Origin: a virus
Strand: one strand, 5' to 3'
IMG/VR virus record: IMGVR_UViG_3300031973_001557
Coordinates: 8,416-72,415 of that record
DNA: 64,000 bases
The notes beneath the pieces are model-generated. The model saw nothing but the letters and a program-made list of their open reading frames with translations. It did not search any database and had not been told where the DNA came from. Below are positions 1 through 64,000 of the stretch, one piece after another (the first letter of the stretch is position 1; the number at the start of each line of letters is the position of its first letter). Made by a program: the position numbers and the translations under genes.

Positions 1-492
1 ACAGTTAGTTACGTACCTCAATATTATGAGAGAGAAACAATAAAATATATTCATGATACAATCACCCAGATTGAATATAAAATTGAGCCAACTGATACGT
101 CTGCCATTCTAGAAGATTACTTTGCTAAGTATTATTATGTGGATACTGTAATTCATACCGATAGTATTACTTTCATTGTATACGATACTATTACTCAAAA
201 TCAAATAGCAGGTAGATCTTCTAAGTATAATATTTTATATCCTACTATTACAAATACAATTACTGAAAAGCATTATATTAATGCAAGAGAGCTATATTTA
301 GGATTTAATACAGGCTTTATAGTTAAACCCTTTAATTTAGCTAACGCTAATTTAGGAGTATTATTACGAACTAAAAGAAGATATATTATAGGATTAAATG
401 GAGGAGTTCAATTTAGTCATGATAATGGTAATTTTATAAATACTACACCTTATTTAGGAGTTAGTTATTATCAAAAACTTACAAAAAAATAG
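1..492 (+). CDS. hypothetical protein, 5'-truncated (frame is open from base 1)
   Basis: Frame 1 has no stop from position 1 to TAG at 490-492 (TVSYVPQYYERETIKYIHDTITQ...DTSAILEDYFAKYYYVDT...). The supplied 139 start is probably internal. Confidence 0.6.
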   Translation, partial: TVSYVPQYYERETIKYIHDTITQIEYKIEPTDTSAILEDYFAKYYYVDTVIHTDSITFIVYDTITQNQIAGRSSKYNILYPTITNTITEKHYINARELYLGFNTGFIVKPFNLANANLGVLLRTKRRYIIGLNGGVQFSHDNGNFINTTPYLGVSYYQKLTKK

Positions 493-2060
493 TGTCGGAT
501 ATTAAACAAATAATTAAGCAAGAATATATAAAGTGCGCAACTGATCCTGTACACTTTATGAAGAAGTATTGCTTTATCCAACACCCTCAAAGAGGTAAAA
601 TTAATTTTCATTTATATCCTTTTCAAGAAAGAGTAATGACATTATGGAAAGATAATCCATATTCTATTATTCTTAAATCAAGACAGTTAGGTATTTCAAC
701 ATTAGGTGCAGGATATGCATTATGGTTAATGTCTTTCTTTGAAAATAAAAATGTATTAGCATTAGCAACAACCCAGGCAACAGCACGTAACTTAGTTACT
801 AAAGTGCAATTTATGTATAATAATTTACCTTCATGGTTAAAAGTTGATAATGTAGAAAATAATAAATTATCTTTAAGATTAAAGAATGGTTCAAGAATTC
901 AAGCTAAATCTTCTTCTCCAGATGCAGCTCGTTCAGAAGCAGTATCTCTATTGATTGTTGATGAGGCTGCATTTATTGATAATATTGGTGAGACCTGGGC
1001 AGCAGCTCAACAAACACTAGCAACAGGTGGTGGTGCATTAGTTTTATCTACTCCATATGGTGTAGGAAATTGGTTTCATAAAATGTGGGTTAGTGCACAA
1101 GAAGGTACTAATAATTTTTTACCTATAAAATTACCCTGGGATGTACATCCAGAAAGAGATCAAGAATGGAGAGATAGACAAGATTTATTATTAGGAGATC
1201 CTAAAAAAGCTGCTCAAGAATGCGATTGTGATTTTAATACTTCCGGTGATACAGTCTTTCCAGCTAATCAATTAACTCATATTACAGAAGAAACTACCGT
1301 AAACCCACAAGAAAAAAGAGGTATTGATAAATCATTATGGGTATGGGAGCCGGTAGATTATTCTAAAAATTATATAGTAGCTGCTGATGTAGCGAGAGGA
1401 GATGGTCAAGATTACTCAGCATTTCATATTATTGATATAGCTTCTAATACTCAGGTTGCTGAATATAAAGGTAAGTTACCAACATTGGATTTTGGTAATT
1501 TATTAGTTTCTATTGCGACTGAGTATAATAATGCTTTATTAGTAGTAGAGAACTCAACTATTGGATGGGCAGTTATTCAAGCAATCCAACAAAGAGGATA
1601 TAGAAATTTATATCATTCACCGAAGGGAGGTAGCGTAACGGTTGAATCTTTCTTTTCTGAATGGTCCGATCATAGTAAGCTTACCCCTGGGTTCTCAATG
1701 AATCTAAAAACTAGACCATTAGCTATCTCTAAATTTTTAGAATTTGTTAACGATAGAAGTGTTACTATTAAATCTAAAAGATTATTAGAGGAAATGAAAA
1801 CATTTGTATGGAGAAATGGAAAAGCTGCTTCACAAGAAGGATATAATGATGACTTAGTTATGTCATTTGCTATTGCAATGTTTATGAGAGATATATCACT
1901 AGCTTATAAGTCACAATCCACTGATATGTCAAAAACTTTATTAAACGGAATAGTTAACAGTAAAAATAACAATATTTATACAAATAATAGTATGGTAAGA
2001 AATCCATACGAAGTAGATTTAGATAAAGACAAAGGTCACGATATAAAGTGGCTTTTATAA
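492..2060 (+). CDS. terL: terminase large subunit (T4 gp17-like)
   Basis: LYPFQ adenine-binding motif, Walker A KSRQLGIST, Walker B LLIVDEAAF, LSTPYG coupling motif, nuclease acidic motifs AADVARGDGQDYS and NDDLVMS; lies directly before portal. Confidence 0.95.
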   Translation: MSDIKQIIKQEYIKCATDPVHFMKKYCFIQHPQRGKINFHLYPFQERVMTLWKDNPYSIILKSRQLGISTLGAGYALWLMSFFENKNVLALATTQATARNLVTKVQFMYNNLPSWLKVDNVENNKLSLRLKNGSRIQAKSSSPDAARSEAVSLLIVDEAAFIDNIGETWAAAQQTLATGGGALVLSTPYGVGNWFHKMWVSAQEGTNNFLPIKLPWDVHPERDQEWRDRQDLLLGDPKKAAQECDCDFNTSGDTVFPANQLTHITEETTVNPQEKRGIDKSLWVWEPVDYSKNYIVAADVARGDGQDYSAFHIIDIASNTQVAEYKGKLPTLDFGNLLVSIATEYNNALLVVENSTIGWAVIQAIQQRGYRNLYHSPKGGSVTVESFFSEWSDHSKLTPGFSMNLKTRPLAISKFLEFVNDRSVTIKSKRLLEEMKTFVWRNGKAASQEGYNDDLVMSFAIAMFMRDISLAYKSQSTDMSKTLLNGIVNSKNNNIYTNNSMVRNPYEVDLDKDKGHDIKWLL

Positions 2061-2069
2061 ATTTAAAAT

Positions 2070-4028
2070 ATGGCTGATATTAATAATCCAATGCCACCAT
2101 ACGAAGATGGTAAGAATGAAGGTCAAATGGGACCTCAAACAGGTATTTTTGCAACTCTTAGAAGACTATTTTCTACTGATGTAGTAATTAGAAATGCAGG
2201 TGGTAAAGAATTAACTGTAGTTGATAGTGATCATATCCAATCATATGGTAAATATGATACTAATGCATTAGTTGATAGATTTAATAGAATTTATACATCT
2301 GGTCCTACTTCATTATATGGATATCAAAGTAATTTTAATTATCAATTATTAAGACCACAATTATACTCTGAATATGATGTAATGGATACTGATGCTATTA
2401 TAGCTTCAGCCCTTGATATAGTAGCTGATGAATCAACTTTAAAAAATGATATGGGGGAGGTATTGCAAATACAATCTTCCGATGATGATATTCAACAAAT
2501 ATTATATAACTTATTTTATGATATATTAAATATTGAATTTAATATGTGGCCATGGGTAAGAAATATGTGTAAATATGGAGACTTTTTTCTTAAATTAGAA
2601 ATATCTGAAAAATATGGTGTATATAATGTTATACCATATTCAGCATTTCATATTGAAAGGCAAGAAGGATGGAATAGAGATAATCCATCAGAGGTAAGAT
2701 TTAAGTATTTTCCACAAGGCATATCTCAAGGTCAAACAGGATACTATAATGTAATGGGAGCAGGATCAGAGGATAATAAAAACCAAATTATTCTCGATAA
2801 CTATGAAGTAGCTCACTTTAGACTATTAACTGATACAAATTACTTACCATATGGTAGAAGTTATTTAGAACCTGGTCGCAAATTATTCAAGCAATATACT
2901 TTAATGGAGGATGCAATGTTAATCCACCGTATAGTAAGAGCTCCTGAAAAAAGAATTTTTTATATTAATATTGGTAATATTGCTCCTAACGAAGTTGATA
3001 ATTTCATGCAAAAAGTAGTTTCAAAAATAAAAAGAACTCCTTATATGGATGAACAAACTGGAGAATATAATCTAAAATACAATTTACAAAATCAATTAGA
3101 AGATTTCTATATACCAGTGCGTGGTAATGATGCTGCTACAAAAATTGAAACAACTAAAGGTTTAGAATATGACGGTATTCAAGATGTAGCTTATTTAAGA
3201 GAAAAATTATTTGCTGCATTAAAAGTTCCTAAAGCATTTATGGGTTATGATGAAAACTTAGATGGTAAAGCAACTTTAGCAGCACAAGATATTAGATTTG
3301 CAAGAACAGTTGAAAGGATTCAAAGAATTATAGTGTCTGAACTATACAAAATAGCATTTGTTCATTTATATACATTAGGATATAGAGATGATAATTTAAC
3401 TAATTTTAAATTATCTGCAACTACTCCATCAATTATTTATGATCAGGAAAGAGTTGCACTACTAAAAGAAAAAGTAGACTTAGCAAATCAAATAAAAGAT
3501 AATAATCTATTACCAACTGATTGGATTTATGAAAATATATTCCATTTTGGAGAAGAAGAGTATCAAGAATATAGAGATTTACAAATCGAAGATGCAAAGC
3601 GTAAGTTTAGATTATCTCAAGTAGAAGCAGAAGGTAATGATCCTGTTAAAACTGGTAAATCGTATGGTACTCCTCATGATTTAGCATCATTATATGGTCC
3701 AGGAAGATATGGGCAAAAACAAGAAGTACCAAAAGGTTATGATGAAGAAAACCCAGAGGGTAGACCAAAAGAAAGAGCATCTACTATAGGTACTCAAAAT
3801 AATAACTTTGGTAGAGATCCGTTAGGAAGTGGAGGCGTTAAGAATGATGTAAATGATAATGGACGTATAAATCCTAATGCAAAGAAATTCAAATTTAGTC
3901 AAGCAGAAGCTAAAGTAAATAATTTATCTAACAATGGTTTATTTAATCGTTTAGATTCTAAAAAACGCGTAATCTTAAAAGAAGAAGATGGGTTATTAGA
4001 TGAAAATAATATTTTAAATAACGATTAA
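2070..4028 (+). CDS. portal protein (T4 gp20-like)
   Basis: YGRSYLE...LMEDAMLIHRIVRAPEKRIFYINIGN, EDFYIPVRG and YLREKLFAALKVP are gp20-family motifs. Confidence 0.93.
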   Translation: MADINNPMPPYEDGKNEGQMGPQTGIFATLRRLFSTDVVIRNAGGKELTVVDSDHIQSYGKYDTNALVDRFNRIYTSGPTSLYGYQSNFNYQLLRPQLYSEYDVMDTDAIIASALDIVADESTLKNDMGEVLQIQSSDDDIQQILYNLFYDILNIEFNMWPWVRNMCKYGDFFLKLEISEKYGVYNVIPYSAFHIERQEGWNRDNPSEVRFKYFPQGISQGQTGYYNVMGAGSEDNKNQIILDNYEVAHFRLLTDTNYLPYGRSYLEPGRKLFKQYTLMEDAMLIHRIVRAPEKRIFYINIGNIAPNEVDNFMQKVVSKIKRTPYMDEQTGEYNLKYNLQNQLEDFYIPVRGNDAATKIETTKGLEYDGIQDVAYLREKLFAALKVPKAFMGYDENLDGKATLAAQDIRFARTVERIQRIIVSELYKIAFVHLYTLGYRDDNLTNFKLSATTPSIIYDQERVALLKEKVDLANQIKDNNLLPTDWIYENIFHFGEEEYQEYRDLQIEDAKRKFRLSQVEAEGNDPVKTGKSYGTPHDLASLYGPGRYGQKQEVPKGYDEENPEGRPKERASTIGTQNNNFGRDPLGSGGVKNDVNDNGRINPNAKKFKFSQAEAKVNNLSNNGLFNRLDSKKRVILKEEDGLLDENNILNND

Positions 4029-4029
4029 A

Positions 4030-4040
4030 TATTTATAATA
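4030..4040 (+). promoter_or_regulatory. putative late promoter TATTTATAATA (representative copy)
   Basis: TATTTAT recurs shortly upstream of structural genes at 1973, 4030, 6528, 9604, 14845, 19419, 21726, 22094, 23854, 25430, 27924, 56473, 61418 and 62183 (variant TACTTATA at 10299). Confidence 0.7.
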
Positions 4041-4053
4041 ATAAATAAATATA

Positions 4054-4896
4054 ATGGCTAAACATTCGAAGTATAAAAATACAGGTATAATTTTTGAATT
4101 ACTTGTAAGGCAGCTTACCGAAGATACCATAAATCAGAGATCAAGCAAATGTCAATCTCTTATTAAAAAATATTTTAATAAATCTACTTTACTTTCTGAG
4201 TATAAACTATATAAAAGAATAGTAGAAAAAAAAGAAGATACAGAGGCTAGAGCTAATTTAATAATTGAATCAACTATTAAATACTCTGAAAAAATTAATT
4301 TAGAAGAGAATCGAAAATTAAAATATAATTTAATTAAAGAAATCTCTAATCATTATGATGTAAAAGAATTTTTTAATCATAATATTCCAAACTATAAACC
4401 GTATGCAGCTTTATATTGTTTAATGGAAGATAATAGATTAGATAATAGTGATTATGAAACTACTTTAAAGAATAAAATTACTTTAGTAGAACATATTACT
4501 CAAAAAACAGAAACTAAAAGAGTAAATAATCAATTATCTGATTTTTTAGCAGAAGATAAAGATACAAGAAAATTAGTTTATCAAGTACTTTTACAGGAAT
4601 TTAATTCTAAATATGATGGTTTACTTGATACACAAAAACAAGCTTTAAGAGAAATTCTTAATAATATTGATAATAAAGAAAGATTAAAATCATTTTATAA
4701 TTTAAAAATAAATGAAATTAAATCGGATCTTAAACAAGCTATTCCTAATATAACTGATAAAGTAATTAAAATTAAAGTTAATACTTTAGCTGATCTTTTA
4801 AAAGAGGCAAGAGTTTATAAGGAAGTTAATGACGAGTCAATAGCTAGACTTCTAAAATATTATGAATTACTTAAAGATATAGAGCATGGAGTCTAA
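4054..4896 (+). CDS. conserved head-module hypothetical protein
   Basis: 280-aa ORF (KHSKYKNTGIIFELLVRQ N-terminus) between portal and protease, preceded by the TATTTATA motif. Confidence 0.6.
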   Translation: MAKHSKYKNTGIIFELLVRQLTEDTINQRSSKCQSLIKKYFNKSTLLSEYKLYKRIVEKKEDTEARANLIIESTIKYSEKINLEENRKLKYNLIKEISNHYDVKEFFNHNIPNYKPYAALYCLMEDNRLDNSDYETTLKNKITLVEHITQKTETKRVNNQLSDFLAEDKDTRKLVYQVLLQEFNSKYDGLLDTQKQALREILNNIDNKERLKSFYNLKINEIKSDLKQAIPNITDKVIKIKVNTLADLLKEARVYKEVNDESIARLLKYYELLKDIEHGV

Positions 4897-5134
4897 ATTA
4901 AGAGAAAGAATTAGAGGCTTGATTAGATTAGATGAAGTATCTGCAACTGCTACAGGAGCCGGATCTTCCGCCTTTACAGCTAATGCTGGAACTGGTGCAC
5001 AATATGCAACTCCACGAGCTTTTAGAAAAGATAAAGACGCTAAAGGAGCTGAACATATTTATTATTATAAATTAGGTTTTAAACCGGTGCCAAAAATTAA
5101 ACCAAGGTCTTACGACATAAAAAAAATATATTAA
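4886..5134 (+). CDS. small head protein sharing a peptide with the major capsid N-arm
   Basis: 82 aa; SAFTANAGTGAQYA compared with MCP SAFTSNAGTGANWA; overlaps its neighbours. Confidence 0.6.
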   Translation: MESKLRERIRGLIRLDEVSATATGAGSSAFTANAGTGAQYATPRAFRKDKDAKGAEHIYYYKLGFKPVPKIKPRSYDIKKIY

Positions 5135-5922
5135 TGAGCTCATTACAGAATCAATATAATAGTATAAAAAAAGGAAAAGGAAATAAAGATGGACTATTAA
5201 GAGAATCCAAAAGATTATTTCCAAATTATATTCCTAACTCTGCTAATTATAATCAAGCTATAGATATTTTAAAATCTAGACAAATTATAAATGAAAACGT
5301 TGTAGGACTTCAACCTATTAATCAACTTCAACCTGCTAAAAAAGAAAACTTCGAAAAAGCATTCGAAAAATTTTTAGCAGAAGAAACAGTAGATGCAAAA
5401 GCAACTGAAAGAAAACAATCTAAATTAGTGGATGAGCCTTTATCACATCAGTATCCATATCAAGAAAAAGATAGATTAGATAATCAAATATTTGATCAAA
5501 TTATGTCTGGATATTATACTGAGATGAAAGATCCTAAAAATACTGATAAAACTGAAGAAGAATTAAAAGCAATTGTTCTTAAGAATCTTGAAAAAGATCC
5601 ATTATATTATACTAAAGAAGCACAATTTGGTATTAAAGGTCTCGGATATAGAGATGACGTACCTGGTGCAGGTTTAGTAAAAGAACCAACTGGAAAGTAT
5701 AAAGCTTCTGGATATGGTGATCTAAAAGAGAGTAAACAAGTAACTGAAGCTTCTTCAATGCCAAGCGAAGAATTATTATCTTTATTAGATGATATGTTAG
5801 AAGATTTAGTTGATAATTCTGTTGACGCAGAACAAGCAGTAAAAAAAGTAATCAGTATGAATCCTGCACTTAAGCATTATGAAACTGCACTTTTACAATT
5901 AGCTGAACCAAAATTCCCATGA
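5134..5922 (+). CDS. putative prohead core/internal head protein
   Basis: Charged 262-aa ORF in the head cluster with several [ILV]-x-E sites (IINE, FLAE, DLKE, QVTE). Confidence 0.5.
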   Translation: MSSLQNQYNSIKKGKGNKDGLLRESKRLFPNYIPNSANYNQAIDILKSRQIINENVVGLQPINQLQPAKKENFEKAFEKFLAEETVDAKATERKQSKLVDEPLSHQYPYQEKDRLDNQIFDQIMSGYYTEMKDPKNTDKTEEELKAIVLKNLEKDPLYYTKEAQFGIKGLGYRDDVPGAGLVKEPTGKYKASGYGDLKESKQVTEASSMPSEELLSLLDDMLEDLVDNSVDAEQAVKKVISMNPALKHYETALLQLAEPKFP

Positions 5923-6509
5923 AGCAAGTTTTAGTAGAAACGATTAATTTTTCACCTGTTAGAGCACTAACAGAGTCAAAATCTCATAGAGGTAATCCTA
6001 TAGTAGAAGGAATACTTGCTACAGTAGAGACTGTAAACGAGAACGGTCGTTTTTATAAAAAGTCTATTTGGGATAGAGAAGTAGATAAATATAAAGTACT
6101 AATAGCGGAAAAAAGAGCATTAGGAGAATTAGATCATCCTGATTCTATGAATATAAATTTAAAAAATGTTTGTCATAATATTGTAGATTTATATTGGGAT
6201 GGTAAAAATATAATGGGTAAATTAGAAATCTTACCAACACCATCAGGTCAAATAGTAAAAAATCTAATTGATAATGGAATTACTTTAGGAGTATCTTCTA
6301 GAGGAACAGGTACATTACAACAAAGAGATGGTGTAAATGAAGTACAAGATGACTTTGAGCTATTATGTTGGGACTTTGTATCTACACCATCTAATCCAGG
6401 ATCATTTGTACATCCTATAAGAGAATCAAAAGAATTTAAATCTACTCCTATTACAATACATAATACTATTTCTGAACTATTATGTATGCACGGTCAGTGC
6501 GAAATATAA
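5919..6509 (+). CDS. prohead protease (T4 gp21-like)
   Basis: NENGRFY, ALGELDHP (catalytic His), LGVSSRGTG (catalytic Ser), WDFVSTPS. Confidence 0.93.
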   Translation: MKQVLVETINFSPVRALTESKSHRGNPIVEGILATVETVNENGRFYKKSIWDREVDKYKVLIAEKRALGELDHPDSMNINLKNVCHNIVDLYWDGKNIMGKLEILPTPSGQIVKNLIDNGITLGVSSRGTGTLQQRDGVNEVQDDFELLCWDFVSTPSNPGSFVHPIRESKEFKSTPITIHNTISELLCMHGQCEI

Positions 6510-6621
6510 TTTTTATATTTTTAACTATATTTATATTATATCACCATCCTAATATGGTGTAACTAATATTATATTAATACTATTATATCTCTACTAGATA
6601 TAGAATTTCAAAACATTTATT

Positions 6622-7752
6622 ATGGCAACATCTGATATGTTAAGACAAGCTATTGCTGATGCTAAAATTATTAAAGAGACAGCAATTGCTAATGCTAAAA
6701 ACGCATTAGAAGAGGCATTTACGCCTAAGTTAAAAGAACTTCTTTCTGAGAAAATTGAAGAAATGGATATGGAAGAAGAAATGGATGAGGGTATGTATTC
6801 TGAAGAAGAAAAGATGCACGAAAAAGATATGCACGAAGGTGACATGGATGAAGAAATGCATAAAGAAGAAATGCATAAAGAAGAAATGCATAAAGAAGAA
6901 ACATCTGAACCTCATGGTAATATTGGTCAACATACCCCAGAAGGAGAACCTCTTGGTTTTCTAGAAGGAGATATGGAAGAAGAAATGACTGAAGAAGATC
7001 TCGAAGAAATGCTTAAAGAGATGGAGAAAGAAATGCATGAAGGTGATATGGAAGAAGGTGAAAAGATGCATGAAAAAGATGACATGCATGAAGAGAAAGA
7101 TATGCACGAAGGTGACATGGATGAAGAAAAACATCACGAAGAAAAACATCACGAAGAAAAAATGCATGAAGAAATGGATGAAGAAAAACATCACGAAGAA
7201 AAAATGCATGAAGAAGTATCTGATGAAGATTTAATGGATCTTATTAAAGATGTAGTTAAATCTATGGCAGATGCAGGCGAGCTAGAAGGTGTAGAAGTTG
7301 AATTTGATGAAACTGAAGAAGAAGGTGAAGAAGAAGAAATGGAAGCACCAGAAACTGAAGAAGAAGAAACGGAAGAGCTTGCTGAAATGAGAAAAGAAAA
7401 CGCTGAATTAAAAGAAGCTGTAGAGTTTCTAACAACTCAGCTTAATGAAATTAACGTACTTAATGCTAAATTACTTTACGTTAACAAAATTTTCAAAGCT
7501 AAAAACTTGTCAGAAAGTAAAAAAGTTAAGCTATTATCTCAATTCGATGGAGCTAGTTCCATCAAAGAGGTGAAATTAGTTTATAATACTGTAGTGGCAA
7601 ATCTAGCAGAGGAAACTAAAGTTACTAAAAAGACGTCTTTGAAAGAAGGTGTAGGTAGAGCGTCAAAACCTAGCGGAGTTTCAAGTAGAAAGCCAATTGT
7701 AAATGTTGATCCAACAATTGCAAGGTTTCAAAAACTCGCAGGTATTAGATAA
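6622..7752 (+). CDS. prohead scaffolding protein (gp22 analogue)
   Basis: Highly acidic, coiled-coil, low-complexity E/M/H/K repeats; sits between protease and MCP; C-terminal RFQKLAGI. Confidence 0.8.
   Translation: MATSDMLRQAIADAKIIKETAIANAKNALEEAFTPKLKELLSEKIEEMDMEEEMDEGMYSEEEKMHEKDMHEGDMDEEMHKEEMHKEEMHKEETSEPHGNIGQHTPEGEPLGFLEGDMEEEMTEEDLEEMLKEMEKEMHEGDMEEGEKMHEKDDMHEEKDMHEGDMDEEKHHEEKHHEEKMHEEMDEEKHHEEKMHEEVSDEDLMDLIKDVVKSMADAGELEGVEVEFDETEEEGEEEEMEAPETEEEETEELAEMRKENAELKEAVEFLTTQLNEINVLNAKLLYVNKIFKAKNLSESKKVKLLSQFDGASSIKEVKLVYNTVVANLAEETKVTKKTSLKEGVGRASKPSGVSSRKPIVNVDPTIARFQKLAGIR
6760..7215 (+). repeat. degenerate coding tandem repeats (EEMHK / EEKHH / MHEGDMDEE)
   Basis: GAAGAAATGCATAAA x3 at about 6850-6900; AAAGATATGCACGAAGGTGACATGGATGAAGAAA at 6823 and 7096; GAAGAAAAACATCAC repeats at 7123-7195. 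Confidence 0.85.
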
Positions 7753-7769
7753 TTTTTTAACAAATAACA

Positions 7770-9482
7770 ATGGCAAATTTAATTAACAACTTGTTAGAAA
7801 GCTCTGCTTCAGGATGGAAATCCATGCAGGGTGATGCGGCGCGCTTAGCCGGCAAGTGGGCTAAAACTGGTCTACTTGAAGGAATTGAAGGCGAAGTAGA
7901 GCGCAATAATATGGCTATGATTCTTGAGAATCAGGCTAAACAACTCGTAGTTGAGCAATCATCTACACAAGGAGGTTCAGCATTTACATCTAATGCAGGA
8001 ACTGGTGCTAACTGGGCAGGAATTGCTCTTCCGTTAGTAAGAAAGGTATTCGGACAAATTTCTTCTAAAGAGTTTGTTTCCGTACAACCTATGAACTTAC
8101 CTTCAGGTCTTGTATTCTTTCTAGACTTCCAATATGGTGGTACAGGAGATGCAACAAATAAAACATTTACAGCTGGAGGTAATGTATTCGAATCAGGATC
8201 TATGTATGGTCTTACTGATTCAGGAGGAGGTGATCCATCGGAAGGTCTTTATGGAGCAGGTAGATTTGGTTATTCATTAAACCAGTTCTCTTCTTCAAAC
8301 TTGACTTTCCATTCTGGATCTACTTCAACTTATGCTGTTAATACAGCATCTCTTGCTGTTTGGGCTGACGTTCAGTATAATTCTGATCTTTCAGCTTCAG
8401 TTGCAGCAGGTGAACTTACTAAGATTGTTGTAGATGCATCTGATTTAACTACTCCAGATCTTAGAGCAGTAAGATCATTTGTACTTACATCTGGTTCAAG
8501 CTTAACAAATATTGCTAATTCATTACCAAAGTATACTACTACTAGAGATAATGATACTAAAGTAGTATTTGTATTTGATAATCAGATCCGTACGATTATG
8601 AAAGATACTCGTACTGATTATAACTGTTTCTTCTATAAGCAGCCTGAAGATAATTCAAGAGGTGATTTTGAAGATAATTCAGGTGCAGGTCGTCCTAATG
8701 CAAGAACACAAGCTACTGATGCATTAAATATTCCTCAAGTAGATGTGAAGCTTAAGTCTGAAGGTATTATTGCTAAGACTCGTAAGCTTAAAGCACAATG
8801 GACTCCTGAATTCGCTCAAGATTTGAATGCTTATCAAGCACTTGATGCAGAAGCTGAATTGACATCTATTATGTCTGAGTATATTGCACTTGAGATTGAT
8901 CTTGAGATTCTTGATATGCTTATTGTAGATGCAACTGCTGCTGACGAGTATTGGTATGCTACTAATAACCGAGCTCTAAATTCAACTAAAACTGGATACG
9001 ATGATGCTGGATTTTATAATACTCAAGGTCAATGGTTCCAAACTTTAGGAACTAAGATGCAAAAAGTATCTAATAAAATCCATCAGAAAACGTTAAGAGG
9101 AGGAGCTAATTTTGTAGTAACTTCACCAACTGTAGCAACAATTCTTGAGTCTATCCCAGGATTTGCTTCTGCAGGTAATGGAGATGCTGCTGCAGCTACT
9201 TATGCTTTCGGTATTCAAAAAGTGGGACAACTTAATAACAGATATACTGTTTATAAGAACCCATATATGAATGAAGGATTAATCTTAATGGGATATAGAG
9301 GATCTCAATTCCTTGAAACTGGTGCTACTTTTGCTCCATATATTCCATTGATCATGACTCCTTTAGTATACGATCCAGAAACCTTCACACCACGTAAAGG
9401 TCTATTGACTCGATATGCTAAGAAAATGATTCGTCCAGAATTTTATGGTCGTATCTTTGTCAACGACTTGAACGTACTTTAA
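7770..9482 (+). CDS. major capsid protein (T4 gp23-like)
   Basis: LPLVRKVF, VSVQPMNLPSGLVF, AKTRKLKAQWTPEFAQDLNAYQALDAEAEL, APYIPL, FTPRKGLLTRYA. Confidence 0.96.
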   Translation: MANLINNLLESSASGWKSMQGDAARLAGKWAKTGLLEGIEGEVERNNMAMILENQAKQLVVEQSSTQGGSAFTSNAGTGANWAGIALPLVRKVFGQISSKEFVSVQPMNLPSGLVFFLDFQYGGTGDATNKTFTAGGNVFESGSMYGLTDSGGGDPSEGLYGAGRFGYSLNQFSSSNLTFHSGSTSTYAVNTASLAVWADVQYNSDLSASVAAGELTKIVVDASDLTTPDLRAVRSFVLTSGSSLTNIANSLPKYTTTRDNDTKVVFVFDNQIRTIMKDTRTDYNCFFYKQPEDNSRGDFEDNSGAGRPNARTQATDALNIPQVDVKLKSEGIIAKTRKLKAQWTPEFAQDLNAYQALDAEAELTSIMSEYIALEIDLEILDMLIVDATAADEYWYATNNRALNSTKTGYDDAGFYNTQGQWFQTLGTKMQKVSNKIHQKTLRGGANFVVTSPTVATILESIPGFASAGNGDAAAATYAFGIQKVGQLNNRYTVYKNPYMNEGLILMGYRGSQFLETGATFAPYIPLIMTPLVYDPETFTPRKGLLTRYAKKMIRPEFYGRIFVNDLNVL

Positions 9483-9506
9483 TATAATCGTTTAAGTTAG
9501 GAAATT

Positions 9507-9535
9507 AGGGGGGACTTCGGTCCCCTCTTTTTTTT
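9507..9535 (+). terminator. rho-independent terminator after MCP
   Basis: AGGGGGGAC-TTCG-GTCCCCTCT hairpin with a C(UUCG)G loop, followed by a T run. Confidence 0.9.
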
Positions 9536-9630
9536 GTATATAGGTTATACCTCTTATGAGAATTTTTAATATTTTTTTATGTTCATATCTTTTGCTATTA
9601 ATCTATTTATTAATAACTTAACTGTTTTAA

Positions 9631-10296
9631 ATGAATACAAATAATAATAGTTCTCAAAAAAGGAAACCAAAGAATCCAATTAAATTTAAACTACAACTTA
9701 CTGAAGAACAAAAACTAGGAAAAGCTACTATCTTAGATAATAAGATTACAGTTGTTACAGGTAAAGCGGGATCTTCTAAAACTTTTTTATGTTGTAATGT
9801 AGCTTTAGATTTATTATTTACAAAGCAGATCGAAAAAATTGTTATTATGCGACCTATGGTTGGTACTGAAGATATAGGACATTTACCTGGAGATATTAAT
9901 GATAAAATGCAACCCTGGATGACTCCTATTATAGAAAATATGTATGATTTATATGATAAAACGAAAATAGAAAAAGAAATAGTAGAGGGTCGTATTCGAA
10001 TTTTACCTTTACAATTTACACAAGGAGTAACATTTAGAAACTCTGCAGTAATAGTTGATGAAGCACAAAATTGTACAAAAGAACAATTAAAAATGATTCT
10101 TACTAGAACTGGTATAGATTCTAAAATAATGATTGCAGGAGATCCTCAACAAATACAAATAAGAAGAAAATCAGATTCAGGATTATCAAAATTAATAGAT
10201 GTAGCAGAAAGAATTGATAAATTAGCTTTAATTCATTTAACTTCTAATTATAGAGATCCTATAGTAGAGCAAATTATAGATGAATACGATAATTAA
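9631..10296 (+). CDS. phoH: PhoH-like ATPase
   Basis: TGKAGSSKT P-loop, IGHLPGDINDKMQPW, QGVTF, VIVDEAQN, AGDPQQ, YRDPIV. Confidence 0.9.
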   Translation: MNTNNNSSQKRKPKNPIKFKLQLTEEQKLGKATILDNKITVVTGKAGSSKTFLCCNVALDLLFTKQIEKIVIMRPMVGTEDIGHLPGDINDKMQPWMTPIIENMYDLYDKTKIEKEIVEGRIRILPLQFTQGVTFRNSAVIVDEAQNCTKEQLKMILTRTGIDSKIMIAGDPQQIQIRRKSDSGLSKLIDVAERIDKLALIHLTSNYRDPIVEQIIDEYDN

Positions 10297-10322
10297 GATA
10301 CTTATAATAATAAACTATAAGT

Positions 10323-10724
10323 ATGGCAGCAGGTAAATATAATTTTACAATTGAACAAGGAGCTACTACTAATTTTGAAATAGCTTATAAAGATTCTAAT
10401 AATAATCCTATAGATCTAACAAGCTACTCAGGAAGATTACAAATTAGATCTAATTTTGCAGATGATTCTGGAACTATTTTTTTAACTCTTTCTTCATCTA
10501 GAAATAGTGATGGTACAGGACTAAATTTTAGTGGATCTAATAGTATAACTCCACCAACTTCAGGTAGTATAGGTATTTTTATTGCTGCATGTACTAGCTC
10601 TACCTTAACATTTAATCAAGCTTTATATGATTTAGAAATATATAGTGGTAGTAGTGAATGTCCATTTACGGTTAGACTAATTCAAGGAACAGTAAAATTA
10701 AGTAAAGAAGTAACTAGAATATAA
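10323..10724 (+). CDS. virion structural adaptor (fibre-attachment-type beta protein)
   Basis: YNFTIEQGAT...PIDLTSYSGRLQIR...YDLEI...RLIQGTV pattern, common upstream of phage fibre genes. Confidence 0.55.
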   Translation: MAAGKYNFTIEQGATTNFEIAYKDSNNNPIDLTSYSGRLQIRSNFADDSGTIFLTLSSSRNSDGTGLNFSGSNSITPPTSGSIGIFIAACTSSTLTFNQALYDLEIYSGSSECPFTVRLIQGTVKLSKEVTRI

Positions 10725-12544
10725 TGTCTAATACAGTAAACGTAAATACTAATAATAATATAGTAACTGTTAATCAAGGGGCTACTGAAATAATTTCAGT
10801 TTCTACACCTGGACCTAGAGGAGTTAACGGACCAGCAGGACCAGCAGGACCTACAGGAAGTATTGATTCTGGATCATTTGCTACTACAGGTTCAAATGTG
10901 TTTATAGGAGATCAAACAATAACCGGGTCTTTATTAATATCAGGATCTTCTACTTTTACAAATATAGGTCCTGCTATATTTTCAGGATCTACTACTATAA
11001 CAGGTAGTTTAAATATTACCGGATCATTAACAATATCTGGTTCAGGAGATATAATTACTAGTGAAGATACAGGATCATTTGTTACTAATTCTCAGACTAG
11101 TTCGTTTGTAACTAACTCTCAAACAGGATCTTTTGCTACTACAGGGTCTAACTCATTTACTGGCAGTTTAGATGTAAGTGGAAGTTTAATCATAACAGGA
11201 TCTATACTAATATCAGGTTCAGGAGATATTATTACGAGTAATGATACAGGTTCGTTTGTAACTAATTCTCAAACTGGGTCTTTTGTAACTAATTCTCAAA
11301 CTGGGTCTTTTGCCACTACAGGCTCGAACTCATTTACTGGTAGTTTAGATATAAGTGGAAGTTTAACTATAACAGGATCATTAACAGTTTCGGGTTCAGG
11401 AACTTTTAATAATATTGGTCCTTTTAATCAAACAGGTGAATCATCATTTATTGGTAATATAACATCATCCGGTAATATTAGTGCAAGTGGAGATATAATA
11501 GGTGATACTATTAAAACAAATACTATAGATTCTCTAGGAAGTGGTTTTGTTAGCATTGTACCCATATCAAGTAGTCAAATGAAATTATCTGGTGTAGATG
11601 CTAACTCCGGTATATATTTTGCTAATCTTAGTGATAAACCTATTTTTCATACTTTTAATGATGTTTTAACTCTAGGCTCTCTTGTACATCAAACACCTAT
11701 CAAGTTACTATATGATGTAACTGCATCGGCAAACATAAGTGCAAGTGCAATTATACAAGCTGGAACAATTCAATCTAATGGTGTATCAACAGCTAAAACA
11801 AGAGTAATTATTGACCCAGGAACTGGGAATGGAGCACAGTTGGAAATGTCATCAGCTGGAAATCTAGCAATAGCTACTGATGAAGGAGGTACACTAACAT
11901 CTACTACTTTTCTTAGTAATAATGTTATAGCATCTAATAATATAAGTGCAAGTGGAGAAATGGCAGCCGATTCTTTTAGAATAGAAAATCGTGCATCAGG
12001 AGTTACTGCTGATTTAATAATAACAGGATCTACATTTGATGGAGATTCGAGAGATGTACAAATCATTTATCCTAGTCATGGATTACATTTTAATAGTGAT
12101 GCATCCCATAATCGCACATTAGCATTAGCAGGTCCTAATGTAGGAGTAAGAATACAACCAGATAGTAGCAAAGCAGCTTTAACTGTATCTGGTAGTATTA
12201 ACTTAATAGATGGTCATATAACAGCATCTGGTAACATAAGTGCAAGCGGTGATATAATAGCTAATAAAGTAACAGCTGATGTAGTTGATACTAGCTTTGA
12301 AACATTTTTAAATTTTGAAGCCGCTACCGCATTTACATTTATTGCTCCATTTCCTATGACTATAAACTTTACAGGTTCATCTACAAGTTCAATGGATTTA
12401 GCAGGATTTGTAACAGCAAGTGCTAATACAAGTTCTTTTTCTTCTCAACAAGTTATACCAATAACATTAAATAGATTTGATAAATTAAAAATAACTCCAT
12501 CATCATCTGGTTTATTTACTCTAAGTGGTTCTAGAATAATATGA
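10724..12544 (+). CDS. fibre shaft-like protein 1 (short collagen-like GPx segment, ITGSL / TASGNISASG repeats)
   Basis: GPRGVNGPAGPAGPTG followed by many TGS/SGS/SASG repeats. Confidence 0.7.
   Translation: MSNTVNVNTNNNIVTVNQGATEIISVSTPGPRGVNGPAGPAGPTGSIDSGSFATTGSNVFIGDQTITGSLLISGSSTFTNIGPAIFSGSTTITGSLNITGSLTISGSGDIITSEDTGSFVTNSQTSSFVTNSQTGSFATTGSNSFTGSLDVSGSLIITGSILISGSGDIITSNDTGSFVTNSQTGSFVTNSQTGSFATTGSNSFTGSLDISGSLTITGSLTVSGSGTFNNIGPFNQTGESSFIGNITSSGNISASGDIIGDTIKTNTIDSLGSGFVSIVPISSSQMKLSGVDANSGIYFANLSDKPIFHTFNDVLTLGSLVHQTPIKLLYDVTASANISASAIIQAGTIQSNGVSTAKTRVIIDPGTGNGAQLEMSSAGNLAIATDEGGTLTSTTFLSNNVIASNNISASGEMAADSFRIENRASGVTADLIITGSTFDGDSRDVQIIYPSHGLHFNSDASHNRTLALAGPNVGVRIQPDSSKAALTVSGSINLIDGHITASGNISASGDIIANKVTADVVDTSFETFLNFEAATAFTFIAPFPMTINFTGSSTSSMDLAGFVTASANTSSFSSQQVIPITLNRFDKLKITPSSSGLFTLSGSRII
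11042..11395 (+). repeat. about 177-bp (59-aa) tandem duplication within the fibre gene
   Basis: SGDIITSEDTGSFVTNSQTSSFVTNSQTGSFATTGSNSFTGSLDVSGSL at 11042 recurs as SGDIITSNDTGSFVTNSQTGSFVTNSQTGSFATTGSNSFTGSLDISGSL at 11219. Confidence 0.85.
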
Positions 12545-14592
12545 TACAATACATAAATATACCCGCACCCTCAACTGGAGGAGGATTTGATTTAACACTA
12601 TCTCAATCAGTAACTAGAAGTGTATATCTATCTGGTTCAGCTACCTTTACAGCTACTACTGATACAGCAGGAGTAACTTTAACAACAGCTGATTGGTATG
12701 ATAATGGAAAATATATAGGATCAGGATTAACTTTACCATATACATCTAGCTACCTTCTCGGTGATGTTGAAATAAAATGTGTAGCTTCTGATGGTACCTC
12801 AGCTGCATCAGGTTCATTTACTCATGAAGTAGTAGGTATAATTTATGATGATGTAAGACCTGATTGGCCTGATATTAAATCTCTTGTTAGTGACGGAGAT
12901 GAAAAAATTGTAATTCAATCAGCTGTTTTTGAAACAGGATCAAACTTTTTAGGATTTAGAGTACAAGGAGCTTATACTGTAGATTGGGGTGATGGAGTAA
13001 CAGAAAATTTTGCTGATGATGCTGATTGTGGTCATTTTTATACTTCATCGGATTTTCCTGCATCTAGCGGTTCTTCAAGAGGATACAAAGTAGCAACTGC
13101 AACTGTTACTCCTCAAGGAGGTCAACAATTAACTACATTTGAATTTGGTCCATTTGATCCACCATCACCAGCTGTTGCAGGTACAGTAAGTACAGCTTTA
13201 GATATTAGATTAGCTGGTGGTAACTTTACAAACGTTAGAGTAGAACAAGATGATCATATCCCAAGACCTATGCTTGAAAGAGTAGAATTTGTTGGTGATG
13301 GAGGAACTTTTGTAAATGCCGGTTTTGCAATTGCCTCAAATCCAGCACTCCTATACTTTAGAATGCCTAATCCTAATGCAACTAATCTACACTTAGATGC
13401 AGATTTTGCTTCTAATAATTCATTGCGTGCATGTACAATCGGTGACAGAGAATATAGACAAGATGTTTCCTCTGCTACAGGTTTAAATAGCACTTTTTCA
13501 AATAATCACTCTATGTACCATTATGATGGTCCTTCAGGTAGCTTAAGTGCATCTTCTGCTGATTCTTTACAAAGTTGTTTTGCAAATAATTATTCTTTAA
13601 GAAATGTAGGTAATATGGAGTTTACCTCATGTACATCTAATAATGCAACTTTTCAAAATTGTAATAATTTAGTAAAAATAGGTAATCAAACGGTTAATGA
13701 AAATGGAAGAGCTAATTCAGATGGTAAATTTGCATTTCCTAATTCAACTTCCACAGTCAATATGTTCAAAAGCTGTATTCAATTATCCTCTGACCTATTT
13801 CCACCTAATCTAGTATTTCCATCTGTTACTCAAGCAGATTCTATGTTTCAAGGATGCTCTTCATTAGAAGTATTTAGACCTAACCCTGAATTAATACCAT
13901 CTGCTATTGATATGTTAAGTTTATTCCAATCATGTCAAAAATTAACAACATTAGGACCATTAAACACCTCAGCTAATCAAAGAGCAACCACAATGTTTAG
14001 ATTCTGCAATAGTTTAAAAACTATAGAATCAATGTCATTTGCAAGTGTAGGAGCAAATAGTGCTGACTTAATGTTAGATGATGCTTTCGCTTTAGTAAAT
14101 ACTCCTGTTTTTGATTTTAATACTGCAACGGATTTATCTGATACATTTGAAACTTCTCAAATGCTACATAATGTAGGTGCTCCTCTTAGTATGAGTATGA
14201 ATAATAATACTAATTGTGATGATTTATTTAAAAATTCTACATATATTCAACATATTTATATTACAGGATCTAATAATGTAACTAATTGGAATGAAGCTTT
14301 TAGAGGCTGTGTAAATTTAGTAAAGTTAGAAGCAAATATGAGCTATACAGGAGCTTCCTTTACTGATACATTTGTTAGAGCCGATTCATTATCAGTAGTA
14401 GATATTCCAGGTATTTCAAATAATGTTGACTTTAGTGATTGTCATAGTATGACTAAAGAAGTATTAGATGGATTATTTCAAAGTTTAGCCACAGTATCAG
14501 GAAAAACAATAGATGTGAGTGGTACTGTAGGAGCTTCTACTTGTAATACATCAATAGCAACCAGTAAAGGTTGGACAGTTACAACATCTTAA
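12541..14592 (+). CDS. putative receptor-binding protein with BspA/DUF285-like leucine-rich repeats
   Basis: Repeated MFxxCxxL units (MFKSCIQL, MFQGCSSL, LFQSCQKL, MFRFCNSL, AFRGCVNL), PKD-like YTVDWGDG, C-terminal IATSKGWTV. Confidence 0.7.
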   Translation: MIQYINIPAPSTGGGFDLTLSQSVTRSVYLSGSATFTATTDTAGVTLTTADWYDNGKYIGSGLTLPYTSSYLLGDVEIKCVASDGTSAASGSFTHEVVGIIYDDVRPDWPDIKSLVSDGDEKIVIQSAVFETGSNFLGFRVQGAYTVDWGDGVTENFADDADCGHFYTSSDFPASSGSSRGYKVATATVTPQGGQQLTTFEFGPFDPPSPAVAGTVSTALDIRLAGGNFTNVRVEQDDHIPRPMLERVEFVGDGGTFVNAGFAIASNPALLYFRMPNPNATNLHLDADFASNNSLRACTIGDREYRQDVSSATGLNSTFSNNHSMYHYDGPSGSLSASSADSLQSCFANNYSLRNVGNMEFTSCTSNNATFQNCNNLVKIGNQTVNENGRANSDGKFAFPNSTSTVNMFKSCIQLSSDLFPPNLVFPSVTQADSMFQGCSSLEVFRPNPELIPSAIDMLSLFQSCQKLTTLGPLNTSANQRATTMFRFCNSLKTIESMSFASVGANSADLMLDDAFALVNTPVFDFNTATDLSDTFETSQMLHNVGAPLSMSMNNNTNCDDLFKNSTYIQHIYITGSNNVTNWNEAFRGCVNLVKLEANMSYTGASFTDTFVRADSLSVVDIPGISNNVDFSDCHSMTKEVLDGLFQSLATVSGKTIDVSGTVGASTCNTSIATSKGWTVTTS

Positions 14593-14604
14593 AATAAAAA
14601 AATT

Positions 14605-14820
14605 ATGCCAAAGTTTTATTCAGGATCAGCTTATTATAACTACGATAGTACAGAAGACTATTGGTGGACCGGTCATACAATATATGGACCTTACCAACAA
14701 TGGGAACTAACAGTTACAAATCATGAAGATCATTCCTATCCTTTTAATGGATGGACATGGTACGATACTGCACCATCAGAATATGTTACTTGGTATAGTG
14801 CTTCTTATATAGATGAATAA
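14605..14820 (+). CDS. small acidic aromatic-rich protein (fibre cassette 1, third gene)
   Basis: 71 aa, W/Y-rich, YPFNGWTWYD. Confidence 0.55.
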   Translation: MPKFYSGSAYYNYDSTEDYWWTGHTIYGPYQQWELTVTNHEDHSYPFNGWTWYDTAPSEYVTWYSASYIDE

Positions 14821-14864
14821 GTAATTGATTAAAATTTAGCTAACTATTTATAAAGAAAGATAGT

Positions 14865-16016
14865 ATGGCTAACATTCCTATATGGCCTGGTTCCTCATCC
14901 TTTGCGGCCGGCGAAACACCTTTTGGATTTTACGATTTAGATCCAGACTTTCAAACTGATGCTGATAAAGTAGCTACGTTTGTAACTCGAAGATTAGGGT
15001 ATCCTTTAATGGATGTTGAGCTTCAAGAAATTAGTATTTATGCAGCTTTCGAAGAAGCTGTAACTACCTATGGTAATGAATTATATGCTTATAAAGTAAG
15101 AGAAAATTATTTATATACTGAAGGAAATTCTACGTCTATTACAGCAAATAATAAACTAGTCTCTCCGAATATGGGTACTACTATTCGACTCTCTCAGCAA
15201 TATGGAGAAGAAGCAGGTATTGGTGGAGATGTAAAATTTCACACTGGTTCAATAGATTTAGTACGAGGAAAACAATATTATAATTTAGATGATTTTGCTA
15301 CAAAAGAAGGATTACAAACATATGATTTAGAAATAAAAAGAGTTTATTATGAAGCTCCTCCTGCAGTAACAAGATTTTTCGATCCTTATGCAGGTTCAGG
15401 AACTGGTATGATAAATATGTTAGATTCATTTGGATTTGGTCAATTCTCTCCTGCTATTAATTTTTTATTAATGCCAGTATCATTTGATATGCAGAGAATA
15501 CAAGCTATTGAATTTAACGATCAAGTAAGAAAATCGCAATATTCTTTTAATATAGTTGGTAATGAGTTACAGATATTTCCAATACCTAATGGATCAGTTT
15601 CTAAATTATATTTAAAATACATAAAAAAATCAGATAGAAATAATCCATATAAAAACCCACAAGGGGAAGGTGTTATTACTGATGTATCTAAAGTACCTTA
15701 TCAAAACCCTGAATATACATTAATAAATTCTATAGGTAGAAAATGGATATTTGATTATTCTTTAGCATTATGTAAGGAAATGTTAGGATATATTAGAGGA
15801 AAATATCAAGTAGTACCAATACCTAATGCTGATACTACTTTAAATCACGGTGATTTAATTACAGCAGCTACAGCAGAAAAAAATGCTCTTGTAGAAAGAT
15901 TAAGAGCATATTTTGAAGAAACTTCAAGAGAAAAATTATTAGAAAGAAAAAATTTAGAAGCAGATGCTATAAATAAAGATTTAGGATATTCACCTTACGT
16001 AATTTATATAGGATAA
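14865..16016 (+). CDS. neck protein (T4 gp13-like)
   Basis: RRLGYPLMDVEL N-terminal motif; WIFDYSLALCKEMLGYIRGKY and TLNHGDLI C-terminal motifs. Confidence 0.8.
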   Translation: MANIPIWPGSSSFAAGETPFGFYDLDPDFQTDADKVATFVTRRLGYPLMDVELQEISIYAAFEEAVTTYGNELYAYKVRENYLYTEGNSTSITANNKLVSPNMGTTIRLSQQYGEEAGIGGDVKFHTGSIDLVRGKQYYNLDDFATKEGLQTYDLEIKRVYYEAPPAVTRFFDPYAGSGTGMINMLDSFGFGQFSPAINFLLMPVSFDMQRIQAIEFNDQVRKSQYSFNIVGNELQIFPIPNGSVSKLYLKYIKKSDRNNPYKNPQGEGVITDVSKVPYQNPEYTLINSIGRKWIFDYSLALCKEMLGYIRGKYQVVPIPNADTTLNHGDLITAATAEKNALVERLRAYFEETSREKLLERKNLEADAINKDLGYSPYVIYIG

Positions 16017-16017
16017 T

Positions 16018-16533
16018 ATGGCAATATTTGGTAGAGATAGAGATGTATCATTATTTCGTAACATTAATAAAGAATTACTTAGAGATGTTATCACACAACA
16101 GTGTGCATATTATAAGTTTAGATTAGATGAAACAAAAGTTAATATTTACGGAGAATCAGCTGGAGTAAAATATTATAATGAACCAGTATTATTAAACTGT
16201 TTAATTAATAGATCTGATCAAGAATTTACTAGTGGTGATTTTGGAGTGGATCACAATCAAAATATAGAATTTTATTTTTATAGACAATTTTTACAAGATG
16301 CTAATTTAGTAGTACAACCTGGAGATATTATTCAATATTATGAAGATTATTTTGAAGTACATGATGTGGTAGATAATCAATTATTTGTTGGTAAAGATCC
16401 ATCTTTTCCTTATAATACTAATCCATGGAATCCAGGATTAGAAAATTTTGGTCAAAATGTATCCGTAATAGCTAAAACATTTTATATACCTGCTGATAAA
16501 GTACAAATAACATTAGAAAGAGGAAATGCCTGA
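16018..16533 (+). CDS. neck/head-closure protein (T4 gp14-like)
   Basis: NIYGES, QPGDII...YFEV motifs; follows the gp13-like gene. Confidence 0.7.
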   Translation: MAIFGRDRDVSLFRNINKELLRDVITQQCAYYKFRLDETKVNIYGESAGVKYYNEPVLLNCLINRSDQEFTSGDFGVDHNQNIEFYFYRQFLQDANLVVQPGDIIQYYEDYFEVHDVVDNQLFVGKDPSFPYNTNPWNPGLENFGQNVSVIAKTFYIPADKVQITLERGNA

Positions 16534-17419
16534 TTATAGAAAACCAATACCGAAAACACAAAAAGAGATATCTAAAAATCTTCAACAACCATATAATGAT
16601 GGAGAAGGAAGATTTATAGGTCAAAATCCTAATTTTCCATCTAATCCTAACGAACTTGAATCAGGTAAAAACTTTAATAGAGCGGAAAAAACATCGTTTA
16701 AAAATGATACATCTAAAATACAAACTATTAGTATTCAAGACATTGATGAAGCTATAATGTATTATTTTGAAAACGTAATTAAACCAAGAGTAATTCAAAA
16801 TGGTAATACAGTTAAAGTACCAATAATATATGGAGCTCCTGAGAGATGGAAATCTATACAAAAAGATGGATTTTATAGGGATAAAAAAGGTGCTATAATG
16901 TACCCACTAATTATGTTTAAAAGAACATCGGTACAAAAAAATAAAAATTTAACTAATAAATTAGATTCTAATAATCCTAATGTATATACTTTTACACAAG
17001 ATAATTATACTCAAAGAAATTTTTATTCAAATTTTAATGTATTAAATAATAGAATACCACAAAAAGTTAAACGTGCAATAGTAGTTCCTGACTACGTAAA
17101 GTTAGTTTATCAATGTGCAATACAAACTTACTATGTAGAACAATTAAATAAAATAATTGAAGATATTAATTATGCTTCTTATTCATATTGGGGAGACCAA
17201 GAAAGATTTAAATTTATATCAGCTATAGATAGCTTTGAAATAGTAACAGAATTAAATACAGGTCAAGAAAGGGCTGTAAAATCAACCTTTCAATTAACTA
17301 TGGATGGTTATTTAATACCTGATAATATACAAAAAGATACTGCTTCGATAAAAAAATATTCTGATAAATCCTCAGTTACATTTAATATGGAAACTGTTAA
17401 AAATATAAATGAAATTTAG
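16526..17419 (+). CDS. tail terminator / sheath stabiliser (T4 gp15-like)
   Basis: VKVPIIYGAPERWK motif, EQLNKIIE; gp13-14-15 synteny. Confidence 0.75.
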   Translation: MPDYRKPIPKTQKEISKNLQQPYNDGEGRFIGQNPNFPSNPNELESGKNFNRAEKTSFKNDTSKIQTISIQDIDEAIMYYFENVIKPRVIQNGNTVKVPIIYGAPERWKSIQKDGFYRDKKGAIMYPLIMFKRTSVQKNKNLTNKLDSNNPNVYTFTQDNYTQRNFYSNFNVLNNRIPQKVKRAIVVPDYVKLVYQCAIQTYYVEQLNKIIEDINYASYSYWGDQERFKFISAIDSFEIVTELNTGQERAVKSTFQLTMDGYLIPDNIQKDTASIKKYSDKSSVTFNMETVKNINEI

Positions 17420-17421
17420 TT

Positions 17422-18204
17422 ATGGCTCGAATAAAAGTTTCTAGACCTGCTATAATTGATACCCCTGCATCTTTTACTGATTTAACAGCTACAGGTGATC
17501 TAACTATTTTAGGATCAGCATCATTTAGCGGATCATTTACTTTTTCAGGTAGTTTTGATGGAGGTAATGCTACTTTTAATAATATTACAGCATCTGGTAA
17601 TATAAGCGCAAGTAGTACTGGTTCATTTGCACATGTACAACTACCAGGACAAGGTAAAATAGCATTTGATAATACCAGTCCTTCAGACCAATTTATTACT
17701 GGGTATGATGATCTTATACAGATAGATGCTGATCAAAATTTAGATTTATTAGCACGCACTCATATAAAACATAATACACCATTAGTGATAAGTAGAACCA
17801 ATGGAACTGTGTATAATTTTACTGGTTCTATGAATATAACTTCTAGTACCCCTGGGAGTCTTAACGCATCATTAAATGTAGAAGGACCTATTACTTCATC
17901 TATACTAAAAGCTAATACTAGTACTCAATTAACATTAAGCTCTTCTTTTAGTACTACTTTAAATTTTAGTATTAATAGAATAATGATAACTCATTCAGTA
18001 CAACCATTAACAATGTCTATTGATTCAGATCTTGCTGTATTAGGAAATGTTATAATGACTGACATATCCGCCTCAGGTTTAGATTTACCTTCCTCAGATT
18101 TTAAAGTTTTAAATGGTACATTTGATACTACTAAAAGAAATTATGTGTATTATCATTATATAGGAAACGATACAGCATTAGTTACAATTAATCAGGAGTC
18201 ATAA
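17422..18204 (+). CDS. fibre shaft-like protein 2
   Basis: ITASGNISASSTGSF and other [ST]-[GAS]-S repeats shared with 10724 and 19436. Confidence 0.6.
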   Translation: MARIKVSRPAIIDTPASFTDLTATGDLTILGSASFSGSFTFSGSFDGGNATFNNITASGNISASSTGSFAHVQLPGQGKIAFDNTSPSDQFITGYDDLIQIDADQNLDLLARTHIKHNTPLVISRTNGTVYNFTGSMNITSSTPGSLNASLNVEGPITSSILKANTSTQLTLSSSFSTTLNFSINRIMITHSVQPLTMSIDSDLAVLGNVIMTDISASGLDLPSSDFKVLNGTFDTTKRNYVYYHYIGNDTALVTINQES

Positions 18205-19118
18205 TGTCAATGATAGCTGCATTTTTTAGTTCAACTGCTGCAGTAGCAGGACAAACTTTTTTATTAGATCAATTTGGAGATAATATAAGAGTAGCTTATT
18301 CTGTTAGAAAACTATCTTCTACATATTCTGGTGCTGCAATGAGAGTCCGTGAAACTGGATTTAATACTGAAACTGATATTGGATTTGACTCAAATGGAGA
18401 TTTAGACACAACAGCTTTATTAGCTCATTGTGCATCTAATGGAGAAGGAAGAATAGTTACATGGTATGATCAAAGCGGTAATGGGATAGATGTTACTCAA
18501 GGAACTGCAGACAGACAACCAGTAATAGTAACAGGTAATGCGGTAGTTACAGTTAATGGTAAACCAGCAGGCTTTAGAGATACTACTTCACATTTTTTAG
18601 AAAGTAGTGCTAATGCACAATTAGTAAATGCATCCGATGCCTCTAATACTTCAATTGGGGTAGTAAAATATTCATCAAGTTACAGAACGTGCGCTTTAGG
18701 ACAGGATAAAGCAGGAACGAGTGGAAGAGTAGGACAATTTATTCGTAATGGACATACCAATAATGTAAATAAACTAAGAGTAGTATATTTTACAAATAAT
18801 GGGATTAGTTCATTCCTTATAGATACAGCAGCTAATTCAGCATATATTGGTAATCAAATACTTCAAGTTGGGTTCAGTGAAGGAAATAGCACCAAAACAA
18901 TAGGTATTCGATATAATGGTAGTCAAGTAGTTACATCTACAACATCCGGAACTATATTTAGTGGTGCTCTGCATGTTTTTCTATTTGATAATGGTAGAAA
19001 TGCTCCTTCTGATGGTTCAGATCATCATATTCAAGAAATATTATCATACGATACTCTTAAATCAGATATAGCAGATATAGAAACTAATATTAATTCATAC
19101 TTTTCAATATACTCATAA
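18204..19118 (+). CDS. putative receptor-binding protein (concanavalin/LamG-like, AYSVRKL...WYDQSGNG family)
   Basis: AYSVRKLSSTYSGAAMRVR, ETDIGF, VTWYDQSGNG, QEILSY...IETNINSYF. Confidence 0.65.
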   Translation: MSMIAAFFSSTAAVAGQTFLLDQFGDNIRVAYSVRKLSSTYSGAAMRVRETGFNTETDIGFDSNGDLDTTALLAHCASNGEGRIVTWYDQSGNGIDVTQGTADRQPVIVTGNAVVTVNGKPAGFRDTTSHFLESSANAQLVNASDASNTSIGVVKYSSSYRTCALGQDKAGTSGRVGQFIRNGHTNNVNKLRVVYFTNNGISSFLIDTAANSAYIGNQILQVGFSEGNSTKTIGIRYNGSQVVTSTTSGTIFSGALHVFLFDNGRNAPSDGSDHHIQEILSYDTLKSDIADIETNINSYFSIYS

Positions 19119-19121
19119 ATT

Positions 19122-19409
19122 ATGCACATATATTACGAATATCCTAATTCATCCTCAGCCTATGAGGCATCATCTCAAATTTATGATTTGAATACATCTT
19201 CTTTACAACCACATGGAACTTATTATGCATATAGTATTTGTACACAAACTGGAAGTGATCCGAGATGTTTAGTAATGTATACAGATAATGAATATTTTGA
19301 TACTGGTTCCGTATTTGATGGAGTATCTACTCTGACTAATCAACAAGCTATTGAACAAGGTTATTTTGTATCTGGTTCCCCTGCTTATGATGATGGAGGA
19401 ATAGATTAA
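19122..19409 (+). CDS. small acidic protein (fibre cassette 2, third gene)
   Basis: 95 aa, Y-rich and acidic, several TGS/SGS/SSS. Confidence 0.55.
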   Translation: MHIYYEYPNSSSAYEASSQIYDLNTSSLQPHGTYYAYSICTQTGSDPRCLVMYTDNEYFDTGSVFDGVSTLTNQQAIEQGYFVSGSPAYDDGGID

Positions 19410-19435
19410 TTTTATAACTATTTATAAATAAAGTA

Positions 19436-20743
19436 ATGGCCAAACAATTATCAAAAACTGGTATACTTGATGGACAATTAGCAACTGCTGCACAAGTAAC
19501 ACAATCCATAGATGCATTAACAGGCGCTGATGGATATGATATTACAATATCAGGATCTCTAACCGTAACAGGATCTACTGATTTAAATGGTAATTTAGCT
19601 ATTACAGGATTTCCAAATGTTTCAGCATCTCTTGCAGCATCTGGTGTTGGTAATGGATTTCCATTTACTGGATCAGCTGAAATAACAGGGTCTTTAAATA
19701 TAGTAGGAAATATAACAGCATCTGGTAATATAAGTTCAAGTGGAGATATATTTGCTAATGATATTACCTTAGAAGCAAATGGTATATCTGATAAACCTAA
19801 TGTAATATTACAAAGAGGTGCTATTCAAGGAATTACTCTTGAAATGGGTAGTGGTGGTAATGATAATGGTCTTCTTCGAGTTAATAATACTTCTGGTTTA
19901 CCTATGATAAGACTTGAAGGTGGAGGTAATAGCTTCTTTTCACAATCACTTAATGTAGGTGTACCATATTCGTATCCTGAACCCGTAGGTGGTACATTTA
20001 CTGTAAGAGGTACTATAAGCTCGAGTGGAGCTATTAATACATTATCAGATATAACTTCATCAGGAAATATAGTATTTGCAGGTAATATAAGTGGTAGTGG
20101 AACTAATTCTTCATATTTTGGAGATGAATATAATGCACATGGTGGAGATGGAAATTCAGGATTTACATTATTATCTTTAGGTAATAAACCTAGTATCTTT
20201 GCTTCAGGAACCTCTGTTTTTGTAGGTAATTCAGCTAATACTACACAAACAGGCATAAATTTAGTAGGACAAGTAACAGCATCTGGTAATATAAGTGCAA
20301 GTGGAGACATAATTGGAAATAATGGATCTTTTTCTACATCCGTAACTACTCCAGAAATTTCTGGGAATACAGAAATTACAGGTGATCTACAAGTAGTAAA
20401 TATTACTGCAACTCATATCACAGCATCAGGTCATGGATTATTTCAAGCAGGTAAACCTATTATTACACATACAACACATTTATCTGCATCCATATCTCAA
20501 GCTGGATTTTATAATATAGTAGGAGGACAATTTACATGCTCTATTACAATATCAAGTGCACCTGTAGGAGCTGAATATGAATTTTTTCAAACTTCTTCTG
20601 CTGGAAACTTTTTCTTTCATACTGGATCAGGAATTACGTTAATATCTAAAAATAATAGCTTAAGACTAGCCCAACAAGGATCATCAGCAGTACTTAAAAA
20701 AGTAGCTACTGATACTTTCCATTTAATGGGTGATTTAACATAA
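19436..20743 (+). CDS. fibre shaft-like protein 3
   Basis: FPFTGSAEITGSL, TASGNISSSG repeats; C-terminal LAQQGSSAVLKKVATDTFHLMGDLT adaptor-like domain. Confidence 0.65.
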   Translation: MAKQLSKTGILDGQLATAAQVTQSIDALTGADGYDITISGSLTVTGSTDLNGNLAITGFPNVSASLAASGVGNGFPFTGSAEITGSLNIVGNITASGNISSSGDIFANDITLEANGISDKPNVILQRGAIQGITLEMGSGGNDNGLLRVNNTSGLPMIRLEGGGNSFFSQSLNVGVPYSYPEPVGGTFTVRGTISSSGAINTLSDITSSGNIVFAGNISGSGTNSSYFGDEYNAHGGDGNSGFTLLSLGNKPSIFASGTSVFVGNSANTTQTGINLVGQVTASGNISASGDIIGNNGSFSTSVTTPEISGNTEITGDLQVVNITATHITASGHGLFQAGKPIITHTTHLSASISQAGFYNIVGGQFTCSITISSAPVGAEYEFFQTSSAGNFFFHTGSGITLISKNNSLRLAQQGSSAVLKKVATDTFHLMGDLT

Positions 20744-20747
20744 TTAA

Positions 20748-21449
20748 ATGAGTAAGATAGGCGCAATAGCACAATCAGATACTTCCATTATAACTGATGG
20801 GTTAATATATAATTTGGACTTTTCCAAGTTCTCGTGCTTTCCAAGAACAGGTACTACTGTTACAGATTTAGAAGAATCATTAACTGCAACTATTGCAAAT
20901 GGAGCATCATTCACTTCCAATGATTTAGGAGCTTGTGATTTTGATGCTGTAGATGATCAAATTGCTATCAATCCTCCGCCTGGCATACTTGAATCATATC
21001 CATTATCCATTGAAGTATGGTTCAAGTCTGGAAATAACAATACAGGTATAGTTTCAAAGGGTAGGACAAGAGGAAGTGCTAGTCAAAGAGATTTAGATAT
21101 AACAGGTACTGGAACTGATATAAGATTTCTAATTAGTAATGGTTCAGGATATAATTTCATACTGGATGCTACTTATCCATCTTTAAATGTATGGCATCAT
21201 TTAGTATGCATGTGGGATGGAACAACAACAACAAATGGCGCAAAAATGTATTTAGATGGCTCTTTATATGCTCAAGCAACTTCAACGGGTACAAGTTTTG
21301 CTACAGGAGATGGTATATACATAGGCGGTAACAGATCAGGTTTCTTTTTTGATGGACCGATTGCTGTGACAAGATTCTATAACAAATCTCTTTCAGCAGA
21401 TGAAGTATCCATTAATTATAATGCGTTAAAAGAAAGATTTGGGCTATGA
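20748..21449 (+). CDS. LamG/concanavalin A-like receptor-binding protein
   Basis: ITDGLIYNLDF, FDAVDD, SIEVWFK, WHHLVCMWDG...MYLDG, FDGPIAVTRFYNKSLSADEV. Confidence 0.8.
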   Translation: MSKIGAIAQSDTSIITDGLIYNLDFSKFSCFPRTGTTVTDLEESLTATIANGASFTSNDLGACDFDAVDDQIAINPPPGILESYPLSIEVWFKSGNNNTGIVSKGRTRGSASQRDLDITGTGTDIRFLISNGSGYNFILDATYPSLNVWHHLVCMWDGTTTTNGAKMYLDGSLYAQATSTGTSFATGDGIYIGGNRSGFFFDGPIAVTRFYNKSLSADEVSINYNALKERFGL

Positions 21450-21694
21450 GTAATACTAGAAAATATATTATATTTGATATTACTGAATTAAATACTATAG
21501 ATTTTAATCAGGTATTAGAAACATCAAGTGACACTGTTATATATAATGTAGCTGAAACACAAACTATAGTAAAATATTTAGGTGATATGCCATCCTCAGT
21601 ACAATCTTTAACTACTAAAGAAGGACCATATACACATACACAAATTATGAATATTATAACAGGTTCTGCTTGGACCGATCCTAATGCAGAATAA
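21446..21694 (+). CDS. small acidic protein (fibre cassette 3, third gene)
   Basis: 82 aa; IDFNQVLETS...TIVKY...PYTHTQI...W. Confidence 0.6.
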   Translation: MSNTRKYIIFDITELNTIDFNQVLETSSDTVIYNVAETQTIVKYLGDMPSSVQSLTTKEGPYTHTQIMNIITGSAWTDPNAE

Positions 21695-21749
21695 TTAAAT
21701 TTTGTAGTTTAATAAAAATATATTATATTTATTATAGTAAAAATAAGTC

Positions 21750-22007
21750 ATGATAAAACAAAAAAAAGTTACTAAACAAGAATTAGAATCTATTAATACT
21801 ATTAAAGAACAACAAAATACTTTAATTAGTAATCTAGGATTAGCTGAATATCAGCTGAAGTTTTTAGAGCAACAAAAAAATGATTTAATGGTAGAATTAT
21901 CTAAAACTGAAATAGAATTAGATAAACTATCAAATAATTTAAAAGAAAAATATGGAGATGTTTCTATTAATATGGAAACAGGTGAATTTATTAACGAAAA
22001 TAAATAG
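21750..22007 (+). CDS. small coiled-coil protein (possible assembly chaperone)
   Basis: Heptad pattern and C-terminal LKEKYGDVSINMETGEF; has its own TATTTAT motif. Confidence 0.55.
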   Translation: MIKQKKVTKQELESINTIKEQQNTLISNLGLAEYQLKFLEQQKNDLMVELSKTEIELDKLSNNLKEKYGDVSINMETGEFINENK

Positions 22008-22121
22008 ATATTTATATTTGATATAGATAAAAATAATATACACTAAGTATAGTGTAAAGTTTCTTGAATAATTAGTTTTGTAAATAAATAAGATATTTAT
22101 TATTATAGCAAAACAACAAAA

Positions 22122-23837
22122 ATGGCAGAGACATTATTATCACCAGGTGTATTAGCAAGAGAGAATGATCTTTCTTTTATTCAACAACAACCTGTTCAAG
22201 CTGGAACAGCAATCCTTGGACCTACAGCTAGAGGCCCAGTTTTAAGACCAACCCTTGTTACATCATATTCTGATTTTAAAAATAGATTTGGTACTACTGT
22301 AGAAAGTGGTAGTAACGAGTATACATATCTTACTTCTATTGCAGCTTATAATTTTTTCCAGCAAGGAGGTACTACATTATTAGTAACTAGAGTTGCAACA
22401 GGATCACATACTCCTGCAACTAGTTCATTTGTTTCTTCAAGCTTACCTGCAACACCTAATGCTTTTATCTTAGAAACTTTAGCAGATGGTACTGATCAAA
22501 ATAGTGTAGGACCAACTGGTACTAATCAAACACTACTAAGCGGATCTGATGAAAATTTAAGATGGGAAATTGTTAATCCTAATACTGCATCAGGTACTTT
22601 TACTCTCTTAATTAGAAGAGGAGATGATAGCATTAATGAAAAAGTTATTTTAGAAACTTTTACTGATCTTACTTTAGATCCGTTTTCAAATGACTTTATA
22701 ACTAAACGTATAGGTGATTTAACATCTACTTTAAATACATCTGAAACACAATTCTTCCTACAGCAAACAGGTACGGAACCAAATAGATCTAGATATGTAA
22801 GAGTTAAAGAAGTAAATGCTCTTACCCCTAATTTCTTTGATAATGATGGAGTTGCTAAGCCTGCTTTAACAGGGTCTATTCCTATTGCAGCTAGTGGTAC
22901 TTTTGGTGCAGCTACTGGAGATTTATTCGGACCTAGAGCAGCTAATTTTTATACTGCTATTAATGCTACCGATACACAAGGACTAGTAGCTGAAAACTAT
23001 GATCAAGCTATTAATCTTTTAAATAATAAAGATGAATATAGATATAATCTATTAGTAGCTCCAGGTCTTACACTACAAGATCACTCTTCGCAATTAACTA
23101 CTATAGCTAACAATGCAAGATCAAGAGGTGATTTTATGTTAATTGCTGATCCTGTAAGATATAGTAGTACTATATTGAATGTAATAACTCAAAGTACTGT
23201 ACTTAATAATTCCTATTCTGCAGTGTACTGGCCATGGCTACAAGTAATAGATCCAGATAGAGGATCAACAGTATTTGTTCCACCATCAACTATTCTTCCA
23301 GGTACTTTTGCATTTAATGATTCAGTTGCTGAACCATGGTTTGCACCAGCTGGTATTAACAGAGGTACTCTTAATGGTGTTATAAGAGCTGAAAGAAGAT
23401 TAACTCAGAATAATAGAGATGAACTTTATGATAATAATGTTAATCCTATTGCTACTTTCCCTAACGCTGGTGTAGTTGTATTCGGACAAAAGACTACTCA
23501 GAAAAAAGCCTCAGCATTAGATAGAGTAAATGTAAGAAGATTATTGATTGCACTTAAATCATTTATTTCTCAAGTAGCTGACAATTTAGTATTCGAACAA
23601 AATACTATAGCAACAAGAAATAATTTCTTATCTCAAGTTAATCCATATTTAGCATCAGTACAAGAAAGACAGGGTCTTTTTGCTTTCAAAGTTGTAATGG
23701 ATGAAACAAATAACACACCAGATGTTATAGATAGAAATCAATTAGTAGGACAAATATTCTTACAACCAACAAGAACAGCAGAATTTATTATTCTTGATTT
23801 CAATGTATTACCAACAGGAGCAGAGTTTCCAGAATAA
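22122..23837 (+). CDS. tail sheath protein (T4 gp18-like)
   Basis: SPGVLARENDLS, YWPW, PWFAPAGINRG, NVNPI, VFGQKT, DRVNVRRLL, FEQN, QPTRTAEFIILDF. Confidence 0.95.
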   Translation: MAETLLSPGVLARENDLSFIQQQPVQAGTAILGPTARGPVLRPTLVTSYSDFKNRFGTTVESGSNEYTYLTSIAAYNFFQQGGTTLLVTRVATGSHTPATSSFVSSSLPATPNAFILETLADGTDQNSVGPTGTNQTLLSGSDENLRWEIVNPNTASGTFTLLIRRGDDSINEKVILETFTDLTLDPFSNDFITKRIGDLTSTLNTSETQFFLQQTGTEPNRSRYVRVKEVNALTPNFFDNDGVAKPALTGSIPIAASGTFGAATGDLFGPRAANFYTAINATDTQGLVAENYDQAINLLNNKDEYRYNLLVAPGLTLQDHSSQLTTIANNARSRGDFMLIADPVRYSSTILNVITQSTVLNNSYSAVYWPWLQVIDPDRGSTVFVPPSTILPGTFAFNDSVAEPWFAPAGINRGTLNGVIRAERRLTQNNRDELYDNNVNPIATFPNAGVVVFGQKTTQKKASALDRVNVRRLLIALKSFISQVADNLVFEQNTIATRNNFLSQVNPYLASVQERQGLFAFKVVMDETNNTPDVIDRNQLVGQIFLQPTRTAEFIILDFNVLPTGAEFPE

Positions 23838-23853
23838 AAAATAAGTTCTTAGA

Positions 23854-23864
23854 TATTTATAATA
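23854..23864 (+). promoter_or_regulatory. putative late promoter TATTTATAATA before the tail tube gene
   Basis: Exact copy of the 4030 motif in the sheath-tube intergenic gap. Confidence 0.7.
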
Positions 23865-23882
23865 AAGATTAAAATATAAAAC

Positions 23883-24371
23883 ATGCCAGTACTAGATAGT
23901 AACGAAATATTTTTTACCGCGTTTGAACCTAAACAGAAGAATAGATTTATTATGTTTATGGATGGTTTTCCAACATTTATGGTTAAAGGTGTTGGAGCTA
24001 TCACAGTTGAGAACGGAGAGGTAAAACTTAATCATATTAATGTATATAGAAAAGTTAAAGGAACAACTACATGGGGAGATGTTCAAATAACTCTATATGA
24101 TCCGATTACACCATCAGGTGCTCAAGCTATTATGGAATGGGTTCGTTTACATCACGAATCAGTAACTGGTAGAGATGGATATTCTGATTTCTATAAAAAA
24201 GATTTAACATTTAACGTTCTTGGTCCTGTAGGAGATATTGTATCTGAATGGATTATGAAAGGTGCATTTATTAAAACAGCTAACTTTGGAGATTATAACT
24301 GGGGAGATGAAAATGCAGCTCAAGAACTTACAATGACAGTAGGAATGGATTACTGTGTATTAAACTTCTAA
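23883..24371 (+). CDS. tail tube protein (T4 gp19-like)
   Basis: FEPKQKNRF, WGDVQITLYDPI, IMEW, YKKDL, EWIMKGAFI; follows the sheath gene. Confidence 0.88.
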   Translation: MPVLDSNEIFFTAFEPKQKNRFIMFMDGFPTFMVKGVGAITVENGEVKLNHINVYRKVKGTTTWGDVQITLYDPITPSGAQAIMEWVRLHHESVTGRDGYSDFYKKDLTFNVLGPVGDIVSEWIMKGAFIKTANFGDYNWGDENAAQELTMTVGMDYCVLNF

Positions 24372-24416
24372 GATTAATTTAAAGGTTTTAAAAAATAGTT
24401 TTAAAAAATAAAATTT

Positions 24417-25145
24417 ATGGCAACAACTAAATTCCCGTCTGAGATCGTATCTCTTCCTTCTAAAGGTGTATTATATTCTAAAGATTCTCTACTTGCTAAA
24501 GGAGAAATAGAGATGAAGTATATGACAGCTAAAGAAGAAGATATTCTTACCAATCAAACTTATATTGAAAAAGGTATTGTAATTGATAAATTAATTAAAT
24601 CCTTAATAGTATCAGATATTAACTATGATGATCTTTTAACAGGAGATAAGAATGGTATAATGATTGCTGCTCGAATTCTTTCATATGGTAAAGAATATAC
24701 TTTTACTATGAATGGAGAAGAATATACTGTTGATTTAACAGATTATAAAGAAAAAGACTTACATCCGGAAGTTAAAAAAGGTATTAATAATTTTTCATTT
24801 ACTTTACCATATTCAAAAATACCTGTTACATTTAAGCTTTTAACTCACAAAGATGAACGAAATATTGAGCAGGAAATTAAATCTCTTAAAAGAATAAAAT
24901 CTTCGGAAAGTTTTTTATTATCAACTAGATTAAAGCATATGATTACTTCAGTTGGAGATCAGGATGATAGTAAAACTATTAGAGAATTTGTTGATAAAGA
25001 ATTGCTTGCAATGGATGCTAGAGCATTAAGAAAATATGTAAAAGAGATAGCACCAGATATGGACTTATTTTTTTTTACAGAAGGAAGCGATAAACCTATC
25101 AGCCTCCCAATTACTATCCAGTTCTTTTATCCTGACGTCGAGTGA
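24417..25145 (+). CDS. tail/baseplate hub assembly chaperone (T4 gp26-like)
   Basis: VSLPSKG..Y, MTAKEEDIL, LLTGDK..IMIAARILSYG; lies between tube and tape measure. Confidence 0.75.
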   Translation: MATTKFPSEIVSLPSKGVLYSKDSLLAKGEIEMKYMTAKEEDILTNQTYIEKGIVIDKLIKSLIVSDINYDDLLTGDKNGIMIAARILSYGKEYTFTMNGEEYTVDLTDYKEKDLHPEVKKGINNFSFTLPYSKIPVTFKLLTHKDERNIEQEIKSLKRIKSSESFLLSTRLKHMITSVGDQDDSKTIREFVDKELLAMDARALRKYVKEIAPDMDLFFFTEGSDKPISLPITIQFFYPDVE

Positions 25146-25416
25146 GGCATTAGAGTATAGAAAAAATCTTTTTACAGTTATACATCAGATTGTATTTCAT
25201 GGTAATGGTGGATACGATTTTGATACTGTATATAACTTACCTATGTGGTTAAGAAAATTTACTTATCATGAAATTAAAAATTATTATGATAAGGAGAAAG
25301 AGCAATATCAAAAAGCTAGTAGGGGAAATAATACTACCACATTAGTTAATCCAGATGGGACTATAAATAAACAAGAGTTTAAAAACGCTCAACCTCGTGC
25401 TCCAATTTATAAATAA
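25051..25416 (+). CDS. unannotated +1-frame ORF (gp51-like) lacking a suitable ATG; probable frameshift extension of the chaperone
   Basis: Open from 25051 to TAA 25414-16: ...FILTSSEALEYRKNLFTVIHQIVFHGNGGYDFDTVYNLPMWLRKFTYHEIKNYYDKEKE...; the first ATG (25243) falls in the middle of the conserved-looking core. Confidence 0.7.
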   Translation, partial: HQIWTYFFLQKEAINLSASQLLSSSFILTSSEALEYRKNLFTVIHQIVFHGNGGYDFDTVYNLPMWLRKFTYHEIKNYYDKEKEQYQKASRGNNTTTLVNPDGTINKQEFKNAQPRAPIYK

Positions 25417-25440
25417 TTTATTTGCTAGATATTTATTATT

Positions 25441-27909
25441 ATGGCATTAACACCAGAACAACAAAAAGTATTAAATAAATTATTAGCTGAAGGTTTAATT
25501 ACTCAAAAGCAAATTAATGATGTTGCTAAAGATACAGCAGCTACTAATCAACTTATTAATGATACTCTAGAAACACAGAGTAGAATAAATCAATCAAATC
25601 TTGATACTCAATTTAAAGCTTATACTCAATCTGCAAGACTTACAGATGAAATTGAAGAGCAGTTAAATATACAAAGAAAAAGAAATAAAGAAGAAAGAGA
25701 GTTAGCTAAACTTACTAATGATATTAGCTCAACATTAAATAAACAAATAAAAGATTTTAAGAGCGTAGATAAAATTAATGCTCAAATATCAAAAAATACA
25801 GATCTACAAAAAAGAATTAAAACTGAAATAGCTAATGCTGATAGTAAATCAAAAGCTATTTTAGCTGAATATTCTAGTTTAGAGTCACAAATTACTGCTG
25901 AAGTTGAAAAACAAGATACCTTAACAGGTCAAGAGTTGATTGATAGTCAACAAAAATTAAGTAATTTATTAAATCAAGCAGATGTATTAAAAGATAATTT
26001 AACTTCACAGCAATCAATATTAGTAGCATTAGATGAGCAAAGTACTGCTATAGATACTGCAAACCAAGCTTTAGAAGCTCAAAAAGATAATGTAAAAGAT
26101 ATAAATAAAAGGTTAGGATTATCAGGCGGAATAGTTAAAGGAGCAACTAAATTATTTAGAGGATTAGGTATAGATTCAGCAGCTGATCAAATGGGTGGGT
26201 TAAATGAGGAGCTACAAACGATGGCCGAAGAAGGAGCTAGCTCAGGAGATATAATGAAAAAATCTTTTACTGGATCAACAGATGCCCTTAAAGAAGGCTT
26301 GAAAGATCCTTTAACACAAATAACTTTATTAGGAGCTGCTGGTATAGGTATTTTTAAAATGCTTTTAAATTTTGCGTTAGAAGCTGATAAAGGATTTGGT
26401 CAGATAGTTAAACAAACGGGATTACAGAATGATGCAGCATTAAAAGTAAGAGATAATATATCTCAACAAGCAGCAGCTACGGATAATCTTTTTATAAATT
26501 CTAAAAATTTAACAGAATCATTTAATACTCTAACACAACAAACTGGAATGTTAGCTGATTTTGGAGGTCAAACATTAGAAACATTTACCTCTTTAAATAA
26601 ACAGTTAGGATTATCAGAAAAAGGAGCTACTCAACTTACAATGCAAGCTAGAATGCAAGGTAAGAATACTGAACGAGTATTAGAAAATACCGTTGGAGTA
26701 GTAAATCAAATAAATAAACAAAATAAAAGTGCTTTAAGTGCTAAAGAAATATTAAACGATGTTGCTGAGGTTTCTGCAGATATAGCTGTATCTCTAGGTC
26801 AAAATCCAGAAGCAATTGCTGCTGCGGTAGCAGAAGCTAAACTATTAGGTTTAAATCTAGATGAAGTTGCGGGTATAGCAGATGGATTACTTAATATACA
26901 AGGTTCCCTTCAAGCTGAAATGGAAGCAGAATTAATATTGGGTAAAAATTTAAACTTAGAAAAAGCAAGAAGTTTAGCTTTAGATAATGATATGGCTGGA
27001 TTAGCTGAAGAACTTCGTAATCAAGAAGAGATAATGCTAGCTTTTAGAACTGGAAATAGAATAGAGCAAGAAGCTGCCGCTAAAGCTTTAGGATTATCTA
27101 GAGAGCAAATGGGTCAAATAATTCAACAACAGGATTATTTAAATTTAAGTCAGGAAGAATATACAGCTGCATATGGTGAACAATCATATGAACAAATGCA
27201 ACAATTAGATGCTCAAGAAAAAATGAATGCATCAATGGAGCAATTTAAAATGGCTATGGCTGATGTTGCTGTACAAATGATTCCGATTATAGAAGGTATT
27301 GCAAATTTTATATCAGGTTTAGCAAAAGCAAAAGGTGGAGCAGGAGCATTAGTAACAGTGTTAGGAGTAATCGCAAGTCTTTCAGTAGCAGCCTCTATTG
27401 CAAAAATTATTTCATCTTTTGCTCAAATACCAATGGGGGTTGGTATACCACTAGGTATAGCTGCTTCTATCAGTATGTTAGCATTAATTAGTTCTGCAAA
27501 AGCTAAAGTAGCTAAAGCAACTCAAGCAAAAGATTTAAGACAAAGATCAGGTCAAAAGGCAGTAATGTCTCAAACTTTAGGTGGATTAGAACCAGTATTA
27601 CCTGCACCTGAAGATGATATAGTAATGGGTCCAGGAATTTTAAATAAAGTTGAAAGAGCAGAAGCAATGGATAGAAATCCAAGACCTGGAATAACAAACT
27701 CAGTATTAGAATCAAAAGCTCAAGCAAAAGAAAAAGTAATAGTTAATAATGATAACTCTGAATTAGTTAAACAAAATAGTGAAATGATGGCAATGTTTAA
27801 ATCTATGAATCAATCTTTAAACTCTATCAATAAAAAAGAATCGAATGTTTACCTTGGATCTGAACAAGTACAAAATAATCTTAATAGATCTACTGCAGGA
27901 TTAAGGTAA
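25441..27909 (+). CDS. tape measure protein
   Basis: 822 aa, A/Q/L-rich helical, glycine-rich hydrophobic segments; follows tube and chaperone. Confidence 0.8.
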   Translation: MALTPEQQKVLNKLLAEGLITQKQINDVAKDTAATNQLINDTLETQSRINQSNLDTQFKAYTQSARLTDEIEEQLNIQRKRNKEERELAKLTNDISSTLNKQIKDFKSVDKINAQISKNTDLQKRIKTEIANADSKSKAILAEYSSLESQITAEVEKQDTLTGQELIDSQQKLSNLLNQADVLKDNLTSQQSILVALDEQSTAIDTANQALEAQKDNVKDINKRLGLSGGIVKGATKLFRGLGIDSAADQMGGLNEELQTMAEEGASSGDIMKKSFTGSTDALKEGLKDPLTQITLLGAAGIGIFKMLLNFALEADKGFGQIVKQTGLQNDAALKVRDNISQQAAATDNLFINSKNLTESFNTLTQQTGMLADFGGQTLETFTSLNKQLGLSEKGATQLTMQARMQGKNTERVLENTVGVVNQINKQNKSALSAKEILNDVAEVSADIAVSLGQNPEAIAAAVAEAKLLGLNLDEVAGIADGLLNIQGSLQAEMEAELILGKNLNLEKARSLALDNDMAGLAEELRNQEEIMLAFRTGNRIEQEAAAKALGLSREQMGQIIQQQDYLNLSQEEYTAAYGEQSYEQMQQLDAQEKMNASMEQFKMAMADVAVQMIPIIEGIANFISGLAKAKGGAGALVTVLGVIASLSVAASIAKIISSFAQIPMGVGIPLGIAASISMLALISSAKAKVAKATQAKDLRQRSGQKAVMSQTLGGLEPVLPAPEDDIVMGPGILNKVERAEAMDRNPRPGITNSVLESKAQAKEKVIVNNDNSELVKQNSEMMAMFKSMNQSLNSINKKESNVYLGSEQVQNNLNRSTAGLR

Positions 27910-27941
27910 TTTATAAATTATTATATTTATAATAAAATACA

Positions 27942-28286
27942 ATGGGATTAAAAGATAAACTTACAAACGAAGGCTCAAGCTTCTCATATAATAATGGAGG
28001 AAATGCTGCAACATTAGATGGATCTTTAGATCAATCAAAATTACATGGTGATCCAAATGGAGGACCAGGTTACTCTTTAGATGGTAGTAGTTTTAATCAA
28101 GTAAATAACTCTTATCAACAATATCAAGATGGAGCTACTAATTTCTTACCACAACCATCTCAATTAGATACTAATGGTGTTACACCAAGTGGACCTTTAA
28201 AAGCACCTAATACTATCTCAGTAAATAATACTTTTGCAAACGGTACATATAGAAATAATCTACCTGAAGGTGCTCAGACTTTTTAA
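27942..28286 (+). CDS. hypothetical tail protein
   Basis: 114-aa ORF preceded by TATTTATAATA within the tail module. Confidence 0.55.
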   Translation: MGLKDKLTNEGSSFSYNNGGNAATLDGSLDQSKLHGDPNGGPGYSLDGSSFNQVNNSYQQYQDGATNFLPQPSQLDTNGVTPSGPLKAPNTISVNNTFANGTYRNNLPEGAQTF

Positions 28287-28297
28287 AATAGGTAAAA

Positions 28298-31195
28298 ATG
28301 AGCTTGTTAGGATCTTTCAAAGACGGTACTCAAACCGATCTTACATCTTTAAAGTATGGTAATGACCGAAAAGGTGGTGGATCTTCTAATGAACCATATA
28401 TTTTTAATCCTATACTATCAAATGTAATACCAGGTACATTTAATAATTTATTACAACCTCTCCCTGTAGGTACTAATATAGATGGAATCGTTAGAGGTGG
28501 ACTTGCTGGACCCTTACATGCAGCCGATGATGTAAAACGAATAAGCAGAAAACTATTTGATAATAAAAATATATCTGGTACTTTATTTACAATAAAACAG
28601 CAAGTTTTATCTAAAATAGCTCCTCGCACCCAACATTCTAAAGGTCTATTAAATGAAGGTATTTATAGTCCATTAAATACTCTAGCCCAAGTAGGTGGAG
28701 GATTTTTAGGATTTCATACTGAAAAACAAGGACCTATTGTAGGAGTTACTAATCGATATTTAGACTCTGTAAAACCTACCTTAAATATACCAACAACCCA
28801 ATTAACTTCCATACCTGAAGGACCAGCATTACCAAACCAACCTACACCAGATATAGATAACGATGGTATTCCTGATACTATAGATGTTAATTCCATTAAT
28901 CCACCAACGATTGGAAGTAATAGTAGATTAGCGGGATTATTTTTTGTACATCAAGAAGGATTTCCTGTAAAAAATAAAGCATTATTTCCATTTAAACTAC
29001 ACAATCCCCTAATTAATGTATATTCATATAGAGGTGGTCCAAGCTCAGTTTTAGGTTTAGGTAGGACTAATCTTAAATTTGCAACTACTATAACGGGTGC
29101 TCCTATTAAAATTGAAAAATTTAATACTAATAGTTTTACTGATGGAGTTAACAAAAACTATATCGGATCAGGAGCTGAATATCGATTAGCATTTTTATAT
29201 AGACACCAATATAATACTTTTAATTATCGCGAAGATACTGGATTTTTTACAGGTAAATATTTTTTTAATTTAGCTAAAAAACAAGATAATCAAACTTTAT
29301 TAAAAACTGTACCACTTTCAAAACAAAAAAAATCATCCTTTAGCTTTAGATTACCATTTATTGAAAGTCCAAGATTCATAAATAGATTAGTAAATTATTA
29401 TGGAATATACTACAACAAGTATGTCCCAGGAGATCCTAATTCTATTCCAATTACAAGGATTGACACTGGAATTACAACCACTACTTTAGGTACTGATAAA
29501 AATAATCAAGTACCTTTAAGAACTGCAAATAGTAATCCAACTAAAGACTTTCAGTGGAATATTACTCAAATTAAAGGTGTTGAAAATAACCAATCTATAA
29601 ACGATAGTAGTATTTTAGAAAGTGCTCCTACAATACGAGAGAACTTTACTAGAAGAATTAATGCATATGCAAATTACGCTCCTTCATATTCTCCTAACAA
29701 TATAATTGATAATAGACTAGGTTTAGGAAATCCTGGAGGTCGTAATTCAAAAACTGCATATCAACAACCAGGAAGTGCAGTTCGGTATGATGATATAGAT
29801 TTAACAATAAATACTCCTAATGATAATAATAGTACACGCACTAGAGAACAATTAAATGCTGCATTAGATAAATTAAATGCTCTTGGAGTGTATGGTCCTA
29901 CTAGAGATATGGTAACTGGTCAAGTAGGAGGTAATTCTATTATACCTGTTGACGACTTAGTTAAATTTAATATAGGGGTAATATCAAATGGTAATGCAAG
30001 TAGATCTAGATTTTTACACTTTAGAGCCTTTTTAGGGGATATAACTGATGATTATTCTTCTAACTGGGATACTCATAATTATGTTGGTAGAGCAGAAAAT
30101 TTTTATAATTATACCGGTCAGTTTGAAAGAAATATTTCTTTATCGTTTATAGTAGCAGCACAATCTAAAGCTGAACTTATTCCGATGTATAAAAAATTAA
30201 ACTTTTTAGCATCAGCTATGGCTGGAGATTATACAGGAGCAGGATATTTAGCTGGGAATTTAATGGAATTAACTATAGGTGGTTATGTATATAGAACACC
30301 TGGATTTTTAAAAGGTATAACTTATACTCTAAAGCAAGGATATCCGTGGGAGATAGGTTTAACTAGAGGAGCAGGAGAAGGATTTGGTATTGATACTACT
30401 GTTAAAGAACTTTGTCATTATGTAGAAGTTTCAGGATTTAACTTTACTGTAATACACGACTTCCTACCAACATTAGCTAAAACTCCTGATATTACTACTA
30501 AAAGATTTATATCTTTACAAGATATTTATGGTAATAGCTATAATACTTTTGGTAATAGACCTGAGAATGAAATAGTTCAAGAAAAATTAGCTGAGTTAGA
30601 AAGAAATAGTGAAACTAATACACCTGAAACTTTACCAGAAGATCCAGGAGATATTTTATTTGATCTTTCAGGACTAGGAGAAGAGTTACAACAAGCTGCA
30701 TTTGTTGATGATGATGTAGTTATTACTACACCAACTAATAATGAAAATAATACATCACCTAATCCAGATATTCCTAAACCTAATGCATCAGCACAATCTA
30801 CACGAGAACCTAGCGTTCAAGGAGGAGGATCAATAATTGATGCAAGAGAAAACGATATTGTTACTGTTGATGTTGGACAAGGCCCTCAGGAAGTTACAAT
30901 AACGCAATTTTTTCCAGGTCTTGGTGTCTTTGGTACTGCAGCTGATGGTAGTGTAGTAGATTTAACTCCTTTCTTTGAACAAGATCCTGATTTTGCAGAT
31001 ACTTTAGATGAAATAGTAGTAAAACCAAGAGAAGAGGCAGCTACTATAGAAATAGAGCCATTAAGCTTAACTGAAATAGCTGCTCCTATAAATACACCTG
31101 AAACTATAGAAAAAGTAGATGAAATACCTCTTGACTTTGGAGATGATTCAAAAGAGGCTAAAAATTATTCTGATTTCAGAGATAAATTAAATTAA
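28298..31195 (+). CDS. baseplate/tail-tube initiator-like protein with an acidic disordered C-terminus
   Basis: FRAFLGDITDDYSSNWDTHNYVGRAENFYNY..FERNISLSF, MYKKLNFLAS, LTIGGY..PGFL: tube-fold baseplate motif pattern. Confidence 0.6.
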   Translation: MSLLGSFKDGTQTDLTSLKYGNDRKGGGSSNEPYIFNPILSNVIPGTFNNLLQPLPVGTNIDGIVRGGLAGPLHAADDVKRISRKLFDNKNISGTLFTIKQQVLSKIAPRTQHSKGLLNEGIYSPLNTLAQVGGGFLGFHTEKQGPIVGVTNRYLDSVKPTLNIPTTQLTSIPEGPALPNQPTPDIDNDGIPDTIDVNSINPPTIGSNSRLAGLFFVHQEGFPVKNKALFPFKLHNPLINVYSYRGGPSSVLGLGRTNLKFATTITGAPIKIEKFNTNSFTDGVNKNYIGSGAEYRLAFLYRHQYNTFNYREDTGFFTGKYFFNLAKKQDNQTLLKTVPLSKQKKSSFSFRLPFIESPRFINRLVNYYGIYYNKYVPGDPNSIPITRIDTGITTTTLGTDKNNQVPLRTANSNPTKDFQWNITQIKGVENNQSINDSSILESAPTIRENFTRRINAYANYAPSYSPNNIIDNRLGLGNPGGRNSKTAYQQPGSAVRYDDIDLTINTPNDNNSTRTREQLNAALDKLNALGVYGPTRDMVTGQVGGNSIIPVDDLVKFNIGVISNGNASRSRFLHFRAFLGDITDDYSSNWDTHNYVGRAENFYNYTGQFERNISLSFIVAAQSKAELIPMYKKLNFLASAMAGDYTGAGYLAGNLMELTIGGYVYRTPGFLKGITYTLKQGYPWEIGLTRGAGEGFGIDTTVKELCHYVEVSGFNFTVIHDFLPTLAKTPDITTKRFISLQDIYGNSYNTFGNRPENEIVQEKLAELERNSETNTPETLPEDPGDILFDLSGLGEELQQAAFVDDDVVITTPTNNENNTSPNPDIPKPNASAQSTREPSVQGGGSIIDARENDIVTVDVGQGPQEVTITQFFPGLGVFGTAADGSVVDLTPFFEQDPDFADTLDEIVVKPREEAATIEIEPLSLTEIAAPINTPETIEKVDEIPLDFGDDSKEAKNYSDFRDKLN

Positions 31196-31207
31196 TAAAT
31201 TTTTAAT

Positions 31208-31585
31208 ATGGGTAGATATACTAGTGTAAAAGTAATGAATGATAGGGATTATAAAAAAGAATTATATGTTAATCAAAAATATCCTATACCACCTTTAGAT
31301 CCTAATGATATATATGTTTATGCTAATGAAACTGATAGATATGATATATTTGCTGATAAATTTTACGGTGATTCTACGTTATGGTATATTATTTCTTTAG
31401 CTAATACTGAAAGTAATACCAATATGGCTTCTATATATCCACCAGTAGGTAAAAGAATTAGAATACCAATTGATTATGTTCAGTTTGAAAGTCTTTATAT
31501 GCAAGGAAATCGACGTAGAGTATTTACTCAAGGTCTTAATTATAAAAACTTTAATACTGGATATGTAAGAAATATTTATAATTAA
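31208..31585 (+). CDS. LysM-like baseplate protein (gp53 / tail X-like)
   Basis: TDRYDIFADKFYGDSTLWYIISLAN...GKRIRIP. Confidence 0.8.
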   Translation: MGRYTSVKVMNDRDYKKELYVNQKYPIPPLDPNDIYVYANETDRYDIFADKFYGDSTLWYIISLANTESNTNMASIYPPVGKRIRIPIDYVQFESLYMQGNRRRVFTQGLNYKNFNTGYVRNIYN

Positions 31586-31590
31586 ATCAA

Positions 31591-34500
31591 ATGCCACAAA
31601 GAACAGCTCATTCAGATAGTTTTAAGCATATAATTGGTCAAGGTTTTGCATTAGATGTACAAAAAGCATTAAATAATAAGCAAAGGTTAATGGCTATTAA
31701 AGGTGATGCTCATAATCAATATTTTAATAATAATAGTCCTTGGATAAAATTAGCATCATCAGTAAAAGTCCTTGCAGATAATAATGGAAAAAATAAACTT
31801 ATAAGCGCTGGCTTACCACCTAATACATTTTTAGGTAATAAACTAGCAACTAATTTTTATTTATTTTCTGAAATGAAAGCTGGTAGGGCTGAAAGAGAAA
31901 CAGTAACTGTTGGGGATCTTTATAATGCTACACCTTCATTAATTCAAAAAGGAGCTGAATTTTTACTAGGAGAGGACATAACAAATAAAATAAGTAATAG
32001 TGAGATAGGATTGTACTCACACGGTCCAACAACATTTTACAGTTCAGGTAAAAATGCAGGTATTGCTGGTAGACATGGAGGTAGCTTTACTAGTGCTTAT
32101 GGATTCGGAGATTTAGAGTTTGGTATTAGACCACTACCAGGTATAACAGATTTACAAATTGAAACATTAGGAAATAATGGTAGTTTAAGAAAAGCAACTC
32201 TAAAAATAAAAGCATTTAATAAAATGCAATTTAATATAATTGAATTATTATATTTAAGATTAGGATTTCATGTATTAGTTGAATTTGGAAATAGACTTTA
32301 TATAAAAAATAACTTATCGGTCGGTAATGTAGGTACGACTTTAATGGAACAAAAATGGTTTGGGGATGAAAACTTTGTAGATCTTAATGATCCTGGATTA
32401 ATAGGTATAGGTCAACAAATAGCACAATTAAATGAAGATATTGTAATCCAAGGTGCTAATTTAGAAAGAGCACAAAGTGAGTTTGATGCAGCCGAAAACT
32501 TGAGAAATGTAGCATCTGATGCAATAGATGAGTCATATAAAAAAGATTATGAAGCTGCCTTGAGATATGCACAGGAGGTTACTGCAGGAGAAGGACATTA
32601 TCGATTATTATATAATTATAAAGATTCTGATGAACAACGATCAGCCGATTTAATAGAGTACTTAGAAATGAGAGTTGAAATGATGAAAGAAAACGATTGG
32701 CGGGAAAGTTCAATTGAGTATACATCAAGACAACTCGAAGCAGCTCAAGAATATAATACCTTACTTGTACAGGAAAGGAAAAATGAAGAGGAAGCTAAAA
32801 TTGAAGCTGAAAAACTAGAAGAAGCACAAGAAGCAATAAATAATTTAAGTTCACAAATACAAGAATTACAAGAAGATATAGGAACTGAAATAAACGATTA
32901 TTTAGATGATCTTAATAAAGATATTAATAGTTTAAGAAAAACTTATAATTATGATTATGATGGATTTATTGGTAGAGTAACTAATTTTGATTGGAATATT
33001 GATACCAATGGAGTATATAATATTACAGTAGAAGTATTTAGTGCCGGTGACGTACTACAATCATTAACAGTTAATGGTAAAAATAGTATTGTAGGACCAT
33101 TTGAATCACAATCAGATTTAGATGGTAGTAATCCATTAAATGTAACCAAAGATAGTAGTGATCTTGTAACAGCTTTAAATAATTTAGCAACATTAGCTAG
33201 AGGATATACAGTACAAGATGAAGAAGAATTTGTAAGAAGTCAATTAAGTGCATATACATTAAGAGCCTTAACAGGAGATACTCAAGAAGGGGATCCAAGT
33301 GTAAATCTTGCTGAAGATACAACTCAAGGTTCTATCGAACAAGCTACTTTAATTGCAAAACAACCAGGCTTTTCTGGGAATAACTACATGAGCGGATATG
33401 CTAGTTTTGGCGGCACAGAGGCAAAAAGATCTCCTATATTGTATACTAATAGAATACAAACTATAATAAAAATTATTGGTGGAACTAGAGAAGAACAATT
33501 TGGGGAATTAGGCACTGCATCAGGAGGAGGCTTTTATACCACAGATCCAGGATTTGAAGTAGTAAAAGTAAAAAGTAACGGAAATGGAGTAGCATCTAAT
33601 TCATTTTATATTACTTTAAAATTTTATTTACAATTAATACAAGCAATTTGTTTACCAAAAAGTACACCACATGGTTCACTAGGAACCCCTTTCATACGTA
33701 TCTTAACTGAAAGAGGAAAATATTTATTTACTAGTCATAATATGTTGGCATCTAGTAAACCAAGTATATGTGTGGTTTCTACTGAATTTGATATTGGAAG
33801 TCTCTTAGATAGTGCAGGAGGTAAATTATTTGTTCCACCATCTTCACCTAGAGCATTATCAATATTAAGTGATAAAGGATCAGGAAAGAATTTTTTTGCT
33901 GATTATCGAGTAATAAAAGATGATGTAGTATATGGTGATATTATGAATATCTATCTTAATATGGATTTTTTAGCTAAATCACTATTAGAAGAAGATACTA
34001 ACGATCTTGGTAATGTAAATTTTTTACAACATATATCTAGAATTTGCAAAGGAATAAACGATTCATTTGGCAATACTACCCAAATAGATTTTAAAGTAGA
34101 TGAAGATAGAAATGTATGTTATTTTGTAGATAAAAAATCTTTACCAAATTTAAACGGATTATTATCAGAGGCAAATAAACCAACTAATCCATATATTTTT
34201 AATATAAACGGATTTGCTAATGCTCAAGGCTTAGGTCTTGTTGGTAATATAGTAAGAAATTTTAACTTAAAATCTACAATACCTCCTGATTTAGCTACAC
34301 TAATAACCGTAGGAGCTAATCAAGCAGGAAGTGGTGCTACAGGTGGATTTGATGGTACATCTTTTTCTAAATGGAATAGTGGATTAAGTGATAGAGTAGT
34401 ACCAACTCGATTTATAGAAGGATTTAATCCTACCACTGGTAATTTAGCTACTATACAAAAGCGTAATAAAATTTATATAGAATATTTATCAGCTTTAGAA

Positions 34501-35853
34501 AAACTATATAATGTTGAATTAGATGATGAAAAAGATGTTGATGTAACTGTATCATATAAAACTTTTTTATGGGCAGAATGGGGACACGAAGTATCTGCAA
34601 TTGATATTGATACTGATAAAAATATTTACCAAGGAGTAAATTTAAACGTAGAAGCAGGTGTATCAGATATACAAAGAAGTGCTTTAGGAACTGCTTATGC
34701 TAAGATGGCTTTAGATGGACAAGTAGCTGCACCACTAGCTGGGTTTTTACCTATAGATTTAGCTTTAACTTTTAATGGAACTTCAGGTATGAAAATATTT
34801 GAAACTTATACTGTACCAGCTAAATTTCTCCCTGCCACATATCCTAATGTATTAAATTTTATAGCAAAAAAAATTACCCATAGTATTAACGATAAAGGAT
34901 GGTTAACTAAATTAAATAGCTTTAGTATACCAGTACCTCCAGATTCTGAAACTGCTAGAACATTTTTATCTAATCCTGGTAATTTAAGTTTAAATTATAA
35001 AGATTTTAATAATAATTCTTCTCCTACACCTCAGGGTGAATATAGCTCAACAACATCTAATACTACTGATAGGACTAGAGTTACTCGCGATAGAGCAAAT
35101 AAAGGAGGAAGAATTGGATATACCGACTATACTTTACCTGATATATTTGTTTTTCCTATTGGAGGTATAAAATGGAATATAGGATATGATGCATTTGAAA
35201 AAATATATAGAAACGATACATCAGTAGTAGATCGAAGTCAGCCTGCATGGATTGGTCCTGCTGATATGCAACCAACTAAAATTAAGCATGTAAGTGATTT
35301 TCATATTGGAGGAGGCGATGCATCCCATAGAGCACATGGAGGTCATTTTGGAATAGATATATTTTGCCCTATAGGATCTGATGCTCCATTAGTAGCTTGC
35401 TCTCCTGGTAAAATTGTAGAAACTGGTTATAGTGGTGGGCCTGGTAATTATGTTAAACTAGTAGAACCTGATACTAATATTTGTTATTTTTATATGCATT
35501 TAGAGGAACCATGCAAATTGGCTGTTGGTACACAAGTTGAAGCAGGTGATTTTTTAGGAAATGCAGGAAAAAGCGGATCTGCTGGAGGAGGATATGCTCA
35601 CTTACATTTTAATGTACAAGTAGGAGCGGATGGGTATCATAGCAGATCTATTAATTCATTTTATTGGTTATTAATGTTAGATAAAAGAATACGTAAATTA
35701 AATTTACAAGTCGATAAAACTATGCTACAAAGTCAGATTGATGATAATAAAGATAAATTATTAGCTAGAAATAAAAGATTAACTGATAAAGGTATGTATT
35801 GGTTTAAATATATATCACCCTTGGAGATACCGTCTAATTATAATGCCGCATAA
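31591..35853 (+). CDS. baseplate hub-like protein with C-terminal M23 peptidase (virion-associated lysin)
   Basis: N-terminal RPLPGI / GSLRKAT / YLRLG...EFG and G.VTNFDW hub motifs; C-terminal HFGIDIF, GNYVKL, YMHL, HLHF. Confidence 0.75.
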   Translation: MPQRTAHSDSFKHIIGQGFALDVQKALNNKQRLMAIKGDAHNQYFNNNSPWIKLASSVKVLADNNGKNKLISAGLPPNTFLGNKLATNFYLFSEMKAGRAERETVTVGDLYNATPSLIQKGAEFLLGEDITNKISNSEIGLYSHGPTTFYSSGKNAGIAGRHGGSFTSAYGFGDLEFGIRPLPGITDLQIETLGNNGSLRKATLKIKAFNKMQFNIIELLYLRLGFHVLVEFGNRLYIKNNLSVGNVGTTLMEQKWFGDENFVDLNDPGLIGIGQQIAQLNEDIVIQGANLERAQSEFDAAENLRNVASDAIDESYKKDYEAALRYAQEVTAGEGHYRLLYNYKDSDEQRSADLIEYLEMRVEMMKENDWRESSIEYTSRQLEAAQEYNTLLVQERKNEEEAKIEAEKLEEAQEAINNLSSQIQELQEDIGTEINDYLDDLNKDINSLRKTYNYDYDGFIGRVTNFDWNIDTNGVYNITVEVFSAGDVLQSLTVNGKNSIVGPFESQSDLDGSNPLNVTKDSSDLVTALNNLATLARGYTVQDEEEFVRSQLSAYTLRALTGDTQEGDPSVNLAEDTTQGSIEQATLIAKQPGFSGNNYMSGYASFGGTEAKRSPILYTNRIQTIIKIIGGTREEQFGELGTASGGGFYTTDPGFEVVKVKSNGNGVASNSFYITLKFYLQLIQAICLPKSTPHGSLGTPFIRILTERGKYLFTSHNMLASSKPSICVVSTEFDIGSLLDSAGGKLFVPPSSPRALSILSDKGSGKNFFADYRVIKDDVVYGDIMNIYLNMDFLAKSLLEEDTNDLGNVNFLQHISRICKGINDSFGNTTQIDFKVDEDRNVCYFVDKKSLPNLNGLLSEANKPTNPYIFNINGFANAQGLGLVGNIVRNFNLKSTIPPDLATLITVGANQAGSGATGGFDGTSFSKWNSGLSDRVVPTRFIEGFNPTTGNLATIQKRNKIYIEYLSALEKLYNVELDDEKDVDVTVSYKTFLWAEWGHEVSAIDIDTDKNIYQGVNLNVEAGVSDIQRSALGTAYAKMALDGQVAAPLAGFLPIDLALTFNGTSGMKIFETYTVPAKFLPATYPNVLNFIAKKITHSINDKGWLTKLNSFSIPVPPDSETARTFLSNPGNLSLNYKDFNNNSSPTPQGEYSSTTSNTTDRTRVTRDRANKGGRIGYTDYTLPDIFVFPIGGIKWNIGYDAFEKIYRNDTSVVDRSQPAWIGPADMQPTKIKHVSDFHIGGGDASHRAHGGHFGIDIFCPIGSDAPLVACSPGKIVETGYSGGPGNYVKLVEPDTNICYFYMHLEEPCKLAVGTQVEAGDFLGNAGKSGSAGGGYAHLHFNVQVGADGYHSRSINSFYWLLMLDKRIRKLNLQVDKTMLQSQIDDNKDKLLARNKRLTDKGMYWFKYISPLEIPSNYNAA

Positions 35854-35863
35854 CTAAAAAAAT

Positions 35864-36580
35864 ATGAGTCAACAAATTATTTCATATGGCAGCATTGAAG
35901 AGCAAAATGATTATTACTATGTTAATAATAATAGTAATGATTATTTTTGTATAGCTTTTAGCGATTATAATACTAAAGCTGTTCGATATTATAATGAATT
36001 TATAAAAAAGTATAATAATTTACCAAAGGATAAAGATGCTAGTATACAACATTTTAATACTATTCAAAATTGGTTAGTATTAAATTATAATTATGCTTCT
36101 AACGGAAGCTTTTCAAACGTGCTTAAACAAATTAATAAAAGAGCACAAATATTATTATTATTTGGATGGGGTAGAGGAGCAAAAAATTTATGGAAATATT
36201 TATTGTTAAATAAATTACCAATACTATTATTAGATCCAGAATTAAATGAACAAGATTTAGAATATTATAAATCAATGTCTAATAAGCAAAGAAATATGAC
36301 TATTATTAATTGTAATAGTGATAATTGGAATAATAATAAACAAATACAAAGACAATTAAGAATATTAGAAAATAATTATCAAAATTTTGATAATTCCTTA
36401 ATAAAACAGCCCAATAATAACGGCCTATCAGCAACTCATAATTTAATCGGTCAACCATTATTTAATAATAATATAATCATAAAAGCTTATGATGCTGTAT
36501 TGAATACATCTTACTATAGAGATAAAGTAAAAATTTATGATCTACAAGAAGATAGATATATAAGAAGATATAATATTTAA
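35864..36580 (+). CDS. hypothetical protein
   Basis: 238-aa Asn-rich ORF with tight spacing; no motif recognised. Confidence 0.5.
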   Translation: MSQQIISYGSIEEQNDYYYVNNNSNDYFCIAFSDYNTKAVRYYNEFIKKYNNLPKDKDASIQHFNTIQNWLVLNYNYASNGSFSNVLKQINKRAQILLLFGWGRGAKNLWKYLLLNKLPILLLDPELNEQDLEYYKSMSNKQRNMTIINCNSDNWNNNKQIQRQLRILENNYQNFDNSLIKQPNNNGLSATHNLIGQPLFNNNIIIKAYDAVLNTSYYRDKVKIYDLQEDRYIRRYNI

Positions 36581-36581
36581 A

Positions 36582-37652
36582 ATGAGATTACCAAAAAGTA
36601 TAATAGAAGAAAATTTGCATACTAAAAACTTTGCTCCTTTATATACTGGAGCAGGGGAAAGATATCAAGGTCCTGTATTTAGACTTATTACAGGTGAATT
36701 ATTTACTGGGGCTACTGTAGAAAATACAACCGCAAAATTATACTATAAAGATGGTGGATTACTTACAACCTCAGCAAAAGCTCCTAAAGATGATTTTCCA
36801 CATGGTAAAACACAATATCTATTCACGGAACGTAATAATGAAGAATATTTTGCAAGTAAAAAAAGTACTAATAAAGGTGGATTTATAAAAGATTATATTG
36901 ATAATGAAGTATTTATTCCACATGAAAACACTTCTTCTCCTACATCATATGATTATTTAAAAGGTAATATGATAAGATTTATAGCTAAAAGTAATTATAA
37001 TAACATATATTATTTTACTACATTAGATTCTTATAAAACATTTAAAAGTGAATTACAATCAAATAATAGAAAATATTTAAGCTTATTTAATATAAAAAAT
37101 ACTATATGGTATATAAGAGCTAATTCTAGAGAAGATGTAATAAAAATAAATGAATACTATACTAATGAGCTAAAGAAAAATATATCTTTTAGAGATATAA
37201 ATAGATATATTAATGATACTAATTATGATGAATTCTATAGAGATAAAAATGAACAATTATACACAGCAGGTAACGAACTAATATATGATAATGGTTTAAA
37301 TTATAGAGGCCTTTATCATATACATCCTGATAAGGGTCCTATGGAAGGACCTATTCATACTTCAAATAGACATAAACAACTTTTTATTAAAAATAGAAAA
37401 GGTAGCTTAGAAGCAGGAATTCAAAATTTAGCTAATGTTAAAGCATTAAATAAAATTTTAAAATTTTTAACTATTAATAATATAGGAGGTAAAAGTGGAA
37501 GCAGTCCCTCTACACAACAACTTATAGATAGTTATAGATCTCAAGAACAACAATTAAATACTCCAGTAACACCAGCACCACAAATAACTCAACCAGCTCC
37601 CCCACCTGCTGGAGGCGGAGGAGGATCTTACAGTGGAGGAGGTGGTTATTAG
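36582..37652 (+). CDS. hypothetical (baseplate-region) protein
   Basis: Two related motifs (NLHT...YQGP and QLYTAG...YRGLYH); Pro/Gly-rich C-terminus. Confidence 0.55.
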   Translation: MRLPKSIIEENLHTKNFAPLYTGAGERYQGPVFRLITGELFTGATVENTTAKLYYKDGGLLTTSAKAPKDDFPHGKTQYLFTERNNEEYFASKKSTNKGGFIKDYIDNEVFIPHENTSSPTSYDYLKGNMIRFIAKSNYNNIYYFTTLDSYKTFKSELQSNNRKYLSLFNIKNTIWYIRANSREDVIKINEYYTNELKKNISFRDINRYINDTNYDEFYRDKNEQLYTAGNELIYDNGLNYRGLYHIHPDKGPMEGPIHTSNRHKQLFIKNRKGSLEAGIQNLANVKALNKILKFLTINNIGGKSGSSPSTQQLIDSYRSQEQQLNTPVTPAPQITQPAPPPAGGGGGSYSGGGGY

Positions 37653-37660
37653 AGATATTT

Positions 37661-37672
37661 TTCGTATCTTTA
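37661..37672 (+). promoter_or_regulatory. putative early/middle promoter TTCGTATCTTTA (Bacteroidota -7-like)
   Basis: Related copies at 38865, 47496, 50852, 54222 and 59311, all before non-structural genes; resembles the TAnnTTTG -7 element. Confidence 0.6.
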
Positions 37673-37675
37673 AGT

Positions 37676-38932
37676 ATGTACTGGTTAATAGAGAATAAAA
37701 AACAGTTTAATACTTTTAAAAATATAGTAAAAGATAATCTCTATATTGAAATAATACCTGACTTTTTTAATGAGCATCCCTGTCAACAAAATATTGTTGG
37801 ATATTATATTAGACCTATTACTGATAAAAAAGGATATATTTTACCTATAAATCATTACGAAACTGGTAATTTATTACAAAAAAATATTATTGATTTTCTT
37901 AAAGGAATATCTAAGTTTTACTGTTATGATAAAAAGAAACTATTACATAACTTTAAACATAGAAATCTATTTGATATACAAATAAATTACAAAGAATTAC
38001 AAATAGATTATCCATTAATTATACAAGATTTTCAAAGGAGAAAAATATCTAACTCAAACTGCTCTATAGTAAAGATATATGAGTACTACGAAGCTAAGTA
38101 TGAGGAGATTAGTGAGCATATTGATAATGATTATAATTCATTTTATAATAATAAAGTACCTCTAGTATTCTCAGTTATTGAGTCAAGTGGTATAAAAATA
38201 AATAAACAGTTATTTGAAAAACATTTTTATGAAAACGAAGAAGATTTTGTTTTTACTCAGTATAACTATACTACTATAACTACTCGACCATCTAATACAT
38301 TTAAGAAAGTAAATTATGCAGCTCTAAATAAAGATAATGGCAGTAGGAGTTGTTTTATACCAAGAAATGATTATTTTGTAGAAATAGATGTTTCATCTTA
38401 TCATATACTTCTACTGTGTCAGTTACTTAAATATGAATTTGAGGTAGAAGATATACATGAATATTTTGCATCTGTATATCAAACATCGTATGATAAAGCA
38501 AAACAATTAACTTTTCAACAAATATATGGAGGAATAAAATCTGAATACGAACATATACCTTTCTTTCAGAAAGTAAAAAACTATTCAAATAATCTATGGT
38601 CTGAATTTAATTCAAAAGGTTATATAGAATGCCCAATATCTAATTATAAATTTTCAAAGAAAGATCATCCGCAAATGAATTCATTAAAATTAATGAATTA
38701 TTTATTGCAAAATTTGGAAACTTCAAATAATGTTCTTATCTTATATGATATCTTGAAACTATTGCGAGGTAAACAAACTAAGGTTGTTTTATATACCTAT
38801 GATAGTATATTATTAGATGTAGATAAAAAAGAAGAGAAAATAGTAGAGAAAATTAAAGAAGTTTTTCGTATTTTTAATCTTAAAATAAAATGTAAAAATG
38901 GTAAAAATTATGGTAATCTTGTAAAATGTTAA
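37676..38932 (+). CDS. miniature family A DNA polymerase-like protein
   Basis: TITTRPSN (TxTGRxS), motif A EIDVSSYH, motif B AKQLTFQQIYG, NYLLQ, motif C-like LYTYDSILLD. Confidence 0.75.
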   Translation: MYWLIENKKQFNTFKNIVKDNLYIEIIPDFFNEHPCQQNIVGYYIRPITDKKGYILPINHYETGNLLQKNIIDFLKGISKFYCYDKKKLLHNFKHRNLFDIQINYKELQIDYPLIIQDFQRRKISNSNCSIVKIYEYYEAKYEEISEHIDNDYNSFYNNKVPLVFSVIESSGIKINKQLFEKHFYENEEDFVFTQYNYTTITTRPSNTFKKVNYAALNKDNGSRSCFIPRNDYFVEIDVSSYHILLLCQLLKYEFEVEDIHEYFASVYQTSYDKAKQLTFQQIYGGIKSEYEHIPFFQKVKNYSNNLWSEFNSKGYIECPISNYKFSKKDHPQMNSLKLMNYLLQNLETSNNVLILYDILKLLRGKQTKVVLYTYDSILLDVDKKEEKIVEKIKEVFRIFNLKIKCKNGKNYGNLVKC

Positions 38933-38936
38933 AGTT

Positions 38937-39404
38937 ATGGAGGAGAATTTAGTTATGGAGTCGCAAGTTGATATTTATAATCGATATGATTATGATAAAA
39001 TCAACAGCGAAGTAGACGTGAATAATAAATTATTTTGTACATTCGTTACTCTTGAGGAATTAGAAGGAAAATTGAAAGATATTACTTCTGAGTATGAAAT
39101 TAAGTACAACAAGTTATTTGTATTATCTGTAGAAGATAGTGAAGAATATGTTATTACATATAATGTAGAAAATGCAAATATTAGTGCAATTCCTCACAAT
39201 ACTATTTTAGTGCATAGAAAAAAACATACAAATACTTTGTATACGATTAATGCATTAAATGAATTAATTAAAAAATTAAATGGTGGAGTAGTCGATACTA
39301 AATTTCCTATTGAATGGAACCACTATAGAAATACCATCATGCTAACTCAACAAGGTGGTTTAAAAATGTTAAAGACAAAAATATATCAAATAATCGAGTT
39401 ATAA
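38937..39404 (+). CDS. conserved hypothetical protein
   Basis: NNKLFCTF...ILVHRKKHTNTLYTINALN; lies between the PolA-like gene and SSB. Start uncertain. Confidence 0.6.
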   Translation: MEENLVMESQVDIYNRYDYDKINSEVDVNNKLFCTFVTLEELEGKLKDITSEYEIKYNKLFVLSVEDSEEYVITYNVENANISAIPHNTILVHRKKHTNTLYTINALNELIKKLNGGVVDTKFPIEWNHYRNTIMLTQQGGLKMLKTKIYQIIEL

Positions 39405-39434
39405 TAAATTGTTTCATCTTAAAAAGTTTTAAAA

Positions 39435-40280
39435 ATGGATTTAAACGCAATTCGTCAGAAACTGCAGTCTATGCAGAATCAAGGTAATGGTCAAGCCAAT
39501 AATAATAATCGACCAAATTATTTCTGGAAACCTTCTGAAGGTAATTCCAAAGTTAGGATTCTTCCATCAGCATTTAATGCCGCATCACCATTCTCAGAAA
39601 TGAAAATGTATTATGGTATTGGATCTAAAATGATGGTATCACCATTAAACTGGGGAGAGAAAGATCCTATTGCTGAATTTGTAAAGCAGCTTCGTCAATC
39701 TAATAACTCTGAACATTGGAGATTAGCTAAAACTTTAGATCCTAAAGTTCGTATCTATGCTCCTGTAATCGTTCGAGGAGAAGAAAATGAAGGAGTTAAG
39801 CTATGGGGATTCGGTAAAATGGTATATGAATCTCTTCTACAATTAATCTTAGATGAAGAGGTAGGTGATTATACTGATGCATATAATGGTCGTGATATTA
39901 AAATTAATGTAGTACGTGATCCTAATGGAGGATATCCTAAAACTACTGTACAACCTTCTATGAATCAGTCACCTGTTCATGAAGATGCTAAATTAGCAGA
40001 AGAGTTTTTACGTACTCAACCTAACCCATTAGAAGTATTCAAACCACTTCCATTTGATACTATGAAGTTAAATCTTCAGAATTATATTAATCCGGACGGA
40101 GGAGACACAGAAGCCGATACTGTAGCTACACCAAGCAATGTAACTACAACAGCTCAACCATCAGCTTTTCCACCTCCACCACCTTCTAATCATTCAGAAC
40201 CACCTGCCGTAAAGAAAAGTAAAGCAGATATGTTTGATGATTTATTTGAAGAAGAGTCTAAAGAAGAAGCTCCGTTTTAA
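39435..40280 (+). CDS. single-stranded DNA-binding protein (gp32-like)
   Basis: FWKP...VRILP, GVKLWGFGK, GDYTD..GRDI; acidic C-terminal tail ending DDLFEEESKEEAPF. Confidence 0.8.
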   Translation: MDLNAIRQKLQSMQNQGNGQANNNNRPNYFWKPSEGNSKVRILPSAFNAASPFSEMKMYYGIGSKMMVSPLNWGEKDPIAEFVKQLRQSNNSEHWRLAKTLDPKVRIYAPVIVRGEENEGVKLWGFGKMVYESLLQLILDEEVGDYTDAYNGRDIKINVVRDPNGGYPKTTVQPSMNQSPVHEDAKLAEEFLRTQPNPLEVFKPLPFDTMKLNLQNYINPDGGDTEADTVATPSNVTTTAQPSAFPPPPPSNHSEPPAVKKSKADMFDDLFEEESKEEAPF

Positions 40281-40296
40281 TTAATAATAGTATTTT

Positions 40297-41370
40297 ATGG
40301 CAAAAAGTAAAAAGTCTTTGTCCGAGGCCGTGTCTTCGGAGATCAAGTCGAAATTTGATTTAGGTAAGTTTAAACAAAAGAAAGGATTAGCAGGAAATGT
40401 AAAGTTTAAAGAACAACAATGGATTCCTCTATCTGATGCTTACCAAGATATACTATCAGTACCTGGTATACCAATGGGACATATCGTTCTACTAAGAGGG
40501 CATTCCGATACTGGTAAAACAACAGCTCTACTCGAAGCAGCTGTATCAGCTCAAAAGCGAGGTATACTTCCTGTTATTATCGTAACAGAAATGAAATGGA
40601 ACTGGGAGCATGCTATGCAAATGGGACTAGAAGTAGAAACTGAAGTAGATGAAGAAACTGGTGAAGTAGTTGGTTACTCTGGAAACTTTATCTATGTTGA
40701 TAGAGAAACTCTAAATACTATTGAAGATGTAGCTGCATTCATTATGGATATTATCGATGAGCAGTCTAATGGTAACTTACCTTATGATCTTCTTTTCCTA
40801 TGGGATTCTATCGGAAGTATTCCTTGCGATCTTTCAGTACGCTCTAATAAGAATAATAACGAATGGAATGCAGGAGCAATGTCAACTCAATTTGCAAATA
40901 ATGTAAATCAGAAAATTGTTCTATCTCGTAAAGAGTCATCTAAATTTACTAATACTTTAGTTTGTATTAATAAGGTATGGGCTATGAAGCCGGAATCACC
41001 AATGGGTCAACCTAAGCTTATGAATAAAGGAGGTTACTCGATGTGGTATGATGCAACATTCGTAGTTACTTTCGGTAATATTATGTCTGCTGGTACTTCT
41101 AAGATTAAAGCAATTAAAGATGGTAAGCAAGTAGAATTTGCTAAACGAGTAAACGTTCAGGTAGAAAAGAATCATATTAATGGTGTAACTACAAGAGGAA
41201 GAATTATTATGACTCCTCATGGATTTATCAAAGATACTCCTACAGCTCTAAATAACTATAAAAAAGCTAGAGCTCAAGAATGGTCTGATATTATGGGAGG
41301 TTCTACTTTTAATATCGTAGAAGAAGAGCACGATCTAACTGATATCTCAACTTACACACAAGAACCCTGA
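40297..41370 (+). CDS. RecA/UvsX-like recombinase
   Basis: GIPMGHIVLLRGHSDTGKTT Walker A, FLWDSIGS Walker B, INKVW, KGG, VEKNH. Confidence 0.85.
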   Translation: MAKSKKSLSEAVSSEIKSKFDLGKFKQKKGLAGNVKFKEQQWIPLSDAYQDILSVPGIPMGHIVLLRGHSDTGKTTALLEAAVSAQKRGILPVIIVTEMKWNWEHAMQMGLEVETEVDEETGEVVGYSGNFIYVDRETLNTIEDVAAFIMDIIDEQSNGNLPYDLLFLWDSIGSIPCDLSVRSNKNNNEWNAGAMSTQFANNVNQKIVLSRKESSKFTNTLVCINKVWAMKPESPMGQPKLMNKGGYSMWYDATFVVTFGNIMSAGTSKIKAIKDGKQVEFAKRVNVQVEKNHINGVTTRGRIIMTPHGFIKDTPTALNNYKKARAQEWSDIMGGSTFNIVEEEHDLTDISTYTQEP

Positions 41371-41375
41371 ATTAC

Positions 41376-42407
41376 ATGGAATACTTGGATATCTTAAATA
41401 ACATTAACGAAGAGGATCAAGAAATTAGATTAAAACCTCATGATAGAGTTTTAATTATTGATGGCTTGAACTTATTCTTTCGTAACTTTGCAACTATTAA
41501 CTTAACTAATAATAATGGAGCACATATTGGAGGTCTAGGAGGATTTCTAAGATCAATGGGTACTTTGATTAATAAAGTACAACCAACTTCAATATATGTT
41601 ATTTTTGATGGTAAAGGTTCTACTGTAAATAGAAAGAATATAAATCCTGATTATAAAGCAAATAGAAATATCAATAGGATTACTAATTGGGATTCATTTG
41701 ATTCTTTAGAAGATGAGCATGAGTCTAAATTAGATCAACTATTAAGATTAGTTCAATATCTTAAATTACTACCAGTAAAAATATTATCTTTTGATAAAGC
41801 AGAAGCTGATGATATTATATCAGTTTTATGTAATCAATTATCATACGATAAGAATAAATTATTCATAGTATCATCAGATAAAGATTTCCTACAATTAGTA
41901 GATGATCATATTGTAGTGTATAGACCTACAGAGAAGAAGTTTTATACTTATGAAGATGTAGAAAGTTCATTTAATATTAAGCCGGAAAACTTTTTATTAT
42001 ATAAATGCTTACTCGGAGATAATTCCGATAATGTAAAAGGTATAAAAGGTCTCGGTAAAAAAACGCTAGCAAAGAGATTACCTGAATTAGCCAATGAGGA
42101 AATACATTTAGGTAAGCTTCATAGTATATGTGAAGAGAAATTAACTACTAATATCTCATATGCTAGAATCTTAGATGATTTTAATACTATAGAAAAGAAT
42201 TATAAGATAATGAATCTTAAAGATCCTATGGTCACCGAACAACAGATTCAGGGAGTAAAAGAAATAATTGCACATAAAGAATTAAATTATTACCCTGATG
42301 AGTTTGAAAGTTTGCATAATGTTGATAAATTAGGTAATCTGATTAGGAATCCACAACATTGGTTTAATCAGTATTTTAATCAAATTTATAAAATTAGTAA
42401 ACAATGA
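41376..42407 (+). CDS. 5'-3' exonuclease / flap endonuclease (T4 RNase H-like)
   Basis: IIDGLNLFFR, VIFDG, RK...YKANR, EADD, SSDKDFLQL, LLGDNSDNVKGIKGLGKKT (H3TH). Confidence 0.92.
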   Translation: MEYLDILNNINEEDQEIRLKPHDRVLIIDGLNLFFRNFATINLTNNNGAHIGGLGGFLRSMGTLINKVQPTSIYVIFDGKGSTVNRKNINPDYKANRNINRITNWDSFDSLEDEHESKLDQLLRLVQYLKLLPVKILSFDKAEADDIISVLCNQLSYDKNKLFIVSSDKDFLQLVDDHIVVYRPTEKKFYTYEDVESSFNIKPENFLLYKCLLGDNSDNVKGIKGLGKKTLAKRLPELANEEIHLGKLHSICEEKLTTNISYARILDDFNTIEKNYKIMNLKDPMVTEQQIQGVKEIIAHKELNYYPDEFESLHNVDKLGNLIRNPQHWFNQYFNQIYKISKQ

Positions 42408-43786
42408 CATTAAGTTCATTAAACGCATATGGAAAGGCTTTTCAGATAAAAGTAATTTCATCATTATTAACACATAAAAAATTCTTAGTAAATATCTTTG
42501 ACGTTCTAATCGAAGATTATTTTGATAGCGATGCAAGTAAGTGGGTAATTAAGCAAATTGTTTCTTACTACGAAAAATACCACACTACACCCACTATGGA
42601 TGTACTAAAGGTAGAATTAAATAAGCTAGAAAATGATGTATTAAAATTAGCAGTAAAAGAATTATTAAGAGAAGCATACAAAGCATCAGATGAAGATTTA
42701 GAATTCGTTCAAGAAGAGTTTTCTAAGTTCTGTCAGAATCAACAACTTAAAGCTGCTCTATTAGAATCAGTTGACTTACTTAAAACAGGAGATTATGAAT
42801 CTATTCAATTCCGGATTAAGAAAGCAATGGAAGCAGGAGGAGATAAGAACGTTGGTCATGAATATAATATTGATGTAGAATCTCGATATAGAGAAGATAA
42901 CAGAACAGTAGTACCAACTCCATGGCCTGTATTTAATGACCTATTACAGGGAGGATTAGGTAACGGCGACTTTGGATTAATCTTTGGTAATCCTGGTGGT
43001 GGTAAATCTTGGTTATTGGTAGCTTTAGGAGCTTATGCTGTAAAAGCAGGATATAATGTTTTGCATTATACTTTAGAATTAGGAGAGGGATATGTAGGAA
43101 AAAGATATGATGCTAGTTTAACAGGTATAAATGTATCTGAAATTAGTTCTAAAGAAAACGTAGCAAAAGTAACTGAAGAAGTAAACCAACTACCAGGAAA
43201 ATTAATTATAAAAGAATATTCACCAGGTATTGCTACCATTGATACTGTAAGAGCTCATATAGAAAAAGTAAAAAACCTCGGCACCGAACCTGACTTAATA
43301 ATTATCGACTATGCTGACTTAATGGGGAGCAGAAAGAAAAGTAAAGAACGAAAAGATAGTATAGATGATATTTATCTTAATACCAAGGGACTTGCAAGAG
43401 AACTAAACTTACCTATTTGGTCAGTTTCTCAAGTTAACCGAGCTGGTGCGAAGGATGACATAATTGAAGGAGACAAAGCTGCTGGATCATATGATAAGAT
43501 TATGATTACAGACTTTGCCCTATCTTTGTCACGAAAAAGAGAAGATAAAGTAAATGGAACGGGTCGATTTCATTTGATTAAAAATCGATATGGAATGGAT
43601 GGAATGACCTATGGGGTGAAAGCGGACACCAATGTGGGAAGATTTGATGTATATGATTATGATGAAGATCAAGAATTGACACCACGAACCCAACCGACAA
43701 GAAATGGAGATCTTGACAGTTATGATAAGAAAATATTAGCTAACGAATTTTTTAAACTTAAAACCAATGGGAATATTCCAACCTAG
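42404..43786 (+). CDS. replicative helicase (DnaB / T4 gp41-like)
   Basis: GNPGGGKS, HYTLEL, IIIDYADL, SQVNR, KNRYG. Confidence 0.92.
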   Translation: MTLSSLNAYGKAFQIKVISSLLTHKKFLVNIFDVLIEDYFDSDASKWVIKQIVSYYEKYHTTPTMDVLKVELNKLENDVLKLAVKELLREAYKASDEDLEFVQEEFSKFCQNQQLKAALLESVDLLKTGDYESIQFRIKKAMEAGGDKNVGHEYNIDVESRYREDNRTVVPTPWPVFNDLLQGGLGNGDFGLIFGNPGGGKSWLLVALGAYAVKAGYNVLHYTLELGEGYVGKRYDASLTGINVSEISSKENVAKVTEEVNQLPGKLIIKEYSPGIATIDTVRAHIEKVKNLGTEPDLIIIDYADLMGSRKKSKERKDSIDDIYLNTKGLARELNLPIWSVSQVNRAGAKDDIIEGDKAAGSYDKIMITDFALSLSRKREDKVNGTGRFHLIKNRYGMDGMTYGVKADTNVGRFDVYDYDEDQELTPRTQPTRNGDLDSYDKKILANEFFKLKTNGNIPT

Positions 43787-44744
43787 ACCATTTTATAAAC
43801 CATTTGAATATGGTGATATAACAAACCCTTTAATAGATGCAATGTGGGCATCACACTGGACAGTTAATGAATTTAATTTTACAAAAGATATACAAGACTT
43901 CAATACTAATTTAACTGAAAAAGAAAGACAGGTAGTCAAGCGTGCATTATTAATGATTTCTCAAGTAGAAGTATCAGTTAAAAGTTATTGGTCTAATGTT
44001 GGAAAACTTATACCTAAGCCAGAAATCTCAGAAATGGGATCAGTATTTGGTGGAGTAGAAGTTATACATTCAAGAGCTTATTCGGAAATTTTAACTAAGT
44101 TAGGATTAAACGACGAGTTTAGTACTTTGTTAGATACAGAAATTGTACAAAATAGAGTTAAGTATTTAACAAAATATAATGAAAAAAATTATGTAGATGA
44201 TAGAAAAAATATCTATTATTCGTTAGCGTTATTTTCTTTATTTACTGAAAATGTATCTTTATTTTCTCAGTTTTATACTATTTTAGGATTTAACAGATAT
44301 TATAATGTATTAAAAGATACTGCAAATGTTGTACAATATACATCAAAAGAAGAAAACTTACATGCAGCAGGTGGTATCGCTATACTCAATAAAATTAAAG
44401 AAGAATATCCTGAAGTAGTTGATTATGCTATGGAGCTTAAAATATATGAAGAAGCTAAAGAAGCATATGATGCTGAATTAAGACTTATTGAATGGATATT
44501 AGATGGGTATGAAAATGAATTCTTATCTTATGATATATTAAAAACATATTTAGGAATTAGAATGAATGACTCATTAGAAAAGATAGGATTTGATAAAATG
44601 TTTGATGTAGATGAGAATCTAGCTGAAAAAACGTTATGGATGGAAGAGGAAATATATGTTCCTGCCTTAACAGATTTCTTTCATAAGAAACCTATTGATT
44701 ATCAAAAAGCTATGAAAAGCTTTGATGCAGGTGAATTATTTTAA
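43767..44744 (+). CDS. nrdB: ribonucleotide reductase class I beta subunit
   Basis: EVIHSRAYS, FTENVSLFSQF, KEENLH, DFFHKKPIDY di-iron ligand pattern. Confidence 0.93.
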   Translation: MGIFQPRPFYKPFEYGDITNPLIDAMWASHWTVNEFNFTKDIQDFNTNLTEKERQVVKRALLMISQVEVSVKSYWSNVGKLIPKPEISEMGSVFGGVEVIHSRAYSEILTKLGLNDEFSTLLDTEIVQNRVKYLTKYNEKNYVDDRKNIYYSLALFSLFTENVSLFSQFYTILGFNRYYNVLKDTANVVQYTSKEENLHAAGGIAILNKIKEEYPEVVDYAMELKIYEEAKEAYDAELRLIEWILDGYENEFLSYDILKTYLGIRMNDSLEKIGFDKMFDVDENLAEKTLWMEEEIYVPALTDFFHKKPIDYQKAMKSFDAGELF

Positions 44745-44760
44745 TTTGTAAAACGTAGGA

Positions 44761-46398
44761 ATGTATTGGTTAAATAAACAGTCTAGGACTTTCTTGGAAA
44801 GAGACTATCTTCTTCCAGGTGTAACAGCAGAGCAAAGAATTAAAGAAATCTGCGATCGAGCAGAAAAAATATTAGGTATAAAAGGATTTTCGGATAAGTT
44901 TCATTCTTATGTTGAGAAAGGATGGTATAGTTTTTCATCACCAGTTTGGTCCAACTTTGGACTAGATAGAGGATTACCTATATCATGCTTTGGAATTGAT
45001 ATTCAGGATGATATTATGGATATCTTACGAGCATCATCTGAAATAGGTGCTATGACGAGATATGGAGGAGGAACAGCAGGCTTTTTCGGTAAGATAAGAC
45101 CAAGAGGATCTGAGATTAAAAATAATGGTAAGACATCAGGGGCAGTTCACTTTATGGAATTATTCCAAACTATTACTCAAGTTGTATCTCAAGGCAGAAT
45201 GAGAAGAGGATTCTTTGCAGCATACATGCCTATTGATCATGGAGATATAGAAGAGTTTTTAAATTGTCATACTGAAGGACATCCAATCCAAGATTTAGCT
45301 TTTGCAGTAACTATTCCGGAAGGATGGATGCAATCTATGATTGATGGTGATAAAAATAAAAGAAAATTATGGGCTAAAGTTTTACAAAGAAGAGCAGAAA
45401 AAGGATACCCATATATTTTCTTTGATGATAATGTAAATAATAATTTACCCCAAGCGTACGAAGATAAAGGATTAAAAATTAATCATTCTCAGATGTGTTC
45501 AGAAATAATTGAATATACAGATGAAGAAAAATCTTTTGTATGTTGCTTATCTTCTTTAAATTTATTGCATTACGATGATTGGAAAGATACTGATGCAGTA
45601 GAGATGTTAACTTATTTCTTAGATGCTGTTTATACAGAATTTATTGATAAGACAGAAGGAATTCCATTTATGGAAAAAGCTCGTAAGTTTGCAATCGAGC
45701 ATCGAAGTATTGGAGTAGGAGTATTAGGGTGGCATTCATACCTACAATCTATTATGATACCGTTTGAAAGTATGGAAGCTAAGCTACTTAATACGCAGAT
45801 CTTTAAATTAATTGATGAAAGAACTTTAAAGGCATCAAAAGAGTTAGCTAAACTATATGGAGAACCTAAAATGTTAGAAGGATACGGAGAAAGATTTACT
45901 ACAAGAGTAGCTCCCGCTCCTACAACTTCTTCTTCATTTATTTTAGGACAAGTATCTCCATCTATAGAACCTTTGTTCTCTAATTACTTTGTTAAGGATC
46001 TAGCTAAAGGTAAATTTACTTATAAGAACCCTTATCTACAAAAGCTATTAAAGGATAAAGGAATGAATTCAAGTGAGGTTTGGAGGTCAATTATGTCAAA
46101 AGGAGGTTCGGTACAACACTTGGATTTCTTAACTGAAAGAGAAAAATTTGTATTTAAAACTTTTGGAGAAATTACCCCATTAGAGATTATTCAACAGGCA
46201 GCAGGAAGACAGAAATATATTGATCAATCACAATCTTTGAACTTAGTTATCCATCCAGATGCAAGTCTAAAAGATGTAAATGCATTATATATTGAAGCTT
46301 GGAAATTAGGATTAAAAACTCTATATTATCAAAGGTCTTCTAATCTAGCACAAGAAACTTCACGGAATATTATGGATTGTGCTAGTTGCCAAGCATAA
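44761..46398 (+). CDS. nrdA: ribonucleotide reductase class I alpha subunit (no ATP cone)
   Basis: SSPVWSN, LPISCF, GGGT, QG..RRG, MCSEI, VCCLSSLN, APTTSSS, DQSQSLN, KTLYY, C-terminal CASC. Confidence 0.93.
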   Translation: MYWLNKQSRTFLERDYLLPGVTAEQRIKEICDRAEKILGIKGFSDKFHSYVEKGWYSFSSPVWSNFGLDRGLPISCFGIDIQDDIMDILRASSEIGAMTRYGGGTAGFFGKIRPRGSEIKNNGKTSGAVHFMELFQTITQVVSQGRMRRGFFAAYMPIDHGDIEEFLNCHTEGHPIQDLAFAVTIPEGWMQSMIDGDKNKRKLWAKVLQRRAEKGYPYIFFDDNVNNNLPQAYEDKGLKINHSQMCSEIIEYTDEEKSFVCCLSSLNLLHYDDWKDTDAVEMLTYFLDAVYTEFIDKTEGIPFMEKARKFAIEHRSIGVGVLGWHSYLQSIMIPFESMEAKLLNTQIFKLIDERTLKASKELAKLYGEPKMLEGYGERFTTRVAPAPTTSSSFILGQVSPSIEPLFSNYFVKDLAKGKFTYKNPYLQKLLKDKGMNSSEVWRSIMSKGGSVQHLDFLTEREKFVFKTFGEITPLEIIQQAAGRQKYIDQSQSLNLVIHPDASLKDVNALYIEAWKLGLKTLYYQRSSNLAQETSRNIMDCASCQA

Positions 46399-46406
46399 AC
46401 AATAGT

Positions 46407-47489
46407 ATGAGAAAATTATTTAACTTTTTAGGAAAAGCTATCTTTCCTACTCTGATTGCAGTAACCGCTTTAGCCATTTCAGGTTCAGCGGCTACTTTTT
46501 CAGTAATTGGATTATCAAAATTATTTGCTGGAGCTTCATTAGCTGTTATTATAATGACAGGAACTTTAGAAGCATCTAAATTAGTAGTAGCATCATTACT
46601 ACATCAATATTGGTCTGACTTAAATAGATTACTTAAAATATATTTAACTTTAGCAGTTGTAATACTAATTATCATTACTTCAATGGGTATTTATGGTTAT
46701 TTATCTGCTGCATATCAAGAAACAGCTAATAAAGAAGGTATCACTCAAAAAGAGTTAGCTATATATGATTCTAAGATAGAGAATTATAAAAAACAAAAAT
46801 CTTCAAGAGAACAAACAGCTAATTCCGTTCAAGAAAGAATCACTCAACTAAACGAAGGCATTAATAATATTGAATATAGTTGGGTAGATAGAGATGGAGC
46901 AGGAGATCAAAGAGAATTATTATCTACTCAATTAGAAATAGCTAATAAGGAATATCTAAGAGTTAGTAATGATATTTCAAAATTAGATTCTACTATTTTA
47001 GCATTAGAGAATGAAAGATTTGAAACTGAAATTAGCTCTGATGTAGCAGCCGAATTAGGACCTTTAAAATATATTAGTAAAATCTCAGGATGGGAGATGG
47101 ATAAGACAGTTAATGTTCTTATCTTAATTATTGTATTTGTATTTGATCCTTTAGCTATATGTTTGGTACTTGCAGCTAATTTTGCGTTCGGAAAGGCATT
47201 TCCAAAAAAAAGAGAAAATATTTACGGTGAAAAGGTAGTTATAACTCAAACACCTATAGTTGAATTAGAAGCTGAACCAGAGGATCTTCCAGATTTACAA
47301 GAAAATAAATTTAATCCTGAAAGAGAAAAAATTGAAAAAGAAATAGAAGAAATAGAAAATGAACAAATTAAATTAGCGCAAAGCACGGCATCAGGTCGAG
47401 CTATTCACGCAGCTAGTGAAGAATTAAAAGAAAGGAAAAAAATTTTAAAAAAACAATTAAATAATGATGATAATAGTATTACTTATTAA
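46407..47489 (+). CDS. multi-pass membrane protein with coiled coil
   Basis: Three N-terminal TM segments (FSVIGL, LEASKLV, TSMGIYGYLS), coiled coil, then IIVFVFDPLAI TM. ATG at 46407 is preferred over the TTG at 46386. Confidence 0.65.
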   Translation: MRKLFNFLGKAIFPTLIAVTALAISGSAATFSVIGLSKLFAGASLAVIIMTGTLEASKLVVASLLHQYWSDLNRLLKIYLTLAVVILIIITSMGIYGYLSAAYQETANKEGITQKELAIYDSKIENYKKQKSSREQTANSVQERITQLNEGINNIEYSWVDRDGAGDQRELLSTQLEIANKEYLRVSNDISKLDSTILALENERFETEISSDVAAELGPLKYISKISGWEMDKTVNVLILIIVFVFDPLAICLVLAANFAFGKAFPKKRENIYGEKVVITQTPIVELEAEPEDLPDLQENKFNPEREKIEKEIEEIENEQIKLAQSTASGRAIHAASEELKERKKILKKQLNNDDNSITY

Positions 47490-47495
47490 CTATTT

Positions 47496-47507
47496 TTCGT
47501 ATATTTA
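47496..47507 (+). promoter_or_regulatory. putative early/middle promoter TTCGTATATTTA heading the que cluster
   Basis: Intergenic copy of the TTCGTA-T-n-TTTA motif. Confidence 0.6.
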
Positions 47508-47519
47508 ATTAAAATAGTT

Positions 47520-47975
47520 ATGAGACATATTTACGATAGAGAAGTTATAGAAAAGAATCTAAAAAGATTAAAACCATTAAATTATAATAGATTTATGTGG
47601 TGGCGTAGTCATACTAGAAAGAATAAGCTTCTAAGTAATTATGCACCTCTTATTCAAAGAATTAAGAATGGTGATTACGATCACAGTATTTACTTCTGGC
47701 AAGCTCAATTAGCTACTCTTAATTATAATGAAAGATATCAAGCTAATATTGGTAGTGGTCAAGGAGATGATAAACTAAGCTTAATGGCTGAACGTTGTAA
47801 GAGATTATGGGAAGACTTTGAGAAAGATGAAGCAAAACTATTAGTTGAGATACGTAAGGAGTTTTGTAAACTATTTAGAATAAGTATTAAAGCTTATGAA
47901 AGAGTAATGGATGAGTTTGATGGTACTTTAGAAGACCTTTACTATTATTGTGAAAAAAAATATAAGAATGACTAA
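47520..47975 (+). CDS. hypothetical protein
   Basis: 151-aa ORF (YNRFMWWR, RIKNGDYD) after a TTCGTATATTTA element. Confidence 0.6.
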   Translation: MRHIYDREVIEKNLKRLKPLNYNRFMWWRSHTRKNKLLSNYAPLIQRIKNGDYDHSIYFWQAQLATLNYNERYQANIGSGQGDDKLSLMAERCKRLWEDFEKDEAKLLVEIRKEFCKLFRISIKAYERVMDEFDGTLEDLYYYCEKKYKND

Positions 47976-48165
47976 ATTAGGTATAAATAAAGGTCCACAT
48001 AGAGAAGATAGAGTCTTACAGAATACATATTTCGAAGAAGAATTAAATATATTATTTTCTAGAATAAGAGATAATGGAGTTAATTTAACGAAAAATGATA
48101 TGAAGTATTTAGAATATTTAGGTAATAAAACAGTTAATGATAATTTAAAACAAGAAAATGAGTAA
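47950..48165 (+). CDS. hypothetical small protein
   Basis: Fills the gap before queC and overlaps it; the ATG at about 47968 is the likelier start. Confidence 0.45.
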   Translation: MKKNIRMTKLGINKGPHREDRVLQNTYFEEELNILFSRIRDNGVNLTKNDMKYLEYLGNKTVNDNLKQENE

Positions 48166-48970
48166 AAATGTTGTAATTAGTCTTTCTGGAGGGATGGACT
48201 CCTCTACTTTATTAATCCATGCTTTAAAAGAAGGATTTAATGTAACTGCAGTATCTTTTGATTACGGTCAAAAGCATCGTGTAGAACTTGAAAGAGCTCA
48301 GTCTTTAATTGATTATATTAATCTAACCAGATTGAATGAACCAAACATCAAGTATCAAGTAATTAAATTAGATGGTCTTCCAGATCTACTTAACTCAGCT
48401 CTAGTATCAGGAGGAGAAGAAGTACCGGAAGGACATTATGCAGAAGAAAATATGAAAGCTACGGTAGTACCTAATCGTAATAAAATCTTTTCTTCTATAA
48501 CTCAAGCTATTGCTCTCTCAATGTATAAAGCAAATAATCTACCAACTTATATTGGAATGGGTATTCATGCAGGTGATCACGCAATTTATCCCGACTGTAG
48601 AGAAGAATTTAGAGATGCAGATCTAGCTACTTTTAAATTAGGAAACTGGGATGCTGATAATATCGAATATTATACTCCGTTTATTAATGATGATAAGTAT
48701 GGTATTTTACAAGCAGGAGAAGTTGCTTGTTTTGAATTAGGATTAGATTTTAATGAAGTATATTCTCGAACGAATACTTCATATAAACCTATTCAAATAG
48801 ATAAAGAATGGTATTCTGATTATAAATCAGCTTCTTCTGTAGAACGTATCGAAGCATTTATTAAGTTAGGAAAAAAAGATCCTGTAAGATATGCTGACGA
48901 AACAGGAGTAGTACATTGGCAGAAAGCTAAAGCTCACGTACAAGAAGTATTATTAAATTATAATACATAA
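48158..48970 (+). CDS. queC: 7-cyano-7-deazaguanine synthase
   Basis: SLSGGMDSST PP-loop, FDYGQKH..EL, TVVPNRN, YPDCR. Confidence 0.93.
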   Translation: MSKNVVISLSGGMDSSTLLIHALKEGFNVTAVSFDYGQKHRVELERAQSLIDYINLTRLNEPNIKYQVIKLDGLPDLLNSALVSGGEEVPEGHYAEENMKATVVPNRNKIFSSITQAIALSMYKANNLPTYIGMGIHAGDHAIYPDCREEFRDADLATFKLGNWDADNIEYYTPFINDDKYGILQAGEVACFELGLDFNEVYSRTNTSYKPIQIDKEWYSDYKSASSVERIEAFIKLGKKDPVRYADETGVVHWQKAKAHVQEVLLNYNT

Positions 48971-48975
48971 TATTA

Positions 48976-49119
48976 ATGAAAGAATTTATATATCATATGC
49001 TAGGATTATGCGGGGAATCACATCCTTCCTTACTATCTTTACTTATGATAGGGATTACTCCATTTATTTTTATGTATAAAAAAATAATAAATTATGTCAA
49101 AAAAATTTTTATCAAGTAA
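48976..49119 (+). CDS. 47-aa unannotated membrane peptide
   Basis: MKEFIYHMLGLCGESHPSLLSLLMIGITPFIFMYKKIINYVKKIFIK* fills the queC-queD gap. Confidence 0.55.
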   Translation: MKEFIYHMLGLCGESHPSLLSLLMIGITPFIFMYKKIINYVKKIFIK

Positions 49120-49564
49120 AATATATGATGGGTATTCTACTTGTTTTCGACAATGGAAAGCAACAGATACACACTGTCAATATTTACATGGATACTCAGT
49201 ATCTCTTAAAATAACATACGAAGGTGAACTCGATGATAAAAATTGGGTAGTAGATTTTGGCAGAGCTAAAAGATCCAATATAGAAATCGACGGTATGAAA
49301 GTAAAAGAATGGTTATCATATATGTTAGATCATACTGTAATAGTAGCAGAGGATGACCCATTTTTAGAAGCTTTTAAACAAATGGATAAAGTAGGAGCAG
49401 CTCGAGTAAGAGTTATTCCTGCTGTAGGAGCAGAAAAATTTGCTGAGTATTTTTATAATAAATTAAATGATTGGGTAAAAGAAGATACTAATAATCGATG
49501 TAAAATAGTATCAGTAGAAGTTAGAGAACACGAAAAAAATAGTGCAATATATTATGGAGAATAA
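49094..49564 (+). CDS. queD: 6-carboxy-5,6,7,8-tetrahydropterin synthase
   Basis: HCQYLHGY, WVVDFG, LDH, GAEKFAE, VREHEKN. Confidence 0.9.
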   Translation: MSKKFLSSKIYDGYSTCFRQWKATDTHCQYLHGYSVSLKITYEGELDDKNWVVDFGRAKRSNIEIDGMKVKEWLSYMLDHTVIVAEDDPFLEAFKQMDKVGAARVRVIPAVGAEKFAEYFYNKLNDWVKEDTNNRCKIVSVEVREHEKNSAIYYGE

Positions 49565-50372
49565 AATTAGAATAGCTCATGAAGCACCTATGTCAATATT
49601 TGATAAGGTACAACAGCTAACAGATTACGATTATTGTTTAGTTCATTTAATGGATGAAATTCCGGAATATAAAGAAATATTTTTTAAAGCTAAAAAACAA
49701 GGCAGAGAAATTATTTTAGATAATAGTATTTTTGAATTAGGTAAATCATTTAATAATAAAAAATATTATCATTGGGTAACTGAACTAGAACCAACATGGT
49801 ATATTATTCCAGATGTATTAGAAGATTGCGATAAAACGATTGATAAAGCAAAAAGATGGCTATCAAAATATCCTGATATTAAAAGTAAATCTATTGGTGT
49901 AGTTCAAGGTAAAACATATGAAGAAATAGTTAAATGTTATAAATTTATGGTGGAGGAAGCTAAGGTAGATAAAGTAGCTATTTCATTTGATTATTCATAT
50001 TATTTAAATACTTACGAAAGTTTAGGATCAAATAAATATGAAAGATTTACAATTGGTAGAGCATGCTTAATAGATCAAATGATCGAGGACAAAGTTATTG
50101 ACTATAGTATCCCAGTTCATCTATTAGGCTGCGGTTTACCACAAGAAGGAGCATTCTATAAAGAAGATCCTGAACGATACTTTTTTATAGATTCTGTAGA
50201 TACATCTAATCCTATAGTGCATGGTATAAAAAATGTACAATATACAAAATATGGATTAAAAGATAAAGAATCACAAAAATTATTTACTATGATAAATTAT
50301 AAATTAAATTCTCAAATATGGGATTTAATAGAATATAATACTAAAGCATTTAAAAATTTATGGAATGCATAA
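49554..50372 (+). CDS. dpdA: TGT-fold transglycosylase-like protein (DpdA-type, DpdA3-like)
   Basis: Ordered TGT-barrel motifs IILDNSIFE (DSG-like), IPDV, GVVQG, VHLLG, SVDTS; embedded in the que cluster. Confidence 0.7.
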   Translation: MENKIRIAHEAPMSIFDKVQQLTDYDYCLVHLMDEIPEYKEIFFKAKKQGREIILDNSIFELGKSFNNKKYYHWVTELEPTWYIIPDVLEDCDKTIDKAKRWLSKYPDIKSKSIGVVQGKTYEEIVKCYKFMVEEAKVDKVAISFDYSYYLNTYESLGSNKYERFTIGRACLIDQMIEDKVIDYSIPVHLLGCGLPQEGAFYKEDPERYFFIDSVDTSNPIVHGIKNVQYTKYGLKDKESQKLFTMINYKLNSQIWDLIEYNTKAFKNLWNA

Positions 50373-50916
50373 AAGATGGATCGCAATGTTCTCGCAAACT
50401 GGAAGCGAGCTTATAGAAGTAATTAATGCTCTAGATAGAGAACCTGATATTATTATAACTAATAAAAGACCTGAACATTTAAGAAGTATTAATCAAGATT
50501 TATTAGATAGATGCAGAAATAAAATTTGTTATGTATCTAACAAACCAACACTAGAAGAATATTATGGAATATTTGAACGATTTGTTTTTAATCCTATTGT
50601 TACTCTCCACGGCTGGTTAAGAGTATTGCCGCCGGAAATATGTAGGAGTTATGAAATTTATAATGGTCACCCAGGAGATATAATTAAATATCCAAAATTA
50701 AAAGGAAAGGATCCACAGTTAAAAGCTTGGAAAAAAAATTATAAATTTATAGGAACAGTATTGCATAAGGTAATTGAACAGGTAGATGAAGGAGAAATTA
50801 TAGCTTATAAAAATAAAATTCCTACTAGAAATTTGGAACTTGATGATTATTTTCGTATATTAAGAAACGAGTCGATAGGCTTATGGATACAATTTTTGAA
50901 TAAAAGGTTATACTAA
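50365..50916 (+). CDS. PurN-like formyltransferase (DpdN-like)
   Basis: MFSQTGSE, LHGWLRVLP, YNGHPG, GTVLHKV...VDEGEII formyltransferase motifs. Confidence 0.8.
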   Translation: MHKRWIAMFSQTGSELIEVINALDREPDIIITNKRPEHLRSINQDLLDRCRNKICYVSNKPTLEEYYGIFERFVFNPIVTLHGWLRVLPPEICRSYEIYNGHPGDIIKYPKLKGKDPQLKAWKKNYKFIGTVLHKVIEQVDEGEIIAYKNKIPTRNLELDDYFRILRNESIGLWIQFLNKRLY

Positions 50917-51470
50917 TGAAAATAGCATTTACAGGAGCTCAGGGAACGGGTAAATCTACTTTAGTTAATTATCTTGCAGATAATAATGTTAAAGAAATAG
51001 AAGAATATACTTTTGTAAAAGAAGTAACAAGAAGAATACAAAGACAATTTAATCTTGATATTAATGAGAAAGGAGATCTGACTACTCAGATACTAATTAT
51101 TACAGATCATATTGTAAATTTACGTAAACCAAAAGTAGTAATGGATAGATGTATTTTAGATGCATTAGTCTATACTCGATGGTTATGTGATTATAATCCT
51201 GGTATTCCTAACTGGGTTTATGATTATTGTGAAAATGTATTTAAAAGTTATATTAATCAATATGACATTATATTTTATTTAAAGCCTGAATTTGATCTGG
51301 TTAGTGATGGTGTGAGAAGTGATGATATAGACTTTAGAGATGATATAGCAGATTTATTTGAAACCTACATAAATAATTTTGGTGTAGAAGTTGTGGAATT
51401 AACAGGTACGGTAAAACAAAGAGTTAAACAAATTAAAAAAGCAATTAATGAGCACACAAAGTCAAATTAA
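50916..51470 (+). CDS. P-loop nucleotide kinase (NadR/Ttd14 AAA_28-like)
   Basis: KIAFTGAQGTGKST, MDRCILD, YDIIFY, DGVR. Confidence 0.8.
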   Translation: MKIAFTGAQGTGKSTLVNYLADNNVKEIEEYTFVKEVTRRIQRQFNLDINEKGDLTTQILIITDHIVNLRKPKVVMDRCILDALVYTRWLCDYNPGIPNWVYDYCENVFKSYINQYDIIFYLKPEFDLVSDGVRSDDIDFRDDIADLFETYINNFGVEVVELTGTVKQRVKQIKKAINEHTKSN

Positions 51471-52365
51471 TGATATAGCGGGAACGCTATTAGGTAAAAG
51501 AGGAGGAGAAGGTTATTCAACAACTTATGATTCTTCTTTATTAGTTCGTATTCCTAGATCTTTAAATCGAGAAACTTATCGAATTGATAATAAAAATCTT
51601 CCGTTTATAGGAGGAGATGTCTGGAACGCATACGAAGTATCAGCTATTACTAATACTGGAAGACCAGTATCAGGAGTAATGAAGATATGGTGTGATGCAG
51701 ATTCTAAATATCACGTTGAATCTAAGTCAATTAAACTATATCTTAATTCCTTTAATATGACTCCTTTTGGGGAAACAGGAGAAGAATGTATTAAGATTAT
51801 TGAGGATACCGTATCAGAAGATTTATCAACTTTATTAGAAACAGAAGTTGAATGTAAATTATTTACAAGAAATGATAGTCTTAATTTTGATGTCTTTAGT
51901 GATTATGATGAACTAGAAGATTTAGTAGATTTAGATAAAGTAGATTATTCTAATGATAAATTAGAAAAATTAGATATTACCAAAGCATCGTTTAAAGATT
52001 TTAATCCTAGATTAAAAGTTCGTACTAATCTTTTAAGAAGTAATTGTCGAGTAACTAATCAACCAGACTGGGGTGACTTATTTATTTTTATTAAAGGTAA
52101 TGAGAAGGATAGTGTATTTACTCTAGATAGTCTAGCAAGCTATATTGTTTCTCATAGACAAGTTAATCACTTTCATGAAGAGATCGTAGAAATGATCTTT
52201 AAAAAATTATACGATGAATTTAATCCTAAAGAACTAATGGTATGTGCAATGTATACTCGAAGAGGAGGGATTGATATTAATCCTATTCGATCTACTCATG
52301 AGCATTTAATTCCTGGTGCATTTAGAACTATGAATAGCTTAACTCAAAAAACATTACGTCAATAA
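51448..52365 (+). CDS. queF: NADPH-dependent preQ0 reductase, bimodular type
   Basis: WNAYE, VESKSIKLYLNSF QueF motif, SNCRVTNQPDWG (catalytic Cys/Asp), FHEE, YTRRGGIDINP. Confidence 0.93.
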   Translation: MSTQSQINDIAGTLLGKRGGEGYSTTYDSSLLVRIPRSLNRETYRIDNKNLPFIGGDVWNAYEVSAITNTGRPVSGVMKIWCDADSKYHVESKSIKLYLNSFNMTPFGETGEECIKIIEDTVSEDLSTLLETEVECKLFTRNDSLNFDVFSDYDELEDLVDLDKVDYSNDKLEKLDITKASFKDFNPRLKVRTNLLRSNCRVTNQPDWGDLFIFIKGNEKDSVFTLDSLASYIVSHRQVNHFHEEIVEMIFKKLYDEFNPKELMVCAMYTRRGGIDINPIRSTHEHLIPGAFRTMNSLTQKTLRQ

Positions 52366-53141
52366 TGAAATGTAAAAGATTAAGAAGTTACGAAAAACCT
52401 TTACAGGTATTAGAGCTTTATACTGCAGTTCAATCTGAAGGTTCAAGACAAGGTTACCCTACTATTGTAGTTAGAACATCAGGATGTACTCATAGATGCT
52501 TCTTTGGTGAAGGTGGATGGTGTGATAGTTGGTATACATCTATTCATCCGGAAAAAGGTACTTTCTGTTTTAATGACATTATCAAAATGTATGATGATAA
52601 TCCTCATATAAAAGAGATGATGTTAACTGGGGGATCTCCTACTATGCACCCTGCTTTAGTAAATGAATTAACTCATTTTGCTCATGAGCGAGGAATCTTT
52701 ATTACTATTGAAACAGAAGGATCTCATTTTTTAGAAACTGATTATCCTATTAATCTATTATCTATTTCACCTAAATTTAGTAATTCTATTCCAGTAGTAG
52801 GAGCTAAAACACCGCTAGGAGAGATAGTAGATGAGAAGATGATCATCAAACATAACAGTAAACGATTGAATAAAGAAGCAATCAAAGCTTCTATTGAATA
52901 TCATAATGATTATCATATTAAACCAGTATTAGATAAAGATTTAACTATTCTTCCGGAAGTAGAGGAGTTTGTTAAAGAGTTAGAGATACCAGATGAAAAG
53001 ATTTGGTGTATGCCTGCTGGAGATGATATTCCTGCTCTACAAGAATCCTATCCTGTAGTAATGAACTTTGTTAGAGATAGAGGATGGAGATTTACAGGTA
53101 GAAGTCATATTATGGCTTTTGGTACAGAAAGATGTGTTTAA
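52365..53141 (+). CDS. queE: 7-carboxy-7-deazaguanine synthase (radical SAM)
   Basis: ELYTAVQSEG...G, VRTSGC..RC...WCDS, LTGG.P, IETEG, ISPK. Confidence 0.88.
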   Translation: MKCKRLRSYEKPLQVLELYTAVQSEGSRQGYPTIVVRTSGCTHRCFFGEGGWCDSWYTSIHPEKGTFCFNDIIKMYDDNPHIKEMMLTGGSPTMHPALVNELTHFAHERGIFITIETEGSHFLETDYPINLLSISPKFSNSIPVVGAKTPLGEIVDEKMIIKHNSKRLNKEAIKASIEYHNDYHIKPVLDKDLTILPEVEEFVKELEIPDEKIWCMPAGDDIPALQESYPVVMNFVRDRGWRFTGRSHIMAFGTERCV

Positions 53142-53157
53142 TATTTAAAATAAAATT

Positions 53158-54183
53158 ATGCAAGATAACAGAAATAAGGAAAAAAAATATGAGTGGATCG
53201 GAGATGTTAAATCTTATAAGGAACCGGAAGATAATGAATATTCGGTAAAATATAATGAACCGGATAGAGAATATGATGCTACTTATAGACCTACAAAAGC
53301 TGATATCGAGACATTTCCTGATCTTCAAAATGGACCTTCATCTTTGATTCAAGGAAGTCCTGTAGAGATCCAACAAGTAGGTATTCATAATTTTAGATTA
53401 CCTCTTAAGTATGAAAAGCGTGGAGGAGGGGATATTGAATTAGAAACTCGAGTAACCGGAACAGTATCCTTAGCAGCTCATAAGAAAGGAATTAATATGT
53501 CTCGTATTATGAGATCTTTCTATAAGTTTAAAGATGATTACGTATATGATAAGTTAGATGATATTCTAATGAAGTATAAAGATAATCTAGATTCATTTGA
53601 TGCTAAGATTGGATTACATTTTTCTTATCCTATTTTACAACCTTCTTTAAGATCAAATAATGCTGGTTATCAATATTATAATGTAACTTTAGAAGGTAAT
53701 ATTGATTATACAGGTAATTTTAAAAAGATCTTACATTTTGATTTTGTTTATTCTTCTGCTTGTCCTTGTTCGTATGAATTAGCCGAGCATGCAAGAAAGT
53801 ATAGAAATAAAGCAACAGTATCTCATTCTCAAAGATCGGTAGCTAGAATATCAATAGAGTTTGATAAAATTGTATGGATAGAAGATCTACAAGAGATGTG
53901 TGCTAAAGCTCTTAAGACCGAAACTCAAGTAGTTGTAAAGAGAGAAGACGAAATGGCCTTTGCTGAACTTAATGGTTCTTATCTCAAATTTGTAGAAGAT
54001 GCCGCTCGATTATTATACGAACAATTATCCGAAGATAAAAGAGTAAAAGATTTTAGAGTAATATGCTCTCATCAAGAGTCTCTACACTCTCACGATGCAA
54101 TATCGGTTATAACAGCACCAAACAGCAAGTTTAGTCAAGATATATCACATGAGGTATGGTCCAGTTTAATTCATATTTCGTAA
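53158..54183 (+). CDS. folE2: GTP cyclohydrolase IB
   Basis: IQQVGI, KGINMSR, SACPCS, HSQRS, VKREDE, KFVEDAAR, ESLHSHDA. Confidence 0.92.
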   Translation: MQDNRNKEKKYEWIGDVKSYKEPEDNEYSVKYNEPDREYDATYRPTKADIETFPDLQNGPSSLIQGSPVEIQQVGIHNFRLPLKYEKRGGGDIELETRVTGTVSLAAHKKGINMSRIMRSFYKFKDDYVYDKLDDILMKYKDNLDSFDAKIGLHFSYPILQPSLRSNNAGYQYYNVTLEGNIDYTGNFKKILHFDFVYSSACPCSYELAEHARKYRNKATVSHSQRSVARISIEFDKIVWIEDLQEMCAKALKTETQVVVKREDEMAFAELNGSYLKFVEDAARLLYEQLSEDKRVKDFRVICSHQESLHSHDAISVITAPNSKFSQDISHEVWSSLIHIS

Positions 54184-54256
54184 AAAAGATTTATTAAAAA
54201 GGTAGAAAAGTCGAAGAAAAATCGCTATCTTAAGAATATAATTAGAATAAATATAT

Positions 54257-54757
54257 ATGCAATATAAATATAGTAGAAGAGATGATTATGTACCGTTTGT
54301 ATCCGAGGTAGAACAATTTAATGAAGCCTTTAATAAGCCTAACAAGTATATTCCTAATGTTCCCGAAAAAGAACAATGGATGTTTGTGTATAACTTTATC
54401 TTAGAGGAGTTAAATGAGTATAAAGAAGCATGCGAGAGAGGGGATGTAGTAGAGGTCTTAGATGCATTAGCCGATATTACTTATGTTGCAACCGGAAATG
54501 GTGTAATGCTACATGGTCTTAAAGATCATTTTGAAGCAGCTTATGAAGAAGTACATCAATCAAATATGTCTAAGTTGTGTAAGACTTTAGAGGAAGCCGA
54601 ACAGACGCGCGACCTGCGGTCCGAACAACAAGGTGAACCATGTCATATTGAACAAAGAGATGATTACTGGGTAGTATTAAGAAGTAGTGATCGTAAGGTC
54701 ATGAAGTCGGTTAACTATTTCCCACCAAATTTAAGCGCGATATTAAATGAGCAGTAA
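54257..54757 (+). CDS. all-alpha NTP pyrophosphohydrolase (MazG / PRA-PH-like)
   Basis: ILEELNEY...EVLDALADITYV, EVHQSNMSK, KVMKS..Y.PP.L. Confidence 0.85.
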   Translation: MQYKYSRRDDYVPFVSEVEQFNEAFNKPNKYIPNVPEKEQWMFVYNFILEELNEYKEACERGDVVEVLDALADITYVATGNGVMLHGLKDHFEAAYEEVHQSNMSKLCKTLEEAEQTRDLRSEQQGEPCHIEQRDDYWVVLRSSDRKVMKSVNYFPPNLSAILNEQ

Positions 54758-56468
54758 GGAGCAATTAGTACTACCTTACAAAAAGTGTTATGCAGAAAAA
54801 GGTAGAGGGAATAACTATACTATTCACTTATGGGATGATGGTGGATATAATCAATTAGATTGGCGTAATTATGCTTACAAAGAATCTGATTATGGTGAGT
54901 ATGAAGGTTTCCGAGGTGAGAAGTTAGATAAAGTGTATCAATGGGATTATGATGATAAGACTATTCATTATCATGATATGCAACCGGCTCAAAAGTTTCT
55001 GATCGAAACCTACGGTACTAATGATGAGCCTTCGACTTCACATAAAGAATTATTTTTCGATATTGAGATTGAGATTGGTGGACGATTAACTCAAGAGTAC
55101 ATCCGTCAAGCTCCAATGCCTTGTACTTCTATTGCTTGGTATGATAAGTTTAGAGATAAGTGGGGTATCTTGATTTTAGATAAGCAAGGTAAAATGCAAT
55201 ACTCTGAAAAGGGTAATAAAGAGATTATACCTGTTCGTACAGAAAAAGAGTTACTTGCTAAATGGGTTGAACGTATTAGAGAAATCGATCCAGATATCTT
55301 AATCGGATATAATAGTGATCATTTCGATATTCCTTATTTATATTTTCGTATCTGTAATGTATTAGGAGAGGAATGGGCTATGGCTATGTCTCCTATTAAT
55401 ATTGCAAGAGATATATCTCAATGGTCTAGAGAACGTACTATTGAGTTTGCCGGTTTAGAAACTTTAGATTACTTACGACTACATAAGCAGTTCTCTATGA
55501 GAGAAGAACCTTCTTATAAGTTAGATGCTATTGGAGAGAAGTATGCTGGGTTAGGTAAGATTGAGTATGAAGGATCTCTTAATCGATTATTCGAAGATGA
55601 TATTGATAAGTTTATCGAATATAACTTTCGAGATGTTGAGATCTTAAAAGTATTAGATGAGAAGTTAGGTTATCTTGATTTAACTAAAAACTTATGTCAT
55701 AAAGGTAAGATTAACTATCATCAGGTTCATTCTACCTCAGTAGTACATGATGGTGCTATTTCAGCTTATCTTTTATCTAAAGGTATTATTCCACCTCGTA
55801 AGGAACGTAATAATAAATTAGATCGTAAGATTGCTGGTGGTTATGTATTCTGTCCTACTTCCGGACTATACAATTATATTTTTGACTTAGATTTAACCTC
55901 TCTATATCCATCTATTATGATGACTCTCAATATGGGTAAGGAAACTATGATAGGAAAGATCTATCATGGTGATGAGAAGAATAACCGATTAGGGTTAAAA
56001 GATCTAAAAGAGATGCCTCAAGAGTTAAATGTTAGAGTTCAAAATCATAGAGGTCAAACTAAGATGATGGAAGTATCTAAACTGGTTAAGTTTATCGAAG
56101 ATATGGATATCGCAGTAGCTGCTAATGGGGTAATGTTCTCTAAAGATAAACCATCAGTATTCTCTATATTATTAAATGAATGGTTTAATGAGAGAGTACG
56201 ATATAAGAACTTAATGAAGAAGTATAAGTCTGAAGGTAACAAAGCTATGACTGCAAAGTATCATACAATGCAGTATACAATTAAGATCTTACTTAATTCT
56301 TTATTTGGAGCTACAGCTATGAATGGTTTTAGGTATGGTAATATACTTATAGGAGAAGCTATTACTTTATCTGGTCAACGTATCATTCAAGAATCAGCTT
56401 TACACATTAATCATACCTGTCACGATTTACTTTCTGGTAATATAGATAAAGAAGTTTTTACTAATTAA
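54747..56468 (+). CDS. family B DNA polymerase, N-terminal part (3'-5' exonuclease plus motifs A and B; no motif C)
   Basis: FFDIE, GYNSDHFDIPY, SYKLD, YNFRDV, GGYV, DLTSLYPS, KILLNSLFG, ITLSGQ; stop soon after, with no YGDTDS. Confidence 0.88.
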   Translation: MSSKEQLVLPYKKCYAEKGRGNNYTIHLWDDGGYNQLDWRNYAYKESDYGEYEGFRGEKLDKVYQWDYDDKTIHYHDMQPAQKFLIETYGTNDEPSTSHKELFFDIEIEIGGRLTQEYIRQAPMPCTSIAWYDKFRDKWGILILDKQGKMQYSEKGNKEIIPVRTEKELLAKWVERIREIDPDILIGYNSDHFDIPYLYFRICNVLGEEWAMAMSPINIARDISQWSRERTIEFAGLETLDYLRLHKQFSMREEPSYKLDAIGEKYAGLGKIEYEGSLNRLFEDDIDKFIEYNFRDVEILKVLDEKLGYLDLTKNLCHKGKINYHQVHSTSVVHDGAISAYLLSKGIIPPRKERNNKLDRKIAGGYVFCPTSGLYNYIFDLDLTSLYPSIMMTLNMGKETMIGKIYHGDEKNNRLGLKDLKEMPQELNVRVQNHRGQTKMMEVSKLVKFIEDMDIAVAANGVMFSKDKPSVFSILLNEWFNERVRYKNLMKKYKSEGNKAMTAKYHTMQYTIKILLNSLFGATAMNGFRYGNILIGEAITLSGQRIIQESALHINHTCHDLLSGNIDKEVFTN

Positions 56469-56472
56469 TCTA

Positions 56473-56483
56473 TATTTATAATA
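56473..56483 (+). promoter_or_regulatory. putative late promoter TATTTATAATA before the 926-aa ORF
   Basis: Exact copy immediately after the PolB stop codon. Confidence 0.7.
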
Positions 56484-56503
56484 ATAAAAAAATAAGAACA
56501 CTT

Positions 56504-59284
56504 ATGTCTAATTTTGACTTAAACGATTATTTGTATAATAATCCTCTATTCGAAGACGAAGATAAAAAAGCAGATAAAGAAATTGAAGATGTATTTAAGG
56601 ATGCAGTCGAAGATTTTGCAGACGAACTACCAAACATAAAAGCTGATGTTAAAGAAGGAGCACCTCTAGTTGTAGCAGGAGCTAGTTTAGCAATTCCGGA
56701 AATACTTAAAATTGTAGGAAAGATTTCTAAAAAATTCTCATCTGTAATTGGACGCACAGGAAATACAGGAGAAAAAATTATTAAAGTAGCTGATAAACTT
56801 CACCATACACTTACAGGAGTAATTAAAAAAGGACTTAGAGCAATCGGTGCTAAAGAAGGTTCAGCTCTTGATAAAGCAGTAGATGGTATCTATCATGTCT
56901 TAGTTGCATCATTAATGCTTGCAAGTGGAGCTGGATCTGTAAAAGCATTCAAAGCAGGAAAGATTGCAATATCTTCTTTAGAAGCAGCTCTAGCAGCAGT
57001 TAAGTCAAATGAAGTAGGAAGATTCTTACAAGACATAATTGGATCAGGAACAATAGGAGAAATAAACGAACAATTAGAATTTGATGATGATTTTGGTACT
57101 GGAGGTGAAGAAGTAGAAAGTTTAGCAGCAGATGTAGTAATGGGAAGAATAAGCTATAAAGATGCTAGAAAAAAAGCTTCTAAAGCTGCATTTAGTATGA
57201 AAGAACTTAATAATGCTATTGCGTATGTTGAAGATTTAACTGGTAAATCAGCTCCTAACTATAGTATAGAAGATCAAGTGCCTATTCATCGTAAAGGTGA
57301 TAATGACTATGATGCTGATTTTGAACAAGATGATGAAAATGTAGGAATGGGATATGATGATGAAGGAAGACCATTAGGTGAAGGTGATGGATGGGGACGT
57401 TCTGATCAATTTGCTTTAGTATCATCTATGCATAGAGAATTAGGTAAACCATCTGAATTTCCTAGCCTTTCTGATCTTATAGATGCCGCTGAAAGTGCAA
57501 CTGATTTTTATATGGATGATTTTGAGAGCTATGAGGATGATAAGGAAGGTTTAGTCATGATGAACGCTCGTAGTTATGCAAGACAATTTTTTCCTAAAAT
57601 GTTTGACGCAATGAAAAAATTTGCTGAACCATTAGATGAAGGAATGCATACAAAAGATCCTCGACAAATAGAAGCAGAGAATGAATTGAGAGATCAAGCA
57701 ATGTTATATTATCTTCGAAAGATACGTAGTGGAGAAATTGATGTTCTACCTAAAAATCCATTACAAGCATATTTAGATATGCTAACACAAGATCAAATGG
57801 ATCATGATGCAGAAACTTTAAGAAGAGAATTAGGAGAAGGACAACGTGGAGATTCTGAACCAGGATATTCTTTTTCAGACCTTACAGATAGATTGGATTC
57901 AATTAAAATGGGCACAGGTAATAAGTATGTAATAGGTCGTTTTAATCAAGAAGATAAAGTAATAGTTAAAAATTCTCCAGAGTTAGGTGTAGGAACAGTT
58001 TACGGTGTATTCCCACATAGGATCGATGGGAAAACAGCTAATGAGATGGTTTATAATGTAGAATTTCCTAATGGTGAAGATGAATATTACTATGATTCAG
58101 AATTATCTTTTGCTTCAAAAAAAGAAAAAATGAATGAAAGACTTAACGTAGCTAGAGATGCTCTTAAAAGACTATATAACGAAGTAGGAGCTACAACATT
58201 TTCTCAAATGATTCTTGAATTAAGAGATGAGAATGTCTTAGATGAATTAGTAGAAGGAATGACATATCAATACTCAGGAATTATGAATGAAGGACTTACC
58301 ATTGGTGGTAAAAAAGTAAAAGCTATTCATACTCATGATTCAAATAATGTAGAAGATCATACTATTGAATATGAAGACGGAACAGAAGAACCTTATTTAA
58401 AACACTTACAAATGAAAGAAGCAAGAGATTATAGGATGACTTATCCTAGTTATAAAGTCGAAGAATTTAACGCTATAGGTGATATGGCACATAATGGTAT
58501 TTTAAATCTAATGTCATTTGCTGAACAACACAAACCAGAAGTAGTAGATAAAATTAAAGCTGTAGCAGAAGAAGTAATGAATCTTATCTATGATGACATG
58601 GAAGAGTTTGATACACAGCCTAGAATTAGTGTTAAAGAGAAAAAAGGTAAAGATCATGACGGTGATGGAGATATTGATTCTGATGATTATTTAATGGCAA
58701 GAGATAAAGCTATTAAGAAAGCTATGAAATCTGAAACTAAATCTGCTCCTAAAGGACATTACTTTACAAAGTCCGGAAATCTAGTAAAAGGTAGAATAAC
58801 TAAAGATGCAAGAGAAAGAGGTGCTACTATATCTGATCCATTAGATAAAAGAAGATCTAAAATACCTCCAGTAACTCAAGTTAGAGAGGAGGATGGAGAC
58901 CAAAGAGTATTTAAAGGAAAAGATTATAAAGTAACTTTAGATAAAGGTCGAAGATATACTATGAAAGGAGTACATCAAGCAACTTATAAAGAAAATCCTT
59001 CACTTTCAAAAGAAAGAGCTAAAGCAGTAGCTAGTAGAATTTATAAATCTATAACAGAAGAAACTGAAGAACCTACTGCTGGACAGATTAAAAGCTCTGG
59101 AGGTTCACTAGCATCAATTGCAGGGAAACTCGCTAAGGTAGCAAAGGATATGAAAGGTTTAGCAAAAGAATATAAAGTAGCTAAAGAAGCAGGAGATGAT
59201 AAGAAAGTTAAAGATCTTCTTGCAACCTTGAAAGTACTTACAGCTCATAAAAAGCAACTAGAAAAAGATCTAGATAACGCTTAA
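56504..59284 (+). CDS. large acidic mosaic protein, putative internal head polyprotein
   Basis: TATTTATAATA upstream; unrelated segments separated by [ILMV]-x-E junctions; DHDGDGDIDSDD EF-hand-like motif. Confidence 0.55.
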   Translation: MSNFDLNDYLYNNPLFEDEDKKADKEIEDVFKDAVEDFADELPNIKADVKEGAPLVVAGASLAIPEILKIVGKISKKFSSVIGRTGNTGEKIIKVADKLHHTLTGVIKKGLRAIGAKEGSALDKAVDGIYHVLVASLMLASGAGSVKAFKAGKIAISSLEAALAAVKSNEVGRFLQDIIGSGTIGEINEQLEFDDDFGTGGEEVESLAADVVMGRISYKDARKKASKAAFSMKELNNAIAYVEDLTGKSAPNYSIEDQVPIHRKGDNDYDADFEQDDENVGMGYDDEGRPLGEGDGWGRSDQFALVSSMHRELGKPSEFPSLSDLIDAAESATDFYMDDFESYEDDKEGLVMMNARSYARQFFPKMFDAMKKFAEPLDEGMHTKDPRQIEAENELRDQAMLYYLRKIRSGEIDVLPKNPLQAYLDMLTQDQMDHDAETLRRELGEGQRGDSEPGYSFSDLTDRLDSIKMGTGNKYVIGRFNQEDKVIVKNSPELGVGTVYGVFPHRIDGKTANEMVYNVEFPNGEDEYYYDSELSFASKKEKMNERLNVARDALKRLYNEVGATTFSQMILELRDENVLDELVEGMTYQYSGIMNEGLTIGGKKVKAIHTHDSNNVEDHTIEYEDGTEEPYLKHLQMKEARDYRMTYPSYKVEEFNAIGDMAHNGILNLMSFAEQHKPEVVDKIKAVAEEVMNLIYDDMEEFDTQPRISVKEKKGKDHDGDGDIDSDDYLMARDKAIKKAMKSETKSAPKGHYFTKSGNLVKGRITKDARERGATISDPLDKRRSKIPPVTQVREEDGDQRVFKGKDYKVTLDKGRRYTMKGVHQATYKENPSLSKERAKAVASRIYKSITEETEEPTAGQIKSSGGSLASIAGKLAKVAKDMKGLAKEYKVAKEAGDDKKVKDLLATLKVLTAHKKQLEKDLDNA

Positions 59285-59334
59285 ATAAGTTGGATATAAG
59301 AAATAATTTACTTATATTTAAGTAAATTAACGTT

Positions 59335-59766
59335 ATGAAAAAACTATTACTATTATTTACACTCTCGCTATCTCTAAGTGTGTCTCAAGCACAGTATCAA
59401 GATATGCCTATTGACTGCTTAGTAGAAGCAATTATTCAAGTTGAATCAAGAGGAGACTCTACTGCTACAGGTGATCGTGGATGGGCAATAGGAGTATTGC
59501 AGATATGGCCTATTATGGTTAGAGAAGTTAATCGTATCCAGGAAAAAAATGGAAGTGATGTTCGTTATGTTTATACCGATCGTCTTAGTGTAAAAAAATC
59601 TATTGAAATGTTCCATATCTGGAGAGAATATTATCATTCTGATTCAGATTGGGAGACAATAGCTCGTTGTTGGAATGGAGGTCCATCTGGTAGTAGTCAT
59701 CATCGAACTAAGTGTTACTGGAACAAAGTAAGAAAAGAACTTGATTTATTAGCTTATTACCACTAA
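59335..59766 (+). CDS. lysozyme-like / lytic transglycosylase with signal peptide
   Basis: MKKLLLLFTLSLSLSVSQA signal peptide; AIIQVESRG (catalytic Glu), GVLQI, WNGGP. Confidence 0.8.
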   Translation: MKKLLLLFTLSLSLSVSQAQYQDMPIDCLVEAIIQVESRGDSTATGDRGWAIGVLQIWPIMVREVNRIQEKNGSDVRYVYTDRLSVKKSIEMFHIWREYYHSDSDWETIARCWNGGPSGSSHHRTKCYWNKVRKELDLLAYYH

Positions 59767-59774
59767 ATTATATA

Positions 59775-60194
59775 ATGCGATTATTATTTTTATTATTATT
59801 TGCTCCGTTAGTAGCAATATCTCAATCACTAACAGGATATGATTTCTCATGTACAAAAATGGAGATCTTAGATCCAGTAAAATATTCGGATGAATATTAT
59901 GTTATAGAAGAGACGAGAGTTGTTGATCTCAAAATTTCTTTTTATCACGATCATATTGCAATCTATGATTATGTGAAACAAGTCAGTAATATCATGGATG
60001 TGACATTCGTGCGTCATGATTCTGAATCTCTGGTAGATATCTACACATTAGAATCACCTAATGAACCAGGAAGTGGAGTATTTGTTTTCTTTGATCAAGG
60101 TATGGTGAACTTTTGTATAGAATACATACCAGAATGGAACCGATACAAGAGTATTTATAGATTGAAAGATTTAACTTATATAGGACACAAATAA
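59775..60194 (+). CDS. hypothetical exported protein
   Basis: Signal peptide MRLLFLLLFAPLVAISQ (A/S-Q cleavage typical of Bacteroidota). Confidence 0.55.
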   Translation: MRLLFLLLFAPLVAISQSLTGYDFSCTKMEILDPVKYSDEYYVIEETRVVDLKISFYHDHIAIYDYVKQVSNIMDVTFVRHDSESLVDIYTLESPNEPGSGVFVFFDQGMVNFCIEYIPEWNRYKSIYRLKDLTYIGHK

Positions 60195-60544
60195 TGTATA
60201 CTTACAACGCAATAGTAGAAAGAGTAGTAGATGGAGATACTGTCGATGCTCTAGTAGATCTAGGATTTGATACTTGGAAAAAAGTTCGTATTAGACTTAA
60301 CGGTATCGATGCTTGGGAATCTCGTACAAGAGATTTAGAAGAAAAAGAAAAAGGTTTAGCAGCTAAACAATATCTTATTGAACAATTAGAATCAAATGAT
60401 AATAAATTTATTTTAGTTTCTCACGGAGTAGGTAAATTTGGTAGATGTTTAGGAGAATTATTCCTACAAAAAGATGGCTGGAGCTTGAATGAAATGTTAA
60501 TTACGGAAGGTCACGCAGTTAAATACTTCGGAGGAAAAAGATAA
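60194..60544 (+). CDS. thermonuclease (SNase-like)
   Basis: RVVDGDTV, RIRLNGIDAWE, GKFGRCL, LNEMLITEGHA. Confidence 0.88.
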   Translation: MYTYNAIVERVVDGDTVDALVDLGFDTWKKVRIRLNGIDAWESRTRDLEEKEKGLAAKQYLIEQLESNDNKFILVSHGVGKFGRCLGELFLQKDGWSLNEMLITEGHAVKYFGGKR

Positions 60545-60553
60545 TTAACTCAT

Positions 60554-60627
60554 GCTCCGGTAGCTCAGCTGGATAGAGCAACTGCCTTCTAAGCAGTAGG
60601 TCCTAGGTTCGAATCCTAGCCGGAGTA
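60554..60627 (+). tRNA. tRNA-Arg(UCU)
   Basis: Acceptor GCTCCGG/CCGGAGT, D-arm GCTC..GAGC, anticodon arm ACTGC-CTTCTAA-GCAGT, T-arm CTAGG-TTCGAAT-CCTAG; CCA not encoded. Confidence 0.93.
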
Positions 60628-60653
60628 CTATTTTTTAATTTTAATTTTATGTT

Positions 60654-60824
60654 ATGAAAATTTCGAAATCTAATTTAATTATTTTAAGTACAGCAGTTAT
60701 TAGTTTAGTAGCTTCTGAATACTTTTATTTTACTGGTAATGTAGAACAAGCTATGTTTGTTGGTCAATGGGTACCATCAATCTTATGTGCGGGCATTTAT
60801 TTAAATATTCTAAAGAATAAATAA
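60654..60824 (+). CDS. 56-aa two-TM membrane protein (unannotated)
   Basis: MKISKSNLIILSTAVISLVASEYFYFTGNVEQAMFVGQWVPSILCAGIYLNILKNK*; TAATG coupling to the next ORF. Confidence 0.65.
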   Translation: MKISKSNLIILSTAVISLVASEYFYFTGNVEQAMFVGQWVPSILCAGIYLNILKNK

Positions 60825-61018
60825 TGGTAGGGTTTTTAGCGTCCTTAGTTACAGCTCTTTTTTCGATTGGAGTTTACACTTTAATATCAGAAGGAACTAA
60901 AGCTGATGCTGAGCAAACACCGATTAATTCTAGCTTTCTAGTAAAGATGGCTGGTTTCTTTTTGATGTTAATAGTAGGTATTTTTACTGTTGTAATAGTA
61001 GGATATAATTATTTCTAA
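60824..61018 (+). CDS. 64-aa two-TM membrane protein
   Basis: Two hydrophobic segments; translationally coupled to the previous ORF. Confidence 0.55.
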   Translation: MVGFLASLVTALFSIGVYTLISEGTKADAEQTPINSSFLVKMAGFFLMLIVGIFTVVIVGYNYF

Positions 61019-61019
61019 T

Positions 61020-61322
61020 ATGAGTATTAAAAATATTTTATTAGCTTTATTATTTATACCAAGTATTAGTTTTTCACAATTAATGTTTGAGGTTGATTAT
61101 GCTTATCAAGCGGATATTTTATTGTATGAAGTAGATTATGCTTATCAAGCGGATATTAAATACTGGGTAGCTGATTATCAATTCCAAGCAGATGAACAAA
61201 AACATCATTGGTTTTTAGTTAGATATCCTTACCAAGCTCGTTATAAAATATTTTGGGTAGATTATAGATATCAAGCTGATAAACTTGTTTTTAGAGTAAA
61301 TAATCCATGGGAGACCTACTAA
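61020..61322 (+). CDS. exported protein with VDYxYQAD repeats
   Basis: Signal peptide; about five VDYAYQAD-type repeats. Confidence 0.65.
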   Translation: MSIKNILLALLFIPSISFSQLMFEVDYAYQADILLYEVDYAYQADIKYWVADYQFQADEQKHHWFLVRYPYQARYKIFWVDYRYQADKLVFRVNNPWETY

Positions 61323-61323
61323 T

Positions 61324-61396
61324 GACTCGGTAGCTCAGCTGGTAGAGCAATACACTTTTAATGTATGGGTCCTGGGTTCGAACCCCAGCCGAGTCA
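61324..61396 (+). tRNA. tRNA-Lys(UUU)
   Basis: Acceptor GACTCGG/CCGAGTC, anticodon arm ATACA-CTTTTAA-TGTAT, T-arm CTGGG-TTCGAAC-CCCAG; CCA not encoded. Confidence 0.93.
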
Positions 61397-61482
61397 CAGT
61401 TTATAAACATTTTACGATATTTATCATTACACGATTACATATCGAGGCTTAATCTAGCTATATTTTTAACCAAACTTTTATC

Positions 61483-62175
61483 ATGAAAAAATATTATTTA
61501 GCAATGCTACTACTAGCGATTAGCTTTATGTTTATGCAAAAAACATATACTAAGCAACATCCAGTACCAAAGTTAGTTCCAATACATATTCAAGATACAG
61601 TTTTACCATTACCAACGACTCCAGATACTTTAAAAGCTGATACGCTATATGAAGGAGGAGATCTTAGTTATATGCATTTTAAACCTTATAACGGATATCC
61701 AGATTCAGTAAGCTTAGTTTTAGTTTTAGATACAGGAGAGTTTACTTTTCCTGTAGGAGGTAAAGTTACAAGTGGTTATGGTTATAGACGTCAAGGTTGG
61801 CATGGTGCTCTAGATATTGGTTATAATAATAGAGATACAACAACAGCAGCTTTTGATGGAGTAGTAAGATGGTCTCGCTATGGTTATAATGGTGGATATG
61901 GAAACTTAGTTATTATCAGACATTTTAATGGTATTGAAACTTACTATGCTCATTTTAGAGAATTATTAGTAGAAGAAGGAGATACTATTACAAATGGAAC
62001 ACCAATTGGTAGAATAGGTAGTACTGGAAATTCATTAGGACCTCACTTACATTTTGAAACTAGATTCTTAGGAGCTCAATTTAATCCAAATGAAATTATG
62101 GATATGGAAGGTGACTCTCTTTACACTGATTCTATTACTTTAATTCGCTATAGAAATCGATACACTGTTAAATAA
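61483..62175 (+). CDS. M23 family peptidase with N-terminal signal/anchor
   Basis: VTSGYGYR, HGALD, GYGNLVIIRH, YAHF, GSTGNSLGPHLHFETR. Confidence 0.9.
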   Translation: MKKYYLAMLLLAISFMFMQKTYTKQHPVPKLVPIHIQDTVLPLPTTPDTLKADTLYEGGDLSYMHFKPYNGYPDSVSLVLVLDTGEFTFPVGGKVTSGYGYRRQGWHGALDIGYNNRDTTTAAFDGVVRWSRYGYNGGYGNLVIIRHFNGIETYYAHFRELLVEEGDTITNGTPIGRIGSTGNSLGPHLHFETRFLGAQFNPNEIMDMEGDSLYTDSITLIRYRNRYTVK

Positions 62176-62203
62176 TTTTTTATATTTATTATAAAAAAGT
62201 TTA

Positions 62204-64000
62204 ATGTTTTTTATATCTAATCCTGGACCTTGGCAAAGCTTTGTAAGAAGATCTGATAATGTTGGTCTTCCTTTAATGGAAGTAAAGCAAAAGTATCTTA
62301 AAGAACAAGCTTTATTTGAAGCTGATCAACGAAGACAATACAATGAGTATCTAAAAATGATTCATCATAGTCAAGGAGGATCAGGAGGAGGAGTGGGATT
62401 TTCCGGTCAAGGTATTGATGGCCCTATTGCGGGTGCAACTGTTTTAGCAGTAGCTGAAGGAAAAACTACTACAACAGATGCTAATGGATTCTTTACATTT
62501 AATTTTGTACCAGCAGGAGATATTGAATTAACTGGAGGAACTGATACAGTAACAGGAGTAGCATTTACAGGCACATTAAAAGCTCCTCAAGGTTCAACTA
62601 TTATTTCTCCTATCACTACTGCTATCAAAGAAATAATGAATCAAGGCAAATCTGAAGATGAAGCAACAACTGATTTCTTTGAATTTGCTAAAAAGGTATA
62701 TGATATTGATGTGCCAGCAGGAAAAAGAGAAAGAGTTAAATCTGAAAACTTTATTAATTTAGCTACCACTGATAGTGATTTTCTTAAAGTAGTAGGGCTT
62801 GCTACAACTCTAGAATCAGCAGCTGAAGTAGCAGGTGAAGCAGCAACGAGAGCAGCAGTAGGTAAAACATTAAATAATGCTAAAGAAAGCTTTTATGCAC
62901 AAATTGGTCAAATTTGTAGAGATAATAACTTTAAAACAAACACAGTAGATGATAACGCTAAAAATGATTTTAAAACCACTTTAATGCGAGTGGATAGTAA
63001 TGTATCAGCTGCTAATGCACGAGCAATAAGAGAAGCTCTCGATAACCAATTAACAAGAGTACAGGAGATAGTTAATGATGTTAATATGGATAAAGAGTTT
63101 GGAATTACTTCAGTGATGGCTCAAAACCGTATAGCTAAAAAAGAAATTACAAATAATGTTAAAATGTTATATGATGGAACTATAGATATAGCAAGCGTTA
63201 AAGCTAGAAGCGAATCTGCTGTTAATAGTGAAAATAATCAAATTCAACAACTAGGAACTATATTTGAAGGTAAGCCAAATAAAGAAGAACCTTCTGAAGA
63301 ATCACAAGCTAATTTATATCCTACAGCAGTAGATTATGTAACTGAATCAGATGGCAATAAATATGCTCAAGGAGAATTAACAAGATCTTTATCAACTAAA
63401 ATAAACGGACTACCAACTTACTCAGGAATTATTAATAGTGAAGCAACCTTTTTATGGTATGATAGAAGTATAAGAAGCTGGGTATTAGATAATAACTTAG
63501 AAGCGCCTTATATTGCTGCAAATACAATTGGACGCACATTTCCTATTTATGGTAACTATGTTGATAAAAGAGCTGGGGTTACTGTTATTATAGCTAAACC
63601 TGATGAATATCCTGATGCTCCTTCAGTGGGGCAAGGTGGGAGAAGGACTATTGATTCTTTAAATGCAAGAAATGGACTTGGTTGGAGTATAGCCGATAAT
63701 GGAGAAACTAATCGTGAAACAGGAGTCACTACTTGGCAAGTCAGAGGAAAGATTACTCCTGGTACTATTGATGGAAGAGCTAGTCTAGCATTCTTTGATG
63801 GTGACTTTACTATTACTCAAAATGAAGGTTCACAATTATATGTAATAACTTTAGGACGAAGAGGAGCTAATTTTGTAGAAGGTCTTAGCACTACTAGTTT
63901 AAGCTTCTTTAACATGGGAGTTAGATTAAGTGATATCCGTCAGCGAATTAATCAAACTAGAGCATTTACACCTACATTTGTAGCTGCTAGCTTTACATAA
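62204..64000 (+). CDS. putative virion-associated protein: short N-terminal module, Gly linker, then a bacterial surface-protein-like domain
   Basis: TATTTAT upstream; GGSGGGVG linker; DGPIAGATV...TTTDANGFF...GGTD..TG...LKAP...ISPITT. Confidence 0.55.
   Translation: MFFISNPGPWQSFVRRSDNVGLPLMEVKQKYLKEQALFEADQRRQYNEYLKMIHHSQGGSGGGVGFSGQGIDGPIAGATVLAVAEGKTTTTDANGFFTFNFVPAGDIELTGGTDTVTGVAFTGTLKAPQGSTIISPITTAIKEIMNQGKSEDEATTDFFEFAKKVYDIDVPAGKRERVKSENFINLATTDSDFLKVVGLATTLESAAEVAGEAATRAAVGKTLNNAKESFYAQIGQICRDNNFKTNTVDDNAKNDFKTTLMRVDSNVSAANARAIREALDNQLTRVQEIVNDVNMDKEFGITSVMAQNRIAKKEITNNVKMLYDGTIDIASVKARSESAVNSENNQIQQLGTIFEGKPNKEEPSEESQANLYPTAVDYVTESDGNKYAQGELTRSLSTKINGLPTYSGIINSEATFLWYDRSIRSWVLDNNLEAPYIAANTIGRTFPIYGNYVDKRAGVTVIIAKPDEYPDAPSVGQGGRRTIDSLNARNGLGWSIADNGETNRETGVTTWQVRGKITPGTIDGRASLAFFDGDFTITQNEGSQLYVITLGRRGANFVEGLSTTSLSFFNMGVRLSDIRQRINQTRAFTPTFVAASFT

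Follow-up and report, generated by a model that had tools for sequence, protein, structure and literature searches.

When is the guanine of a phage genome exchanged for a 7-deazaguanine, before replication or after it? The three DpdA3 phages in which the DNA has been measured, immuto, CP220 and phiST, replace every guanine, and in immuto the base that fully replaces dG is that of fdPreQ1 (Cui et al., 2023, PMC10516641). The same paper, the only one on DpdA3, proposes post-replicative insertion. In other words, it assumes that the base goes into finished DNA, and this makes the timing a question for the whole family. The locus considered here lies in a 64,000-nt stretch (the window) of the record of an uncultured tailed phage that is known from a metagenome only. 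The record is 72 kb long and approximately 45% complete. The original prediction described a co-oriented run of ten genes, from queC to a family B polymerase gene. All ten were confirmed at their coordinates on the + strand (48158-56468), with the polymerase represented only by its N-terminal part. Junctions between them are overlaps of 1-23 nt or gaps of 16-123 nt. The cluster is part of a replication module, positioned between RNR and the polymerase. The features are as follows.

43767..46398, + strand: RNR small and large subunits, directly upstream of the cluster (PF00268, 1.1e-46; PF02867, 1.7e-97)
48158..48970, + strand: QueC-like preQ0 (7-cyano-7-deazaguanine) synthase (PF06508, 1.4e-37; phrog_1550, 1.3e-44)
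49094..49564, + strand: QueD, 6-carboxytetrahydropterin synthase (PF01242, 7.8e-16; phrog_2389, 6e-42)
49542..50372, + strand: putative DpdA3-type minimal TGT-fold base-exchange enzyme (phrog_19058, 2.7e-52; likely start ATG 49554)
50365..50916, + strand: predicted DpdN-type PurN-like formyltransferase (PF00551, 28.9 bits, cut-off 26.1)
50916..51470, + strand: AAA_28 (NadR RNK-like) P-loop nucleoside/nucleotide kinase (PF13521, 72.8 bits, cut-off 27)
51448..52365, + strand: bimodular QueF, preQ0 to preQ1 reductase (QueF_N, 1.4e-30; QueF, 5.6e-22; TIGR03138, 5e-72)
52365..53141, + strand: QueE, radical SAM 7-carboxy-7-deazaguanine synthase (phrog_2076, 2.9e-49)
53158..54183, + strand: FolE2, GTP cyclohydrolase IB (PF02649, 9.4e-70; NF010200, 270 bits, cut-off 215)
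54257..54757, + strand: MazG-like all-alpha NTP pyrophosphohydrolase (PRA-PH, 42.1 bits, cut-off 21.3; phrog_671, 3e-31)
54747..56468, + strand: family B DNA polymerase, N-terminal part (DNA_pol_B, 2.1e-25, 24-202 of 453 profile positions; exonuclease domain, 3.1e-17)

Families were assigned with Pfam, PHROGs and NCBIfam, the Pfam scan covering the 20 ORFs of 43767-62175. The co-orientation of the cluster is not special because nearly all long ORFs of the window are on the + strand. The grouping of its genes is not due to chance, because phage immuto and most of 80 IMG/VR loci have the same order, DpdA3-DpdN-kinase-QueF. A gene set for the replacement of guanine by a formylated 7-deazaguanine has already been described. 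Therefore, what the window itself adds is only a variant, consisting of FolE2, the PolB neighbour and the compact order.

The claim of a complete preQ1 pathway was borne out. FolE2, QueD, QueE and QueC convert GTP to preQ0, which QueF converts to the free base preQ1. All five enzymes are encoded, with FolE2 standing in for FolE1 as GTP cyclohydrolase I, and homologues of DpdA3 and DpdN accompany them. QueD (motif CQYLHGY) is 57% identical to its immuto counterpart, QueF 55.8% and QueE 69%. QueE is also 70.6% identical to that of phiST and has the cluster motif Cx3Cx7C. QueC is atypical as judged from its sequence. It scores 125.6 bits against TIGR00364, under the NCBIfam cut-off of 150.3, and a regex search of the protein found no CxxCxxC motif. 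By comparison with a 91% identical relative (L004), FolE2 is a cassette swapped for FolE1. The FolE1 gene of L004 occupies the place of FolE2, and positions 53144-54234 of the window have no counterpart there.

Homology predicts that DpdA3 would swap guanine for the deazapurine on deoxyribose. The window protein is 51.5% identical, over 97% of its length, to the annotated DNA guanine transglycosylase DpdA of immuto and 40-42% identical to proteins of the Campylobacter CP220 group. An hhalign comparison with the DpdA of 9g gives a probability of 0.2%, that is, no profile similarity. By its identities it belongs to the DpdA3 subfamily. According to an AF2 model (pLDDT 90.5), it has the TIM-barrel TGT fold. 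Each of the 50 Foldseek PDB matches listed, of at least 500, is a tRNA-guanine transglycosylase (best E 5.4e-9), and VIA-align pairs the model with TGTs at Z 17.4-18.5 (235-239 residues, rmsd 2.9-3.3). Sequence profiles do not reveal this relationship: no Pfam or NCBIfam family matches at E <= 0.01, PF01702 included, and the DpdA3 profile retrieved no TGT from the PDB. TGTs have a C-terminal zinc site with the motif CxCxxC...H. The cysteines of the window protein are at 32, 96, 132, 175 and 197 only, with none beyond 197, and no Cys/His cluster able to form such a site was found. Among these, only C132 is invariant across the DpdA3 family and C197 nearly so.

The side chain would be the business of DpdN, which on its homology would formylate the aminomethyl group. 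The original prediction cited DpdN and a divergent DpdA3 as yielding formylated dPreQ1 in a Flavobacterium phage, which is correct. The DpdN assignment in immuto is itself a prediction (PMC10516641). The window DpdN is 51.7% identical to immuto DpdN (YP_010114479.1, NC_055915 35039-35566). A profile of 20 DpdN homologues retrieves GAR transformylases (7e-15 and weaker), in an alignment that spans nearly the whole length of DpdN and includes the catalytic N-H-D. These residues (N100, H102, D141) are invariant in the 20 homologues. Also invariant in 20 sequences are S10, Q11, G13 and E15 of an N-terminal SxxGS loop, which aligns with the SGxGSN loop of PurN. In PurN this loop holds the 5'-phosphate of GAR. 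DpdN is present in 73 of 82 DpdA3 loci. If exchange by DpdA3 and formylation by DpdN proceed as their homology suggests, the packaged DNA would therefore have most or all of its dG replaced by fdPreQ1.

One clue to the timing is the gene that follows. The kinase shares 34% identity with gp203 of immuto and 40.6% with gp057 of CP220, and its G7, G12, K13 and T15 are invariant. Its surroundings were surveyed in 80 IMG/VR DpdA3 loci. These are not independent samples, since they were the top 80 among 469 and their DpdA3 proteins are 49-56% identical to the query, except that of L004 at 95%. The 64 loci with at least 2.5 kb of downstream DNA were assessed, and these represent 36 DpdA3 clusters at 90% identity. 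In all 64 a kinase-type gene lies no more than 3 kb downstream of DpdA3: an AAA_28 P-loop kinase in 47, a DUF3310 protein in 15 and an AAA_28-GNAT fusion in two. The 15 DUF3310 proteins take the kinase slot, with DpdN before and QueF after. In the two fusion loci the ORF has a 3-nt overlap with the DpdA3 stop. These two are the loci without DpdN, and their fusion of kinase and acetyltransferase ties the kinase to the putative side-chain-acylating enzyme.

The annotated T7 nucleotide kinase gp1.7, also described as such in a published account (PMC10700055), carries the Pfam domain DUF3310 at residues 122-184 (81.5 bits). However, the 92-aa slot proteins lack the N-terminal half of gp1.7 and share only its C-terminal domain (pairwise E 0.009). 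DUF3310 proteins are common in phages, and immuto too has one, outside its cluster. The window has no DUF3310 gene, the P-loop kinase being there instead. Five control records of the DpdA1/2 type (9g, NP1, R31B, RHEph06 and Flasso) contain neither AAA_28 above the cut-off nor DUF3310; one of them, Flasso, has QueF. The DUF3310 positive control was detected in four of five cases. The tblastn kinase survey missed the immuto kinase, which other comparisons found, so its negatives are weak.

By gene content, then, the kinase belongs to DpdA3 modules as a conserved and integral component. Its conservation there and its absence from the five controls favour a step at the nucleoside or nucleotide level, and its constant place beside the base-swapping enzyme hints that the swap occurs on free nucleosides or nucleotides rather than on finished DNA. 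The DpdA3 paper does not mention an accompanying kinase (Cui et al., 2023, PMC10516641). The kinase had been read as one sign of a nucleotide-level route. Its conservation strengthens that reading, although the route is unproven. It had also been proposed to act on a modified dNMP. A P-loop kinase it is, but its AF2 model (pLDDT 93.4) most resembles a nucleoside kinase. Because the closest structures are the NadR nucleoside kinase domain (Z 18.5 and 17.8), followed by dTMP kinase and deoxynucleoside kinases (Z 14-15), the substrate may be a deoxynucleoside instead.

The MazG-like enzyme was the second supposed sign of a nucleotide-level route, as the destroyer of a dNTP. It shares 62% identity with gp208 of immuto, whose gene is just upstream of DpdA3 in that phage. 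Its acidic metal ligands (E50, E51, E54, E66, D69, D73 and E98) are invariant in 12 sequences. Its sequence does not disclose its specificity. Its PDB matches are only weak (DR2231, E 0.03-0.08). The gene is frequent, occurring in 42 of the 62 DpdA3 loci with at least 2.5 kb of upstream DNA. However, it is missing from the other 20, among them all six DUF3310-type loci that have both flanks, which means that dGTP depletion by MazG is not a universal step. In phages at large, homologues of MazG are widespread (463 records).

The adjacent polymerase had been offered as a further argument, and this one has to be dropped. PolB is linked in only three of the 82 related loci compared; PolA follows in 44. 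Moreover, in DpdA1 phages, where modification is post-replicative, DpdA adjoins a clamp gene, and the polymerase comes next in four Queuovirinae-type ones. Polymerase linkage is therefore uninformative on the route. The PolB ORF itself matches phrog_262 at positions 82-568 of 856 and has motif A (DLTSLYPS at residue 382) and motif B (KILLNSLFG). Motif C ([YFVIL]xDTDS) is absent from the ORF and from the six frames of the 72-kb record, and the ORF encodes neither this motif nor the thumb.

How does the locus compare with its relatives? Immuto has an identical core order and, like the window phage, is a large myovirus of approximately 30% G+C. However, it uses FolE1 rather than FolE2, its genes do not form the window's single packed run, headed by QueC and QueD and closed by MazG, and it has PolA where the partial PolB follows the window cluster. 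As a further difference, PRT-like, Endonuclease_NS and GroES/GroEL neighbours were not found in the 72-kb record. Virion DNA has been measured for immuto, whereas the window phage is known from genes alone. CP220, a Campylobacter phage with dADG, has a DpdA3 homologue (gp056, 40% identity) between gp055, an HD plus P-loop protein whose HD part is a (d)NTP phosphohydrolase, and the AAA_28 protein gp057. The Cellulophaga phage phiST, with dDG, has a more distant one (22.5% identity, E 2.8e-7) in a locus that runs from a MazG-like (MazG/dUTPase-like) protein through DpdL and CGPG_00066 to DpdA3, so that CGPG_00066, a kinase from another P-loop family (AAA_18), is beside DpdA3. Both phages end at CDG-derived bases and lack QueF and DpdN. 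The DpdA1 and DpdA2 phages (9g, other Queuovirinae and mycobacteriophages) share the precursor pathway, a TGT-superfamily enzyme and a cluster beside replication genes. However, their DpdA is longer (317 aa for 9g gp03 and more in others, from annotated coordinates), and modification is partial, at 0.1-30% of G.

What if the exchange takes place on a free deoxynucleoside or deoxynucleotide? In this scenario, which is favoured though unproven, the MazG-like enzyme would deplete dGTP, leaving dGMP, and the NadR-like kinase would re-phosphorylate the exchange product. Host kinases would complete the triphosphate, which the phage polymerase would then build into DNA. This would make the replacement pre-replicative. 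That the module makes fdPreQ1 in place of dG by this kind of exchange is a proposition with about even prospects. A more detailed form of it is offered tentatively, at slightly under even confidence. Here DpdA3 would be a base-exchange enzyme for deoxynucleosides or deoxynucleotides and not a DNA transglycosylase. Its substrate for the swap of guanine against preQ1 would be dG or dGMP, which MazG or an HD enzyme would supply by hydrolysing dGTP. The PurN-like enzyme would take the product as a GAR look-alike and acylate its side chain on the nucleotide, and the dedicated kinase would then phosphorylate the acylated nucleotide.

A parallel with Z genomes had been drawn. In the PurZ/MazZ/DatZ systems of S-2L-type cyanophages a canonical dNTP is removed, the analogue is built as a nucleotide and the polymerase incorporates it. 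The likeness to the proposed route holds in logic only, because the cluster has no homologous enzymes. The 20 ORFs of 43767-62175 include no PurZ or adenylosuccinate-synthetase homologue by Pfam, and the window MazG has no detectable similarity to solved MazZ-type structures.

The main competitor is that the same fdPreQ1 module works as published. DpdA3 would act on replicated DNA, DpdN would formylate there or on the free base, and the kinase and MazG would be syntenic passengers for dNTP supply or NAD salvage. This is a serious possibility, if not one we would expect to prevail. It is the proposal of Cui et al. (PMC10516641), and DNA is indeed the substrate of DpdA1, DpdA2 and bacterial DpdA. 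The known enzymes with the TGT fold, which DpdA3 shares, have polynucleotide substrates; MazG is not universal; and the kinase is nearest to NadR ribosylnicotinamide kinase domains while QueF needs NADPH. However, passengers are hard to square with a kinase-type gene in every assessable locus, whose place an unrelated kinase-associated domain can take and which is fused to an acyltransferase where DpdN is missing. The kinase families are also absent from all five controls, QueF-bearing Flasso included. Complete replacement, moreover, is typical of pre-replicative routes among modified phage genomes. Attempts to demonstrate in E. coli that DpdA3 acts on DNA were unsuccessful.

Perhaps the module yields another deazaguanine, such as dPreQ1 or dPreQ0, with the PurN-like protein inactive or acting on something else. 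The predicted status of DpdN even in immuto, a Pfam score barely over the cut-off and the atypical QueC would fit, but the identity and shared position with immuto DpdN, the invariant Asn-His-Asp and the presence of DpdN in most DpdA3 loci make this improbable. Least credible by far is a role in host tRNA queuosine-type modification or folate/pterin metabolism. The pathway enzymes are indeed those of queuosine biosynthesis. Nevertheless, the TGT-fold protein is a DpdA3 with no PF01702 match or zinc motif, the cluster occupies a replication module, and the homologous immuto cluster accompanies fully modified DNA.

Returning to exchange on free nucleosides or nucleotides, the points counted for it were the kinase slot, the CP220/phiST pattern, the controls, the GNAT fusions, the DpdN loop, the missing zinc subdomain of DpdA3 and complete replacement. 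Those counted against it were the published proposal of post-replicative insertion, the MazG gaps, the non-independent loci, the commonness of DUF3310 and MazG, the weak tblastn negatives and the atypical QueC.

If the exchange does take place on free nucleosides or nucleotides, this would give a TGT-fold enzyme a new substrate class and phages a fourth independent means of rewriting an entire base by way of the dNTP pool. The detailed form, if true, would mark the first 7-deazapurine dNTP pathway that is pre-replicative, and the DpdN-less kinase-GNAT relatives would make N-acetyl-preQ1 DNA, so far undescribed. With exchange on free nucleosides or nucleotides, DpdA3, the kinase and DpdN would also allow 7-deaza-dGTP analogues to be made enzymatically, for use in sequencing and synthetic biology. 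Because the DpdA3 family is large (3347 protein clusters), the answer would hold for many aquatic phages.

The parent IMG/VR virus record is 72.4 kb long (completeness ~45%), and the window covers its final 64 kb. Its G+C content is ~31% and its + strand bears almost all of the long ORFs. PHROGs assignments include terminase, portal, prohead protease, major head protein, tail sheath and tube genes, and this set of head and tail sheath/tube genes marks the source virus as a myovirus. After the structural genes come SSB, a UvsX-like recombinase, an exonuclease, a DnaB-like helicase and a two-subunit ribonucleotide reductase, and the deazaguanine cluster lies within this replication and nucleotide-metabolism module of the phage. 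All ten of the predicted genes are present according to ORF calls, Pfam, PHROGs and NCBIfam:

48158-48970, + strand, QueC
49094-49564, + strand, QueD
49542-50372, + strand, 276-aa TGT-like protein (DpdA3), without a Pfam or NCBIfam match
50365-50916, + strand, PurN-like formyltransferase (DpdN)
50916-51470, + strand, AAA_28 P-loop kinase
51448-52365, + strand, bimodular QueF
52365-53141, + strand, QueE
53158-54183, + strand, FolE2
54257-54757, + strand, MazG-like (PRA-PH) pyrophosphohydrolase
54747-56468, + strand, family B polymerase (PolB) ORF, incomplete

The co-orientation of these genes is real, but it carries little meaning because nearly the whole window is read from the + strand. Judged by their motifs, the pathway enzymes QueC, QueD and QueE are atypical. 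QueC (48158-48970) is without the CxxCxxC motif and scores under the NCBIfam cut-off, the QueD motif (49094-49564) is CQYLHGY, where CxxxHGH is usual, and the QueE cysteine pattern (52365-53141) is Cx3Cx7C. Two ORFs of no assigned function (46386-47975) separate the ribonucleotide reductase from QueC. The 367-aa one (46386-47489) has Atlas matches to viral hypothetical clusters only, and the 151-aa one is present again in eight DpdA3 loci at varied positions. A megablast search of 50,697 phage records for near-identical DNA had no match to the 8.3-kb cluster. Rfam gave no matches over 43000-60000 at E <= 1, a riboswitch-like leader was not found in the window, and the 123-nt QueC-QueD spacer folds no better than shuffled sequences (z -0.91). 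The close relative L004 has an extra 81-aa ORF at the place of this spacer. Scans for promoter-like sites (80 vs 75.8 expected) and terminator-like sites (3 vs 4.0 expected) were uninformative.

The AF2 model of the TGT-like protein (pLDDT 90.5) matched tRNA-guanine transglycosylases in all 50 of the listed Foldseek hits, and VIA-align superimposed 235-239 residues on TGT structures with Z 17.4-18.5. Profile comparisons found no sequence link to solved structures or to DpdA1, and on the evidence of the model the relation to these proteins is visible in the fold only. DpdA3 has about 265-276 aa and amounts to a pared-down barrel without a Cys/His zinc site. The family is large, with 3347 protein clusters at E <= 1e-5 and 469 IMG/VR stretches encoding a relative. 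Among the 50,697 phage records, 20 had a tblastn match: the identity was 51.5% in four Flavobacterium immuto phages and 40-42% in 14 Campylobacter Firehammervirus records, and the other two matches were weak and partial. In immuto the homologue carries the annotation DNA guanine transglycosylase DpdA. Cui et al. (2023; PMC10516641) assign the immuto enzyme to a new subfamily, DpdA3, give its PurN-like neighbor the name DpdN, and show by LC-MS/MS that all detectable dG of immuto DNA is replaced by fdPreQ1. Local tblastn against immuto gave identities of 51.7% for DpdN, 34% for the kinase, 55.8% for QueF, 69% for QueE, 57% for QueD and 62% for MazG, and both clusters share the core order DpdA3-DpdN-kinase-QueF. 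Given these identities and the shared order, it is very probable that the cluster is an fdPreQ1 module of the known kind with minor variations.

How variable such modules are can be seen from their neighborhoods. ORFs were called and clustered, and the clusters named with Pfam, in the best 80 of the 469 IMG/VR stretches, with up to 10 kb per side; these are nearest relatives and not a random sample. Type I loci, which are immuto-like, start with QueD and QueE, then often Endonuclease_NS, a small phosphoribosyltransferase (PRT)-like gene and FolE1, and continue with MazG, a 66-aa ORF, DpdA3, DpdN, kinase, QueF, PolA, HSP20, GroES and GroEL. In 39 Type I loci the PRT-like gene between QueE and FolE1 encodes 131-133 aa (e.g., L027 6062-6463; L001 6840-7235). 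It could serve salvage of the released guanine or ribosylation of the deazapurine base, and was not found in the window's record. Type II loci (L005-L049) have the order ThyX, QueD, divergent QueE, FolE1, DpdA3, DpdN, DUF3310, QueF, QueC, a YhhQ-like transporter (Vut_1) and a dCTP-deaminase-like gene, without a P-loop kinase or MazG. Type III loci run FolE1, DpdA3, DpdN, kinase, QueF and QueC, and MazG is absent. The window's own cluster, which has FolE2 and PolB, represents a fourth and compact layout. In L004, which is ~91% identical in the flanking DNA, a FolE1 gene (13603-14340) cleanly replaces FolE2 (window 53144-54234), and identity picks up again at the MazG start. Here two GTP cyclohydrolases that are not homologous have been exchanged in place.

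The one constant feature beside DpdA3 is a kinase-type gene. It lies downstream in all 64 loci that have at least 2.5 kb on that side (the other 16 of the 80 were excluded), and these span 36 DpdA3 clusters at 90% identity. An AAA_28 kinase occurs within 3 kb in 47 of them, and a DUF3310 protein occupies the same slot in 15; the Type II example at L024 7726-8004 has 92 aa and sits between DpdN and QueF, the place of the P-loop kinase elsewhere. In the last two loci (L022 10331-11287, L034 6123-7079) an AAA_28 kinase and a GNAT acetyltransferase form one fused protein, with a 3-nt overlap between its ORF and the DpdA3 stop. Both loci are without DpdN. The product of this variant may be N-acetylated preQ1. 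The Pfam domain DUF3310 is found in T7 gp1.7, whose annotation is nucleotide kinase. A kinase role is assigned to the DUF3310 proteins because of this annotation, the Pfam match and a passage of PMC10700055 that ties the domain to nucleotide kinase activity.

Phages outside the sample are similar. In Campylobacter phage CP220, DpdA3 (gp056) is flanked by an HD and P-loop protein (gp055) and an AAA_28 kinase (gp057). In Cellulophaga phage phiST, CGPG_00066 adjoins DpdA3 and matches AAA_18, a family of nucleotide-kinase-like P-loop proteins, just over cut-off; a MazG/dUTPase-like gene is two genes from DpdA3. Cui et al. term CGPG_00066 a protein of unknown function, and the word "kinase" is absent from their main text and one supplementary file. 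Five DpdA1/2-type phages (9g, NP1, R31B, RHEph06 and Flasso) served as controls. No kinase is annotated within 6 kb of DpdA in any of them, and none has AAA_28 over cut-off or DUF3310 anywhere in the genome, in a search that recovered DUF3310 in T7, two Type II records and immuto. Upstream of the window, a weak tblastn match to a DUF3310 ORF was unconfirmed by the Pfam model. Negatives of a tblastn survey with the kinase as query are weak, because it failed to recover the immuto kinase. The AF2 model of the window's kinase (pLDDT 93.4) is closest to the NadR ribosylnicotinamide kinase domain (Z 18.5 and 17.8), followed by dTMP kinases and deoxyguanosine and deoxyadenosine kinases (Z 14-15), and with such neighbors the substrate could be a nucleoside as well as a monophosphate.

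The original prediction was a nucleotide-level scheme in which DpdA3 would make the modified dNMP, the kinase would phosphorylate it, MazG would deplete dGTP and PolB would incorporate the analog. Its last two steps fare less well. MazG is present in the window. Across the related loci it lies within 3 kb upstream of DpdA3 in 42 of the 62 that could be assessed, and it is missing there from all six DUF3310-type loci having both flanks; its homologs occur in 463 phage records. These points count against the fuller scheme. Its closest solved relative, DR2231, was reached at E 0.03-0.08 only. The PolB ORF (54747-56468) has motifs A and B, but it ends shortly past motif B, and motif C (DTDS) occurs in no frame of the 72-kb record. 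The ORF matches PHROG families of half-length polymerases, and it probably encodes the first half of a split polymerase, with the other half in genome sequence that the record lacks. The following 926-aa ORF (56504-59284) was considered as that half and rejected, having no polymerase motifs; it is rich in charged and low-complexity sequence and belongs to no Pfam, PHROGs or NCBIfam family. PolB itself showed no similarity to phiST polymerase ORFs at E <= 0.01. Linkage to a polymerase is in any case uninformative, as PolB follows in three of 82 loci (PolA in 44) and DpdA1 phages are similarly placed, with a clamp gene adjoining DpdA and then a polymerase in four Queuovirinae-type ones.

Does DpdA3 then act on a small molecule or on DNA? 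Longer relatives (484-2000 aa) number only four, and none of them is a DpdA3-kinase fusion; shorter fusions of ~450 aa would sit among the near relatives, of which the best 120 were listed. In one of the four the added part has no Pfam domain, and three metagenomic proteins (P0122, P0123 and P0124; 531-568 aa) are DpdA3 fused to bimodular QueF. As these fusions show, the free base passes directly from QueF to DpdA3, which is compatible with modification before or after replication. A profile of 20 DpdN homologs matched GAR transformylases best (7e-15) and scored far weaker against sugar-nucleotide and tRNA formyltransferases. Its N-terminal loop falls inside the GAR transformylase alignment, with invariant S10, Q11, G13 and E15 opposite the SGxGSN of PurN, a loop that in PurN binds the 5'-phosphate of the ribonucleotide substrate. 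A comparison of the chemical structures by eye places the primary amine of a preQ1 nucleotide at a distance from C1' similar to that in GAR. The GAR transformylase match, the loop, this geometry, the kinase-acyltransferase fusion in loci without DpdN and the zinc-less DpdA3 are all pointers to a small-molecule substrate.

A literature search on DpdA3, fdPreQ1/dPreQ1, pre-replicative or triphosphate routes and CP220/dADG found no biochemical test of DpdA3 and no discussion of the kinase. The published post-replicative route is possible, though we think it the less probable of the two. The strongest single argument for the pre-replicative route is the kinase-type neighbor, which is invariable, can be displaced in place and is missing from the DpdA1/2 controls. 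We rank the pre-replicative route higher, at a confidence of about even, and by that route the deazaguanine of these phages would enter DNA as a nucleotide.
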